Positions 1 to 64,000 are shown, counted from the first letter of the stretch. The stretch is 64,000 bases of DNA from Vulcanimicrobiota bacterium (GCA_963820825.1 CAWGBN010000006.1:416001-480000), one strand, 5' to 3'. Notes: generated by a model from the sequence alone, not told the origin. Numbers and translations are program-made.

Positions 1-568
1 TCGCCGCCAGCGCGGCGACCGCGGCGGCGGGTGTGACGAGCGGGTCGACGGAGCGCACGACTATCCCGCGTTCGGCGAGTGCGTGGAGCACGTCCTTCGG
101 CGCCCCAACGACGTCGAGCGTAGGCGTTTCCAGGGCGCCCAGCACCCGATCGAGGACGTCGCCGATTCGTCCGGAGGCGCGCCGAATCTGCGATTTGCTG
201 CGATAACGCGCCGAGATGACGCCGGGCCGGCCGACGACGACGCCGAGCACGCGCTCGAAGTCCGCGCCGAACTCGAGAATATCGAAGGAATCGACCGGTA
301 CGAGCGGACGCTCCCAGGCTGCCGCGAGCGCCTTCGCGTAGGCGACGGCGATGCGCAAACCGGTGAATCCCCCGGGGCCCGTTCCCACCGCCAAGCGGTC
401 GATTTGCTGCGGCGCCACGCGCGCATCTGCGAGCACCTCGGAGACCAAAAGGAGGCCGCGTTCGAGCGCAATGGCGCCGGCTTCGTCGCGCGACGCCGCG
501 ATCTGCCCGTCGCGTGCGACGGCGGTCGAAAACGTGCCGAGCGCCCCGTCCAGGGCAAGAACGATCAC
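1..568 (-). CDS. tsaB: tRNA threonylcarbamoyladenosine biosynthesis protein TsaB (3' end outside window)
   Basis: Manual translation from GTG at 568, overlapping the tsaE stop: MIVLALDGALG...LAVGTGPGGFTGLRIAVAYAKALA, matching the TsaB GPGSFTGLR motif. Not in the ORF track because it is open at the window edge. Confidence 0.9.
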   Translation of the reverse strand, partial: MIVLALDGALGTFSTAVARDGQIAASRDEAGAIALERGLLLVSEVLADARVAPQQIDRLAVGTGPGGFTGLRIAVAYAKALAAAWERPLVPVDSFDILEFGADFERVLGVVVGRPGVISARYRSKSQIRRASGRIGDVLDRVLGALETPTLDVVGAPKDVLHALAERGIVVRSVDPLVTPAAAVAALAA

Positions 569-993
569 CGCTTTTGCCGAAGATACAGCACACGTGGTTC
601 GTCTCCGGCGCCTTCAATTTCGATTTCGTATCGCCGAGGCGGAATAGCCTCCGGCGCGTTGCGCCACCACTCGATCAGCGCGATCGACCGTCCGTCGAGG
701 GCCTCCTCGAGGCCCAACTCGGTCAATTCGCGCGGATCGTCGATGCGATAGAAGTCGATGTGCTCGATCGGCGGATCGCCGTCGTACCGGTGCCGAAACG
801 TGAAGCTGGGGCTGCAGCTTTGGTCGCTGCCGTGCAGCGCGCGCACGACCGCGCGAACGAAGGCGGTCTTGCCCGCGCCGAGCGGACCGCCGAGCGCGAC
901 GACGTCGCCGGGGCGGAGACGGCGCGCGAACTCGGCCGCGAATTTACCGAGGTCTTCTTCGGTGGGACAGTAGAGTCGAAGAGTGTCCTCCAT
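565..993 (-). CDS. tsaE: tRNA threonylcarbamoyladenosine biosynthesis ATPase TsaE
   Basis: GPLGAGKT Walker A, SPSF, HIDFYR and LIEW motifs; 142 aa; adjacent to tsaB. Confidence 0.95.
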   Translation of the reverse strand: MEDTLRLYCPTEEDLGKFAAEFARRLRPGDVVALGGPLGAGKTAFVRAVVRALHGSDQSCSPSFTFRHRYDGDPPIEHIDFYRIDDPRELTELGLEEALDGRSIALIEWWRNAPEAIPPRRYEIEIEGAGDEPRVLYLRQKR

Positions 994-1008
994 GAGTGCA
1001 GGTGATTA

Positions 1009-3513
1009 TTGAACAACGATATCGTAGCGCAGGTCAACGTCGAAGATGAAATGCGGGAGAGCTATCTCTCCTACGCAATGTCGGTCATTGCGTCGCGGGC
1101 GCTCCCCGATGTCCGCGACGGACTCAAGCCGGTACAGCGGCGGATCCTGTATGCGATGCGCGAGATGGGCATGGACCCGAGCAAGCAGCATCGCAAGTGC
1201 GCCGGTATCATCGGCGAGGTGCTCAAGAGCTACCATCCTCACGGCGATACCTCCGTCTACGATGCGCTGGTGCGCATGGCCCAAGATTTCACCCTGCGCT
1301 ATCCGCTGGTCGACGGCCACGGCAACTTCGGATCGATCGACCCCGATCCGCCGGCGGCCTACCGTTACACCGAGGCGCGGCTGGCGCGTACCGCGCTCGA
1401 CGTCTTGGCCGATATCGATAAAGAGACGGTTCCGTTCGTTGCGAACTTCGACAATCAGGGCGTCGAGCCAAGCGTGCTGCCGGGGCGTCTTCCGCAACTG
1501 CTGGTCAACGGATCGAGCGGCATCGCGGTGGGAATGGCTACGAACATTCCGCCGCACAACCTCAACGAGATCTCCGACGCGATCGTTGCGCTGATCGACG
1601 AACCGAATACCGACGACGACGCGCTCTGCGCGATCGTGCAAGGCCCCGATTTTCCGACCGGCGGAACGATCTTGGGTCACGAGGCGATTCGCGAAGCCTA
1701 TAAGACCGGGCGCGGTTCGATCACGATTCGCGGTAAGGCGGAGATCGTCGAAGAACGCGGCAAGCACAAGATCATCATCACCGAGATCCCCTACCAGGTG
1801 TACAAGGGACGAATCATCGAGGCGATCTCGGAAGCGTACGCCGAGAAGCGAATCGTCGGCATAGCGCGCATGGACGACGAGTCGAATCGCAAGGGAATGC
1901 GCGTCGTCATCGAGCTGCAACGCAGCGCGACGCCGAAGATCGTGCTCAATCAGCTCTTCAAGCACACGCCGCTGCAGGCAACCTTCGGCTTCAACATGCT
2001 CGCGCTCGTCCCGGTAGGTCCGCCGCGTTCCAACGGAACCGTCGCGATCGAACCGCAGGTCCTTACGCTCAAGCAGCTCCTCGAGCATTTCATCGCGCAT
2101 CGCAAGGACGTCGTTACGCGGCGTACCGCGTACGATCTGCGCAAGGCCGAGGAGCGCGCACATCTGCTCGAAGGCTATCGGATCGCGCTCGACAACATCG
2201 ACGAGGTCATCGAGATCGTTCGCGGCAGTCAAACGACCGACGAAGCGAAAGAACGCCTCTCGAAACGGTTCGGCTTGAGCGAGGTTCAGGCGCAGGCGAT
2301 CGTCGACATGCGGCTGCGAACGCTCGTCGGCCTCGAACGCAAGAAGATCGAAGACGAGTACGCCGAGCTGATCAGGACGATCGCGGAGCTGCAAGACATC
2401 CTGCGCAGCCCGCGGCGCATCGCCGGGATCGTCAAGACCGAGACGCTCGAGGTCAAGAAGCGTTTCGGCGACGAGCGCCGCACCAGCGTCGAGCCGGCCG
2501 AAGACGAGATTTCGATCGAATCGATCACGCCGAATATCGACGTCGTGGTCACCTATACCGTCGGCGGCTACATCAAGCGCGTCACGGTCGACACCTTCCG
2601 CACCCAGAGCCGGGGCGGGCGTGGAGTGACTGGAATTTCGAACCTCAAGCGCGAGGACGTCGTGCGTAACTTTTTCATGACCAAGACGCACGACCACGTG
2701 CTCTTCTTTACGAACAAGGGCCGGGTCTACCGTCTGCGCGGCTACGAGATTCCCGATACGACGCGTCAAGCGCGCGGAACCGCGCTCGTCAATCTGCTCA
2801 CCCTGCCGCCGGGCGAAGAGGTCACGGCCGTCTTCCCGATCGATCGCTTCGAGGGGGAACGCTATCTGGTGATGGTCACCAAACGCGGAATCATCAAGAA
2901 ATCGAAGCTCGAAGATTTCGCCAACGTTCGCCGCAACGGGCTGATCGCGATCAATCTCGACGAGGGCGACGAGTTGCTCGCCGTCGATCTCTCCGATGGC
3001 TCGCGCGACATCATTCTCGGATCGACGCAAGGCATGGCCGTGCATTTCAACGAGAAGGACGTGCGACCGATGGGGCGCGCCGCGCGCGGCGTCAAAGCGA
3101 TGACGCTCGAAAAAGGCGATACGATCATCGCCATGGACGTGGTCGAGGATGAGCGGCGCGAGGTGCTGCTCGTCACGTCGCTTGCCTTCGGCAAACGCAC
3201 CCCGATCGAGGATTACCGTCACACCGCGCGCGGCGGCAAGGGCGTCAAGGCCTTCGCGCGCCAGCGCGACGATATCGGCCAGGTCGTCGATCAGATCCTC
3301 GTCGCACCCGACGATCAGGTCCTAATGATCACCTCGGGCAACCAAGTCATCCGCCTCCAAGTCCGCGAGATTCGCAAGACGGGACGCGACGCCAAGGGCG
3401 TCCGGCTCCAGCGCTTAGGAGAAGGAGACGAGGTTATCGCCATAACGAATCTGGGCAAGCAGGCCAAGCAGATCACCGAGATCACTGGCGAGCCGCAACA
3501 AACCGAGCTCTAG
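1009..3513 (+). CDS. gyrA: DNA gyrase subunit A
   Basis: [22 protein letters not shown], catalytic RYTEAR, GyrA-box-like QSRGGRG, C-terminal pinwheel repeats. TTG start after AGGTGA. Confidence 0.97.
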
Positions 3514-3529
3514 GAGTGTTAGAAAAACC

Positions 3530-3856
3530 ATGAGTGCATTACCCGACGTTACGCAGACGAACTTCGAAACCGAGGTGCTTCAGAACGCCCAGCCGGTGCT
3601 CGTCGATTTTTGGGCACCGTGGTGCGGCCCGTGCCGCATGCTTTCGCCGATCGTCGAAAAGGTCGCCGCGGCGCATGCCGGCAAAGCCAAGTTCGTCAAG
3701 CTGAACACCGACGAGAATCCAACTCTTGCCGGCCAATATCAGGTCTCGGGTATTCCGTGCTTGATTCTCTTTAAGGGCGGGCAGCCGGTCGACCGAATCG
3801 TCGGATACGTTCCCGAAAACACCGTGACGTCGATGCTCTCCAAACACGTGGCGTGA
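3530..3856 (+). CDS. trxA: Thioredoxin
   Basis: WCGPC active site; 108 aa. Confidence 0.97.
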   Translation: MSALPDVTQTNFETEVLQNAQPVLVDFWAPWCGPCRMLSPIVEKVAAAHAGKAKFVKLNTDENPTLAGQYQVSGIPCLILFKGGQPVDRIVGYVPENTVTSMLSKHVA

Positions 3857-5187
3857 AATCGATCCCGGCCATGCATACGGTGCTGGCCGATGACCGAATC
3901 GTGCCATATGAGGCCCTACTGGGAAGGAACGTAGTACGGCGCGCGGCCGACGAAGTATTCGGCCGCGTGCGTGCTTCCGATGCGGGCGAAACGTACGACG
4001 GAATCGTCGGCAAGCTCGAGTGCCGCTTGGAGGCGCTCCGCCGCGAGACGCTGCTCCCGGTCATCAACGCAACCGGCATCATACTCCATACGAATCTCGG
4101 GCGCGCGCCGTTGGCAACCGAAGCGCTCGCGGCGGTCGTGGAATTGGCCCGCGGTTATTCGAATCTCGAATACGATCTGCAGCGCGGCGAGCGCGGCTCG
4201 CGATACGCCCGCGCTTCGACGGCGATTGCAGAGATCGCCGGCGCGCAAGACGCACTCGTCGTCAACAACTGCGCCGCCGCCGTGCTGCTCGTTCTCGATA
4301 CCTTCGCCAAGGGACGCGAAGTCGTCGTCGCGCGCAACCAGCTCGTCGAGATCGGCGGCGGCTTTCGCATTCCCGAAGTGCTCGAGCGAAGCGGCGCGAC
4401 GCTCGTCGAAGTCGGGACGACTAATCGCGTTTACGTCGAAGATTTTGAACGAGCCCTCTCGCCGCGCACGGCGTTGCTGCTGCGAACGCATCCGTCAAAC
4501 TATCGCATGGAAGGCTTCATCCACGACGCTTCGGCGCGCGAGCTCGTCGAGCTCGGACGCCGAGCCGGCGTGCCGGTCGTCGAGGATCTCGGCAGCGGCG
4601 CGCTCGTCGATCTCGGGCGCTACGGCATCGCGCACGAGCGCACCGCGCAAGAGGTGCTCGCCGACGGAATCGGGCTCGTTACGTTCTCCGGCGATAAGCT
4701 GCTCGGTGGGCCGCAGGCGGGCATCATCGCCGGTACGTCGCAGCTCGTGGCACCCGTCAAGAACAACCCGCTGCTGCGCGCACTGCGCGTCGGAAAGATG
4801 ACGCTCGCCGCTCTCGCGGCGACGCTGGAACTCTACCGCAACGGCACGGAGGCGGAACGCCTGCCCATCTATCGCATGCTCGCCGCCACAACCCAGGAGT
4901 TGCGCGATCGCGCACGCGCCTATCTCGATGCGATCCCGACCGCATCGATCGTCGAGAGCGTCGCGTACGTCGGCGGTGGGGCGCTGGCGCAAGAGCGCTT
5001 GGACTCGATTGCCGTCGCGGTCGAAGCGGAGTATCCGGACGAGCTCGCCGCGCGCCTGCGCGAACAGGTTCTGCCGGTCATCGCCCGCATCGAGGAGTCG
5101 CGCTTACTGCTCGATCTGCGCACGATCGCGCCCGAAGAGGACCCCGTCGCGATCGCCGCGCTCGAAAGAGTCGTGTCGTCCGCGTAA
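3853..5187 (+). CDS. selA: L-seryl-tRNA(Sec) selenium transferase
   Basis: VINATGIILHTNLGRAP, VVNNCAAA, EIGGGFRIP, EDLGSG, SGDKLLGGPQAG motifs. GTGA overlap with trxA. Confidence 0.96.
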   Translation: MKSIPAMHTVLADDRIVPYEALLGRNVVRRAADEVFGRVRASDAGETYDGIVGKLECRLEALRRETLLPVINATGIILHTNLGRAPLATEALAAVVELARGYSNLEYDLQRGERGSRYARASTAIAEIAGAQDALVVNNCAAAVLLVLDTFAKGREVVVARNQLVEIGGGFRIPEVLERSGATLVEVGTTNRVYVEDFERALSPRTALLLRTHPSNYRMEGFIHDASARELVELGRRAGVPVVEDLGSGALVDLGRYGIAHERTAQEVLADGIGLVTFSGDKLLGGPQAGIIAGTSQLVAPVKNNPLLRALRVGKMTLAALAATLELYRNGTEAERLPIYRMLAATTQELRDRARAYLDAIPTASIVESVAYVGGGALAQERLDSIAVAVEAEYPDELAARLREQVLPVIARIEESRLLLDLRTIAPEEDPVAIAALERVVSSA

Positions 5188-5191
5188 CGCG

Positions 5192-6076
5192 ATGCCCGAG
5201 CTCCCCGACATCGCGGCGTATATCGCCGCGCTCGAACCGCGCATCGTTGGCAAGCCGTTGCAGCGCGCCCGCTTTAACGGAATCGCGCTGCTGCGCACGG
5301 CGACCCCGCCGGCCTCAGCGGCCGAAGGACGCACGGTGCGCGAGATTCGGCGGATCGGAAAGCGGATCGCAATCGGCCTCGAGGGCGACATCTGGCTCGT
5401 GCTGCATCTGATGATCGCCGGACGTCTGCATTGGCGTCCGCCCGGCGCGAAGCTCGGCGGCCGCAATATGCTCGCCGCGTTCGATTTCCCCGACGGGTCG
5501 CTCGTGCTCACCGAGGCCGGCAGCAAACGGCGGGCTTCGCTGCACCTCGTCGCGGCAGAAGCCGCTCTCGACGAGATCGATCGCGGCGGCATCGACGTCT
5601 TCGAGTGCGATCTCGATGCGTTCGTGCGCGCGATGAGCGCGGAGAATCATACGCTGAAACGCGCGTTGACCGATCCGCGCATCGTCGACGGCATCGGCAA
5701 CGCTTACTCCGACGAGATCCTTCACGCCGCCCGGCTCTCGCCGATCGCAATGACGTCGAAGCTGACTCCCGACGAATGGGAGCGGCTCTTCGACGCAACT
5801 CGCGCGACGCTGCGCGAGTGGATCGACCGGCTCGTCGCACAGACGGCCAAGGATTTTCCCGAAGGCGTTACCGCCTTCCGCGACGGCATGGCCGTCCACG
5901 GTCGTTACGGGAAGTTGTGTCCGGTCTGCGGCGATACGGTGCGGCGCATCCGGTATGCCGATAACGAGACGAACTACTGCCCGCGCTGCCAGACCGGCGG
6001 CAGAGTGCTCGCCGACCGTGCTCTATCCCGTCTGGGCATCAATCCGCTGCGAAGCAAACCGGCCGCCCCGCAATGA
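5192..6076 (+). CDS. Fpg/Nei family DNA glycosylase
   Basis: N-terminal MPELPD (start moved to 5192), HLMIAG, H2TH GIGNAYSDEILH, C-terminal CPVC...CPRCQ zinc finger. Confidence 0.92.
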   Translation: MPELPDIAAYIAALEPRIVGKPLQRARFNGIALLRTATPPASAAEGRTVREIRRIGKRIAIGLEGDIWLVLHLMIAGRLHWRPPGAKLGGRNMLAAFDFPDGSLVLTEAGSKRRASLHLVAAEAALDEIDRGGIDVFECDLDAFVRAMSAENHTLKRALTDPRIVDGIGNAYSDEILHAARLSPIAMTSKLTPDEWERLFDATRATLREWIDRLVAQTAKDFPEGVTAFRDGMAVHGRYGKLCPVCGDTVRRIRYADNETNYCPRCQTGGRVLADRALSRLGINPLRSKPAAPQ

Positions 6077-6204
6077 GTGTCGCCGGCGAGGGACGCCGCA
6101 TCGTTGCTTCGACGATCGGCGACTCGAGGAGTAATCACAACCATCTCCGCCTGACGCGTATCATGCGTTCGCTCGAACGTTCCACTTTTGGAAGGATGCC
6201 GTAG
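6073..6204 (+). pseudogene. Probable relic of an opioid-growth-factor-receptor (OGFr)-like domain gene
   Basis: 43-aa ORF contains NHNHLRLTRIMRSL, resembling the recalled OGFr motif HNHLRITRILKSL. An adjacent frame gives TFHFWKDAV. Confidence 0.5.
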
Positions 6205-6237
6205 AATCGTAGCGATCCCCGTTGCGACGATCCCGGA

Positions 6238-6648
6238 CTAGCCCTTACGGCAGAGCGGCTCCATCGGTGACGGCGATGCCATCGGCAGGGTAACTTCCCA
6301 CGTCTTGCCCTTAGACTCGACCTCGAACTTGTGCGGGATCGGGAGTTGGAAGGTTGGGCTTACGACGGCGCACTTGTAGGCCGTTTTCCCGGTGCAGGGC
6401 GAAGACGGCGGAAGCTGCTCGACGATAAAAGACCGGTGTAACTGCGAGTTCATCGCCAGCGTCCGGATACGGGCCGCGTCGCATTGTTGCGGAAGCGTTA
6501 CGTAGGCCTGGATGACGAAGGTCGACTTGCTGGTAATGCCGGCGTTGACGCTCGTCGCAGTCGCGGGTTGCCACGACGGCGTGGCGGCGGCGGCGAGCGC
6601 GGGCGGAAGAACGAATAGCGCGAGCGCTGCTAGACGAAGATAACGCAT
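6238..6648 (-). CDS. Secreted hypothetical protein
   Basis: Signal peptide MRYLRLAALALFVLPPALAAA; AGGAGG upstream; four Cys. Confidence 0.7.
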   Translation of the reverse strand: MRYLRLAALALFVLPPALAAAATPSWQPATATSVNAGITSKSTFVIQAYVTLPQQCDAARIRTLAMNSQLHRSFIVEQLPPSSPCTGKTAYKCAVVSPTFQLPIPHKFEVESKGKTWEVTLPMASPSPMEPLCRKG

Positions 6649-6698
6649 AGTTCAGGTACCTCCTATTGCCGGGATGGATTCGCCATGGGCCCGCTCGG

Positions 6699-8231
6699 TT
6701 ACTCGCGGAACCACCCCGAGGGTTCGACGTCGAGATTGACGTTGATCTGCTTGACTTCGGTGTAGGCGTCGTAACCGTACGTTCCGAGCTCGCGGCCGAT
6801 GCCCGATTGCTTGTACCCGCCCCACGGCGCTTCGTTGTAGGTTGGATGGTAGGTGTTGATCCACGTGATTCCGGCGCGCATCTTGCGAATGACGCGATGC
6901 GCTTTGGCGATGTTGGTGGTAAAGACTGCGCCGGCCAGACCGTAGATCGTGTCGTTTGCCAACGCGACCGCCTCGGCTTCGTCTTCGAACGTTTGCACGA
7001 CCAGGACCGGCCCAAAAATCTCTTCCTGAACGATGCGCATGTCGCGTGAAGTCTGGTCGAAAATCGTAGGAGCGATGAAGTTTCCCTCGGCGAGCGCGCC
7101 GCCGAGCCGATTGCCGCCGCAGAGCAGCTTTGCGCCTTCCTCGCGTCCGGTTTCGATATAGGCCTCGACGCGCTCGCGGTGGACCGGCGAGATGATCGGT
7201 CCCATCTCGCTTGCCGGATCGAACCCGTCACCGACGCGAATCTTCTTCGCGCGCTCGACGAGCCGTTCGACGAACCGATCGTGCAGCGGGCGCTCGAGAA
7301 TGAGCCGCGACCCGGCCGAGCAGACCTGTCCCGCGTTGGCGAAGATCCCGAAGAGCGCGTAGTCGACGGCCGTCTCGAAGTCGGCGTCGGCAAAGACGAC
7401 GTTCGGCGACTTACCGCCGAGCTCGAGCGAGATTTTCTTCAGGTTGGTCGTCGCATCGCGCATGATGCTGCGTCCGGTCTTGGTACCGCCGGTGAAGGCG
7501 ATCTTGTCGACGAGCTCGCTCGCCGCGATCGCGTGACCGACGACCGCGCCCGCGCCGAGCACGATGTTGACGACGCCGGGCGGAAACTCCAGCTCTTGGA
7601 AGATCGTCGCTAAGCGAATCACCGAGAGCGGCGTGAGCTCCGCGGGCTTGAGAATGCAGACGTTGCCGGCGGCCAGCGCCGGAGCGAGCTTCCACGTCGC
7701 CATCAGCAGCGGATAGTTCCACGGAACGATCTGTCCGCAGACGCCGATCGGCTCGCGCACGGTGAAGGTCTGCGAGGGCGCCGGCACGTCGAAGGTCTGT
7801 CCGTGCGGCTTGGTCGCGAGGCCGGCGTAATAGCGAAAGCAATTGGCCGCGTCGACCGCGTCGTACTCGGTTTCGCGCAGCGGTTTGCCGTTGTTGAGCG
7901 TGTCGATCCGCATGAACTCGTCGCGGTGCGCGTCGATTGCGTCGGCGACTTTAAAGAGCAGCGCCGCGCGGTCGGCGGCCGAGAGCGAGGTCCACGGTCC
8001 GCCGTCAAAGGCTCGACGCGCCGCGGCAATCGCCGCTTCGGCGTCGGCCGCCGTTCCCTCAGCGACGGTCGCGACCGGCCGGCCGTTGGCCGGATTGAGC
8101 AGCTCGCGCGTTCCATGGTCGCCGGCAAGGCGCCAATCGCCGCCGACGTACATCGGGATCACGCCGTTGATGCGCGGCAGATTGCGAAGGACTTCTTCGG
8201 CGTTCACGTCGGGATGCGTCGTCGTTTGCAT
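6699..8231 (-). CDS. NAD-dependent aldehyde dehydrogenase (aminoaldehyde/betaine-aldehyde-like; probable 4-aminobutyraldehyde dehydrogenase by context)
   Basis: PWNYP, ELGGKSP, GQVCSAG, EEIFGPV motifs. ATG at 8231 directly after the patA stop. Confidence 0.9.
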   Translation of the reverse strand: MQTTTHPDVNAEEVLRNLPRINGVIPMYVGGDWRLAGDHGTRELLNPANGRPVATVAEGTAADAEAAIAAARRAFDGGPWTSLSAADRAALLFKVADAIDAHRDEFMRIDTLNNGKPLRETEYDAVDAANCFRYYAGLATKPHGQTFDVPAPSQTFTVREPIGVCGQIVPWNYPLLMATWKLAPALAAGNVCILKPAELTPLSVIRLATIFQELEFPPGVVNIVLGAGAVVGHAIAASELVDKIAFTGGTKTGRSIMRDATTNLKKISLELGGKSPNVVFADADFETAVDYALFGIFANAGQVCSAGSRLILERPLHDRFVERLVERAKKIRVGDGFDPASEMGPIISPVHRERVEAYIETGREEGAKLLCGGNRLGGALAEGNFIAPTIFDQTSRDMRIVQEEIFGPVLVVQTFEDEAEAVALANDTIYGLAGAVFTTNIAKAHRVIRKMRAGITWINTYHPTYNEAPWGGYKQSGIGRELGTYGYDAYTEVKQINVNLDVEPSGWFRE

Positions 8232-8232
8232 T

Positions 8233-9621
<1,389 letters not shown>

Positions 9622-10896
9622 TCACCTCGTAAAAACGTCGTGCAGACTCTTTTGAAGAATGGCGAGCCCCTCTGAGAGCTCCTCGTCGGTGGCGACGAGC
9701 GGGACGAGAATGCGAATCACGTTGCGCTTGCCGGCCATCAGCAGCAGCAATCCGCGCTCGCGGGCGGCCTCGACGATCTCCGGCGCACCCGAGGATAGCT
9801 CGATCGCAAGCATCGCGCCGAGTCCGCGCACGTCCTCGATCTGCGGAAACTCGCGCTGCATGGCGCGTAGTGCCGAGCCGATGCGCTCTCCCATCGCGCG
9901 GGCGCGCGCCAAGAACGCATCGTCGATCGTCTCGAAGACCTTCAGCGCCGCGGCGCAGGCGACCGGATTTCCGGCGAACGTTCCGCCCAGGCCGCCGGGC
10001 TCCGGCGCGTCCATAATCTCGGATTTTCCGACCACGCCCGCGAGCGGCAGGCCGCCGCCGATCGATTTCGCGACCGCGACGAGATCGGGTTCGATGCCGT
10101 ACTGCTCCGACGCGAAGAACGTGCCGGTGCGGCCGAATCCCGTCTGAATCTCGTCGGCGATCAACAGGATGCCGCGTTCCTCGGTGATGCGCCGCAGCTC
10201 GGGCAAGAAATCGCGCGGCGCCGGTACGAAGCCGCCTTCACCGAGAACCGGCTCGACGATTACGGCGGCGACGCGATCGGGAGCGACCACCGCCGAAAAG
10301 AGCTCGTCCAGGGCCTCGAGCGCGCGAGCCGTCGTCATGCCGTGATGCTCGTACGGAAACGGCGTATGGTAAATCTCGCTGCAGAAGGGTCCGAAGTGCT
10401 GCTTGTACGGCTCGTTCTTCCCCGTCATCGAGAGCGCGAGCAGCGTGCGGCCGTGGTAGCCGTGGGTAAAGGCGACGATTGCGGGACGGCGCGTGTATTC
10501 GCGTGCGATCTTGACCGCGTTCTCGGTCGCTTCGGCTCCGGTCGAGAGCAGCAGCGTCTTTTTCGGCGACGGCCCCGGGGCCCGGCGGTTCAGCTCTTCG
10601 GCGACCCGGACGTACGGTTCGTACATGGCCACTTGAAAGCAGAGGTGCGTGAACCGCGCCGCCTGTTCGGCGATCGCCGCGACAATCTCGGGGTGCGCGT
10701 GTCCGGTATTGAGCGTGCCGATGCCCCCGATAAAGTCCAAGTAGCGGCGGCCGTCCTCGTCCCAAAGGGTCGCGCCGCTCGCGCGCTCGACCCAGATCGG
10801 ATGCGCGGTCGCGACGCCACGCGCGACGCTCTCGCGGCGGCGTTGCGCCAGGGAGCTGTCGGCGACGGGAATTGAGGGTTTTTCGCGTACGGTCAT
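9622..10896 (-). CDS. gabT: 4-aminobutyrate--2-oxoglutarate transaminase (GabT/PuuE family)
   Basis: LDFIGGIGTLNTGH, TGAEATENAVKIAR, EPVLGEGGF, DEIQTGFGRTG, GGLGGTFAGNP. Confidence 0.9.
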   Translation of the reverse strand: MTVREKPSIPVADSSLAQRRRESVARGVATAHPIWVERASGATLWDEDGRRYLDFIGGIGTLNTGHAHPEIVAAIAEQAARFTHLCFQVAMYEPYVRVAEELNRRAPGPSPKKTLLLSTGAEATENAVKIAREYTRRPAIVAFTHGYHGRTLLALSMTGKNEPYKQHFGPFCSEIYHTPFPYEHHGMTTARALEALDELFSAVVAPDRVAAVIVEPVLGEGGFVPAPRDFLPELRRITEERGILLIADEIQTGFGRTGTFFASEQYGIEPDLVAVAKSIGGGLPLAGVVGKSEIMDAPEPGGLGGTFAGNPVACAAALKVFETIDDAFLARARAMGERIGSALRAMQREFPQIEDVRGLGAMLAIELSSGAPEIVEAARERGLLLLMAGKRNVIRILVPLVATDEELSEGLAILQKSLHDVFTR

Positions 10897-10944
10897 GGTG
10901 GGGCGAGGAAAGCCTATTCGGCGAGTTTAACGCCCCTCTTCTTT

Positions 10945-13900
10945 ATGACTACACGCTTCGCCGCCGCCAAGCCGATTGCCGCGCTCGTCGCGATTGCGCT
11001 CCTTGCCGCGCCCTGGGGGGCGAGAGCCGGCACCACCGGCACGCTGCGCGGCCGCGTGGTCGACGCCGCGACCCGCGCGCCGATCGCCGGCGCGCAAGTC
11101 GTCGCGGTCTCTCCCTCGCAGACCGCGCAGAGCACCTCCGACGCCTCAGGCACCTTCACGTTCATCTCGTTGGCACCGGACACGTATACGGTGAGCGCGA
11201 GCAAGGCGGGCTACGATCCGCAATCGCAGCCCGGCATCTCGATCGTTGCCGATCAATCGGCGAACGTTACGATCGAGTTGCAGAAAACGATCAAGACGAT
11301 CGCGCACACGACGTCTCGCTCGACGCAATCGCTGGTGCACTCCGGGGTGACGAGCGACGTCTACTCGGTCAACGCTGCCGGACAGAAGGCGGCGTCGACG
11401 CTCGGCGGTTCCGGATCGATGACGCAAGCGTACGGCGCAATTGCGAGCGCGCCGGGCGTCAACATTCCCTCGAACCAACAGGGCTGGTATCAGAGCGTCT
11501 ACATCCGCGGCGGCGACGTCGATCAAGTTGCGTACGAGTTCGACGGCATTCAAATGACGCGGCAGTCCGACCTCGCGCCGATCGGAACGCTCACCTCACT
11601 TGGGAATCAAGAGGTGCAGGTCTACACCGGCGGGACGCCCGCGACCTCGAACTCGTCCGGCCTCGCCGGCTACATCAATCAAGTCATCAAGTCGGGAACC
11701 TTCCCCGGTTACGCCTCCGCCGATTTGGGCATCGGCGGACCGGCCTTCTACCATCAAGCGACGCTGGAGACCGGCGGCGCCACGCCCGACCGGCTCTTCT
11801 CGTACTACGTCGGCCTCTCGGGAACGAATCAAACGTATCGTTTCGGCGACCAGTACGGCGGCGTCAGCGATCCGCTCTACTTCTATCCGCTCAACGTTCC
11901 GTCGAACAACAACGTCTACAATATTCTCGACGGCTCTGCGGCAAGACAACCGAACTACGGCTTTCTCTACTCTCCCGGCTTCGCCTACGCGCAAGGCACC
12001 AACTTCGATCGCGAAAACGTCGTCAATCTCCATATCGGCATTCCGCACCACGACTCGGCGCTGCGCGACGACGTTCAGCTGCTCTACGTGACCGGCGGCA
12101 TTGCCGACCAGTTCTACAGCTCCGCCAACGACGTTTGGTACACGCCGTACGCCGGCAAGAAGACCGGCATCGGTTATCCGATGCCGTATCTCGATTCGCT
12201 CTACTACGGCGGCCCGCTCATGCAGTCGCCGCGACCGCAAGACCTCCTCGTCGGATTCTTCCCCAGCAGCCCCTCCGGCCGCGCACCCGGCTCTCCGGTC
12301 GGCGTTACCGACCGCGACGGAAACTGGAACGGCTACTCGATCGAAAAACTGCAGTATCAAAAGAATCTCGACCCGCATTCGTATTTGCGCGCGCTCGTCT
12401 GGGGCGCGTACTCGAATTGGTTCATCAACGGACCACAGAGCGCGCAGCTCGTCTTCGGATCGGATCCTGCCGATTACGAAGTCCTCGAGCACGGCTACGG
12501 CGGCACGCTCATCTACGCCAATCAGCTTGCTACCCAGAACCTCCTCACAGTCGAGGCGTCGTACATGACGCAGCGCCTGCAGACGTATAACGCCGCCTTC
12601 AGCTCGACCGATCCTTCGACGTCGAGTCTCGCACCGACGGGTCTGGGCACGATTCTCTCCAACTACGGAACGCCGAACGGCAAGTGTTACAACTACCAGA
12701 CGGGTCAACCGTGGAGCTGTTTCGACACGGGAAGCCAGGGAGGGTGTCTCACCTCGTTCGGATGCTATCCCGGCGAGGGCAAGTACAATTTCAATTTGAC
12801 GCCAGGTAATGCCCCCAAGGGTTCTCCGGCGGCAAGAGCCGGTGCGCGCTGGATGATGACCGAGAACGGAGAAAGCGCTCAGGTCGACGACGTAATGCCG
12901 CATTTCGGATCGGCGGCGATCACCGATTTGTATCAGCCCAACGATCGGCTCGTCATCAATCTCGGCGCTCGCATCGATCGCTTCGAGTATACGACCAACA
13001 ACCTCGAGGCAGGGTATCCGGCACGGCAGTTTTGGTTCAACGCCTACAACAACGAGTTTTGCGGCGCGCCGGGTAAGGCGACGCAGTGGAGCTGGGATTC
13101 GAACAGCAATTCCTTCGGCTCGTGTGCGCCGGGTCTGCAGCCGCTGAGCAATCCCGGCAATGGGTTGTACAACACGACGGGCTCGGACTTCGCCTCCTAC
13201 GTTTTTCAACCACGCGTCTCGTTCACGTATACGATCAATCCCGATACGGTGATCCGAGGCTCGGCGGGCAAATACGCCCGGGCCGAAGGCTCGTCGTACT
13301 ACCAATACAACACGTTCCAGCAGAATCTCGCCTCGTTCATCGCGCAGTTCTATCCCCTCGGCTACCATACGCCCGACCACGACATCTCACCCGATACCTC
13401 CGACAACTTCGATCTCTCGCTCGAGAAGCACGTGAAAGGCACGCAGCTCTCCTACAAGATCACGCCGTTCTATCGGTACACGACCAATCAGCTCCAGTTC
13501 CAGGCGATCAACCCGGTTCAAGGAACGCTCGCCGGGCTCAACGTCGGAACGCAGGAGTCGTACGGCGTCGAGCTCTCGCTGCAGTACGGCGATTTCAGCC
13601 GCAACGGCCTCTCGGGACTCTTCTCGTATACGCATACCGGGAATCGGGTCCGTTTCAGTCCGATCAACGGCGTCAGCGTGATCGACTCGCTCAACACGCA
13701 GATCGAGCTCTATAACTCCTATTCTGCGGCGTGCGCCGGCGTCACGAAGAGCTCGGCAAACTGGCGGGCCTGCGGCAGCGGCGCCTATGCGAACAATGCG
13801 ATGCCCGTGCTGCCGAACGATCAATCGGGAACCCGGAATCAGGGCAAACTCAAGATCCCCAATCCGTATTATCACGACGGGCTCCAGCCGCTCTTCGATA

Positions 13901-14523
13901 CGTCGGCGTGGTACGCACCATACGACGTGATCCCCAGTCCGTTCAATGCGGCCAACGGTTATTCGGTTCCCGACGTTGCGTCGCTCATTCTGAATTACCG
14001 GCACAACCGCTTTACGGTGACCCCGTCGGTGCATTACGCGAACGGGTCGAATTACGGATCGCCGCTGGTCTGGCCGGGATACGTTCCGCAGTCGTGCTCG
14101 AAGCAACCGGCTTCGACGCCCTTGACCCCGGGTGCGAGTTGCCCGGGCGGATCGATCGGCGCGGTCTTCCTGCCCGATCCCTACAGCGGCAAGTTCGACA
14201 ATCTCGGCGCCTTCATGGAGCCGGCCGAACTCTCCGCGAACCTGCAGGCGAGCTACGATCTCACGCCGCGCATGACGGTAACGGTGCAGGCCGTCAACCT
14301 CTACAATCAGTGCTTCCAGCGCGGGTATGCCTGGGATAACTCGGTGACCTGCGTATACTCGACGCTTCCCTCGAACATTCTCGCGCCGTCGGGTAACTTC
14401 GTAAAGAATCCGCCGCCTCAACTGCGCTATCCGTACGGAACGTTCTTCAACGTAACCGAAGTCGGGGTCTCGTCGGTACGTCAACCCTTCAGCTTCTTCG
14501 CCGACATCAGCATCAAGCTCTGA
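10945..14523 (+). CDS. TonB-dependent receptor-like outer membrane protein with N-terminal carboxypeptidase-regulatory-like domain
   Basis: Signal peptide; GTTGTLRGRVVD...APIAGAQV domain; plug-like YIRGG...YEFDGI; barrel-like strands (NLGARID, QPRVSFTY, DLSLEK); Cys-rich loops. Confidence 0.8.
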   Translation: MTTRFAAAKPIAALVAIALLAAPWGARAGTTGTLRGRVVDAATRAPIAGAQVVAVSPSQTAQSTSDASGTFTFISLAPDTYTVSASKAGYDPQSQPGISIVADQSANVTIELQKTIKTIAHTTSRSTQSLVHSGVTSDVYSVNAAGQKAASTLGGSGSMTQAYGAIASAPGVNIPSNQQGWYQSVYIRGGDVDQVAYEFDGIQMTRQSDLAPIGTLTSLGNQEVQVYTGGTPATSNSSGLAGYINQVIKSGTFPGYASADLGIGGPAFYHQATLETGGATPDRLFSYYVGLSGTNQTYRFGDQYGGVSDPLYFYPLNVPSNNNVYNILDGSAARQPNYGFLYSPGFAYAQGTNFDRENVVNLHIGIPHHDSALRDDVQLLYVTGGIADQFYSSANDVWYTPYAGKKTGIGYPMPYLDSLYYGGPLMQSPRPQDLLVGFFPSSPSGRAPGSPVGVTDRDGNWNGYSIEKLQYQKNLDPHSYLRALVWGAYSNWFINGPQSAQLVFGSDPADYEVLEHGYGGTLIYANQLATQNLLTVEASYMTQRLQTYNAAFSSTDPSTSSLAPTGLGTILSNYGTPNGKCYNYQTGQPWSCFDTGSQGGCLTSFGCYPGEGKYNFNLTPGNAPKGSPAARAGARWMMTENGESAQVDDVMPHFGSAAITDLYQPNDRLVINLGARIDRFEYTTNNLEAGYPARQFWFNAYNNEFCGAPGKATQWSWDSNSNSFGSCAPGLQPLSNPGNGLYNTTGSDFASYVFQPRVSFTYTINPDTVIRGSAGKYARAEGSSYYQYNTFQQNLASFIAQFYPLGYHTPDHDISPDTSDNFDLSLEKHVKGTQLSYKITPFYRYTTNQLQFQAINPVQGTLAGLNVGTQESYGVELSLQYGDFSRNGLSGLFSYTHTGNRVRFSPINGVSVIDSLNTQIELYNSYSAACAGVTKSSANWRACGSGAYANNAMPVLPNDQSGTRNQGKLKIPNPYYHDGLQPLFDTSAWYAPYDVIPSPFNAANGYSVPDVASLILNYRHNRFTVTPSVHYANGSNYGSPLVWPGYVPQSCSKQPASTPLTPGASCPGGSIGAVFLPDPYSGKFDNLGAFMEPAELSANLQASYDLTPRMTVTVQAVNLYNQCFQRGYAWDNSVTCVYSTLPSNILAPSGNFVKNPPPQLRYPYGTFFNVTEVGVSSVRQPFSFFADISIKL

Positions 14524-16073
14524 TGAATCGCCGCGACTTCGTGCGTGCGGCCGGCTCGGCCGCGCTCGGCCTTGCGGCCGTGCCGGGGTTCGTGGCGGCC
14601 GCAAGCTCGGCGGCGCGCGGACGCGAGCGGATCGCGATCGTCGGCGCGGGAATCGCCGGACTGGTGACGGCGATGCGCCTGCGCGATGCCGGCATCGGGT
14701 CGGTGATCTACGAATCGTCGTCGCGCGTCGGTGGACGCATGCACTCCGAGCGTAACTACTGGGATGCCGGGCAGCACACCGAGTGGTGCGGCGCGATGGT
14801 CGATTCGACCCACGTCAACATCCATCAACTCGCCCACCGCTTCCACCAAGGACTCCTCGATACGTACGCTGCCCGGCCGCCGCAAGCGCGCGACACCTGC
14901 TATCTCGACGGCCGTTACTACACGATGATCCAAGCCGATCGCGACTTCGCGCACGTCTATCAGATCATGCAAGAGCAGCTCGCGCACGTCGACCCGGCGA
15001 CGACCTACGCGACCGCGACGCCGGAGGCGCGCCGGCTCGACGCGATGAGCATGGCGGATTGGATCGTGCGTTACGTTCCCGGCGGGCTCGAATCGCAGCT
15101 GGGCAGGCTCATCGCGCAATCCTACCGGAACGAATACGGACGCGAGATCGAGCAGCTTAGCGCGCTCAATCTCGTCATGCAGCTCGGCGTGCAGAAGCAC
15201 TACGCGCAGAACCACGAGATGAACGTACTGGGATACTCCGATCAGCGCTACATCTTGGCAAACGGAAGCCAATCGCTTCCCGAAGCGATTGCGGCCTGGC
15301 TTCCCGCGGGCACCGTGCGCTTCGACCGGCGTCTGCTCTCGATTCGCCGTCTCGCCGGCGGTGCGTACGAGTTGCGCTTCGATCACGCGGGGAGGCTCGA
15401 AACGGTTCTCGCCGACCGCGTCGTGCTCGCTCTCCCTTTCATTGCGCTGCGGGCGCTGGATTATTCGGGCGCGGGATTCGATGCGGCGAAGATCAACGCG
15501 ATCGAGAACCTCGGCTACGGATACCACACCAAGCTGCACCTGCAGTTCGACCGCCGCGCCTGGATGCGTGCCGATCATCCGTGGCCCGAACCGACGACCG
15601 GACAGATTTGGACGACGCTCACCGTGCAGAGCTCGCTCGACTTCTCGCTCGGACAGCGCGGCGAACAGGGGCTCCTCGAAGTCTTTACCGCGGCCGGGCC
15701 GGCGATGCTCGATACGCCGCCGATGCCGTACGCGCGTGTCGGCGAGGCCGGCGCCGTCGATTGGCACGTGCGCGACTTCTTCGAAGAGCTCGATCGTATT
15801 TGGCCCGGCGTTGCGTCGACGTGGAACGGCAAGGCGACGTTCGGCAACGCGCAGGCCGACCCGAACATCCTCGCGAGTTACTCCTGCTGGCTGGTCGGAC
15901 AGTACACGACGATCGCCGGACACGAGGCGGAAGCGCAGGGACGCGTGCATTTTGCCGGCGAGCATACGTCGGTTGAGTATCAGGGCTTTATGGAAGGCGG
16001 AGCCGAATCGGGATTCCGGGCGGCGGATGAGATCCTTGCGGATTACCGGATTCGTCTAAAACCAACCGGCTAG
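14523..16073 (+). CDS. Tat-exported flavin monoamine/polyamine oxidase family protein
   Basis: MNRRDFV twin-arginine signal, VGAGIAG FAD motif, RVGGR, HFAGEHT...GFMEGGAESG. TGATG overlap with the receptor gene. Confidence 0.88.
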   Translation: MNRRDFVRAAGSAALGLAAVPGFVAAASSAARGRERIAIVGAGIAGLVTAMRLRDAGIGSVIYESSSRVGGRMHSERNYWDAGQHTEWCGAMVDSTHVNIHQLAHRFHQGLLDTYAARPPQARDTCYLDGRYYTMIQADRDFAHVYQIMQEQLAHVDPATTYATATPEARRLDAMSMADWIVRYVPGGLESQLGRLIAQSYRNEYGREIEQLSALNLVMQLGVQKHYAQNHEMNVLGYSDQRYILANGSQSLPEAIAAWLPAGTVRFDRRLLSIRRLAGGAYELRFDHAGRLETVLADRVVLALPFIALRALDYSGAGFDAAKINAIENLGYGYHTKLHLQFDRRAWMRADHPWPEPTTGQIWTTLTVQSSLDFSLGQRGEQGLLEVFTAAGPAMLDTPPMPYARVGEAGAVDWHVRDFFEELDRIWPGVASTWNGKATFGNAQADPNILASYSCWLVGQYTTIAGHEAEAQGRVHFAGEHTSVEYQGFMEGGAESGFRAADEILADYRIRLKPTG

Positions 16074-16081
16074 CAGACGCC

Positions 16082-17944
16082 GTGCACATCGTCGGAACCG
16101 CCGGTCACGTCGACCACGGAAAGTCGGCGCTCATCGCCGCGCTCACCGGGACGAATCCCGACCGCTGGATCGAGGAGCAGATGCGGGGCATGACGCTCGA
16201 CCTTGGGTTCGCGCACCTTCGCTTCGACGACGGCATCGAAGGCGGCATCGTCGACGTGCCGGGACACGAGCGCTTCCTGCACAACATGCTTGCCGGCGCC
16301 GCCGGTATGGAACTGCTGCTGCTCGTAATCGACGCGAACGAAGGCGTGATGCCGCAGACGCTCGAGCACCTGCAGATCTTGCAGTTTCTCAACGTGCGGC
16401 GCGTGCTCGTCGCCGCGACGAAGATCGACCTGATCGCGCCGGCCGAGCGCGACGCGGCCTACGAGCGAATTCGCGAGCAGCTGCGCGAGACGATCGCAGC
16501 CGAAGCGCCGATCGTCGCCGTCTCCGCAGTGACCGGCGAGAATCTCGAGGCTCTTAAAGTCGCGCTGCATGACGAGCTGGCAGCCTTACCGCCGCGCAAC
16601 GTCAACGCGCCGGCCTACCTGCCGATCGATCGCGCGTTCGCGTTGCCCGGGCTCGGAACGATCGTCACCGGAACGCTGATGCAGGGCAGCGTCGCCGCCG
16701 GCGAGACGCTCGTCCTCGAACCGGGAGGCGCGCCGGCGCACGTTCGCAGCATCGGCGTCTTTGAATCGACTCGCAAACGAGTCGAGGCTGGGGCGCGGGT
16801 CGCGCTCAACCTGCCCGGAATCGATCGTGCCCAGCTCGTGCGCGGCCGAGCGATCGTCGGACGCGAGCTAAGTGCGATGCAGCATTTCGGCGTCCGTTTT
16901 ACGCCGCTGGAGAGCGCGCTTGGGTTCTTGCGGCGGCGCACGCCAGTGCGCGCCTACATCGGGTCGGCCGAGATTCTCGGCACGCTCGTCTTGCGCGAAG
17001 CGCTCGCCGGTGCGCGCGAGGTGCGCGCCGAGCTCTTGCTGCGCGAACCGGTCGTAGCCTTTCCGAATCTGCGCTTCGTGCTGCGTCGTCCGTCGCCGAT
17101 GACGCTGCTCGGCGGCGGCTACGTCGAGGGCGTCGAGCTCGCCGCAACGGCGGCCGGCCGTGATGCCGACGAAGAAGCGGTGCTGGCGGTTCTTCGCGAA
17201 AGAGGCCTCGAAGCGATCGAGCTTAGCACGATCGCGTTTGCTGCCAACCTCCGCGAACAAGCAGCGCGCGATGCCGCCGGCCGGCTCGTCGAGCAAGGAG
17301 AAGTGATTCGCGTGGCGCGGCCGACGGCATACGTCGACGCCGCCGCGGGAGCGGCGATGTTTTCACGCATGCTCGCACAACTCGAGGAGGCGCATCGCAG
17401 CGAACCGTGGGCGCTTGGAATGACCTCGATCGCGCTCGCGCGCGCGCTCGACGTGCCCGAGCCGACGCTCGTTCGCGTCGCCGAGCACTTCGTCGAGAGC
17501 GGCCGCCTCTCCAACCGGGGCGGATACTACGCGGCGATCGATCACCAACCGTCCTTCACGCCGGAGCAGGGGGTCTTCTTCGAGTATCTCGTTGCGGTCG
17601 ACGAGGCGCGCCCGTTTGCGCCGATTCCCTTTGCCGGCGCCGCTTCGGCGGTCAAGCTCTCGCAGGTGACCGGACTCGCGAAGGCTTTCGATACGATGCT
17701 CGCCCACGGCGCGTTCGTAAAGGTCGGCGACGATCTCTACCGTGGCACGCAGATCGCCCGGATTCGCGCCCGCGTCGAAGCGCATTTTCGGCTGCGCGAT
17801 CGCATGACGGCCTCGGAGTTTCGCGATATGCTCAAGACGTCGCGAAAGTACGCCGTGCCGCTGCTCGAGTGGCTCGACTCGCGCGGCGTGACGATCCGCG
17901 ACGGCGACTACCGGACGCTCAGACGGAAGGAGAACAACCGATGA
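16082..17944 (+). CDS. selB: Selenocysteine-specific elongation factor SelB
   Basis: GTAGHVDHGKS, RGMTLDLGF, DVPGHERF; C-terminal winged-helix SRKYAVPLLEWLD. Confidence 0.95.
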   Translation: MHIVGTAGHVDHGKSALIAALTGTNPDRWIEEQMRGMTLDLGFAHLRFDDGIEGGIVDVPGHERFLHNMLAGAAGMELLLLVIDANEGVMPQTLEHLQILQFLNVRRVLVAATKIDLIAPAERDAAYERIREQLRETIAAEAPIVAVSAVTGENLEALKVALHDELAALPPRNVNAPAYLPIDRAFALPGLGTIVTGTLMQGSVAAGETLVLEPGGAPAHVRSIGVFESTRKRVEAGARVALNLPGIDRAQLVRGRAIVGRELSAMQHFGVRFTPLESALGFLRRRTPVRAYIGSAEILGTLVLREALAGAREVRAELLLREPVVAFPNLRFVLRRPSPMTLLGGGYVEGVELAATAAGRDADEEAVLAVLRERGLEAIELSTIAFAANLREQAARDAAGRLVEQGEVIRVARPTAYVDAAAGAAMFSRMLAQLEEAHRSEPWALGMTSIALARALDVPEPTLVRVAEHFVESGRLSNRGGYYAAIDHQPSFTPEQGVFFEYLVAVDEARPFAPIPFAGAASAVKLSQVTGLAKAFDTMLAHGAFVKVGDDLYRGTQIARIRARVEAHFRLRDRMTASEFRDMLKTSRKYAVPLLEWLDSRGVTIRDGDYRTLRRKENNR

Positions 17945-18912
17945 AGTCTCTGCAATCGGCATTAGGGGCGCTCGCGGCCTGTACGCTCGCGGCGTGCGGT
18001 GCGCCGAGCCTCGCTCCCGCGAATCCGCCCGCGACGATTTCGGCGCCCGGTTTTGCGCCGCTCTTCGTCACCGCGGGCGATGAGGCGAGCGCGCGAAACG
18101 CGCGCATCCTCTCCTACCACGTCATGCATCTGCGCACGCGCGGACGAGCGACGCTTCACTCCGGCGTACGGAAGAAGTACCCGGCCGACTTGGTTCGCAA
18201 GAGGGGCCCGATCATGCGCAGCGCCGCTTCGTTCAACATCTACGTGAACTGCAGGCAGAGCGGCGAAGCCTGTTGGGGCGACCCCGAAGGCTTCCAGAAG
18301 GCCCTGGCCGGCAGCACCTTTGCGGCACTGCTGACGCAATATACCAAGTCGCCGCCGAGCGCGTACACGTTCGGAGGCGCCTTCTCCGTGAAGTACCACA
18401 CGTACACGAAGCTCTTCTACCAGAACGATCTGCTCTCGGTCGTCCATGCGGCGCTTACGAAGAATGGAATGCAGGCGGGATACGCGACGATCTACCACGT
18501 CTTTCTGCCCAAGGGCACGGACACGTGCTTCGACCGTTCGCGCTCCTGCTACTCACCCGATCATCGGCGCACCTTCGATTTCTGCGCCTATCACGAGAGC
18601 GTCGCATTCAAGGACGTTTCCAAAGCGGTAATCGTCTCGATCGAGCCGTATCAAAAGGTCCCGGGCTGCGAATCGCGCGCCTCCGCGGGAGCGAGCGCGC
18701 TCACCAATTCGACCGCATCGACGCTCGGGCACGAGACCTTCGAATCGATCACCGATCCGGGCCCGGCGTTCGCGTGGTTCAACTTCACCTTCTTCGAGGA
18801 AGTCGCCGACCTCTGCGAGACGTTCGAATGGAAGATCTCGGTCAACGGAACGGCCTATAGCCTGCAGCCGATGTACTCGAACGAATACCACGCGTGCGCC
18901 GACGGGCCCTAA
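17941..18912 (+). CDS. Lipoprotein, Phi-1/EXORDIUM-like domain
   Basis: Lipobox LAAC; FCAYH, HETFESITDP and EVADLC motifs. ATG at 17941 overlaps the selB stop. Confidence 0.6.
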   Translation: MKSLQSALGALAACTLAACGAPSLAPANPPATISAPGFAPLFVTAGDEASARNARILSYHVMHLRTRGRATLHSGVRKKYPADLVRKRGPIMRSAASFNIYVNCRQSGEACWGDPEGFQKALAGSTFAALLTQYTKSPPSAYTFGGAFSVKYHTYTKLFYQNDLLSVVHAALTKNGMQAGYATIYHVFLPKGTDTCFDRSRSCYSPDHRRTFDFCAYHESVAFKDVSKAVIVSIEPYQKVPGCESRASAGASALTNSTASTLGHETFESITDPGPAFAWFNFTFFEEVADLCETFEWKISVNGTAYSLQPMYSNEYHACADGP

Positions 18913-20012
18913 CGGCATTCGCGCTGCTTGCCGGTTGCGGGCCTGCCCCTGCCCTGGTCGCGCCCGTGCCGCCACCTGCCGTGACCGCTCGCGGGCCGAT
19001 GGTTATTCGAAACGAACATCACCGTTCGTACGCCGGATTGAAACTCTCGACGCAGACGGGTGATTGTCTGCAGATCGTGGATTCGAGCGAGATCACGATC
19101 GCGAACTCGCAGATCGGGCCCTGCGGCGGCAACGGCATCGCCGTCAGCGGCGGAGGTTCGATCGGAATCTACGACAGCTACGTCCACCCGGAGAGGCGCG
19201 CCGCGCGATGCTGCGATACCAACGACGGGATTCTCGTCGAGCGGACGCACGATGTGACGATTCAGGGAGACGTCGTCGCCTACGGCGAGTCGAACGTCGA
19301 AGCGCCGCAGCGCGTCGACGGCTTGGCCGTCGTCGGGAACTTTCTGCTCAATCCGCGCGGTCCGTACCCCCGCGGCCAGAACGTGCAGGCGTGGAACGCA
19401 ACCGGCGTCGTCGTCCGCGACAACTATACGCTGAGCAGCCGCGACGCGCGCCGTTTCCGCTTTCCCGGCGAGCAGCAAGACTCGATCAACTTCGGCCGCG
19501 GCTCGAAGTTCGCCGCGGAGCGAAACTACGTCTCCGGCGGCGATTCCAAGTCGGGCTGCGGCCTCATCGCGGACGATGCCGCGAACGGAGTTCGCATCGT
19601 TTCGAACAGCTTGCTCGACTCGGGCCAGTGCGGGATCGGCATTGCGAGTGGGAGCGCGCAGCTGGTCGACGGGAATCGCGTTCTCAACCGTACGCCGGTG
19701 CCTGGCGCAGGCAACACGGCGATCTACGTCTGGAACCAATACCACGGCGTGCCTTGCGGGCCGGTCACCATAACGCACAATGTGGCGACGGAGATCCGCA
19801 AGGACGGTTCGCAGTCGGGATTCTGGAACGGCGGCGGTTGCAATCCGGTCCACATGCATCACAACGTTTGGAATGAAGCCGCGGAAAAGCGACTCACGCC
19901 ACCCGGTAAGAGAATGCCGCCGCCGCAGATTCCGCCGCAACCGAAATCCTGCGTCGCGCGCTCGCCGTACTCCACGCAGCAGCATTGGCCGGCGTGCGGT
20001 CCAAACGCTTGA
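18894..20012 (+). CDS. Lipoprotein with right-handed parallel beta-helix repeats
   Basis: LAGC lipobox; repeated GI.I/V..N motifs. Confidence 0.65.
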   Translation: MRRRALTAFALLAGCGPAPALVAPVPPPAVTARGPMVIRNEHHRSYAGLKLSTQTGDCLQIVDSSEITIANSQIGPCGGNGIAVSGGGSIGIYDSYVHPERRAARCCDTNDGILVERTHDVTIQGDVVAYGESNVEAPQRVDGLAVVGNFLLNPRGPYPRGQNVQAWNATGVVVRDNYTLSSRDARRFRFPGEQQDSINFGRGSKFAAERNYVSGGDSKSGCGLIADDAANGVRIVSNSLLDSGQCGIGIASGSAQLVDGNRVLNRTPVPGAGNTAIYVWNQYHGVPCGPVTITHNVATEIRKDGSQSGFWNGGGCNPVHMHHNVWNEAAEKRLTPPGKRMPPPQIPPQPKSCVARSPYSTQQHWPACGPNA

Positions 20013-20066
20013 ACTAGCCTCCCGGCAGGCGTATACTTGACCACCCCATCCGAAAGGAGGTTCTCT

Positions 20067-20489
20067 ATGCGACTTGCCGGTTTGGCGACGTTCGCTCTCG
20101 TTGTCGTCGGCGCGTTCGCGCTCGGCCGAACGACGGTCTCTGCGCCCGCGGCGGCCGCGATGCAGCCGGCGGTGGTCTTCTCGCACTTCGAGTGTTATCA
20201 GGCGGCGTTCAAAGGCAAATATAGCGGCGCGAACGTCGAACTGACCGATCAGTTTCAGCAGTACCAGACGGGGATCGGTCAACCGGAGCTCTTCTGCACG
20301 CCGGTAACAAAGAAGGTCATTTCGGGGCCGAACCTGCACGTACCGCGCCCCGCGGATCACCTGACCTGTTACTCGATGCAGGGGCCGAATCCCAATCAGA
20401 GCCGTCCGTTCGTAAATCAGTTCGAACGCGGAACGGTGACGGTCGGTCAACCGATCATGCTCTGCCTGCCGACGAACAAAACGGGATAG
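20067..20489 (+). CDS. Secreted hypothetical protein with two internal Cys-containing repeats
   Basis: AGGAGG RBS; signal peptide; HFECY..TDQF..LFCTP repeated as HLTCY..VNQF..MLCLP. Confidence 0.7.
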   Translation: MRLAGLATFALVVVGAFALGRTTVSAPAAAAMQPAVVFSHFECYQAAFKGKYSGANVELTDQFQQYQTGIGQPELFCTPVTKKVISGPNLHVPRPADHLTCYSMQGPNPNQSRPFVNQFERGTVTVGQPIMLCLPTNKTG

Positions 20490-20490
20490 C

Positions 20491-21579
20491 CTATAGATGG
20501 AATAGCGTCAGGATGCCGATCACCACTTCGAAGGCGACGAGCACGACGATCAGCACTTCGAGAAACTCATCGCGGCGGCTTCGTGCCTCGTCGCTGAAGA
20601 ATCGGTACATCTCGCCGACGCTGGCGAGTTTCGTATCGATCTGACGCTGCCAATCGGCAAGGCCGAGACGCGCCGCCGCGGCGCGGTAGATGCGAGCGTA
20701 GTAGGCGTCGCCCACGATCTTTAGCGCGTTGGTCGAGCGGTCCGTCAGCTCGAGCACGTCGACGATCAAGTAGCGAACGGTCGCCGCCTGCTCCGCCTCG
20801 CGGCGCCCGCGCAGCGACCGAAGCGGCGCTCGCGGCTGCATCTTGTAGATCGTATCGAGCTCGCGATCGAGCAGCGCGTCGTAGGTGCGAAGCTCGAGCA
20901 GCTGCGAGTTGGCAAACTCCAGAATCTCTTCGATCGCTCGAGCGCTCTCGCCGCGGTCGTAGACGATCGCGGTATCCCACTGCACGATCGTCAAGTCGTC
21001 CTGATGATACGAGAACCGCGTTCGCAGCGCTTCGGCGGTCTCGGTCGCCGAAAGCGTCCGGCGCTCGCCGAGCAAGAGGCTCGCGATCTCGGCGGAGCGA
21101 TCGCGCAGAAGCCGTTCGGCCTCGATGGGTTCGGAGAATCTCTCGAGCTCGACGATCAGGTAATCCTCGACGAGCGGGGTATGGCGCTCGTCGAGCGCGT
21201 CGGCGCAGGTCTCGCAAATGCGCGCTACTTCCGACTCGGCGAAGCGGAGAATCCGTTCGTCGCTGCGAGCGCGCTCCGCCAGCGCGTCGAGCGCGTTCCA
21301 CGTTCCGGTGAATGGAAAGGTAAAACAGACCGAGATGACGCCGTAATCGTAGAACTTCGCCCGAACGCTCGACCGAATGCCGTCAAAATCGGCATCGGGA
21401 AGGTTGGCGACGACCGGTGGAACCGGAAACTGCAAGTACGGCGGCGCTTGGCGCCGTAACGGGAGCGCCGCCGGCGCGCGCGTCTCGCCGCCGAGTGCGT
21501 CGACTTTGATCAGATCGATCGTGTCGGCGACGTCGAAGAGATAGTAGGCGCGTATGGCACCGCCGGCAACATCGAGCAT
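20491..21579 (-). CDS. RMD1/DUF155-like protein with a C-terminal transmembrane segment
   Basis: YDYGVIS, LEFANSQLLELRTYD, VGDAYYARIY, C-terminal FLEVLIVVLVAFEV. Confidence 0.65.
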   Translation of the reverse strand: MLDVAGGAIRAYYLFDVADTIDLIKVDALGGETRAPAALPLRRQAPPYLQFPVPPVVANLPDADFDGIRSSVRAKFYDYGVISVCFTFPFTGTWNALDALAERARSDERILRFAESEVARICETCADALDERHTPLVEDYLIVELERFSEPIEAERLLRDRSAEIASLLLGERRTLSATETAEALRTRFSYHQDDLTIVQWDTAIVYDRGESARAIEEILEFANSQLLELRTYDALLDRELDTIYKMQPRAPLRSLRGRREAEQAATVRYLIVDVLELTDRSTNALKIVGDAYYARIYRAAAARLGLADWQRQIDTKLASVGEMYRFFSDEARSRRDEFLEVLIVVLVAFEVVIGILTLFHL

Positions 21580-21654
21580 TGAACGCGCCCTTCCGACCGC
21601 GCAAGACGGGCTCCTTCGACAGGCTGCGCCACGGAATGAGGCAAAGAAGTCGCG

Positions 21655-24577
21655 ATGCTCGCATCAGTGCTTCTCCTTACGAGTCTCTTTGCCGGCTTGG
21701 AGTATCGAGAGATCGGCCCGGCGATCAGCGGCGGACGCAGCCCCGCAGTAGCCGGCAGCAATCGCGATCCGTTCCTCTACTTTGCCGGCGGTGCGGGCGG
21801 CGGCGTCTTCAAAACGACCGACGGCGGTGCATCGTGGGTTCCGGTCTTCGACACGCAGCCCGCCGCGCCGATCGGCGCGATTACGATCGCGCCGCAAGAC
21901 GATCTCGACGTCTGGGTGGGAACGGGTGAGTCGAATCCGCGCAATACCGTAGAATCGGGCGACGGAATCTATCACACGACCGATGGCGGACGCCACTGGC
22001 AGCGCGCCGGACTCGAGCGCTCCGCGCAGTATCTCGCGCATCAGCATCGATCCGCGCGATCGGCAAGTCGTTGCCGTCGGCGTGCTCGGCCGCGTCTCGT
22101 CCGACGATTCCGATCGCGGCGTCTGTCTCACGCGCGACGGCGGAGCGCATTGGACGCGCACGCTCTACGTCGGACCGTCGAGCGGCGTCTCGTCGCTGGT
22201 GCGCGTTCCCGATCGCCCGGCGACGCTCTTCGCCGGCATCTGGCAGGTTCGCCGCGCGCCGTGGCGCCTCGATAGCGGCGGACCCCGTGGCGGAATCTAC
22301 CGGTCCGACGACGACGGCCGCACCTGGCACAAGCTCGAAGGGCGAGGCTTGCCGGCCGCGCCGACCGGTCGCATCGGCCTAGCCGCCGGAACGCGCGGCC
22401 GCATCTACGCGATCGTCGAATCGCGCGAAGGCGAGCTGTGGCGTTCCGATGACGGCGGCGCGACCTGGAAGAAGATGCCGCACAGCCCGCTTTTGGGCGC
22501 GCGCTCGTTCTATTTCAGCAGCATCTTCGTCGATCCGGCGAATCGCGATCGTCTCATCAACGTGTCATTGATCCTCTCGATGAGCACCGACGGCGGCTGT
22601 TCGTTCCACGCGATCGCAAACGGTTCCGGGTGGGATTATCACGACGTCTGGTGGTCGGCCGACGGCCGGCGAATCATCAACGGAAACGACGAGGGCGTCA
22701 TTCTCTCCGCCGACGGCGGTGAAGACTTCTGGCAGCCCTACGACCTGCCGTTCGCGCAGCCGTATCACGCCGGCTTCGATCGCGCCGTTCCATACTATCG
22801 CGTCTGCATCGGATTGCAGGACGACAATACTTGGTGCGGACCGTCGACGAGCGGCAACAACGTAGGCGTGCTCAATCGAGACTGGTATCAGGCCGGTCCC
22901 GGCGATGGGATGTGGGCGCTCTTCGATCCGAAGGATCCGAATCTCGTCTGGTCGACCTCGACGAACTCCGATACCGGCCAAGTCTTTCTCTTCGACGAAC
23001 GCACGAAGCAGGTCGATGAGGTCTCGCCCGATGCCGAATCGAACGGCGAGCTCGCCGCGGGCGCGCTGCGCTACCGTTTCAACTGGGAGACGCCGATCGC
23101 GTTTACCAACGACGGCAAGGCGCTCGTCGGCGGCAACGTCGTCTTCGAAAGTGCCGATCGCGGACAGACCTGGAGCGTCATCAGCCCCGATCTAACCCGT
23201 CACGACGCGAGCAAGGAACGTGAGAGCGGCGGTCCGATCGCCAACGACGAGTCGGGTGCGGAGATCTACGACACGATCCTCTATCTGGCGACGACGAAGC
23301 TCGACGATGCGATGATTTGGGCCACCACCGACGACGGGGTCGTTCAGTTGACGCGCGATGGCGGAAAAGACTGGCGCGACGTCTCGCCGCCGGCATCGCT
23401 CGTGCCGGCGTGGGGACGCATCGCGTGCATCGATCCCGGACGTTTCTCCTCGGGCACCGCATTCATCGCCGTCGAGCGCCATCTGCTCGGCGACGAGCGC
23501 CCCTATATCTTGCGTACCGACGATTTCGGCGCGACGTGGCGATCGATTTCCGGGAATCTGCCGGCGAATCAATTCGTTCGCGCGGTTCGGCAGGATCCGG
23601 TCGACGGAAATCTGCTCTATGCCGGAACGAATCGCGGCGTCTGGGCGAGCTTCGACGGCGGTGCGCGCTGGGAGCCGCTGCGGCTCAATATGCCGGCATC
23701 CGCAATCTACGACCTCGAGATTCAGCCCGATGCCGACGATCTCGTCGTCGCGTCGCACGGTCGCGGCGTTTGGATTCTCGACGACCTGACCGCACTCCAA
23801 GCGTGGCCGCAGGCGGCATCCTCGACGACGACGCTCTTCGCTCCGCGTACGACCTATCGCATGTGGCAGTGGTCGCCGCTCAACACCTTTACCGACCCCA
23901 AAATTCCCCCGAACGAATACGTCGGGGAGAATCCCGATGACGGCGCGCTGCTCACCTACTATCTTGCGAACGAGCCGAAGCGCGCGACGATCGAAATTCT
24001 CGACCCGCAAGGGACCGTCGTCCGCCGGTTGAGCGGCGACGACGTTCCAAAACGAGCCGGCATCAATCGCACGTCGTGGGATCTCGATGAAGAGGGTCCG
24101 GTTAAGTGGACCGGCACCTACAAGGAGAATCAGGGTCCCGAGACGGGTGCCGAGGTGGTGCCGGGCTCGTACGAGGTGCGTCTCGACGCCGACGGGGTCA
24201 GCAAGACGCAGCCGCTCGTCGTCAAGCCCGATCCCCGCGATCCGGACCTCGCGAAGGCGCGCAGCCGGCACGATTTTCTGATCGCGCTCTTCGCACAGCT
24301 CGGAACGATCGATACGATGCTCAACGCGATCGACGCGCGACTCAAGCGCGCGTCGGGCGCGCAGGCCGCGTCGTTGCGCGCATTCAAGCACCGGCTGACC
24401 TACGATCCGCGCAACATCGAGGATCTCAGCGGTCCGGCCGAGATTCGCGAGCAGGTACTCGACTTGATCTCACGTGCGAGCTCGTCGTTCCAAGCGCCGA
24501 CTGCCGCGCAGCAGGCGCAAGCCGCCGCCGACAAGTCTGCGCTCGACGCGCTCTCCTCCGTCTATGCCAAGTTATAA
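21655..24577 (+). pseudogene. VPS10/BNR-repeat (sortilin-like glycosyl hydrolase) protein split by a 1-nt frameshift near 22030
   Basis: The 5' ORF (REIGPAISGGR, TTDGGASW, VGTGE) continues in the next frame (ISRISIDP, many SxDGGxTW Asp-boxes) if one base is removed at TCC GCG CAG T ATC TCG. Confidence 0.8.
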
Positions 24578-24627
24578 AGGGCGTTCCTGCAACCAATCGC
24601 GCAGCTGCACTGTATTATGAGTGAGCG

Positions 24628-27255
<2,628 letters not shown>

Positions 27256-27264
27256 CCGGCGTAG

Positions 27265-29313
27265 ATGCTTGCTGCATTTACGCTCGCTCAGATTCTCAAC
27301 TACCCGTTTCCGGAGGCGCTCGTCGGCGACCAGCGGGGAACCGCGATCGCCTATACCCTCGTCCAGCAGGGAGTCCGAACGCTCTGGTTCGCGCGCTCGC
27401 CGCAGTGGGCACCGGTGCAGCTCTTTTCGTCGGGCGGCGACGACGGCCAAGAGATCAGCAACCTGGTCATCTCCAACGACGACGCCCACGTCGTCTACGT
27501 GCGCGGCGGCGACCACGACGCGAATTGGCCGCAGCCGTTGCAGCCCGGCCCGGCGGCGATGCCGCAGCAGCCCGAGATGCAGGTCTGGTCGATCGCGACG
27601 AACGGCGGCGCGCCCAAGCTGATCGGCGACGGCGACGCGCCCGCGATCTCGCCCGATGCAACGCGCGTCGCGTTTACCGCCGACGGCGCCGTGATGATCG
27701 CGCCGATCGATGGAAGCGTTGCCGCGAAGCGGCTCTTCTTCGATCGAGGGCAGGATTCGGATCTGCACTGGTCGCCGGACGGATCGGCCCTGGCGTTCGT
27801 ATCGGCGCGCACCGACCATAGCTTCATCGCGATCTATCGCAACGATCCAACCCCGCTCGACTTCATCGCGCCCACGACCTCGCAGGATTTCATGCCGCGC
27901 TGGTCGCCCGACGGCACGCGCGTTGCCTTCATTCGAATCCACGGCGACGGCGGAGCGCCGCAGAACCCGCTCGACTGGAATCCGACCCCGTGGGAGATTT
28001 GGGTCGGCGACGCGCGGGGCGCAGCGCAACGCGTTTGGTCGAGCGGCGATACGCCGCGTGCGTCTTTGCCGCAGAGCGCCGGCGGTCCGTTCTTGGAGTG
28101 GGCCGCGGGTGACCGGCTCGTCTTCAAGAGCGAACGAGACAACTGGCTGCATCTGTACGCCGTCGCAGCGAGCGGCGGAAGCGCGCGATTACTGACGCCC
28201 GGCGATTTCATGGTCGAAGACGTCTCGGTCGCGCCGGATCGAAACTCGATCGTCTACTCGGCGAATACCGGATCGACGGTTGGCGACGACGATCGGCGCC
28301 ACGTCTTCCGCGTCGACGTCGAGAGCGCAACGAACACGCCGCTGGCGATCGGTGCGAGCAGCGAGACGAATCCCGTCGCTTTAGCCGGCGGTGACGTCGC
28401 ATTCAATCGTGCGACGGCGCAGCAGCCGCTGCTCGTGACGTTGCTTTCGGGCGGCTCGCAGCGTGCGCTCGACGCAAATCTGCTTGCAAGCGACTTTCCC
28501 TCGTCGCAGCTCGTGACGCCGCAAGAGGTCTCGTTTCGCGCCGCGGACGGAACGTTGGTACACGGTCAGATCTTCGCGCCAAGCGGCGGCGGCAAACATC
28601 CGGGCATCGTCTTCGTGCACGGTGGTCCGGTGCGTCAGATGCTGCTGACCTGGCATTACATGGATTACTACTCGAACGCATACGCCGTGAATCAGTACCT
28701 GGCGAGCCGCGGATTCGTCGTGCTCGCGGTCAACTACCGGCTCGGAATCGGCTACGGCCACGACTTCAACTATCCGCCGCAGTGGGGGCCGACGGGTGCC
28801 TCGGAGTATCAAGACGTCGTCGCCGGCGCGCGCTTTCTCCAACGCGATTCCCGCGTCGATCCGAAACGCATCGGCATCTGGGGCGGTTCCTATGGCGGAT
28901 ACCTCACCGCGCTCGCCCTCGCGCGAAACTCCGACATCTTCAAGACCGGAGTAGACTACCACGGCGTTCACGACTGGTCGCTCGATATCGACAATCCGGT
29001 TTGGGGCTTCCAGCAGCTCAAGCGGTACCAGCAATACGACGCCAAAGCGATGATGAGGCTCGCTTGGGAATCGTCGCCCGATTCGGCGATCGCCACGTGG
29101 AAATCGCCGGTTTTGCTGATTCAAGGCGACGACGACCGCAACGTCGAGTTCCATCAAATGGTCGATCTCGTCGAGCGGCTGCGCGCCGCACATGTTCCCT
29201 TCGAGCAGATCGTGATCCCCAACGAAATTCACGGTTTTCTGCGGTACGAAGCGTGGCTGGAGGCCGATACGGCGACCGCCGAGTATCTCGCTCGCGAGTT
29301 CTCGGCCCGGTAA
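27265..29313 (+). CDS. S9 family peptidase (prolyl oligopeptidase/dipeptidyl peptidase clan) with PD40-type propeller
   Basis: WSPDG repeats; VHGGP; nucleophile GGSYGG; DDRNV Asp; EIHGF His. Confidence 0.9.
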   Translation: MLAAFTLAQILNYPFPEALVGDQRGTAIAYTLVQQGVRTLWFARSPQWAPVQLFSSGGDDGQEISNLVISNDDAHVVYVRGGDHDANWPQPLQPGPAAMPQQPEMQVWSIATNGGAPKLIGDGDAPAISPDATRVAFTADGAVMIAPIDGSVAAKRLFFDRGQDSDLHWSPDGSALAFVSARTDHSFIAIYRNDPTPLDFIAPTTSQDFMPRWSPDGTRVAFIRIHGDGGAPQNPLDWNPTPWEIWVGDARGAAQRVWSSGDTPRASLPQSAGGPFLEWAAGDRLVFKSERDNWLHLYAVAASGGSARLLTPGDFMVEDVSVAPDRNSIVYSANTGSTVGDDDRRHVFRVDVESATNTPLAIGASSETNPVALAGGDVAFNRATAQQPLLVTLLSGGSQRALDANLLASDFPSSQLVTPQEVSFRAADGTLVHGQIFAPSGGGKHPGIVFVHGGPVRQMLLTWHYMDYYSNAYAVNQYLASRGFVVLAVNYRLGIGYGHDFNYPPQWGPTGASEYQDVVAGARFLQRDSRVDPKRIGIWGGSYGGYLTALALARNSDIFKTGVDYHGVHDWSLDIDNPVWGFQQLKRYQQYDAKAMMRLAWESSPDSAIATWKSPVLLIQGDDDRNVEFHQMVDLVERLRAAHVPFEQIVIPNEIHGFLRYEAWLEADTATAEYLAREFSAR

Positions 29314-29385
29314 CTCACCGAGGGAATGCCGGGCGGGGGTCGCCTTCCACCCCGCGTTGAATCCAAATGCATGGCTGCGTATGGC

Positions 29386-30813
29386 ATGCGACGCATCGCC
29401 GTTGTCGCCGCCGCAACGGTCTGGTGCGTCTTGCGCACGGCGAACGCCGGCTCGGCACAACCGCTGACGCTGCAACAGACCGTCTCTTACGCAATGGGAC
29501 ACAATGCGACGATCGCGGCGAAGCACGCGGCGCTCGCGCAAGCGGAATCGAACTACACCCGCCAGCGCGCGACCGAATACCCGCCGGTCGTAGCGAGTCT
29601 GCAGAACCTTCTCGCCAAGCAGAATAACTACGCCGGTCCGTTAGCGCAATACGGAGTCGTCCCGGTTACGAACTTCTCGCAGAACACCGCGCAGGTCGGG
29701 ACGCAGTGGACGCTCTACAACGGATCGCTCAACCAGATCCTCACGCAACAGAACTACCGGCAAGTCGAAGCCGCGCGCGCCGACCTGCGGCAGACCCAGA
29801 TGGAGACGACCTCCAAGCTCGTAGCGATGTTCTTTGCGATTGCGAACTGGCAGCATCTGTACGATCTCGCGCAAGCAAATCTCGTCTATCAGCAGGCGTT
29901 GCTCGCCGTCGCGCAAGCGAAGGAGAAGGCCGGTCTGGTCGCCGGCGTCGACGTGCTGCGCGCCGAGGTCGGCGTCGACCAGACCCAGGTAGCCCTGCTC
30001 AACACGCAATCGGATCGCGAGACCGCGACCGAATCGCTCGCGCAGACAATCGGCGCCGGTCTCGAGACGACCTTCGCCGTCCCGTCGGTGCTGCCGCAGC
30101 CGCCGCTGCCGCCCGGAACGAATTCGGCGCTAGTCGAGATTGCCGAACGAAACCGCCCCGAGGTTGCCGCCGCGACCGCGAGCTTGGCGATCGCACAGCT
30201 TTCGCGCGCGAGCATCGATACCGATCTGCTGCCGCAGGTCAACGTCTACGCTTCCTTCGGCAACCAAACGTCGCCGACGAGCTACGTCGACGAGCAGACG
30301 CAGATCAATGCGCTCAACCAGGCCTGTGCGCCATATCCGAATCAGATCCAATGCATCGGCTTCCCGTTCGCGAACGTAACGCGCGGCACGCCGGGCTTCT
30401 GGAACATCGGTGCGACCTCGACCCTCTCGCTGCCGATCGTCGACTACGGCACGCGTGCCGCCGCGCACCGTTCGGCGAATCAATCGATTGAATCGGCGCA
30501 GCTCGCACTGGACTCGGCAAAGACGGCGACCCAAGAGGACGTCCTGCAATCGCTTCGGCAAGCGCAGACCGCGCGCGAGTCGCTCTCGTATCAGCAAGCG
30601 GCGGCGAAGCTGGGTGCCGAAGCGGCGCGGATTGCCCAGCTTCAGTACGACAGCGGGCTCATCTCGCTCACCGATACCAAGGCGGCGCAGGCGACCTCGC
30701 TCCAGGCGCAGGCCGATTCGTTCGGCGCGCAGATCGAATACATCAACGCCGTGGTCAAACTTCGCGCTGCGCTCGGAGCCTTCGATCCCATGGCGGCGGT
30801 TGCGGATCTCTGA
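29386..30813 (+). CDS. TolC family outer membrane efflux protein
   Basis: Signal peptide, LTLQQTVSYAM, AGLVAGVDVLRAEV, RPEV, QYDSGLISLTD repeat architecture. Start approximate. Confidence 0.85.
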   Translation: MRRIAVVAAATVWCVLRTANAGSAQPLTLQQTVSYAMGHNATIAAKHAALAQAESNYTRQRATEYPPVVASLQNLLAKQNNYAGPLAQYGVVPVTNFSQNTAQVGTQWTLYNGSLNQILTQQNYRQVEAARADLRQTQMETTSKLVAMFFAIANWQHLYDLAQANLVYQQALLAVAQAKEKAGLVAGVDVLRAEVGVDQTQVALLNTQSDRETATESLAQTIGAGLETTFAVPSVLPQPPLPPGTNSALVEIAERNRPEVAAATASLAIAQLSRASIDTDLLPQVNVYASFGNQTSPTSYVDEQTQINALNQACAPYPNQIQCIGFPFANVTRGTPGFWNIGATSTLSLPIVDYGTRAAAHRSANQSIESAQLALDSAKTATQEDVLQSLRQAQTARESLSYQQAAAKLGAEAARIAQLQYDSGLISLTDTKAAQATSLQAQADSFGAQIEYINAVVKLRAALGAFDPMAAVADL

Positions 30814-32309
30814 TGGATAATCGGCGCAAGGCAGCGATTGCAATCGGCGCGGTGCTTGCGCTCGCACTCGTCGTCGCGTTCTTCAATTTGCGCCGAGCGG
30901 CGCGCAGCGTGCCCGTTCTGACGGTCGGCTACGCGCCCTTCACCATCGGCTTGCCGGAGAGCGGCGTCATTCAATACCCTCAGATCCAGACGATATCGAG
31001 CCAGATCGCGGGCAACGTCGGGCGGATCTACGTTCGCATGGGCGACCGCGTCGTCGCCGGCCAGCTGCTCGCGACGCTTGAGAATCCGCAAGCGCTCGCC
31101 AACGCGCAGAGCACTGCGGCGGCGTACCGCTCCGCCGTCGCCAAAGCGGAGAGCGCTACCGTGACCGGTGGCTCGAACGTAGTGCAGGCGCAAGCGAATC
31201 TCGCGACGGCGCGAGCGCGGCTCGTCCAGGCGCAGCAAGACCTCGCCAACGGCGTGCAGTCCGGACTCGGCTACGGCGAGACGACCGCCGCGAATGAGAT
31301 CGCCGCGGCCGACGCGAACCTGCTCACCGCCTCGACGAATCTCCGCGAAGCGCGCCGCATCTATTTCGCCTACCGCGGTCTCTACGCCAACAAAGCCGTC
31401 TCGCACGATCAGCTCGATCAAACCGAGGCGAAGTACGAAGAGGCGCAGGCGCAGTACGATCAAGCGCGTTCCGCGCGCGCGGCGCTCGGCTCGCAGTTGA
31501 CGGGTTCGAAGGCGGTGCTTGAGGGAAACCTCCGCTCCGCACGCGAGGGCTACGCGCAGGCGCAGGCGCAACTGGCGGCCGCGCAGGTGGAGTCGGGCAG
31601 CGGCGACGTCGCGGCAGCGCGCGCTGAGGCGGAGCGCGCCGGCTCGGAGTATGCGCTCGCGCGCGAGCAGGCCGATGCGATGCACATTCACGCACCGTAC
31701 GATGCGACCGTCTTGAGCGTTGCATCGGAGAAGAACGATCCGCTTCGGCCGCTGCAGTCCGGCGACGCGGTCGAAGCGGGGCAGCCGCTCTTGACGCTCG
31801 CTGGCCAGCGCGGATTCGTGGTGCGCACGCGCGTCGACGAGCAGGATATCGTCGGCGTTGCACTCGGGCAGCGCGTGCAGATTAGCGGCGACGACTTTCC
31901 GGGACGCTCGCTGACCGGCCGCGTCGTCGAGATCTCCCCGATCGCTCAGCGCTCGGGCGATGCGGCGGCCTCGGCGCGTACCGTCGCGACGACGATCGCG
32001 ATCGACCGGCCGCCGCCGTTCCTGCGCGATGGAATGAGCGCCGAGATCACGATTCTCACCACCGATCTTCCCCGCGCGATCGCCGTTCCCGACCGGGCGA
32101 TCGGACGCGACGGTGCGGGAGCGTACGTCTACGTCGTGACGGGTGGAAGCGCGCACCGCCGGCCGGTGCGCGCTGGCGCGGCAACCGAAACGGCGACGGT
32201 GATCGAATCGGGGCTGCGCCCGGGCGACGTGATCGTCGCGCGCGACGTCAGCGGATTGCACGACGGCGATCGTGTCGTGGGCGCCACGCCCGATACGGGA
32301 CGTCCGTGA
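30813..32309 (+). CDS. Periplasmic adaptor (HlyD/MacA-type membrane fusion protein) with long alpha-hairpin
   Basis: N-terminal TM, VRMGDRVVAGQLL lipoyl half, long Ala/Gln coiled coil, IHAPYDA, VDEQDI, LRDGMSA, SGLRPGD. Confidence 0.88.
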   Translation: MDNRRKAAIAIGAVLALALVVAFFNLRRAARSVPVLTVGYAPFTIGLPESGVIQYPQIQTISSQIAGNVGRIYVRMGDRVVAGQLLATLENPQALANAQSTAAAYRSAVAKAESATVTGGSNVVQAQANLATARARLVQAQQDLANGVQSGLGYGETTAANEIAAADANLLTASTNLREARRIYFAYRGLYANKAVSHDQLDQTEAKYEEAQAQYDQARSARAALGSQLTGSKAVLEGNLRSAREGYAQAQAQLAAAQVESGSGDVAAARAEAERAGSEYALAREQADAMHIHAPYDATVLSVASEKNDPLRPLQSGDAVEAGQPLLTLAGQRGFVVRTRVDEQDIVGVALGQRVQISGDDFPGRSLTGRVVEISPIAQRSGDAAASARTVATTIAIDRPPPFLRDGMSAEITILTTDLPRAIAVPDRAIGRDGAGAYVYVVTGGSAHRRPVRAGAATETATVIESGLRPGDVIVARDVSGLHDGDRVVGATPDTGRP

Positions 32310-33142
32310 ACACGCCCGAACGGCCCGGCGGAAGCGGGCTTTTTCGCGAGCGCGCGATCGAATCGATCGATTCGGTCGAACGATTCGATGAAGCGATCGA
32401 CGTCGTCTCGTCGCATAGCGTCTTCGCGCTCGCCGCGATCGGCGCGCTGCTCTTCTGCGCACTGGTCTGGGCGATCTTCGGACGCGTTCCCGTCGGTCTG
32501 CAGGGGCGCGGCGTCATCGTCGCCGGAAGCGGCGTCCAACCCGTCGTCGCTCCGGCCGAGGGCACGTTGATCGCGCTGCCGGGTCAGGTCGGCGCTCCGG
32601 TCGCGCAAGGCGCCGCGATCGCGCGCATGCGCACGACCGCCGGCGAGATCGTCGCGCTGCGCGCGCCCGCCGCCGGACGGCTCGCGCAGCGTTCGCCGCA
32701 ACTCGGAAGCTTCGTTCGCGCCGGCGACGCGGTCGCGACGATCGAGCCCGTCGCGGCGAGTCCGACCGCCGTGCTCTTCGTTCCGGTCGAGACCGACCGT
32801 CGCGTCGCCGCAGGGATGCCGGTGCGCTTATCTCCCGCCGACGCGCGCCCCGATGTCTTCGGCTTTCTGCGGGGACACGTGACGTACGCCGCGCCGTTTC
32901 CGGCGAGTCCGGATCGCGTGCGAGCGGCCCTGCAGAACGACGCCGTCGCATCGGGGTTCTCGCCGGATACGCCGGTTCGTGAAGTACACGTCGCGCTCGA
33001 CGTGGACGCGCAAGGAGATCTGATCTGGTCGGGCCTGCGAAACTCCGGACGCGCGCTCTCGCCCGGCACCCCGTGCTACGCGACGATCGTCGTCGAGCAA
33101 CGGGCACCCATCTCGTTCGTGCTGCCGCAAACGCAAGAATGA
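32306..33142 (+). CDS. NHLM/NHLP bacteriocin system secretion protein (short HlyD-like)
   Basis: LFRERAIESIDSVERFD N-terminus, WAIFGRVP, FGFLRGHV, GTPCYATIVVEQRAPISFVLP C-terminus. Confidence 0.85.
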   Translation: MNTPERPGGSGLFRERAIESIDSVERFDEAIDVVSSHSVFALAAIGALLFCALVWAIFGRVPVGLQGRGVIVAGSGVQPVVAPAEGTLIALPGQVGAPVAQGAAIARMRTTAGEIVALRAPAAGRLAQRSPQLGSFVRAGDAVATIEPVAASPTAVLFVPVETDRRVAAGMPVRLSPADARPDVFGFLRGHVTYAAPFPASPDRVRAALQNDAVASGFSPDTPVREVHVALDVDAQGDLIWSGLRNSGRALSPGTPCYATIVVEQRAPISFVLPQTQE

Positions 33143-35283
33143 GCGCCGCCATCCCATTGGTGCGCACGCCGACGGTGCTGCAGATGGAGGCCGTCGAGTG
33201 CGGCGCCGCATCGCTGGGAATGATTCTGGGTTATTACGGCCGTCACGTTCCGCTCGAGGTGCTGCGCGATGCCTGCGGCGTTACGCGCGACGGAAGTTCG
33301 GCGGGCAACCTCTTGCGCGCGGCGCGAGCCTACGGCCTCGAGGCGCACGGCTATAAGTACGATATCGCCGAGCTCCGCGCGCTCGCCCCGCCGTTCATCG
33401 TCTTTTGGCAGTTCTATCATTTCGTCGTCGTCGAGGGCTTTACCAAAGACGGCGCGATGCTCAACGATCCGGCCGGCGGCCGGCGCCTCTGCGACTGGGA
33501 GGAGTTCGACCGATCGTATACCGGTGTATGCTTGGCCTTTGCGCCCGGTCCGAGCTTCACGCCGAGCAACGACGTTCCGGCAACGGCGAGCATTCTACGC
33601 GCGCAGCTGACCGGTTCGTGGGGAGCGGTGCTCTTCGTCGTCATCGCGGGGCTGGCGTTGGTCGTGCCGAGCATCGCCTTGCCGACCTTCACCAAGACGT
33701 TCATCGACGAAGTGATGGTCGGAAAGAGTTACGGCTGGGTCTTTTGGATCGGCGTGGGGATCATCGTCAGCATCGCACTGCAAGCCGGATTGCTCGAACT
33801 CCAGCAGCAAGCGATTCTGAGACTTCAAGCGAAGCTCGCGCTTGCAAACGCGAGCCGCATGCTCTGGCACTGCCTGCGCCTGCCGATGACGTTCTTCGCG
33901 CAGCGCTCCCCCGCCGAGGTCGCCAACCGCGTCGCGATCTGCGATCGCGTTGCGGAACTGCTCTCGAGCCGGTTCGCCGCAAGCGCGATCGGCGTGGTCG
34001 CGGCGCTCTTCTATCTCGCTTTGATGGCGTGGTACGATCGCGTGCTCGCCCTCATCTCGCTCGCCATCGCCGCGCTCAACATACTCGCGCTGCGATTCGT
34101 GGCGCGCCAGCGCTCCGACGCAAATGCGACCCTGCTCCAAGAGGAAGCGATGCTGCTGGGTGCATCGGTCTCGGGGTTGGAGCGGATCGAGCTGCTCAAG
34201 GCCGGCGGCGCCGAGAGCACGTTTCTGATGAAATGGCTCGGACGCCAAGCGCGAGTGATCAACGCGCGGCAGCGTTTCGCGGTTCCGTCGCAAGTGCTCT
34301 ACGCGGTGCCGAGGCTCCTCATCACGATCAATATCACCGCGATCCTCGTGATCGGCGGTCTGCGGGTGATCGAGGGCGCCATTTCGATCGGCACGCTCTT
34401 TGCCTACGCGCTCTTGATGCAACTCTTCGTCGCGCCTTTTACCACCTTCGTCGAGCTCGGTGCCGATTTACAGGAGATGGACGGGGACGTACGCCGCATC
34501 GAGGACGTACTGCGCTATCCGCTGCCGCCGGCGCCGGCGATCGAGCGGATGAAACGAATCCGTCTCAGCGGAAAGCTCGAGCTGCGCGACGTCTCGTTCG
34601 GCTACAACCGGCAGATGCCGCCGGTCGTTGCCGACATTTCGTTCGTGATCGCACCCGGGCGGCGGATCGCTCTGGTCGGTCCGTCGGGCAGCGGAAAATC
34701 GACGATTGCCAAAATCGTCTCCGGGCTCTTCACGCCGTGGTCGGGAGGCGTCTTCTTCGACGGCGTCGAGCGCGAGGCCATCGATCCGTCGCTGCTGGCG
34801 ACCGACGTCGCCTTCGTCGATCAAGAGATCTCGCTCTATCCGGGAACGGTGCGCAGCAATCTAACACTCTGGGATCCGGAGATCTCCGATGCAGCCGTCG
34901 AGCGCGCCGCTCGCGATGCCTTCATTCACGCCGACGTCGCGGCGCGGCCGGGCGGATACGAAGCGCCGATGGCCGAGGGCGGAATCAACTTTAGCGCGGG
35001 CCAACGCCAGCGACTCGAGATAGCTCGGGCATTGGTGCGCGATCCCGCTCTCGTCGTTCTCGACGAGGCGACGAGCGCGCTCGACCCGCTCACCGAGTAT
35101 CTCATCGACGAGAGTCTGCGGCGGCGCGGATGCGCCTGCCTGATCATCGCGCACCGGTTGAGCACGATACGCGATGCCGACGAAATTCTAGTGCTCGACG
35201 CCGGGCGAATCGTCGAGCGCGGCACGCACGACGAGCTCCTCGCTCGCGGGGGCCGCTATCTCGCGCTGGTGAGATCGCAGTGA
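33139..35283 (+). CDS. NHLM bacteriocin system ABC transporter, C39 peptidase/ATP-binding protein
   Basis: RTPTVLQMEAVECGAASL (catalytic Cys), HFVVVEG (His), NDPA (Asp); TM domain; GPSGSGKS; FSAGQRQRLEIARAL; LDEATSALD. ATGA overlap sets the start at 33139. Confidence 0.93.
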   Translation: MSAAIPLVRTPTVLQMEAVECGAASLGMILGYYGRHVPLEVLRDACGVTRDGSSAGNLLRAARAYGLEAHGYKYDIAELRALAPPFIVFWQFYHFVVVEGFTKDGAMLNDPAGGRRLCDWEEFDRSYTGVCLAFAPGPSFTPSNDVPATASILRAQLTGSWGAVLFVVIAGLALVVPSIALPTFTKTFIDEVMVGKSYGWVFWIGVGIIVSIALQAGLLELQQQAILRLQAKLALANASRMLWHCLRLPMTFFAQRSPAEVANRVAICDRVAELLSSRFAASAIGVVAALFYLALMAWYDRVLALISLAIAALNILALRFVARQRSDANATLLQEEAMLLGASVSGLERIELLKAGGAESTFLMKWLGRQARVINARQRFAVPSQVLYAVPRLLITINITAILVIGGLRVIEGAISIGTLFAYALLMQLFVAPFTTFVELGADLQEMDGDVRRIEDVLRYPLPPAPAIERMKRIRLSGKLELRDVSFGYNRQMPPVVADISFVIAPGRRIALVGPSGSGKSTIAKIVSGLFTPWSGGVFFDGVEREAIDPSLLATDVAFVDQEISLYPGTVRSNLTLWDPEISDAAVERAARDAFIHADVAARPGGYEAPMAEGGINFSAGQRQRLEIARALVRDPALVVLDEATSALDPLTEYLIDESLRRRGCACLIIAHRLSTIRDADEILVLDAGRIVERGTHDELLARGGRYLALVRSQ

Positions 35284-38120
35284 TGCGCGCGAACGAGATC
35301 CGAATTGCCGGCGACGATCTGCTCGTGCTGGCAAACGGGAGAGATGCGTATTGCGTGCGCTCCGGCGAGGCCGCGATCTTCGCCGTCGCCCTCGGCACCG
35401 ACGGGAAACCGGTCGGGCGCCGCTCGTTTATCGGCGGTGCGGGTCCGGGCGAGGTCGTGCTCGGCGCCTCGTTCGAATCGAAAGGCGCGACGTTCGCGCT
35501 CATCGCGGTCGGAGTGGAACCGACGATCTTGGAGCCGTGGGATCCGGCGCACGCCGAGCCGGAACAACGCGATGAGGCGCTTCGGCGGTATCTCACCATG
35601 TTAGTCGGGCGCGATCGAATCGAGATCGACCAGCACAAGGCGCGTCCCGTGCAACCACATCAGGAACTCGAGCTCGCCGCCGGCGAGTACGCGCGCTCGT
35701 CGCATCGTCTGGCGTACGTGCGCGTGGCCGGCGGCACAGCCTATCTGCTCGGCGTGCACCAGTGCGATTCCGGCTCGGGCATCGTTCCGGTTGGGGGCGC
35801 GCTGACGCTGCACGCTCGAAACGGCGCGCGCGTCGAAGCGCTCGCCAACTCGGACGTGAGCGAGAAGGATCTCGAGCAGGCGCTCGATACGGCGCGTGCC
35901 GCGTTTTGGAAACACTGGGCGATGCATGCGGAGCAAGAGGACCACGACCGCGAAGCGATGCGCGCAGCGACGCAGGCTTTCGACGCGCGCGCCCTTGCGA
36001 GCGGGCTCGAGGAGGCAACGCACCTCTTCGAGCGCCACCGGCCGCTGACCAATGCCGGGGACGATCCCATCGTCGCTGCGGCGCGCATCGCCGCGCAAGC
36101 CGATCGGATCGCGATCGCCGCGCCGCGCGAATCGCATAGCGACCTGCAGGGCGCGGTGCAGGCAATCGCCGTGGAATCGCACGTCTCGGTTCGCCGCGTG
36201 CGCCTTCGCGGGAACTGGCACGAGCGCGAGTACGGCCCACTCCTTGCATTTCGCGGACCGCGTCGCACGCCGGTTGCGCTGCTCCCGCATCGTGGCCGAA
36301 CGCGATACGTTCTGGTCGATCCGGCGCGAGTCACCGAGCAGATTCCCGTCGACGAAGTGGTAGCGGATCAGATCGACTCGTTCGCCTACGTCTTTATGCG
36401 GGCGCTTCCGGAACGCGCCGTCGGCGTTTGGGATCTCCTGCGATTCGGATTGCGTCACAGCGGCGTCGATGCAATTCAGATTCTGACGCTCGGACTCGCC
36501 GGAGGCATTCTTGCCGGCGCCGTTCCCTTGGCGACCGCGATTCTGTACGGTACGATCATTCCCGGAGCGATGCGCCCGCAGTTGCTGACGATGATGCTGG
36601 CGCTGCTCGCGATCGCATTGACCGCCGCGGTAACCGAGGCGGTGCGCGGCCTGGCGATCGTGCGCCTGCAAACGCACGTCGGTATGACCCTGCAATCGGC
36701 GGTGATGGAGCGGCTGCTCTCGCTACCGGCCGCGTTCTTCCGGCGATACGAAATCGGCGATCTCGCCGACCGGCTGATGGGCGTCGATCGAATCGAAGAG
36801 TACGTCAGCGATATCACGATCTCGGCGGCGCTGAGCGGGGTCTTCTCGCTGGTGAGCTTCGCGCTGCTCTTCATCTACGACGTCGGCCTCGCGTGGCTCT
36901 GCGCGTTCCTGGCGCTCATCGCAATCGGGGCCGCCGTTACCGAGGCGCTCGCAACGCTCCCGCTGCGGCGTAAGATCTTCGATCGCTACGGCGGCATCGC
37001 CGGCTTCGTCTTGCAGATCTTCAACGGGATCGCCAAGCTGCGTATCGCGCAAGCCGAGACGCGCGCCTTCGTAGGCTGGCTACATCGCTTCGTTGCGATG
37101 CGCCGTTTGACGACGCGGGTCGGCACGATCGTCTACCGCTTCGGAATCTTCAACGCCATTTGGCCTGCCGCGACGACCCTCGCGATCATTTGGTACATCT
37201 TCGTCGTCCGCCACGGTGCTTTCGCGGCGAGTACGTTCATTGCCGCAAGCGCCGCGTTCGGACAGCTTTTGGCGTCGTTGCTCGGCCTCGGCGACGCGCT
37301 GGTCGCCGTGATTCGCGTGATCCCCGTCTACGAGCGTGCCGAGCCGCTGTTGCGCGAGCTTCCCGAGCGCCTTCAGGCACACGGCGATCCGGGAACGCTG
37401 ACCGGCGCGATCGAGCTGCGCAACATGAGCTTTCAGTACGAAGAGGCTCCGGTCGTGACGCTCGACCGGGTGGATCTACGGATCGAGCCCGGCTCTTTCG
37501 TCGCGATCGTCGGGCCGTCGGGGGCGGGGAAATCGACGCTCTTCCGGCTGCTGCTCGGCTTCGAACGGCCCAATCACGGCGCCATCTATTACGACGGGCA
37601 CGATCTGGACTCGGTCGATCTCGCCGCAGTGCGCCGGCAGATCGGTTCGGTCTTGCAGACGGCCGGGGCGCTGCAAGGGACGATCTTCGAGAATATCGCC
37701 GGCGCGCGCTACATAACGCACGACCAGGCGTGGGATGCCGCACGGCGCGTTGGAATCGCCCACGACATCGAAGCGTTGCCGATGCAGCTCGAAACCTATT
37801 TGGGTTCCGACGGCGGAGGGCTCTCGATGGGTCAACGGCAACGCATTGCAATTGCTCGCGCAATCGTCACGTCGCCACGGATCTTACTCTTCGACGAGGC
37901 GACGAGCGCGCTCGATAATGAGACCCAGGCGATGGTGATGAAGACGCTCGAAGCGCTTCACGCCACTCGCCTGGTGATCGCGCACCGTCTTTCGACGATT
38001 CAAAACGCGGACCGGATCATCGTGATCGATGGGGGCCGGATCGTGCAGGACGGGATCTACTCGAATCTCGTTGCAACGGCCGGCCCATTTGCCGATCTTG
38101 CCCGGAGGCAATCAATCTAG
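35283..38120 (+). CDS. NHLM bacteriocin system ABC transporter, ATP-binding protein (no peptidase motif)
   Basis: cNMP-like N-terminus, RRVRLRGNW...GPLLAF degenerate domain, TM domain, GPSGAGKS, LSMGQRQR, FDEATSALDN. Confidence 0.9.
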   Translation: MRANEIRIAGDDLLVLANGRDAYCVRSGEAAIFAVALGTDGKPVGRRSFIGGAGPGEVVLGASFESKGATFALIAVGVEPTILEPWDPAHAEPEQRDEALRRYLTMLVGRDRIEIDQHKARPVQPHQELELAAGEYARSSHRLAYVRVAGGTAYLLGVHQCDSGSGIVPVGGALTLHARNGARVEALANSDVSEKDLEQALDTARAAFWKHWAMHAEQEDHDREAMRAATQAFDARALASGLEEATHLFERHRPLTNAGDDPIVAAARIAAQADRIAIAAPRESHSDLQGAVQAIAVESHVSVRRVRLRGNWHEREYGPLLAFRGPRRTPVALLPHRGRTRYVLVDPARVTEQIPVDEVVADQIDSFAYVFMRALPERAVGVWDLLRFGLRHSGVDAIQILTLGLAGGILAGAVPLATAILYGTIIPGAMRPQLLTMMLALLAIALTAAVTEAVRGLAIVRLQTHVGMTLQSAVMERLLSLPAAFFRRYEIGDLADRLMGVDRIEEYVSDITISAALSGVFSLVSFALLFIYDVGLAWLCAFLALIAIGAAVTEALATLPLRRKIFDRYGGIAGFVLQIFNGIAKLRIAQAETRAFVGWLHRFVAMRRLTTRVGTIVYRFGIFNAIWPAATTLAIIWYIFVVRHGAFAASTFIAASAAFGQLLASLLGLGDALVAVIRVIPVYERAEPLLRELPERLQAHGDPGTLTGAIELRNMSFQYEEAPVVTLDRVDLRIEPGSFVAIVGPSGAGKSTLFRLLLGFERPNHGAIYYDGHDLDSVDLAAVRRQIGSVLQTAGALQGTIFENIAGARYITHDQAWDAARRVGIAHDIEALPMQLETYLGSDGGGLSMGQRQRIAIARAIVTSPRILLFDEATSALDNETQAMVMKTLEALHATRLVIAHRLSTIQNADRIIVIDGGRIVQDGIYSNLVATAGPFADLARRQSI

Positions 38121-38126
38121 AGGGAT

Positions 38127-38288
38127 CTACATCGGCTCCGGGTGCTTGAGCGGGTTCTGCGGGGGCCGCGGTCCGCCCGGAGGGTTCGGGCCATCGATCG
38201 GGCTCTTGACTTTCACGTAGCCGCCGCTGACCTGGTCGAGCTTCTCGTCTTCGATTGGCTTCTGCTCTTTACGAGTGTCGTCGCTCAT
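38127..38288 (-). CDS. Double-glycine leader precursor peptide with a 30-aa proline-rich core
   Basis: AAGGA RBS before ATG at 38288. MSDDTRKEQKPIEDEKLDQVSGG|YVKVKSPIDGPNPPGGPRPPQNPLKHPEPM fits the L(S/T)xxELxxVxGG leader consensus. Stop lies 6 bp from the ABC gene stop. Confidence 0.85.
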   Translation of the reverse strand: MSDDTRKEQKPIEDEKLDQVSGGYVKVKSPIDGPNPPGGPRPPQNPLKHPEPM

Positions 38289-38305
38289 TATGAGTTCCTT
38301 CTTCA

Positions 38306-38345
38306 GAGGCCGCGGCACAACCGCCGTGGCACCCTCAGAGTACCA
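38306..38345 (-). promoter_or_regulatory. Putative extended -10 promoter and 5' stem-loop of the precursor gene
   Basis: Minus strand TGGTACTCT (38345-38337) followed by GAGggtGCCACGGC-ggttgt-GCCGCGGCCTC hairpin just upstream of the RBS. Confidence 0.4.
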
Positions 38346-38425
38346 ATGAAGTGTGAATCGCAGGCGAAGCATTTGCGAAGTAAACGAGCGAGTTAGCGGA
38401 AAACCTTCTCAGGATCTGCACAATT

Positions 38426-40264
<1,839 letters not shown>

Positions 40265-40375
40265 TTTTGGTTAGTTCGCCCTTCGGTGCGTCTTGGCATT
40301 GTTGGTTAGAGGGACAAGGCGACCGCCGCCCCAGGGGCAAAATCCGAGACCGGCGAATTTTGCGTTCGGTATTTT

Positions 40376-41719
40376 TTGAGCCGGTTTGGAGCGTGGAGTT
40401 TGAAGGATCGTACCTACGCATTCGTTGCTGCAGCGCTGCTTGTCGCGTGCGGCAACGCCAACGGCTCGCCTGCACTTCCAAAGGATGCATCGGCAGTCGC
40501 GCGCGCAGGCTTACCGAGCTCCCCGATCGCGCACGTGGTCGTCATCATCCAAGAGAACCGCACGGTCGACAATCTCTTTCAGTTCTTGCCCGGAGCGAAT
40601 ACCGCGAAGTACGGGCTCGATCTCCAGGGTCAAAAGGTGCCGCTCAAGCCGGAGCCGTTGACCGCGCGCTACAATCCGGGGCACCGGCATTCCGACTGGC
40701 TCGCGGACTACAACAGTGGGGCGATGAACGGATGGAACAACGAGCGTTGCTCGGGACACTGCCCGGTTAATCCGGCGTATGGTTACGTCCCGCAAATCGA
40801 AGTCGAGCCCTATTATGAAATGGCCGAGACGTACACGTTCGGCGACGAGATGTTCCAAAGCACCCAAGGCCCGAGCTTTCCGGCACACCAGTATCTCGTG
40901 AGCGGAACCTCGACGAACTTCGACGACTCGCGCTGGCGCGTGGCCGAGGATACCGGCGAGAATCAAGGCGGCTGCGATTCCTTCTCCAATTCAAAGGCCA
41001 AGATGATCAACGCCGCAGGGCGCGAGGGCAATGCCGTCTTTCCGTGTTTCGACCGCGCTTCGATCTTCACGCTGCTCGACACCGCGCAGGTCTCGTGGCA
41101 CTTCTATCAGGTGCGCAAGACCGCCGGGCCGTGGAATGCCGTCGATGCGCTCAAACCGATCTGGGAGAACAAATCGGAGTACTCGTCGCGCGTTACCTCA
41201 CCGTCGTCGCAGGTTTTGACCGATATCGCCCAAGGCACGCTCGCCAACGTCGTTTTCGTGATCCCTACCGCCGCCGAGTCGGATCACGGCGGCGACAACG
41301 ATGGGACGGGACCCTCGTGGGTCGCCTCGATCGTCAACGCGATCGGCTCCAGCTCGTATTGGAACGGCACCGCGATTCTCGTCGTCTGGGACGATTGGGG
41401 CGGCTGGTACGATCACGTCACCCCGACGATCTACAACTCGTACGAGCTCGGGATGCGGGTGCCGCTGCTCGTCGTATCGCCGTATGCCAAAACGCACTAC
41501 GTCTCGCACGTGCAATACGAGTTTGGGAGCATCCTAAGGTTCGTCGAGGAGACCTTCAATCTCGGCTCACTCGGCACGACCGACGCTCGCGCCAACGATC
41601 TCGCCGATTGCTTCAACTTCGGATCGGCCCCGCGCAAGTTCAGTCGCATACGAGCGGCGCACTCGGCGAGCTACTTCCTGCATCAACCGGAGTCGGACCG
41701 GGGACCCGACGACGAATAG
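40376..41719 (+). CDS. Phosphoesterase/phospholipase C (AcpA-like) lipoprotein
   Basis: IAHVVVIIQENRTVDN, GPSFPAH, WDDWGGWYDHV, GMRVP; lipobox LVAC. True start probably TTG at 40400. Confidence 0.85.
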   Translation: MSRFGAWSLKDRTYAFVAAALLVACGNANGSPALPKDASAVARAGLPSSPIAHVVVIIQENRTVDNLFQFLPGANTAKYGLDLQGQKVPLKPEPLTARYNPGHRHSDWLADYNSGAMNGWNNERCSGHCPVNPAYGYVPQIEVEPYYEMAETYTFGDEMFQSTQGPSFPAHQYLVSGTSTNFDDSRWRVAEDTGENQGGCDSFSNSKAKMINAAGREGNAVFPCFDRASIFTLLDTAQVSWHFYQVRKTAGPWNAVDALKPIWENKSEYSSRVTSPSSQVLTDIAQGTLANVVFVIPTAAESDHGGDNDGTGPSWVASIVNAIGSSSYWNGTAILVVWDDWGGWYDHVTPTIYNSYELGMRVPLLVVSPYAKTHYVSHVQYEFGSILRFVEETFNLGSLGTTDARANDLADCFNFGSAPRKFSRIRAAHSASYFLHQPESDRGPDDE

Positions 41720-41813
41720 CGGCCGGAGCTTGCGAAGGAACCGGCCGTGCGGTATTATCGGGTGACCGGGCGAGCTCCACGACGGAGCTTGCTTGATATG
41801 GAGAGAGGTAACC

Positions 41814-43856
41814 ATGGAAGGTCATATGTGGCGGCCGTGCCGTTTATTGGCCGGTCCAGCGCTCGTTATTGCGAGCGCTTTGCTGGCGTCCGGATGCGCC
41901 GCGCGCGGCACCGGAACGAGTCCGATCCCGCCCTCCGCCGCGCAAAGCTCGGCGATCGAACGGTCGATGCCGGCCGAAAAGGTTCGCAACGCGCTCGTCG
42001 CTCCGGTCAGCAACGTGAACGATGCCGGCGCCGGCTCGTTGCGCGCTGCAATTGAGGCCGTCAACGCCGCACATGCCGTACACGCGGTCATCACCTTTTC
42101 CACGCACGGCGTCATCAGGCTCGCGTCGGATCTGCCGGCGGTCGCGCGGCCCGTTACGATCGACGGAACCTCGGCGCCGGACTACTCGGGACGGCCCTCC
42201 GTGGCGATCGACGCAAACGGTCACGCCGGTCTGGTCTTTGCCGCCGGATCGGCGAAGTCGGAACTGCTCGGACTAGCAATCGGAGGCGCTGCCGGCAACG
42301 GCGTGACGCTCGACGCGGGATCGATCACGCTCAACCTCGACTACATCGGCTTGAACCTCCAAGGTAACGTGCACGGCAACGCCGGCGACGGCGTCTACGT
42401 TTCGGCGCAGTCGTCGAACGACCGGATCGGCATCAACAAGTCGGGCGCCTCGGGCGAGATCGGCAACGTGATCTCTGGTAACGCCGGAAACGGTTTAAGC
42501 CTGCACGGGTCCTCCGGCGACACGATCGCGGCCAACCGCATCGGAACCAACCTCAGCGGCAAAGTTGCCATCGGGAACGGTCAAAACGGTATTTGGATTA
42601 CCGCCGGATCGAACGGCAACGAGATCGGCGGGACGCGGTTCGTCGATACGGCCACCGGTCAGGCGAACGATCCCACCGGCGACAAAGGAACGCAGCCGCC
42701 GGTCTTCGTCGTTCCGCCCGACGGCAATCTCGTCTCGGGCAATGGGCGCAACGGCATTCTGATCGACGCCGGCTCGGAGAAGAACACGCTCAACGGGAAC
42801 TTCATCGGTACCATCGCAGATGGCGACGGCGCGATCGCCAACTCGGGTGACGGCGTGCGAATTTCCGGAGCAAACGCAAACGTGCTCGCCGGTTGCAAGT
42901 TCGTCAACAACCCATTCGTCTACTACAACGTAATGAGCGGAAATCGCGGAAGCGGGTTACGCATCACCAGCTCCGACGACGTGGTCGTGCAAGGGAACTT
43001 CTTCGGAATCGGCGCGAATAACACGACGGTCGTCGCAAACAACGGCGACGGCATTCTCATCGACGGCAGCTCGCGCAACACGCAGGTGGGCGGCGTAATT
43101 CCGCTCGGCAACGTCTCGGCCGGCAACGTCGGCAACGGCATCGAGGTCGCCGGTAAGGCCTCGGGCTTCATCACCTTCAACACCTTCGGCGGGCTGCTCG
43201 CATTCAAAGGCGCCGCGCCGAACGGCAATGATGGAGTCCTTATCACCTCGACCGGCGGCAATCAAACGGTACGCACCAACGTCCTCTCGGGGAACATGAA
43301 CAACGGGCTCGAGATCGGCGGGGGCGCCTGGGGCGTCACCGTCGGCCCGGACATCATCGGGCTCAGCACGAAAGGCAATAGCCTGCTGCCCAATGGGGGC
43401 GACGGCGTGCTGATCGACGGCAACGCGCACGACAACACCATCGGCGATTACTATCACTCGGTTATCCCGCAGAATACGTTCTCCGGTAATCTCGGCTACG
43501 GTCTGGCAATCATCGACGGCGCGCACGACAACGCGGCCTTCAATAGCTTCGTCGGCGTCGACGTTCCGGGAACCCACGCGCTGGCGAACTATCAAGGCGG
43601 CGTCTACGTCGGCGCGTACGCCGCGCACAATCGCATCGGCGGCACCGCGACCGACCCAAAGGAGCCGAAAAAGAACCTAATCAGCGGTAACGTCGGCAAC
43701 GGCGTCACCCTAGCGACCGGCAGCAGCTATACCGCCGTGATCGACAACTGGATCGGGTTGAACCGGGCCGGAAAGAAGACGCTCCCCAATACGCGACACC
43801 CGATCGTCGTGCAGCGCGGGAGCAGCCACAACAAGATCTCGGGCAACGAGATGTAG
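41814..43856 (+). CDS. Lipoprotein with parallel beta-helix repeats
   Basis: ASGC lipobox, GAGSLRAAI motif, repeated NxISGN/NGxDGV/GNxIG units. Confidence 0.75.
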   Translation: MEGHMWRPCRLLAGPALVIASALLASGCAARGTGTSPIPPSAAQSSAIERSMPAEKVRNALVAPVSNVNDAGAGSLRAAIEAVNAAHAVHAVITFSTHGVIRLASDLPAVARPVTIDGTSAPDYSGRPSVAIDANGHAGLVFAAGSAKSELLGLAIGGAAGNGVTLDAGSITLNLDYIGLNLQGNVHGNAGDGVYVSAQSSNDRIGINKSGASGEIGNVISGNAGNGLSLHGSSGDTIAANRIGTNLSGKVAIGNGQNGIWITAGSNGNEIGGTRFVDTATGQANDPTGDKGTQPPVFVVPPDGNLVSGNGRNGILIDAGSEKNTLNGNFIGTIADGDGAIANSGDGVRISGANANVLAGCKFVNNPFVYYNVMSGNRGSGLRITSSDDVVVQGNFFGIGANNTTVVANNGDGILIDGSSRNTQVGGVIPLGNVSAGNVGNGIEVAGKASGFITFNTFGGLLAFKGAAPNGNDGVLITSTGGNQTVRTNVLSGNMNNGLEIGGGAWGVTVGPDIIGLSTKGNSLLPNGGDGVLIDGNAHDNTIGDYYHSVIPQNTFSGNLGYGLAIIDGAHDNAAFNSFVGVDVPGTHALANYQGGVYVGAYAAHNRIGGTATDPKEPKKNLISGNVGNGVTLATGSSYTAVIDNWIGLNRAGKKTLPNTRHPIVVQRGSSHNKISGNEM

Positions 43857-43871
43857 CGCTCGTCGCGTACC

Positions 43872-44792
43872 TTACCGTCGATCGAACCAGAGATACTGAA
43901 GGGCGACGGCGATCGTGGTGAAGTTCTGACCGTAGCGACCGCTCAGCCAATGCGACCACGAGGCCTTGGCCGAGAAGCCGGTTCCGACCGGCTGCGAAAA
44001 CGTCAGGCCGTAGCGCGAGTTCGAAAGTGTGTTGATCGGCGTGGCGCCGTTGACGTCGGTCGCGCCGCCCGTATAGTAGTTCGCGTCGAGCGCCAACCAC
44101 TGGTTTTGGCGAAAGATATAACCGGCGTGAACCTGAAAAATCGCCAGCGGCGCCTGCCGCAGCAGTTGACCGTTTAAGTAATCGGTGTTTGCGGCGAAGA
44201 TCCACATCCCGGCGGAAAAGTCGCTAAACCACTTCCCCATCGGCTGCTCGAAGCCGATCTCCGGCTTGAACGTCCAGCGATTCGAACCGATATTAATGAA
44301 CTGGGTCCGGTCGTAGGTGCCGGTCGGTGCGATGACGGTCAAGCTTACGCCGAGCGTCGTGGTCGGCTTGCGCCGCGCGAATTCGGCCGGCGTGAGCGCC
44401 CGGCCGAGCAGATTCACGCCGAAGCGCGCTCGGAAATCGGGAAATCCAAAGCGCGCGAGCGCTTCGGGATGGCCGAAGACGGTTGCGGTGACGTGCGCGC
44501 CGAGGTACGGAGCGGCGACCGCCCAGTTCGCGGTGCGGCTTCCTAAGCGAAACGTATGCGTAAAGCTCAGGCTGCCGACCGTGATAGCGGGACGCACGTC
44601 GCTGAGCGGTAGCGATGGATCGAGCGGCACCGTTCCGCGCGAGCTGGAGACGACGCCCACCGCGAAGTTCGCGTCGATCGGTGAGGCGGAGTAGGATCGG
44701 GGCTCGAGCTCCTGGCTCATCGCCGGCCTCGCGCTCGCGAGCGGCGCGAACGTTGCGAACGCGCAGAGCCACAGGGCAACGGCGAGTCTCAT
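43872..44792 (-). CDS. Outer membrane beta-barrel protein, MetA-pathway-of-phenol-degradation (transporter) family
   Basis: QELEPRSY, APTGTYD, NIGSNRWTFKPEIG, C-terminal LQYLW. Confidence 0.75.
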   Translation of the reverse strand: MRLAVALWLCAFATFAPLASARPAMSQELEPRSYSASPIDANFAVGVVSSSRGTVPLDPSLPLSDVRPAITVGSLSFTHTFRLGSRTANWAVAAPYLGAHVTATVFGHPEALARFGFPDFRARFGVNLLGRALTPAEFARRKPTTTLGVSLTVIAPTGTYDRTQFINIGSNRWTFKPEIGFEQPMGKWFSDFSAGMWIFAANTDYLNGQLLRQAPLAIFQVHAGYIFRQNQWLALDANYYTGGATDVNGATPINTLSNSRYGLTFSQPVGTGFSAKASWSHWLSGRYGQNFTTIAVALQYLWFDRR

Positions 44793-44811
44793 TGCGCGTA
44801 TCTCCGATTCC

Positions 44812-46038
44812 TTACGGAGTTAGGGCAAAGACGGTTCCTGCGTCGTTCGTCCCGCCGATATCGGTCGTCCCGTAGAGCGTGCCGTGCAATACGGTCAAGC
44901 TGCCTAAGACGAGTTGACCGTCGTTTGGCGGACCTTGGAACGCGTGGAGCACGCGCTCCTTTCCGGCGGGCGTTATGCTGAAGACGGTGCCGTAGCCATA
45001 ACCGTAGCCGCCCCCGTTATCGGTCGTGCCGTAGAGCACGCCGTTCAAAACGACCATATCCGCGGTCGGGTACAGACCATCGTTGCGGCTTCTGAAGCTG
45101 TACAATACGTGCTCGCTGCCGGCGGTGGTCACGCTAAAGACCGTTCCGTGCCCGTGCGTGCCGCCAACGTAAGTCGTGCCGTAGAGCGTACCGTTGAGCA
45201 CGGTGAGGCCGGCCTGCGGATGGCTTCCATCGCTTCCGCCTTGAAAACTGTAGAGCACCCGCTCTCCTCCGGCCGGCGTAATGCTGAAGACCGTTCCGTC
45301 ACCGGTCGTACCCCCGTAATAGGTCGTTCCGTACATCTTACCGTTGAGCACCGTGAGGTCTCCTTCAGGATTGGTGCCGTCGCGGCCACCATATTTGAAG
45401 CTGTAGACGACGCGCTCTCTGCCGCCCGCGGTGATCCTGAAGATCGCGCCGACGTGGTCAGTGCCTCCGTAGAACGTGGTGCCGTAGAGTGCGCCGTTGA
45501 GAACGACCATGTTTACTTCGGGGCTTCCAGCATCGCTCGAACCTTCGAAGACGTGGAGCGTATGTTCCGTTCCCGACGGTGTGATGCTGAAGACCGTTCC
45601 GCTGCCGGAAACGTAAAAGCTATCCGCGGTTGTTCCGTATAGCAGGCCCCGCATGACGGTCAAGCCCGCCCACGGATTCGCGCCGTCGCCGCTTCCCCGG
45701 AAATTGTAGAGCGTGTGTTCCACACCGGCCGTCGTTAGGCTGAAGACGGTGCCGCATCCGCCGTAGCTGAGGCAATTGGAACCGCCCGCGTCGGCGGTGC
45801 CGTAGAGCAGCCCCTTCACGACCGTCAAGCCGCCGATCGGATTTGCGCCGGCACTCCCGTCGAAGTTGTAGACAACCCGATAGCTTGCGGTGGGGCGGTG
45901 CGCAGGGAGCGGGTTTCGGGCAGACCGCATCCCCAACGATGGGCTAAACGAGTGCTGGGAGGCAGCGCCGCAACCTGCGAGCGCCGCGAGAGCCGCGCAA
46001 ACGATCGATGCCCGTGCGGCTGGAGTTAAAGCGTTCAT
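44812..46038 (-). CDS. Lipoprotein with tandem LYGTT repeats (choice-of-anchor GloVer-type)
   Basis: LAGC lipobox; about 7 repeats of DGxxP.x.LTVLNGxLYGTT..GG...GTVFSIT. Confidence 0.8.
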   Translation of the reverse strand: MNALTPAARASIVCAALAALAGCGAASQHSFSPSLGMRSARNPLPAHRPTASYRVVYNFDGSAGANPIGGLTVVKGLLYGTADAGGSNCLSYGGCGTVFSLTTAGVEHTLYNFRGSGDGANPWAGLTVMRGLLYGTTADSFYVSGSGTVFSITPSGTEHTLHVFEGSSDAGSPEVNMVVLNGALYGTTFYGGTDHVGAIFRITAGGRERVVYSFKYGGRDGTNPEGDLTVLNGKMYGTTYYGGTTGDGTVFSITPAGGERVLYSFQGGSDGSHPQAGLTVLNGTLYGTTYVGGTHGHGTVFSVTTAGSEHVLYSFRSRNDGLYPTADMVVLNGVLYGTTDNGGGYGYGYGTVFSITPAGKERVLHAFQGPPNDGQLVLGSLTVLHGTLYGTTDIGGTNDAGTVFALTP

Positions 46039-46150
46039 CGGGCCCCTCCAAAGCCACGGTGCGCCTTTCTGCTCGCTTTGTCAATCGGCGCCTCGAACGT
46101 GTCGTTGGTCAGAGGCGCCGGACCGGCGTAACGAGAAAATCGGCGGCCTT

Positions 46151-46960
46151 ATGGCCACTCCCGTTGTTCAGGGTCTTACCCCCGCAAACGGCATTGCGGG
46201 AACGAGCGTAACGATCGGCGGCACCGGTTTTACCGGCGTCACCGCGGTGAACTTCGGTACGGTCGCCGCCGACGGATTCACCGTTAACAGCGACACGGAG
46301 ATCGTCGCACAAATCCCCGCACCGAATTCCAGCGGACCGGTAGACGTGACCGTTACGAATCCCGACGGCACCTCGGCAACGAGCGCAAACGATCAGTTCA
46401 ACTACAGCCACTGTTGCGTGTCGGCATTTAACGTCCCGACTGCGCGCTCGGGATGCACGACCGTTGCGTCCGGTAGTCAAAAGAAGATGGGCGAGACGTT
46501 CAAGATGGAGATCGACTTCGATTCGTCCGGAGCCGGTTGCGTCTGTTCGTGCGGTGAGTACCGCCAGTTTGTCCGCGGTACGTTCACGGCGAACGGCACG
46601 GCGATCGTTCTTCTGCTGCCAAACCCGGCGGGCGGCGCACCCTTGAAGTTACTTCCTCGGCCCGCGGCCGGCGCCGCGTCGGACAACTTCCTCGAGGACG
46701 GGCTCGCATCACCCTCCAGTGGGATGAACGTGCATTACGGACATCGCTCGGAAGGATCGACCGACACGACGGACACCTACCTGCCCGATCGCGGGACGGG
46801 CTGCCAGTACCGAGGGTACGACTTTCCGGGGCTCACTGCCGCGGTCGGTACGGCGATTACGGTCGATCTCGACTTCCGCGGACAGGCCGTCGATACGTGT
46901 AATGCGGCTGCCTGCGTGCAGCAGAATGAGTGGACCGTGACCTGCTCGGGGACACTGTAA
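46151..46960 (+). CDS. IPT/TIG domain protein with Cys-rich C-terminal domain
   Basis: PVVQGLTPANG..GTSVTIGGTGF...VDVTVTNPDGTS; C-terminal CVCSCGEYRQFVRG; no signal peptide. Confidence 0.75.
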   Translation: MATPVVQGLTPANGIAGTSVTIGGTGFTGVTAVNFGTVAADGFTVNSDTEIVAQIPAPNSSGPVDVTVTNPDGTSATSANDQFNYSHCCVSAFNVPTARSGCTTVASGSQKKMGETFKMEIDFDSSGAGCVCSCGEYRQFVRGTFTANGTAIVLLLPNPAGGAPLKLLPRPAAGAASDNFLEDGLASPSSGMNVHYGHRSEGSTDTTDTYLPDRGTGCQYRGYDFPGLTAAVGTAITVDLDFRGQAVDTCNAAACVQQNEWTVTCSGTL

Positions 46961-47325
46961 TGGATACATCAACCGATCTGACGGCGCAGCAAATCGGCTC
47001 GTATTGGGCCGTTCCCACGATCGACAGCACCGATAATTCGCAGGTGGAAATTCAGGTGAGCGTAGCGGTCACGCCCGATGACGACGCGCTTCAAGGCTCC
47101 GACGTCACCGCGTCGGCGATGTCGAACGGAACGGCGCTCGCACAACTCTCGGGCCCCGATCAATCCTCGCCACTGCCCACCGTGCAAACGCGGGCGATGA
47201 CCGCCTTCGCAATATTCACGTTCGACAATCCGCAGAACTTAGAGATTACTTCGATCGTCGTCGGCGTTCGCGACCAGACCGCAACCTTCGGATCCTCGCC
47301 CGATTCCTCGTTGCCGGTCGCGTAA
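46960..47325 (+). CDS. Small acidic hypothetical protein coupled to the IPT/TIG gene
   Basis: TAATG overlap at 46958-46962; Asp/Ser/Thr-rich with almost no basic residues. Confidence 0.65.
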   Translation: MDTSTDLTAQQIGSYWAVPTIDSTDNSQVEIQVSVAVTPDDDALQGSDVTASAMSNGTALAQLSGPDQSSPLPTVQTRAMTAFAIFTFDNPQNLEITSIVVGVRDQTATFGSSPDSSLPVA

Positions 47326-47373
47326 GGCGCGCCCGGCGCTTCGGCACTTCAATCTCTAAGAGAAAGCAGAACG

Positions 47374-47793
47374 ATGCAGCTCGAACCGTATCTTCTTTTT
47401 AGCGGCAATTGCGAAGAGGCTCTCAACTTCTATAAGGCCGCTTTTGGCGGCGAGATTGAGGGGCTTTCACGCTGGAGCGAAATGCCGAAGGATTCCGGTG
47501 GCCCAGCGGTCACCCCGGAGACCGCGAACCGGGTCATGCACGCGAGCTTCAAGTCCCCCGGCGTCTCGTTCATGGCGTCGGACGCCACCCCGGGCAAGAA
47601 CTACGGCGAAGGGCCGATCTCGCTCTCCGTTGCCACGTCGGATCTCGCGGAGGCAGAGCGCGTCTTCAACCACCTCGCTGCCGGCGGAACGGTCGAGATG
47701 CCGATGACCGATATGTTCTGGGGCGCGAAGTTCGGAATGCTCACCGACAAATTTGGAATCGACTGGATGGTGAGCTGCCGCACCTCACAGTAA
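47374..47793 (+). CDS. VOC family protein (PhnB/YjdN-like)
   Basis: PYLLFSGNCEEALNFY, VMHA, FWGAKFGMLTDKFGIDW. Confidence 0.9.
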   Translation: MQLEPYLLFSGNCEEALNFYKAAFGGEIEGLSRWSEMPKDSGGPAVTPETANRVMHASFKSPGVSFMASDATPGKNYGEGPISLSVATSDLAEAERVFNHLAAGGTVEMPMTDMFWGAKFGMLTDKFGIDWMVSCRTSQ

Positions 47794-47800
47794 GGCTTTT

Positions 47801-49234
47801 ATGCTTTGGCGCCTCGTCTCGTTGGCGGTCGCGAGCGGCATCCTGGCTTCGATGTCCGTGGCGGCACGCGCCGCAGACTGGCCGGTCTTCGGGTTCGATC
47901 CGGCGCGCAGCAGCTTCAATTCCGCCGAACGGTCGCTCACGGTCCGAAACGTGCACAGACTGCGGGAGCGATGGCAGATCCCGCTCGGGGACAAAGCCGA
48001 TACCGAGCCGATTCTGCTGCAACGCGTTCGCGTCGGACGGCGCTATCGCTCGATGCTCTACGAGACGCTACGCAACGGAACGACGCTCGGCATCGAAGCG
48101 AGGAGCGGCCACATCGTCTGGCGGTTCGTAACGAAGGGGCCGCAGTACACGCACTCGGCGCCGGTGGCCGATCTTTCCGGAAAGGCTATCTACGTACCGG
48201 GCATCGATGGAAAGGTTCACAGACTCAACCCTTCCAACGGTCACGAGATTCACGGACTCGGTTTTCCGGCAGAGATTACGCTCATGCCCGATACCGAGGC
48301 GACCGAATCGCCGCTCAACCTCGCCAACGGTTACCTGTACGCGACGATCTCGGGCTACGACGGCGATCGCGCGCCGTATGACGGGCACATCGTTGCGATC
48401 GACTTGAGCACTGGAAAGACGTCTGTCTTCAACTCGCTCTGCAGCAACAAGCACGTCCTTCTCGGGGGAAGCGGCTGCGTCGAGCAACGCTCGGGAATTT
48501 GGGGGCGCGGCGGCGCCGTCGTCGATCCGTCTTCGTATTTGAACGGACGCGTCTACGCCGCGACCGGCAATGGCGATTTCGATGCCAACCAAGGCGGCAC
48601 CGATTACGGCGATTCCGTGGTCTCGGTGAGCGCCGATCTCTTGCAGTTCTACGGGAACTACACGCCGACGAATTACGGCCAGCTGGAGAGAGGCGACGTC
48701 GATCTCGGAAGCACCTCACCGGCGATGTTGCCCGACCAGACGTCGAGCCAGACGCCGTGGATGCTCGTGCAAGGCGGGAAAGATGCGGTTTTAAAGCTCG
48801 TGAATCGCGCCGCGCTGCCCGGCGTCGGTAACGAGCTGCAGCTCATCGACTTGCCGGGAGCGCTCTTCGCCAACCCCGCCGTTTGGACCGATCGCTCCGG
48901 CGCGGCGTGGGTCTTTCTCGTCTTCCCCAACGTGGTGCAAGCCTATCGCCTCGAAACGCAGTCCGGACAGAGCCGCCTCGTCGGCATCTGGAACGCCAGC
49001 CCCGGCGAGACCGGCAAGGAAGGCGCGACGGCGGCCGTTGCCAACGGCATCGTCTTCGTCGCCTACGACGGCGCGATCTTTGCGCTCAACGCCATGAACG
49101 GTAACGTGCTCTGGGATAGCGCGATGTACGGCAAGACGATCGGAAGCGTCCACTGGGCGAGCCCCATCGTCGTTAACGGCTCGGTCTACTGTTCCGATGC
49201 CGATGGGAATTTGACCGCGTTTTCGCTGCCCTGA
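47801..49234 (+). CDS. Secreted PQQ-binding-like beta-propeller protein
   Basis: Signal peptide, DWPVFGFDPARS, SGIWGRGG, DVDLGS, ALNAMNGNVLW. Confidence 0.75.
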   Translation: MLWRLVSLAVASGILASMSVAARAADWPVFGFDPARSSFNSAERSLTVRNVHRLRERWQIPLGDKADTEPILLQRVRVGRRYRSMLYETLRNGTTLGIEARSGHIVWRFVTKGPQYTHSAPVADLSGKAIYVPGIDGKVHRLNPSNGHEIHGLGFPAEITLMPDTEATESPLNLANGYLYATISGYDGDRAPYDGHIVAIDLSTGKTSVFNSLCSNKHVLLGGSGCVEQRSGIWGRGGAVVDPSSYLNGRVYAATGNGDFDANQGGTDYGDSVVSVSADLLQFYGNYTPTNYGQLERGDVDLGSTSPAMLPDQTSSQTPWMLVQGGKDAVLKLVNRAALPGVGNELQLIDLPGALFANPAVWTDRSGAAWVFLVFPNVVQAYRLETQSGQSRLVGIWNASPGETGKEGATAAVANGIVFVAYDGAIFALNAMNGNVLWDSAMYGKTIGSVHWASPIVVNGSVYCSDADGNLTAFSLP

Positions 49235-49372
49235 CTCCCGTCTACGTCAACGGCGTGCCCGCCGCGATCAAAGAGTATTCGTACCCGGATGGCAAAACGC
49301 GCCGCCGGCTTTGGCGCTTCCGATCTACTGCGCGCGCGTTCATCCAAAGGTCGTCGTGGGGCGGTTGCGCTC

Positions 49373-50470
49373 CTACTGCGCGATGAGCCGCACGCGTCCG
49401 ATTCGGTTGCCGGCCCCTTCGGTGAACCACAGCGTGCCGCGCGGACCAGCCGATATGCCGAGCGGACCGCCGTTCGCACTTAAACCCTTTGAGAACTCAG
49501 TGACACTGCCGTCGGTCGTGATTCGCGCGATCTTGTTGGTTGACGTTTCCGTGAACCACAAGTTTCCGTCCGGACCGGCCGAAATTCCATAGAGATTATA
49601 GTTGCAGCCGCAGTTGCTTATACCCGAGGAGAACTCGGTGATCGTGCCGGCCTTGGTGATCCTGCCGATCCGAGCGGTTTGACCGCTTTCGGTAAACCAT
49701 ACATTCCCATCCGGACCAGTCGCAATGCCTTGCGGATACGCGCCGTAGCTTAAGCCCGATTTGAATATGGTGAAGGCGCCGTCGTTGGCGGCCATCTTGC
49801 CGATCGAATTGCCGGCGTTGGCTTCAGCGAACCACAAGTTGTGCTCCCAACCAAACACGATGTTTTGCGGGTTGCTGTTGTAGGCGGTCGGGATCGAATA
49901 CTGCTTGATGATCTTACCGGCGGTGGTGATTTCGCCGATCTTGATGCCGTTGGGGGATTCGCCGACCTCCGTAAACCAGAGTCTATTCCTTCCCGCCGTG
50001 ATACCGTTTGGCGAACTGTTCGGACTCAGGCCGTTCGAGAATTCGGTGATCGTGCCGCCGGTCGTGATCCGGCCGATCCGATTGCCCGACCCTTCCGTGA
50101 ACCACAGATTGCCATCCGGACCAGCCGTGACGTTCACCGGGAAACTGTTGGCGTGAGGTAAGGCGAACTCGGTGATCTTACCGCTGTACGTAATCCGACC
50201 GATTCGATTGCCGTTACCTTCCGTGAACCACATGTTGCCGTCCGGGCCAGCGGTGATCCCGTACGACAGACTGTTTCCTTTCGGCAACGCGAACTCGCGG
50301 ATGAGCACGCGGTCGATGCTGGCAGGCCGCACCGCGAGTGGTCCCGTTTGTCGCACCGCGTCGGTCGAAGTCAAATTCGTCGGAGTCAGATTCGAGTGGA
50401 AGGTGCCGGAACAGCCGGCTAACGTGGCCACAGCAAAAGCGGCAGTTGCCGCACATATTGGTGAGTTCAT
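49373..50470 (-). CDS. Vgb-like beta-propeller repeat lipoprotein
   Basis: LAGC lipobox; repeats GITAGPDGNLWFTE..GNRIGRIT. Confidence 0.8.
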   Translation of the reverse strand: MNSPICAATAAFAVATLAGCSGTFHSNLTPTNLTSTDAVRQTGPLAVRPASIDRVLIREFALPKGNSLSYGITAGPDGNMWFTEGNGNRIGRITYSGKITEFALPHANSFPVNVTAGPDGNLWFTEGSGNRIGRITTGGTITEFSNGLSPNSSPNGITAGRNRLWFTEVGESPNGIKIGEITTAGKIIKQYSIPTAYNSNPQNIVFGWEHNLWFAEANAGNSIGKMAANDGAFTIFKSGLSYGAYPQGIATGPDGNVWFTESGQTARIGRITKAGTITEFSSGISNCGCNYNLYGISAGPDGNLWFTETSTNKIARITTDGSVTEFSKGLSANGGPLGISAGPRGTLWFTEGAGNRIGRVRLIAQ

Positions 50471-50983
50471 GATACCTCAATCTAGCGGGATTGCTGGGAG
50501 TCGCTTCAGTCGCTCCCGGACAGATATGCGCCCGGGACGCATCGTCCGAAGTACCGGTCGCGCCCGAAGCCTAACACCACCCCAAGTGGAGCCATGTATC
50601 AATGATGGCGCTGCGGCGCCATCGGCGGAACGGACACTTGGACAACCGACTTGGACAAGTAGAAGGCTTTTGGACGAGGAGAGTGCCGAGGCGTGGAGTC
50701 GAGGGCTAAGGCTCTAGAGCGCTCGGACTCGACCGGCCTCATTACGCCGGCACCCCCTCCGAAGAAGGCCGAGCCTCGCCCCATGGCTCCGCGGCCACTC
50801 CAGTTCGAGCGCCTGAATGACTCAACGCGCGACGTTGGCGCCGTGAAGGTCGCTCATTGCGTGGATTTTGCTCTACTTATCGAGATGACGCGGCCGTCGT
50901 TTCTAAGGACCAACGGGGTCGGCCCCACCGAGAGAAAGCCCCGTATTCGCACGTCTTAGAGGGGATGCACGAGGACGCCGCAA

Positions 50984-52438
50984 TCAACGTCGATGAGGCG
51001 ATCCAGGCTGCCCTGGCAAAGCTGACTTAAACCGAGAATCGGAAAAAATCGGCAATCCGTCCGCGGTGGACGCAGTCGAACGGTAGCACTTTAACAAAAA
51101 CCTATAATGTAAGCATCTTTGAAAACTATGGGAGTGTACGGGTCTGGTGGCTCGCACGGTCTTCAAAATCGCTGAGGTCGCCGCAAGGCGACTGGTAGGT
51201 TCGATTCCTACACGCTCCCGCCAAGAAGCCTTGATTTTCTTAGGGGTTTTCGCTCGTCGAGGATGCCTCGGTTGCAGAACGGTTGCAGAAGTATTTAAGG
51301 CGAGCTTCGAAGGGACGCTTTGGACGCGCTCGACCGCCTCCGCTTGCGCGCCTTCTAGTTCGTGGGTGTAGACCGCTAGCGTCGTGCTCGGCGTCGAGTG
51401 CCGCAGGATCGCGGCGACGGTCGTAACGTCGACGCCAGCGCGCACCAGCCAAGAACCGGTTGAATGGCGGATGCCGTGAAGATTGCGCAGGGAAAGGCCC
51501 GCGCGCCTTGCGATCTTATGTACCGCGTCGTAAACGGCACCGGGCGAATACATGCCGCCTCCCGCAGGAGCGAAAACAAAGCCCTCGTCGTCATAGAACG
51601 GCCCCGCAGCGCGCTTGTCGCTCGCCTGCAGCGCGTGTTGCGCTCGGAGAGCAGCGATCGCATTTTCGGAAAGCGCGATGCGTGCGACGAGATGTGTCTT
51701 CGTATCTTTGAGCCACTTACGGCCGGGGACATAGGCCACCGAGTTTTGAATGGTGGCGTAGCGTTCTTCGAAGGCTACGTCGTCCCAACGAAGCCCAGCG
51801 AGCTCTCCGCGACGCAGGCCCGTTTCGAAAGCGAATACGACCATCGGCCCGTAGCGCGTCTTCGACGCTTCGCTGATAAGCCGCCCTGCCTCGGCCCGCT
51901 CATAGTGGCGTGTGGGCTTCTTGCCGACTTGCGGCGCGGAGGCGCGTCGACGGCGAGAGCGTGCGACGGCAGCCACATTGCGCGCGATGAGTTCATGCTC
52001 GACGCCCCACGCTAAGAGCGCAGAAACGAGTGCAAGCGTGTTGCGAACGGATCGCGGCGACAATGGGCCGGCCCCGCCGCTCCAACCTTTGCTGACCAGG
52101 TCCGTGCGCAGTTGCGCTAGGTGAAGCGGCTTCAGCTTCGCGAGCTTGATTGTGGCGATTGTCTCGCAACGGCGAAACGTTTCGCGGTATCCGCGCAGAG
52201 TCGTCTCGGATAGTCCATCCGCTGTGGCCTCGGCCATGTACGCGGCAAAAACCTCGGCGAGCGTAAGCGTCTTAGCCACAAGGTCCGTTCCGCGATCGCG
52301 CGCCGTTAGTGCTTCACGTTCGGCCTTCTCGGCCTCTTTCCGCGTGGAGAAGGTGCCCAGGCTACGCCTCTCTACTGAGCCTTCGGCCCTGGCGAGGACG
52401 ACGGTATAGCGCCCACTCTTGCGCTTGTAGATGCTCAT
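50984..52438 (-). CDS. Tyrosine recombinase/integrase; ORF continues antisense through selC
   Basis: Arm-binding-like N-terminus MSIYKRKSGRY; catalytic TGLRRGEL, HGIRH, LRHS, TLAVY. Confidence 0.92.
   Translation of the reverse strand: MSIYKRKSGRYTVVLARAEGSVERRSLGTFSTRKEAEKAEREALTARDRGTDLVAKTLTLAEVFAAYMAEATADGLSETTLRGYRETFRRCETIATIKLAKLKPLHLAQLRTDLVSKGWSGGAGPLSPRSVRNTLALVSALLAWGVEHELIARNVAAVARSRRRRASAPQVGKKPTRHYERAEAGRLISEASKTRYGPMVVFAFETGLRRGELAGLRWDDVAFEERYATIQNSVAYVPGRKWLKDTKTHLVARIALSENAIAALRAQHALQASDKRAAGPFYDDEGFVFAPAGGGMYSPGAVYDAVHKIARRAGLSLRNLHGIRHSTGSWLVRAGVDVTTVAAILRHSTPSTTLAVYTHELEGAQAEAVERVQSVPSKLALNTSATVLQPRHPRRAKTPKKIKASWRERVGIEPTSRLAATSAILKTVRATRPVHSHSFQRCLHYRFLLKCYRSTASTADGLPIFSDSRFKSALPGQPGSPHRR
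51130..51223 (+). tRNA. selC: tRNA-Sec (anticodon UCA)
   Basis: 8-bp acceptor stem GGGAGTGT/ACGCTCCC plus GCCA; 6-bp D stem CGGGTC-TGGT-GGCTCG; loop CTTCAAA; long variable arm GTCGCC-GCAA-GGCGAC; T arm GTAGG-TTCGATT-CCTAC. selA and selB are in the same window. Confidence 0.93.
51269..51290 (+). repeat. Tandem 11-bp direct repeat, candidate integrase arm-type sites
   Basis: CGGTTGCAGAA twice, 46 bp downstream of the tRNA CCA, after an AT-rich CCTTGATTTTCTTAGGGG stretch. Confidence 0.6.
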
Positions 52439-52487
52439 TCAGGGGCCCCGCTGGACAGTAACTGAACAGAAAAAAGAACACCTGCGC

Positions 52488-53144
52488 TCATTCAGGGCCC
52501 TCCGCTTTGAGGATACGAGAAACGGTCATGCTGCTGGCACCGACCTCTGCGGCGATCGCACGAAGGGTTAGTCCACGCTCGCGCGCGTTGAGGATTGACT
52601 CTCGGATTGCATCGCGGTTCTCCTTGCCGCGTTCCCTCATCGTCGCGGCGCCGTTGCGTGATCCGCGCGCGCGGCCGTCGTCGGTCAGGTTCTGCGGGTT
52701 GCCGAGCTTCTTGCCGCGCGCCTTTGCCTGTGCCAGAGCGGCCTTCGTCCGCTCGCTGATCTTAAGCGCCTCGTTCTCCGCGAAGGTCGCCCGGACGTGT
52801 AACATCATCGCGTCATCGTCCGGCGCGTCGACGCAGGCGAACGCGACGCGCTGTTTGATTAGGCCCGAGACGAAGTGAACGTCGCGCGAGAGACGGTCTA
52901 GCTTGGCGATGACGACGACACCGCGGATGCGGCGAGCCTTGGCGAATGCTTTCGCAAGCTCGGTGCGATCGGTGCGCTTACCCGATTCGACCTCGGTAAA
53001 CGACGAGTCGAGCGTCAGACCGCGCATCGCACAGAACGCCTCGACGGCTGCCTGCTGCGCGTCGAGCCCGAGCCCGCTGTGCCCTTGCTTTTGGGTGCTA
53101 ACTCGGTAGTAGGCGACTGCGATCGGGCGGTCAAAGTTCATCAT
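52488..53144 (-). CDS. Small serine recombinase (resolvase/invertase family) with C-terminal HTH
   Basis: AYYRVSTQKQ catalytic Ser, ESG, KLDRLSR, ISERTKAALAQAKARGKKLG, TLRAIAAEVG. Confidence 0.92.
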   Translation of the reverse strand: MMNFDRPIAVAYYRVSTQKQGHSGLGLDAQQAAVEAFCAMRGLTLDSSFTEVESGKRTDRTELAKAFAKARRIRGVVVIAKLDRLSRDVHFVSGLIKQRVAFACVDAPDDDAMMLHVRATFAENEALKISERTKAALAQAKARGKKLGNPQNLTDDGRARGSRNGAATMRERGKENRDAIRESILNARERGLTLRAIAAEVGASSMTVSRILKAEGPE

Positions 53145-53151
53145 GCACATA

Positions 53152-53193
53152 TTGTACCATAACCTTAGACGTTCGTTCAAGGTATTGGGACAA
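53152..53193 (-). promoter_or_regulatory. res-like inverted repeat overlapping the resolvase promoter
   Basis: TTGTACCATAACCTT-N12-AAGGTATTGGGACAA (12/15 arm match). The minus strand has TTGAAC-N18-TACAAT with extended TG, ending 6 nt before the ATG. Confidence 0.65.
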
Positions 53194-53210
53194 GCCACTA
53201 GAAACCGGTA

Positions 53211-53780
53211 TCATCGCCCCCCACCCTTGTTCCGTCCGGGTTTCGTCCGGGTTGTTACTCGTCGCTCCGTCGCCGTGATGGATCGCTCGACCGCCTCCTG
53301 CTCGACCGAGGCAGTCGTAACGCCCCGGTCGCTGCCGTCGGAGGCGTCGTAGTAGTGCAGCAGCTTCATGCAGGCGTCGAGTCTCGTGCGATAGTCGGGC
53401 CAGGAATCGCCATATGGTCCGCCCGGCTTCTCAGCGCCCAACGCGATCGTCACGAGCTGTTCAAGCACGGCGCTCAGGAGGGGCTTCTGCTTCACATACA
53501 TGAGACGGAGTTCGGCGGCAATCCGCGCGCGGACGGTCGGCGCCGCGAGCGATTCTGCGATCGTAGAAGGAGCACGCCCCTCGGCCTGCGCTATCTCACG
53601 GATGCTCTTGCCCTGAACGCGCGCGATGGCACGCCGCTCCTGCGTAGGGCTGAGGCTTTCACGCCGAGCTAGTTCCGCTTTGAGGATGGATCGCACGGCG
53701 CCGTAAACCTCGGGCGAGTCGAGGACCTCGGAAACTCTAATCCGGGCCTTCAGGTCATCCACTGCAGGCTTCTCGCTCAT
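53211..53780 (-). CDS. HTH protein, terminase small subunit-like
   Basis: GKSIREIAQAEG HTH then a helical region with PDYRTRLDACMKLL. ATGA-coupled to the primase. Confidence 0.5.
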   Translation of the reverse strand: MSEKPAVDDLKARIRVSEVLDSPEVYGAVRSILKAELARRESLSPTQERRAIARVQGKSIREIAQAEGRAPSTIAESLAAPTVRARIAAELRLMYVKQKPLLSAVLEQLVTIALGAEKPGGPYGDSWPDYRTRLDACMKLLHYYDASDGSDRGVTTASVEQEAVERSITATERRVTTRTKPGRNKGGGR

Positions 53781-55810
53781 GCCGCATCCTCGGAACAGGT
53801 GCGGCACACGAAGGTCCCGTCGGCACAATCGAAGCCTAACGCGATGGTCTTACATTTGCGGCAGACCTTTCCGCGATACGAGAGCGGCCCCGTTCGCGCC
53901 GCATTCGTGCCATTCGTGCCAGGTGTTTCATCGCGGCGCGAATGGCGCGAATGGTCCTCACCTGCCGCGATTGTCATCTCTTGAGAAGGCGGATGCCATA
54001 CTGAGCCACTGCCGAAGCCGCGCCGTTCGATCCTGACGCCGAGCCGCCGCGCAGCGCGCTGGAGCGTTCGCTTCGAGATGCGCTGTTTGTCTGCTACGCC
54101 AAAGAGCTCACTCGCCGGCATCGGTTCGCGTAGCATCGAGTAGAGAAACTCCTCGGCGACGGTCCGGTCGTCCCCATCGTCGCGCTGTGCTACGGCCTCG
54201 TCGGCGCTAATCTCGACGCGCTGGCCCCATACCGCGCGACCTACCGGGTGTGCGAAGCACGGAATCGCGGCCTCCGCGATCGTGAAGGCGTAACTGTCGC
54301 CTATAGGTCCCACGTTGTTGCCAGCGTGGGCGAAGATACGCCGCGTCGCGTCGTCTGGGTCGAGCGCGACGCTTAACGTAGAGCGTCCGAGAGCCCCGAA
54401 TCCGACCGAGCCGATGCCCTTGTCCAGTGCCGAACCGGTCGCCTTTCGAACGTGCCGCACGATGAGTGCTCCCACGTTGAGCTTGCGAGCCATCGCGATG
54501 AACGGGACCATCTTCTCGTATGCCTCGGTGTAGCTCGTTGCATCCTTCACGCCGAGAATGCCAAACGTTCCATCCACGAACACGAGCGAGACGCCTTGCC
54601 CGGTTAGGCTCGATTCGATAGCCGGAAGGTCCGCAAGGAAAGAAACCTGACGCCCCTCGCCGTTCTCCGTTGCGTGGATGAAAGAAACTCGCTTGAGGTC
54701 CGCACCGGCTGCGATGAGACGCGGGACAAGCGTTCGCGCCGGATCGTCCTCGCAGGTGATGATGGCGACGCTCGCGCACTCGATTGGCTCGCCGTTGACA
54801 AACGGCGCCCCCGTCGTGATCCGAGCGATAATGTCGAGCGCCAGCATCGTTTTTCCCGTTTTCGTGACGCCCTCAAGCCATGTCGCTTCGCCGCGCGGGA
54901 TGTACGGCCGAACGATGTAGTCCGTCTCTACCGGCGCGATCGTATCGGCGGCGACGAGCCGCACGACACGGCCGCGTTTCTCTCTGTCGAATCTCGGCGC
55001 GCTTTCGATTGCCTTCGCGAGTACCTCGGCACCGTCGCGCTTGAGAAGGTCGCTCGCGTCGAATCCGTCATCGCGATTCGGATCGAGGTCGAGGGCCCGA
55101 ACGTCGTCGCAGATTGTCGAGAGAAGCGCCGCGCGCTGGTTTGCGGCCTTGCGCCCTGGTGCGTCGCAATCGGCGATAACGACGATTTTTCGGGCGCCAG
55201 TGAAGTGTGCGCACCATTCTTGGGGCCACTTGAAACTCGAGCCGCCGGAGTTCGTCGTCGCTGCGTAGCCCTGGTTGACGAGATTCCAAACGTCTTTCTC
55301 GCCCTCTACTACGACGATCGTCTTACCGTCAGCGATAGCCGTGCGAAGTTCCGGCAACCGATACGGTACGTGCGGAACGCCGTGGAGGTTTGGAGCACCG
55401 TCGGCGCGACGTTGTTTAAACACCTTACCGGCGGCCCGCTCGACGATGTAGAGTAGCTTACCGCTCTCGTCGCGGTATTGGTATGTTTCCGTCTCGGCCG
55501 AGTCGGTAGGTACTGTGCGTAGAGGCTGTCGTGAACCTCGCTCTGGTCGCTTGTCAATGAGCCAGGTTAGAGCCTCGGCCTCGTTCCGGGCGCTGCTAGA
55601 GTGAATGACGAGCGCGATGCTGCGCCCGCCGACACCGCAGGGATCGCAATGCCAAACGTCTTTGTCAACGTTCACGCGTAATGACGGATGCCGGTCTGCG
55701 TGCGCTGGATTCACGCAAGGCAGAACTGTGTCTCGCCCCAGGCGCTTACCTTCGGCACCGGGGCGTAGGAGCCGATACGTTTCGAGGACGCTAGGAAGGG
55801 CGTCGCCCAT
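53777..55810 (-). CDS. Primase-helicase (zinc finger + Toprim + AAA_25/RepA-like ATPase)
   Basis: CVNPAHADRHPS...WHCDPCG, VVEGEKD, IADCDAPG, GFDASD, Walker A GVTKTGKT, EDD, LVFVD. Confidence 0.85.
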   Translation of the reverse strand: MGDALPSVLETYRLLRPGAEGKRLGRDTVLPCVNPAHADRHPSLRVNVDKDVWHCDPCGVGGRSIALVIHSSSARNEAEALTWLIDKRPERGSRQPLRTVPTDSAETETYQYRDESGKLLYIVERAAGKVFKQRRADGAPNLHGVPHVPYRLPELRTAIADGKTIVVVEGEKDVWNLVNQGYAATTNSGGSSFKWPQEWCAHFTGARKIVVIADCDAPGRKAANQRAALLSTICDDVRALDLDPNRDDGFDASDLLKRDGAEVLAKAIESAPRFDREKRGRVVRLVAADTIAPVETDYIVRPYIPRGEATWLEGVTKTGKTMLALDIIARITTGAPFVNGEPIECASVAIITCEDDPARTLVPRLIAAGADLKRVSFIHATENGEGRQVSFLADLPAIESSLTGQGVSLVFVDGTFGILGVKDATSYTEAYEKMVPFIAMARKLNVGALIVRHVRKATGSALDKGIGSVGFGALGRSTLSVALDPDDATRRIFAHAGNNVGPIGDSYAFTIAEAAIPCFAHPVGRAVWGQRVEISADEAVAQRDDGDDRTVAEEFLYSMLREPMPASELFGVADKQRISKRTLQRAARRLGVRIERRGFGSGSVWHPPSQEMTIAAGEDHSRHSRRDETPGTNGTNAARTGPLSYRGKVCRKCKTIALGFDCADGTFVCRTCSEDAA

Positions 55811-56058
55811 TAGAGGCCCTCGCGCGTCGCCAGGAAGTCCGCGATCGCCTGTAGCGTGATTAGCCGACGCCGACCGATGCGAAGCGAGCGAATTTCGCCG
55901 CTTCGGCAGAGCGTCTTCATAGTGCTAAGCGAAACGCTGCAGCGTCTCGCCCCTTCGGAGAGTGAAACCGCGCCTATGGTCGCCGCGTTACCCTGCGGCT
56001 TAGGGTGAATGGCGCTCTGTGCACCGTGGCAAATTTCCATGACCTGAGGATGCGCCAA
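55810..56058 (-). CDS. Excisionase/AlpA-like HTH protein
   Basis: SLSEGARRCSVSLSTMKTLCRSGEIRSLRIGRRRLI; TAATG-coupled to the primase. Start uncertain. Confidence 0.8.
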   Translation of the reverse strand: MAHPQVMEICHGAQSAIHPKPQGNAATIGAVSLSEGARRCSVSLSTMKTLCRSGEIRSLRIGRRRLITLQAIADFLATREGL

Positions 56059-56081
56059 GGAAACGCGCGAAAGAGGGGGGC

Positions 56082-56975
56082 ATGTCCACGCTGTTTTCAG
56101 AGGACGATACCCCCCGGAAACGGGCTACGTTCCGGGTTCAAAGCCTCAACGCGCTTGGTGAGTTTTCGGCACCACAAGAGTACCGGGTATTCGAGCTTAC
56201 CGACGCCGAGTTCAACTCCGCCCGTCAGGCCGTGGAATATTCCCGGGAGCGGATCAAGGCGAACGGCGGAAGGTGCGGCTATCGCAGCATCGATAAGCGC
56301 GCCGGTCGCGAAGGGTCAGGGTGGGCGAAAGAGCTTCTGAGCGGGGAGCCGCGCAAGTGGAGCTTTAACGCGGCCATGAAGCTCATGGGCGCCATTGAGG
56401 AGTGCGAACGCGGGCGAGTGCTTAGGGCGCTTTGCGTGAAGAACGGCACCAGCGAACAAGAGCTTCAGCGACGCCACGAGGATTGGCGGGCGGCTGCGAT
56501 CGCAAGCGCTGCGAAGAAGACCGGCGAGGTTGTCGGTGGAATTGAAGTCACGTGGGGCGGAGCGATTCCGCTGGAGTTTGACGATTTCGTCACTAGCCAA
56601 TGCGACAGAGAAACGATGCAGACGATTGACGGCGCTCGACATGCGCTGCTCTTTCGTCAAGTCGTCTCGAGCGGTACGAGTTCGGGCGAGCCGTATCAGT
56701 GCGCCATGCTCTACGAGCCGGATGCAGCATTCGCGATCGCCGCGACAATATCGCGTTACCTCTCCGATAAGGGGATGATCTACGGGGCCGCGGGCGAGCA
56801 GTACAAAAAAGTCTTCCCCGTGCTGTTGGAGCTTCTTAGAACAACCGATGATGACCTTCAATCGTTTCGCAATCGATGCCGGTGGACATTCTGGTCACAT
56901 TTCCGACGATGGGACCCGGAGGCCGTTATGGAAATAGAGCGTCGGATGAACGCGCTGAACGTGGGGATGGGCTAA
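56082..56975 (+). CDS. Hypothetical protein divergent from xis (possible element regulator)
   Basis: 297-aa ORF with GAGGGGG RBS, at the position occupied by repressors in satellites; weak HTH-like segment. Confidence 0.55.
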   Translation: MSTLFSEDDTPRKRATFRVQSLNALGEFSAPQEYRVFELTDAEFNSARQAVEYSRERIKANGGRCGYRSIDKRAGREGSGWAKELLSGEPRKWSFNAAMKLMGAIEECERGRVLRALCVKNGTSEQELQRRHEDWRAAAIASAAKKTGEVVGGIEVTWGGAIPLEFDDFVTSQCDRETMQTIDGARHALLFRQVVSSGTSSGEPYQCAMLYEPDAAFAIAATISRYLSDKGMIYGAAGEQYKKVFPVLLELLRTTDDDLQSFRNRCRWTFWSHFRRWDPEAVMEIERRMNALNVGMG

Positions 56976-57048
56976 TAAGCATGATTGCATACTTGACATG
57001 GAATCGCGGGCCACAAGCTATCGGCGCCATGCCGCTTCCGCCTGCGCC

Positions 57049-57272
57049 ATGAAAAACCGCCTTTATTACGGCGACAACCTGGACATCATGCGCCGGTATC
57101 TTCATCACAGCCATCTTATCGAGATCCGCGGCAAGAGCTATCGCCTTCACGAATCGAGCGTTGCGGCACGCCAACGCAAGGTTCGGGAACCCGCCTAGCC
57201 AAGAAGGAATGCCATATAACTCCTTCTGAGCTAGACGACGGCTTTTGGCCGCATTTCAAGTGGCCACCGAGG
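57049..57272 (+). pseudogene. Chimeric relic: DNA methyltransferase N-terminus fused to an IS21 IstB C-terminus and possible IS end
   Basis: MKNRLYYGDNLDIMRRYL (N6/N4-MTase start) joined to HHSHLIEIRGKSYRL (IstB terminal motif); TGGCCGCATTTCAAGTGGCCACCGAGG downstream. Confidence 0.65.
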
Positions 57273-57633
57273 CGGTACGCCGCCCGGGATCAAAGGCTTC
57301 TGATGCGTCGTCGAGCCAAGGGAGGCCCACCACTGACGAGCTGCCTTGCGATTTGCAAAACAGCTATGGCAGTGGTCCGCGCAGAGAGGGTATCCCTTTT
57401 GAGCGCCGGGCGCCTCTTATAATAGGCACCTGCTAATAGGCACCTGCCCCATGCGGTGGTCGCTGACGAGCTGGTATTATCGCTTCGGATGCTGCTAGGC
57501 CATTGCCTATCCGGCATTTCTGCGGGATGGCTAGAATCGCCGCGGAGTTCGCGAATTGGCGGCTCAGCCCTTTCCGAGATTGACTAACGTACCTTGCCTT
57601 AAAGGCAGAACGTCCGGAGGAGTTTACTTAACC

Positions 57634-58671
57634 ATGATTTGCTTAGATTCGATTAAGCGCGGCGCCACAATAGCAACGGTCTTAATGGCCGTCGTAGGGT
57701 GCAGCAACGGTCCCGGTATCTCTCCGTCGGCGATGGTAAGCGCGCCCACCATCAAAGACCTTGCGACGGGCGACCTACGGCCTCTTGGCCAGCACAAACT
57801 TCGGGGCAACGTGGCTCCTGCCGCCGCAACGCGCGGCATTTACGTCGCTCCGGTCAGTGCAGGCTATGTCCTTGGATACAAATACAATAACTCCAAGAAT
57901 AAAGGTACCATCTGTACCATCAAGGGTGCCCCGGGAAATAATCTCAGCGCGGATCAGCATGGAAACTTGATTGACCCAGATGCGGACCCCTACTTGCCTC
58001 ATATGATAGAGGTCTATCAAGGACGGGAGATGTGTGGGACACTTGCTGGGGAAATCCAGGACCCATACGGGCAGCCCTCCGACGCGGCGAGCGGGAACGC
58101 ACTAACACGTGAAATCGCAGTCGCAAATATATTCGATGACTATAACCAGCCAGGCAGCATTTCGGTCTGCTCGCTCGCAAGCGGTTGCACACGTAATCTC
58201 ACGAATCCGGCCATGTACGTCGTCCTTGGCGTTGCTATGGACCGCCGCGGGAACTGCTGGGCAGACGCAAATGACTATTCGAATAAGTCTCACTTAGTCT
58301 ACTTTGCGCACTGCAATGGCGTCGGAGCACTTGCAACAGGTTTCGAAAATACCTCGTACGGTGGCCTGGATGTTGACTCAGACGGCAATCTGGTAACCAT
58401 TAGTGCACACCAATACGCGGTTTACGTGTACTCTGGCTGTAAGCCAGCTTGTACACTCGTTGGCGGGCCAATGTCGTTGATTGGCGGTTCCATTTTTGGA
58501 CACTTGAACCACGCGGGGACGAAGTTCGCGGTTGCTGATATTACAAATCACCAAATCGATATCTATAACTACACGCCGACAAGTCTAGTCTATCAATATA
58601 GCTTCAACAAGGGGCTCTCGCCGAGTCAGGAAATCCTCGGGGTTACCTACAGTCCCGGCTCAAAACGATAG
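57634..58671 (+). CDS. Secreted lipoprotein, NHL-like beta-propeller
   Basis: VVGC lipobox; GVAMDRRGNCW and GLDVDSDGNL repeats; Cys-rich. Confidence 0.65.
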   Translation: MICLDSIKRGATIATVLMAVVGCSNGPGISPSAMVSAPTIKDLATGDLRPLGQHKLRGNVAPAAATRGIYVAPVSAGYVLGYKYNNSKNKGTICTIKGAPGNNLSADQHGNLIDPDADPYLPHMIEVYQGREMCGTLAGEIQDPYGQPSDAASGNALTREIAVANIFDDYNQPGSISVCSLASGCTRNLTNPAMYVVLGVAMDRRGNCWADANDYSNKSHLVYFAHCNGVGALATGFENTSYGGLDVDSDGNLVTISAHQYAVYVYSGCKPACTLVGGPMSLIGGSIFGHLNHAGTKFAVADITNHQIDIYNYTPTSLVYQYSFNKGLSPSQEILGVTYSPGSKR

Positions 58672-58841
58672 CGCACTTCAGCTCAGAGGAAACGCCTGGC
58701 TGAGATACGCCGGAAGAGCACCTACGGGTGATCGGCGAGGGAAAACAAAACCTGCGGTGCTCTTTCCTAAAAATGACGTTTTCCAGTGTGTACACGGAAA
58801 TAGGCAACATTTAGAAATTAACTCGTAAGGAAGGAAGTGAA

Positions 58842-59654
58842 GTGCGGCCCATAAAGGTCGGCATAATCGGTTTTGGGACAATCGGCCGGGCGATCGGCGC
58901 AAGAATTCGCGAGCACGCTTCCGTCAGCGATGTTTATGCCACTAACCGAAGTGGAAAGTTTCCGTCGGAACTCCATGGTTTTGTTACTGGATATGGGAAT
59001 CACGCTACGGCAGAGCGTACAGATGTCGTAATGCTCTGCGTAAAACCACTTCAGCTTAGAGGAGTACTTCGAGAAATAGCTGCTGCCTTAAATGGCGATA
59101 AGATCCTCGTAACTTGCGCAGGATCGTTATCCACTGTAACAATTTGCGATTGGCTCGGTAAGGCCGTTCCCGTGATTCGTGCGATGCCGAATATGCCGTG
59201 CAGGATAGGCCAAGGTATGACGGCTCTTGCCCGTGGGCACGGCGTGACATCCGAGCAGTTAGCGATCGTTGAATCTCTCTTTGCGGCGATAGGGCGTATT
59301 GCACTAATTGATGAGCATCTAATGAATGCTGCAACCGCGATCAGCGGCTGTGGCCCCGCATATGCGTACTTGGTAATGGAAGCGCTGTACGAGGCGGGCG
59401 TAAGACTGGGTTTACCAAGAGAAGTCGCGAGGCTGCTAGTGGCCCAAACCACGATGGGTTCTGCAAAGGTGCTTCTGGAAACGGATCTGAATCCGGCACT
59501 CTTGAAAGACGAGGTTGCAACCCCCGCCGGCTGCACGGTTGAGGGATTAGCAGAACTGGAAGAGGGGAGAATCCGACATGCCTTCCTGCGAGCCGCTGAG
59601 GCTGCAGCTAAGCGCAGCATAAGTCTCACAGCAGAGGCCGCTTCTGAGATGTGA
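58842..59654 (+). CDS. proC: Pyrroline-5-carboxylate reductase
   Basis: GFGTIG, CVKP, RAMPN, TAISGCGPAY, LKDEVATPAGCTVEGL. Confidence 0.92.
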   Translation: MRPIKVGIIGFGTIGRAIGARIREHASVSDVYATNRSGKFPSELHGFVTGYGNHATAERTDVVMLCVKPLQLRGVLREIAAALNGDKILVTCAGSLSTVTICDWLGKAVPVIRAMPNMPCRIGQGMTALARGHGVTSEQLAIVESLFAAIGRIALIDEHLMNAATAISGCGPAYAYLVMEALYEAGVRLGLPREVARLLVAQTTMGSAKVLLETDLNPALLKDEVATPAGCTVEGLAELEEGRIRHAFLRAAEAAAKRSISLTAEAASEM

Positions 59655-59806
59655 CGGGTGAACCCCTTCCGACGAAGGGAAGACCCCGACGAAAGGTAAC
59701 GGTGATCATGAGTTTATGAAGGAGCGCTGATTCCGCTTATTTAAGGTTTGCTCCGCCTTGGATGCCGCGTAGCATTGCGAAAAAGTGGACTTAGCTGGCG
59801 CTTGTA

Positions 59807-62491
59807 TTGGTGAGTGCAATAGTGGAACACGGTTCAGATATGCGCGCTCCTGCGACGGTCAAAGTGTCATCGTCTAGCGACGCGACGAGCCTTGGAGTAG
59901 GTAGTCGGCCCAAAGTTCCTTTGCTGAATTCGCGGGCCGCGCTGACCGCTGTTCAGGATATTCTGCTTCAGGAAGCAGCAAGTGGAGCGACTATTTTGGT
60001 CGGCGCTGAACGTGGCCTGGGGAAAACTCATTTTCTCGACCAGGTCAAGCGTTTTGCAAGTGCTCAGGATGCAGTTGTCGATTATCAAAGCGGATCAGAC
60101 CTACTGGCAGACCGAGGTAACTGGTCTGGGCCAGTCGGTATTGGCACGCGGCGCTGGGGCGTCTCCATAATCGACGACCTACATGCAGTGAAGGCAAGCG
60201 TGCTGCGGGGCTTTGTACAACTGTGTGAAGTGTCGACGAAGCGTCCAGTTCTTTTGTTAGCCTCGTATATTGACGATTACTCCGTGCTCAGCGAAAACGT
60301 CAGTGATGCCATTTCCCGTGCGATCCACTTGGGTGCGTCTTGCCTATACCTGGCACCTCTCGACGATCGCGATATGCTGTTACTTTTTGAATCGCTCGAG
60401 AATAGCTATCACCTGAGTGTCGACAACGAAGTCAAACAAGACATCATTGAGATGGCTAACGGGAACCCAGGCTTACTCAAAGAACTCTTGCGAGACCTCC
60501 GCTCGGGAGTGTTAGATAAGCACTTGGTCCCGACTAGCGTTTACGTTCGCAACGCGCGAGTGCAAGCGCAGATGTCCCCCGACCTCTATGCAATCCTTCA
60601 AACTGCCGCTGTAATCGGAAGTCGTTTTTACTTTGCTCAGCTTTTGGAATTGATCGATGCTTCAGCGACAAAGATAGCCCTGGCGCTACAACTTGCACGT
60701 AATTTGAACGTTATTGCCGAGGACAGAGAAGACTCTAACTGCTTCTTATTCGTGCAACCAGCGATGCGCAAGGCTATCTATCATACGATGATAGCTGTAC
60801 GCCGACGGTACCTTCATGCTCTAGTCGCGGACCAGCTACGGAATGACGATGGCGCGTCGGCGAGCTGGAGTGAGAAAGAGCGCGAGCTAGGACTGCACCT
60901 GATCTCCGCGGGCAGGTCGGAGGCAGCTCTCCCTCATCTGCTGAGGGCGGCCGACTCCGCGTTCGGCGATGGAGACCGTGAGTCTGCTCTCCGTCTTTAC
61001 AAGTATATTCTCCTATCAGTCGGCGAGACTTCTGAGATTTGGCGACATGTTCACGACCGCATCGCCTCGTGTTATCATTTGATGAACGATTCAAGAAAGG
61101 CAATTGCGCATCTACTAGCACTGGGAGACTTCTTCCGTCGAAACGAGGATCTTCGGGGACGCCTCTCGATTCTAGCGAGGCTTATTCGCATATACGACAA
61201 CCATAGCGAGGCGGCGCTTGCCAAGCAGACATTCGAGGAGTTCAAGAGTGTCGCTGCATTAGGGGGCTGTGCTGAGCATGTCGCCGATGGATACTTATTA
61301 TGGACATGGCATCTTTGGTATTCCGGGAAACGAACGGAAGCAACAGCAAATATTAAAGAACTTGTGGCGCGGTGTAAAGACTCATTGAAATCATATGTCC
61401 CTTTAATGCTTGCACAAGGAATCATCTTTGCTAAGGATCGATCGCCGGAAATGACCTTTGGGCTAGTTGAAGAAGCCGCTCACGTAGCTGCCAAGACCAA
61501 CGTTGCCATGTACGGGTACTATCTTCATGCTAGTGAGATGGCATGGGAACTGGGCTACCTGCAACAGGCAATCAATTATAACGAGCGCGCGCGGCTCGAC
61601 ATGTCTCCGTTGAGCCAGCATAACCAAATGCGGAACCAGATGGCGGCGATCATTAGCATGAAGATCGCGCTAGATTTGGGCCGTTTACAATCATTCCGTG
61701 AACACGCGGAATGGCTTCAGCAACATGGGGTATTCAAGGTGCCCACGGCAGCGCTGTCGACGCTTATAGGCGTTCGAATCGGGGACCCGTTGCTGGTGGA
61801 TGATTGGTTTCGCGGCGATTTGTTAGCAGACGAGGTTAGTTCGGGAAATTTCCAGTGGACGAGCTTGCTTATTGCCGGGTTCGCCGAAACGATGGTCTTG
61901 CGTGGATATACAAAGCAACTACGACTTTCTCTTCATCGCATCGTTAGAAGCACGGCACCTGACCCTCGATATTGGATACCGCTCGCGATTGCCCAGCATG
62001 GTTTTCGTGGCGATGTTGCAGCAGCAAGGGAGCGCATCGTGCGCGAAACCCGTGGTCAGAACGCGGCGATTGCAAAGGCGTCTCTAGCTCTGTTTGAAGG
62101 TATTCTTGCCTCGCGGTTTGGCGACAAGCACCAGGCCAAGGTCGACGGGAAGCGGGCTGCTGCCCTCTTCGGGGAACTCGGGTGGCCATTAATGGTTGCG
62201 AAGTCACTAGAAATAGCAGGATGCCTTGAGGCGGCACGCGAGGGATATCGCACCTGTCAAGCTTGGGGTGATGTTTCACGGCTTTCCCTACGGAGTGTCA
62301 AGCGCCGTAGTTCAGACTTAACGCCACGCGAAGCCGAAGTCAAGTTGCTCCTTGAACGAGGCATGAGCAATCTAGAGATCGCCAGTTCCTTGTCCATCAG
62401 CGGGCGGACCGCTGCGCATCACGTCGAGGCGGTCTTGGGTAAACTGGGGTTACGTTCTCGCTGGCAGCTCGTTCAACAGCGTAACTGTTAG
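59807..62491 (+). CDS. STAND/AAA ATPase with TPR-like region and C-terminal LuxR HTH (MalT-like regulator)
   Basis: GAERGLGKT Walker A, IIDDLH Walker B, GNP motif, LTPREAEV...GMSNLEIASSLSISGRTAAHHVEAVLGKLG. Confidence 0.85.
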   Translation: MVSAIVEHGSDMRAPATVKVSSSSDATSLGVGSRPKVPLLNSRAALTAVQDILLQEAASGATILVGAERGLGKTHFLDQVKRFASAQDAVVDYQSGSDLLADRGNWSGPVGIGTRRWGVSIIDDLHAVKASVLRGFVQLCEVSTKRPVLLLASYIDDYSVLSENVSDAISRAIHLGASCLYLAPLDDRDMLLLFESLENSYHLSVDNEVKQDIIEMANGNPGLLKELLRDLRSGVLDKHLVPTSVYVRNARVQAQMSPDLYAILQTAAVIGSRFYFAQLLELIDASATKIALALQLARNLNVIAEDREDSNCFLFVQPAMRKAIYHTMIAVRRRYLHALVADQLRNDDGASASWSEKERELGLHLISAGRSEAALPHLLRAADSAFGDGDRESALRLYKYILLSVGETSEIWRHVHDRIASCYHLMNDSRKAIAHLLALGDFFRRNEDLRGRLSILARLIRIYDNHSEAALAKQTFEEFKSVAALGGCAEHVADGYLLWTWHLWYSGKRTEATANIKELVARCKDSLKSYVPLMLAQGIIFAKDRSPEMTFGLVEEAAHVAAKTNVAMYGYYLHASEMAWELGYLQQAINYNERARLDMSPLSQHNQMRNQMAAIISMKIALDLGRLQSFREHAEWLQQHGVFKVPTAALSTLIGVRIGDPLLVDDWFRGDLLADEVSSGNFQWTSLLIAGFAETMVLRGYTKQLRLSLHRIVRSTAPDPRYWIPLAIAQHGFRGDVAAARERIVRETRGQNAAIAKASLALFEGILASRFGDKHQAKVDGKRAAALFGELGWPLMVAKSLEIAGCLEAAREGYRTCQAWGDVSRLSLRSVKRRSSDLTPREAEVKLLLERGMSNLEIASSLSISGRTAAHHVEAVLGKLGLRSRWQLVQQRNC

Positions 62492-63090
62492 GTGGGGCAT
62501 GACAGCCAGGCAAGAGCGTGCGGATCATTCTATTCTAGCCAAGGCTTATCCGACTTTTCCGACGTCTTGCGGGCGCAACATCGGTCACCGTTTAGGTGCT
62601 CGATGGAGTCTCTCCTTAGGGTACGCCGATGCACTACGTGCGCGACAGCGCACGCTTCGTGCGGGCGCCGCGCGGTCTCCGCGAACTCGATCGCCGGTGG
62701 ACGGCGGCCGAGCGCGACCTGTGGTCGGAGCTCGGGCGTGCCCAAACGGAGCGCGAAAGTTCCTTCGAGTGCGCGATTCGCAGCATCCCAATACCGTTTG
62801 GCGTGAGCGTCAAAATCTGCCATCGCCTGCTGGGCCATTCATACCGATAGTGTTTGGCAGCGCTCCCGGTGCTGACAAGTACGACGAGGAAACAGTATCC
62901 ATTTATAATCGCGAGTTTGCCGCTGGAGCCAAAGAGTTCCGGGAAAACTTTACGGACGGATACTTCGACCCAAAGCTCGATGAAATCATCGGCAATGGTA
63001 GCGCCGGGAATGTGTTGGGATAGGTCCCAAATCGGGAGCCAGGGATAACTGTGGATTTCCGCCCAAACGGGCAAGAGAGGAGATCCACGC

Positions 63091-63195
63091 ATGCGCAAGA
63101 GCCGGTTCACCGAGGCTCAGATCGTCGCGATCGTCCGAGAGTACGATGCCGGCACGCCGGTCGCGGAGTTGGCGCGCAAACCCTCGAGGGGCTGA
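63091..63195 (+). pseudogene. Truncated IS3-family transposase OrfA
   Basis: AGGAG RBS then MRKSRFTEAQIVAIVREYDAGTPVAELARK, followed by an abrupt stop. Confidence 0.8.
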
Positions 63196-63290
63196 CGTGA
63201 GGTGGCGTTTGGCACAACTCATAACTGTGAGGGTGGAATGATTGAAAAGGTTCGGGCGAACTCCTTCGGGGTTCGATAGCCGAGCGAAGA

Positions 63291-63372
63291 ATGCGGGCGG
63301 ATCGCGGGGACAGTGGGCCGATGCCTCCGCTCCACCCTTCGCTAAGCAACTTTGTGCGTAGTGACGTGCAGC
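63291..63372 (-). pseudogene. Diverged fragment of a second integrase
   Basis: 63291-63360 matches 52041-52110 at 52/70 nt without gaps; LRTKLLSEGWSGGIGPLSPRS versus LRTDLVSKGWSGGAGPLSPRS. Confidence 0.8.
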
Positions 63373-63581
63373 CCATGTGGCCTGTGGCCACCTCAGACCG
63401 TTGCACTCAACGCGGCGGCCGGATAGGGGCCTCGTTTTGAACGGCCTTAGCTCCGCGCAGCCAGGGGGCCGCCGGGCCTCTTCTACGGATCATAGCCCCT
63501 GCAGCTGGGGGTGCAGGATCGGCGTAGCGGTCTGAGGTTCTATTGATTTTGCTCTGGCAAACGTGCTATATGCGGAGCATT

Positions 63582-64000
63582 GTGAATCGAGATGTTATCG
63601 ACGATGCGAAAGCGCGCGAAATGAAGCTGCTTAAGGGCTCATGGCTTTCATTGCTTATACTTCTGCTTGGCTTAGCCGGAGCGGTGTTGCTGCAGATCCC
63701 CATCGGCTGGCGTGTAGCGATCGGCGTCGTCGCGGTGGTGGCCGCATACATCGCTCGAAACCAGATTGGGGCGCGCGTTTCTGCGATCGAGGCTGGTAGA
63801 TATGCGCCTTTGCGCCCTGGCGCTGCGGATCGAATAGCCGCCGGCATCAGCGCTGAGACCCCTCAGACGCTCACAATAAACGCGGAATCGGGCAGCGACA
63901 TCGACGACGTGGTCGCGGTGCTGAAAACGGCCCTTGAATCGAAAAAATGGGTCATTACAAAGATTGACCACGGCGCGTTGTGGGATGGGGGGAAAGGCAT
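63582..64000 (+). CDS. Hypothetical membrane protein (partial)
   Basis: Frame open to the window edge; two N-terminal hydrophobic segments (SWLSLLILLLGLAGAVLL; WRVAIGVVAVVAAYI). Confidence 0.55.
   Translation, partial: MNRDVIDDAKAREMKLLKGSWLSLLILLLGLAGAVLLQIPIGWRVAIGVVAVVAAYIARNQIGARVSAIEAGRYAPLRPGAADRIAAGISAETPQTLTINAESGSDIDDVVAVLKTALESKKWVITKIDHGALWDGGKG

Follow-up and report, generated by a model that had tools for sequence, protein, structure and literature searches.

We analyzed a stretch of 64,000 nucleotides, here called the window, which originates from a soil bacterium of the lineage Ca. Cybelea (Eremiobacterota, an uncultured phylum). The initial annotation described the interval 27265..38345 as five translationally coupled genes beginning with TolC. 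The five export genes were indeed present, but position 27265 is the start of an S9 peptidase gene, which had been missed, and the TolC-like gene begins only at 29326. Therefore the interval contains six plus-strand genes, not five. The features of the locus are as follows:

27265..29313 (+), S9 (prolyl-oligopeptidase-family) peptidase, 682 aa, flank of the island and outside the system (PF00326, E 2.7e-37)
29326..30813 (+), TolC-like outer-membrane factor (PF02321 OEP, E 1.7e-35; TIGR01844/01845 matches below cut-offs)
30813..32309 (+), full-length periplasmic adaptor of the HlyD/MacA/RND_mfp type (TIGR01730, 151 bits, above the cut-off of 94.9; HlyD_3, HlyD_D23)
32306..33142 (+), short NHLM-type HlyD, 278 aa (TIGR03794, 145.8 bits, below the cut-off of 156.2)
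33139..35283 (+), ABC1, a PCAT with C39 peptidase, permease and ATPase (TIGR03796, 949.4 bits, above the cut-off of 853.3)
35283..38120 (+), ABC2, permease/ATPase without peptidase domain (TIGR03797, 772.2 bits, above the cut-off of 709.4)
38288-38127 (-), precursor ORF, 53 aa
38220..38288 (-), precursor leader, 23 aa ending VSGG, with Val-4, Leu-7 and Ile-12
38127..38219 (-), precursor core, 30 aa and stop codon, 10 Pro, net charge +2
38296..38330 (-), 5' UTR as predicted, containing a small conserved GC hairpin (CGGC-n6-GCCG) and the Shine-Dalgarno sequence AAGGA
38337..38379 (-), putative promoter, with direct TTC repeats at 11-nt spacing and, after them, an extended -10 (TGnTAnnnT)

All four junctions of the five export genes overlap (in order: TGATG, GTGA, ATGA, TGATG). 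The true start of the TolC-like gene may be a later Met, which precedes a signal-peptide-like stretch. Two of the three NHLM-defining proteins, ABC1 and ABC2, scored above the curated cut-offs, while the HlyD protein missed its own. Judged by these profile matches, the cassette is of the NHLM type on the strength of both ABC subunits, as had been proposed. The short HlyD matched the 421-position TIGR03794 model best at positions 244-418, with the middle of the model unmatched, and its N-terminus matched positions 2-78 of TIGR01843. This length is conserved in all 9 related loci. The C39 domain of ABC1 aligned with LahT150 (6mpz, E 8e-43), and Cys21, His94 and Asp110 of ABC1 fell on Cys27, His101 and Asp117 of LahT150, the residues described as its catalytic triad (PMC6363468). 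These residues were invariant in 14 of 14 homologues, so the earlier statement that Cys, His and Asp are intact held.

The small gene is convergent with ABC2, and the TAG of ABC2 and the stop of the small gene lie 6 bases apart (AGGGAT). On its other side the gene is flanked by 137 bp of intergenic DNA. Its sequence and composition were exactly as first quoted: the core has a single Ser and neither Cys nor Thr, is 33% proline and carries one PRP motif. The coding evidence indicates that this is a real gene and no chance ORF, because homologues of the peptide exist (66-78% identical), 91 representative clusters of a 1.84-billion-protein library share the conserved leader, and synonymous differences exceed non-synonymous ones over the 13 codons that precede the cleavage site (73 and 38, respectively, summed over the 21 pairs of 7 genes). 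The initial annotation had made its proposal depend on such conservation. LahT150 needs hydrophobic leader residues at -4, -7 and -12 (PMC6363468). The leader analyzed here ends with Gly-Gly, its residues at these three positions are hydrophobic, and its gene is linked to a C39-ABC with an intact triad.

We observed that the leader is better conserved than the core (mean pairwise identity over 28 family members 0.70 and 0.42, respectively) and that it is 19-24 aa long throughout the family. The cores are hydrophilic peptides close to neutral in charge. In the 89 cores of the family, net charge had a median of 0, with 37 cores net negative and only 4 at +4 or more; PRP was present in 11 and Cys in 5 (0.3% of residues). 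In the subfamily to which the window's peptide belongs, an YV.EHNP-like N-terminal start of the core and a C-terminal P-x end are conserved.

We compared the distribution of the peptide with that of ABC1 in 91 genomes of the window's own genus (Ca. Cybelea), which are not independent samples. All 23 ABC1-positive genomes carried the peptide family, while it was found in only 2 of 68 ABC1-negative ones (65% and 77% complete); one of these two, G093, has a divergent cassette with the C39 region out of frame. The initial annotation had suggested that synteny of cassette and precursor be examined. In 22 of the 23 genomes a peptide gene lies 2.6-3.0 kb beyond the ABC1 match, directly behind ABC2. 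Synteny and co-occurrence thus link the peptide to the cassette, and it is a true, conserved precursor of the double-glycine type. The suggestion that the exporter may also serve precursors dispersed in the genome was not supported for the window's own genome (85% complete), where the family profile detected a single copy; relatives have up to 12 dispersed family copies per genome. Of 116 genera sampled from Eremiobacterota, an uncultured phylum of soil and peat, 3 contain the family. It is previously undescribed, and we found no account of a proline-rich double-glycine bacterial peptide of such kind in the full-text literature.

The cassette shares with NHLP/Nif11 cassettes, as described by Haft et al. 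2010 (PMC2887384), the paired ABC subunits, of which only one has C39, the HlyD-like partner, the Gly-Gly cargo, the hypervariable core and multi-copy paralogues in relatives. It differs from them in its Pro-rich, Cys-poor cores with no linked cyclodehydratase or LanM, in the shortened HlyD that falls below the cut-off, and in the full-length adaptor and TolC-like gene added to the operon. The leaders described there have about 70-83 aa, as compared with 23 aa here, and the NHLP/Nif11 leader models (TIGR03793, TIGR03798) gave no match in the window's genome (85% complete), although the controls for these models were weak, matching in 0 and 1 of 14 genomes. With prochlorosin-type processing by LahT/LahT150 the system has in common the C39 triad and the hydrophobic residues at -4, -7 and -12; LahT (PMC6363468) serves LanM-modified lanthipeptide precursors, whose synthetase is absent here. 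NHLM-type cassettes have so far been tied to long-leader, heavily modified precursors. Here such machinery is paired with lineage-restricted, minimal-leader, proline-rich and Cys-poor peptides, and no tailoring enzyme was found with them.

The export of double-glycine peptides by C39-ABC transporters is well documented. Class II microcins (colicin V, exported by CvaAB-TolC) and the pheromones ComC and BlpC are unmodified double-glycine cargo of PCATs. They share with the peptide the short GG leader, the lack of modification (probable for the peptide) and, in diderms, the combination of C39-ABC, adaptor and TolC. Microcins are Gly/Ala/Ser-rich, hydrophobic and accompanied by an immunity gene, and pheromones by a two-component sensor. 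The locus has neither immunity gene nor two-component sensor, and the core is hydrophilic and one-third proline.

The cassette and the peptide gene form an island inserted in the interval between S9 and TypA. Among five cassette-free genomes checked, four carried S9 at 77-79% identity and in three S9 and TypA abut directly; therefore we consider S9 a part of the backbone and not a tailoring enzyme. S9 would have been the obvious candidate for such an enzyme. It lies on the same strand 12 bp 5' of the TolC-like ORF, and its substrate class would fit a proline-rich peptide, which it might process or cyclise like POP-type macrocyclases of eukaryotic RiPPs. Synteny largely refuted this: besides the retention of S9 without the cassette, 3.5-6.5 kb of other genes separate S9 from TolC in four of the five cassette loci showing S9, it was not within reach in three further loci extending upstream of TolC, and ClpB, upstream of S9, is spaced from it just as tightly (9 bp). 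A role of S9 in processing the core is thus extremely improbable. Pfam scans of 42 ORFs in the window detected no YcaO, LanM/LanC or radical SAM enzyme, which agrees with the initial annotation. We also found no tailoring enzyme among 14 extra island ORFs of relatives or among 38 ORFs beside dispersed family copies, and the pairing of homologous cassettes with tailoring enzymes, named beforehand as an argument against the proposal, was not observed. The genome-wide search covered six candidate families, of which the LanC-like one was uninformative since its control matched nowhere; the search gave no match to YcaO, MNIO or 2OG-FeII_Oxy_3 in the window's genome, and the sole SPASM protein was PqqE, inside a pqqD-E-B cluster. 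Since this genome is 85% complete and six families were queried, there is room for an unlinked or unfamiliar tailoring enzyme. The peptide would then be a RiPP precursor modified by an enzyme encoded elsewhere or from an unrecognised family; NHLP/Nif11 precursors often lie far from their enzymes in this way. NHLM-cassette substrates with far-away modification genes are described by Haft et al. 2010 (PMC2887384), and the conserved core start and P-x end could be enzyme recognition sites. However, nearly the whole leader is a protease recognition motif, while the leaders of NHLP and N11P are given there as 83 aa and 70 aa on average, and neither a long enzyme-recruiting leader nor a linked enzyme was present. 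The cores are without the usual modifiable residues, and no enzyme was seen repeatedly, whether in the islands or next to dispersed copies. We regard this explanation as rather unlikely.

The reading that we favor, with moderate confidence, is that an unmodified peptide is cleaved after Gly-Gly and exported by the adjacent five-gene cassette, for which it is the only cargo detected. The peptide gene would be driven by its own promoter (11-nt-spaced TTC repeats and extended -10), probably under stress or starvation. The short leader, barely more than the 13-residue C39 recognition motif, would dock on the C39 domain of ABC1, which, by homology with LahT150, is expected to cut after Gly-Gly. Gene content suggests that the linear unmodified 30-residue core would exit through the ABC1/ABC2 pair, the two adaptors and the TolC-like channel. 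Outside, the hydrophilic and presumably protease-resistant peptide would act on other cells. This constitutes a defined cargo-exporter pair, open to heterologous testing. If the peptide is bioactive, it offers a protease-resistant linear scaffold easy to synthesise; if no activity is detectable, the annotation of an unnamed peptide family would still be useful.

Export might additionally be gated at ABC2. In the AF2 model (pLDDT 78) the N-terminal ~190 residues of ABC2 fold into two beta-barrels similar to cyclic-nucleotide-binding domains in tandem, and PKA regulatory subunits were the top Foldseek matches (E 7e-6, prob 0.99-1.0, TM only ~0.2). No Pfam match was found in this region, and the putative CNB-like assignment comes from a medium-confidence model with low TM-scores and has no sequence-level support. 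Gating by a nucleotide second messenger is speculative; the model indicates a possible nucleotide-gated partner subunit of a PCAT. A nucleotide-binding domain on a PCAT has precedent, because the cNMP domain of HetC from Nostoc PCC 7120 binds ppGpp and is required in vivo (PMC10986499). Both are PCAT-family ABC exporters with an N-terminal domain of the cyclic-nucleotide-binding type, but in HetC the domain is Pfam-recognised and sits on the peptidase-bearing subunit, whereas here two barrels, a predicted fold only, belong to the peptidase-less ABC2.

As to the role of the exported peptide, strain-level interference by a receptor-mediated, non-lytic route and some other function are both realistic possibilities that we hold tentatively, and signalling is a slightly weaker one. 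No immunity gene was found at the locus, where the non-coding DNA on the two sides of the peptide gene measures only 6 bp and 137 bp, and this weakens a bacteriocin role; the locus resembles those of class II bacteriocins and microcins in that no tailoring enzyme was found, but not in having a dedicated immunity gene beside the structural gene. Likewise, no receptor gene was found at the locus in the window, which weakens signalling. A specific version of the latter is that a PCAT-exported cell-cell or stress signal is sensed by TPR-STAND proteins, some with adenylate-cyclase domains, and feeds back on ABC2. Of 21 related loci from the genome collection, 9 have a gene for a cyclase-STAND-TPR protein of ~900 aa beside the cassette (L044-L047, L049-L051, L053, L054). 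The predicted CNB-like folds on ABC2, the missing immunity gene, the hydrophilic, near-neutral cores and the stress-associated type of promoter would fit as well. PCAT-exported pheromones such as ComC and BlpC are a known kind, and a ComC cluster was among the distant named ESM-Atlas look-alikes, with a weak score of 0.81. However, in the window no such sensor lies beside the cassette, and the STAND-TPR family is hugely expanded in the genome (28 matches), so the sensor gene may adjoin the cassette by coincidence or through common descent. A signal would not usually exist as up to 12 scattered, hypervariable paralogues per genome that lack paired receptors, and cytoplasmic STAND proteins would require re-import of the peptide. 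We consider this version unlikely. A still more far-reaching proposal, a self-contained peptide circuit of a kind undescribed in diderms, with a PCAT heterodimer nucleotide-gated at ABC2, TPR-STAND cyclases as readers and a stress/dormancy regulon, seems quite improbable.

The initial annotation compared the core with apidaecin. Apidaecin, oncocin and Bac7 are animal proline-rich antimicrobial peptides, and a strong cationic character is central to them. A bacterial counterpart would enter its target cells and block their ribosomes. The family resembles these peptides in its richness in proline and in a PRP that appears now and then, the window's core being one-third proline with a single PRP motif, and a few family members are Arg/Pro-rich, with the four cores of net charge at least +4 mentioned above. 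However, the window's core is only +2 and the family is neutral on average, with many negative cores and PRP in a minority; neither is strongly cationic and Arg/Pro-rich, and the full-text searches yielded no bacterial precedent of this kind. The apidaecin analogy is therefore weak, and such an activity very improbable for this core. What stood of the original proposal is the probable export of an unmodified proline-rich peptide: the precursor is tied to the cassette and no tailoring enzyme accompanies it. A bold and quite improbable reading would be that the family includes the first bacterial equivalents of proline-rich peptides that target the ribosome.

Finally, we looked at the region upstream of the peptide gene. 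The hairpin of the 5' UTR was read by eye from the upstream alignment. The promoter columns were invariant in 10 of 10 aligned upstream regions, and a generic sigma-70 scan found no promoter at the site. The pattern, which was derived from the peptide genes themselves, occurred at 12 sites of the genome, all upstream of ORFs, as compared with 0-1 in five shuffles. It was missing upstream of 30 of 55 family genes, including cassette-adjacent copies of the commonest core type. In the window's genome the same motif precedes genes of Usp, Hsp20, BON-domain, PfkB, PEP-synthase and phosphoesterase proteins; therefore expression of the peptide gene is probably induced by stress or starvation. For organisms that have so far not been cultivated, this gives a candidate motif of a stress regulon.

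We analyzed the interval 27265-38120, which the initial annotation had described as a run of five export genes. All five were recovered, but the gene count was not, as the interval holds six plus-strand genes and the first of them encodes an S9-family peptidase.

Genes of the export cassette and its flank (coordinates, strand, assignment and support)
27265-29313, plus strand: Peptidase_S9 / prolyl-oligopeptidase-family protein, 682 aa (PF00326, E 2.7e-37)
29326-30813, plus strand: TolC-like outer-membrane factor (PF02321)
30813-32309, plus strand: full-length HlyD/MacA-type adaptor (TIGR01730, 151 bits)
32306-33142, plus strand: short NHLM-type HlyD, 278 aa against 421 model positions (TIGR03794, 145.8 bits, below the 156.2 cut-off)
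33139-35283, plus strand: C39-ABC protein, ABC1 (TIGR03796, 949.4 bits, cut-off 853.3)
35283-38120, plus strand: peptidase-less ABC protein, ABC2 (TIGR03797, 772.2 bits, cut-off 709.4)
38288-38127, minus strand: small peptide gene, convergent with the cassette (translation)

The export genes overlap at all four junctions (TGATG, GTGA, ATGA and TGATG), and six bases separate the last ABC stop codon from that of the small gene, as had been reported. ClpB lies upstream on the cassette strand and TypA/BipA downstream on the peptide strand (Pfam scan). The C39 domain matched LahT150 (6mpz) at E 8e-43. Its Cys21, His94 and Asp110, previously described as intact, aligned with the catalytic Cys27, His101 and Asp117 of LahT150 and were invariant in 14 of 14 homologues. 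In one related genome (L060:10001-10450) the C39 region of ABC1 is out of frame for approximately 80 residues, which is a frameshift or an assembly error; this cassette is still trailed by two family peptides. The NHLM-type HlyD (32306-33142) lacks the middle third of the family model, and a full-length second adaptor is encoded just upstream. This pairing was kept in all nine related loci examined.

Translation of the small gene (38288-38127, minus strand) gives exactly the proposed 53-aa peptide, and homologues, a family profile and codon differences support it as a real, conserved gene. A word-indexed search with the peptide found three homologues with 66-78% identity. A profile built from 28 members (alignment A1) detected 91 representative clusters at E <= 0.001 among 1.84 billion proteins, and seven of them scored 1e-10 or better. 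The leader form MSD-x-K...DEELDKVSGG is common to all family members, and mean pairwise identity is higher in the leader (0.70) than in the core (0.42). Seven genes of the window's subfamily were compared over the 13 codons that precede the cleavage site, and synonymous differences (73) exceeded non-synonymous ones (38). The ATG is preceded by an AAGGA Shine-Dalgarno sequence within a conserved upstream region. No Pfam or NCBIfam model covered the family in scans of the window ORFs and the family peptides; four different NCBIfam leader-type models each matched one of the 28 peptides, all below cut-off. The nearest ESM-Atlas clusters carried no names (scores of 0.89 or less).

The window leader carries Val-4, Leu-7 and Ile-12. 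LahT150 places leader positions -4, -7 and -12 in a hydrophobic groove, and 13 residues suffice for its recognition (PMC6363468). The window leader barely exceeds this length, which would leave little room for an enzyme-recruiting element.

Related loci were gathered with the ABC1 protein as query, which was 78-92% identical in MAGs of Candidatus Eremiobacteraeota / Vulcanimicrobiota and Candidatus Cybelea sp. In a sample of 401 genomes from across the phylum, the peptide profile matched 25, which belong to 3 of the 116 genera and to a single family. Among 91 genomes of the genus, including the window's own, the peptide family was found in 25 and C39-ABC in 23 (22 above cut-off, one cut by a contig end). 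The peptide was present in 23 of 23 ABC1-positive genomes and in 2 of 68 ABC1-negative ones, although such counts overstate independence, because the genomes are kin. The latter two are 65% and 77% complete, and one of them (G093) has a divergent cassette with the C39 region out of frame. Cassette and precursor were syntenic: in 22 of 23 genomes a peptide gene lies 2.6-3.0 kb past the ABC1 match, directly behind ABC2, and the one exception is a fragmented assembly. The suggestion that related precursors may be dispersed in the same genome was not supported: in this 85% complete genome, both the single-peptide search and the family profile matched only the window copy; the sole other match (E 0.4) fell inside a 191-aa frame. 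Dispersed copies of relatives sit among housekeeping genes. In two related loci (L031, L040) inserted peptide-family genes separate the aldehyde dehydrogenase gene from SelA; the window has both of these genes but no such insert.

In ten upstream regions of window-type peptide genes, TTC repeats with a spacing of 11 nt were invariant; an extended -10 (TGnTAnnnT), a small GC hairpin and a Shine-Dalgarno sequence were likewise common to all ten. A generic sigma-70/terminator scan of 37900-38700 gave no promoters and three weak terminator-like sites, none of them useful. The pattern TTC.C-n6-TTC.C-n10-TA...T, which was derived from the peptide genes themselves, occurred at 12 sites in the window's own genome and at 0, 1, 0, 0 and 0 in five local shuffles. 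All 12 sites were 6-114 nt upstream of an ORF in sense orientation. Besides the peptide, these ORFs encode two phosphoesterase-family lipoproteins, PEP synthase/PPDK, a tandem Usp, Hsp20, a BON-domain protein, a PfkB kinase, a DLH-like hydrolase and three unknowns. We infer that the motif marks a stress or starvation promoter class, and the 12 genes may form a stress or dormancy regulon. Among 55 distinct family genes from the fetched loci, 25 had a relaxed form of the motif upstream. It was missing from those copies of the commonest core type that adjoin the cassette. Eight of the 12 motif copies lie within 80 kb of contig C8 (C8:397216-473577), and the rest at four other sites.

Approximately 260 residues of ABC2 precede its TIGR03797 match, and sequence searches of this N-terminus gave no Pfam or PDB match. 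Residues 1-316 were modelled with AF2 from a 15-sequence alignment (pLDDT 78); the model has two beta-barrels, each with a helix behind it. In Foldseek it came closest to the tandem cyclic-nucleotide-binding domains found in regulatory subunits of PKA (E 7e-6, probability 0.99-1.0), with TM-scores of only about 0.2. For this reason we treat the resemblance of the two predicted barrels (35283-35870) to such domains as a lead rather than an assignment. There is a precedent for a nucleotide-binding domain on a PCAT: HetC of Nostoc has a cNMP-type domain that binds ppGpp and is needed in vivo (PMC10986499). In two related loci (L056, L058) the ABC2 N-terminal match begins only at residues ~208-218, so these loci may lack the first barrel or have a divergent one.

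The account that we find best supported, and consider rather probable, is that of a stress-induced double-glycine peptide exported without modification. Expression of the peptide gene would be induced by stress and its product would stay unmodified; the C39 domain of ABC1 would cut the precursor after GG, and the peptide would be expelled via ABC1/ABC2, the two adaptors and the TolC-like channel. A tailoring enzyme unlinked to the cassette, processing by the S9 peptidase and action like that of proline-rich antimicrobial peptides (PrAMPs) are all less likely. The earlier statement that the window encodes no modifying enzyme held, as Pfam scans of its 42 ORFs revealed no RiPP enzyme; nor was one found among 14 ORFs from additional island DNA in relatives or 38 ORFs around dispersed peptide copies. 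The own genome, which is 85% complete, yielded no YcaO, MNIO/DUF692 or 2OG-FeII_Oxy_3, and its single SPASM protein is PqqE (510.9 bits vs 381.35), inside a pqqD-E-B cluster. The NHLP and Nif11 leader models had no match in this genome, with weak controls, and the control of the LanC-like search matched nowhere. We regard an unlinked enzyme as unlikely. Synteny led us to reject the S9 peptidase as a tailoring enzyme. In related loci the cassette and peptide genes lie between S9 and TypA. Four of five cassette-free genomes have S9 (77-79% identity), abutting TypA in three (18, 18 and 258 bp apart) and 6.3 kb from it in the fourth. Where the cassette is present, S9 was found in 5 of 8 fetched loci reaching upstream of TolC, and in four of these five 3.5-6.5 kb of other genes separate S9 from TolC. 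S9 is therefore a backbone gene by the insertion site rather than a partner of the peptide, and its involvement in processing is highly improbable.

Several core types exist in the family. Proline made up 22% of the residues in the 89 representative cores, glycine 11%, threonine, arginine and isoleucine 7% each, and cysteine 0.3% (median length 34 residues, median GRAVY -0.85); a minority of the cores were not rich in proline at all. The commonest type has the conserved pattern HP.P.DPIRP..PPTHP...NPVG; a single genome has as many as 12 copies, and many of these are dispersed. A handful of relatives share the window's type, which has a YV.EHNP-like start and a P-x end. The likeness to apidaecin initially proposed is weak for the family: the window core has a net charge of +2, but the median over the family is 0, with a negative net charge in 37 of 89 cores and +4 or more in four, and PRP occurs in only 11 of 89. 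Proline content is thus the sole ground of the analogy, and we consider PrAMP-like action very unlikely. Outside the cell the peptide may act in more than one way. In its patchy distribution, its place on an island, its hypervariable cores and its paralogues in multiple copies, the family is reminiscent of bacteriocin or prochlorosin-like libraries. A role as a signal would be favoured by the missing immunity gene, the neutral, hydrophilic composition and the promoter class. It would also be favoured by cyclase-STAND-TPR genes, which adjoin the cassette in 9 of 21 related loci from the genome collection, but this argument is weakened by the size of that gene family, with 28 matches in the own genome.

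A GG peptide with a PCAT-type exporter is an already known kind of system. What appears new is the cargo family and the fact that it is paired with a tailoring-free NHLM-type cassette, as well as an operon of five genes in which a truncated HlyD accompanies a second adaptor, and the CNB-like partner subunit. Full-text searches on topics including Eremiobacterota bacteriocins, proline-rich GG peptides, bacterial PrAMPs and proline-rich cargo of PCATs returned no description of the family.

Several further observations were made. Insertions seem to recur at the S9-TypA junction, where the cassette-free genome G014 has 6.3 kb of DNA. S9 peptidases are numerous in the own genome; two more follow the pqqD-pqqE-pqqB cluster (C8:156508-162956, L062). 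In seven related loci (L044, L045, L049, L050, L051, L053 and L054), at locus positions ~4.4-5.9 kb and upstream of TolC, there is a second double-glycine peptide family, with a long basic/acidic leader ending in RVSGG or RVTGG and a Gly/Asn/Ser/Trp-containing core. Its gene, absent from the window, immediately follows a ~900-aa adenylate-cyclase-STAND-TPR gene at the cassette head. STAND-TPR proteins are encoded at 28 places in the own 3-Mb genome, for instance just past the window end (C6:482344-487543); some have an N-terminal cyclase domain, and at least 12 are near-full-length paralogues. SelA and SelB (3853-5187 and 16082-17944) are both encoded in the window, and the organism therefore has selenocysteine machinery. 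A phage-type integrase, a resolvase, an HTH protein and a primase/AAA_25 protein lie in a row at 50984-55810, followed at 56000-62000 by DNA with a G+C of 0.52-0.58 compared with ~0.64 elsewhere; these features probably mark an integrated mobile element.
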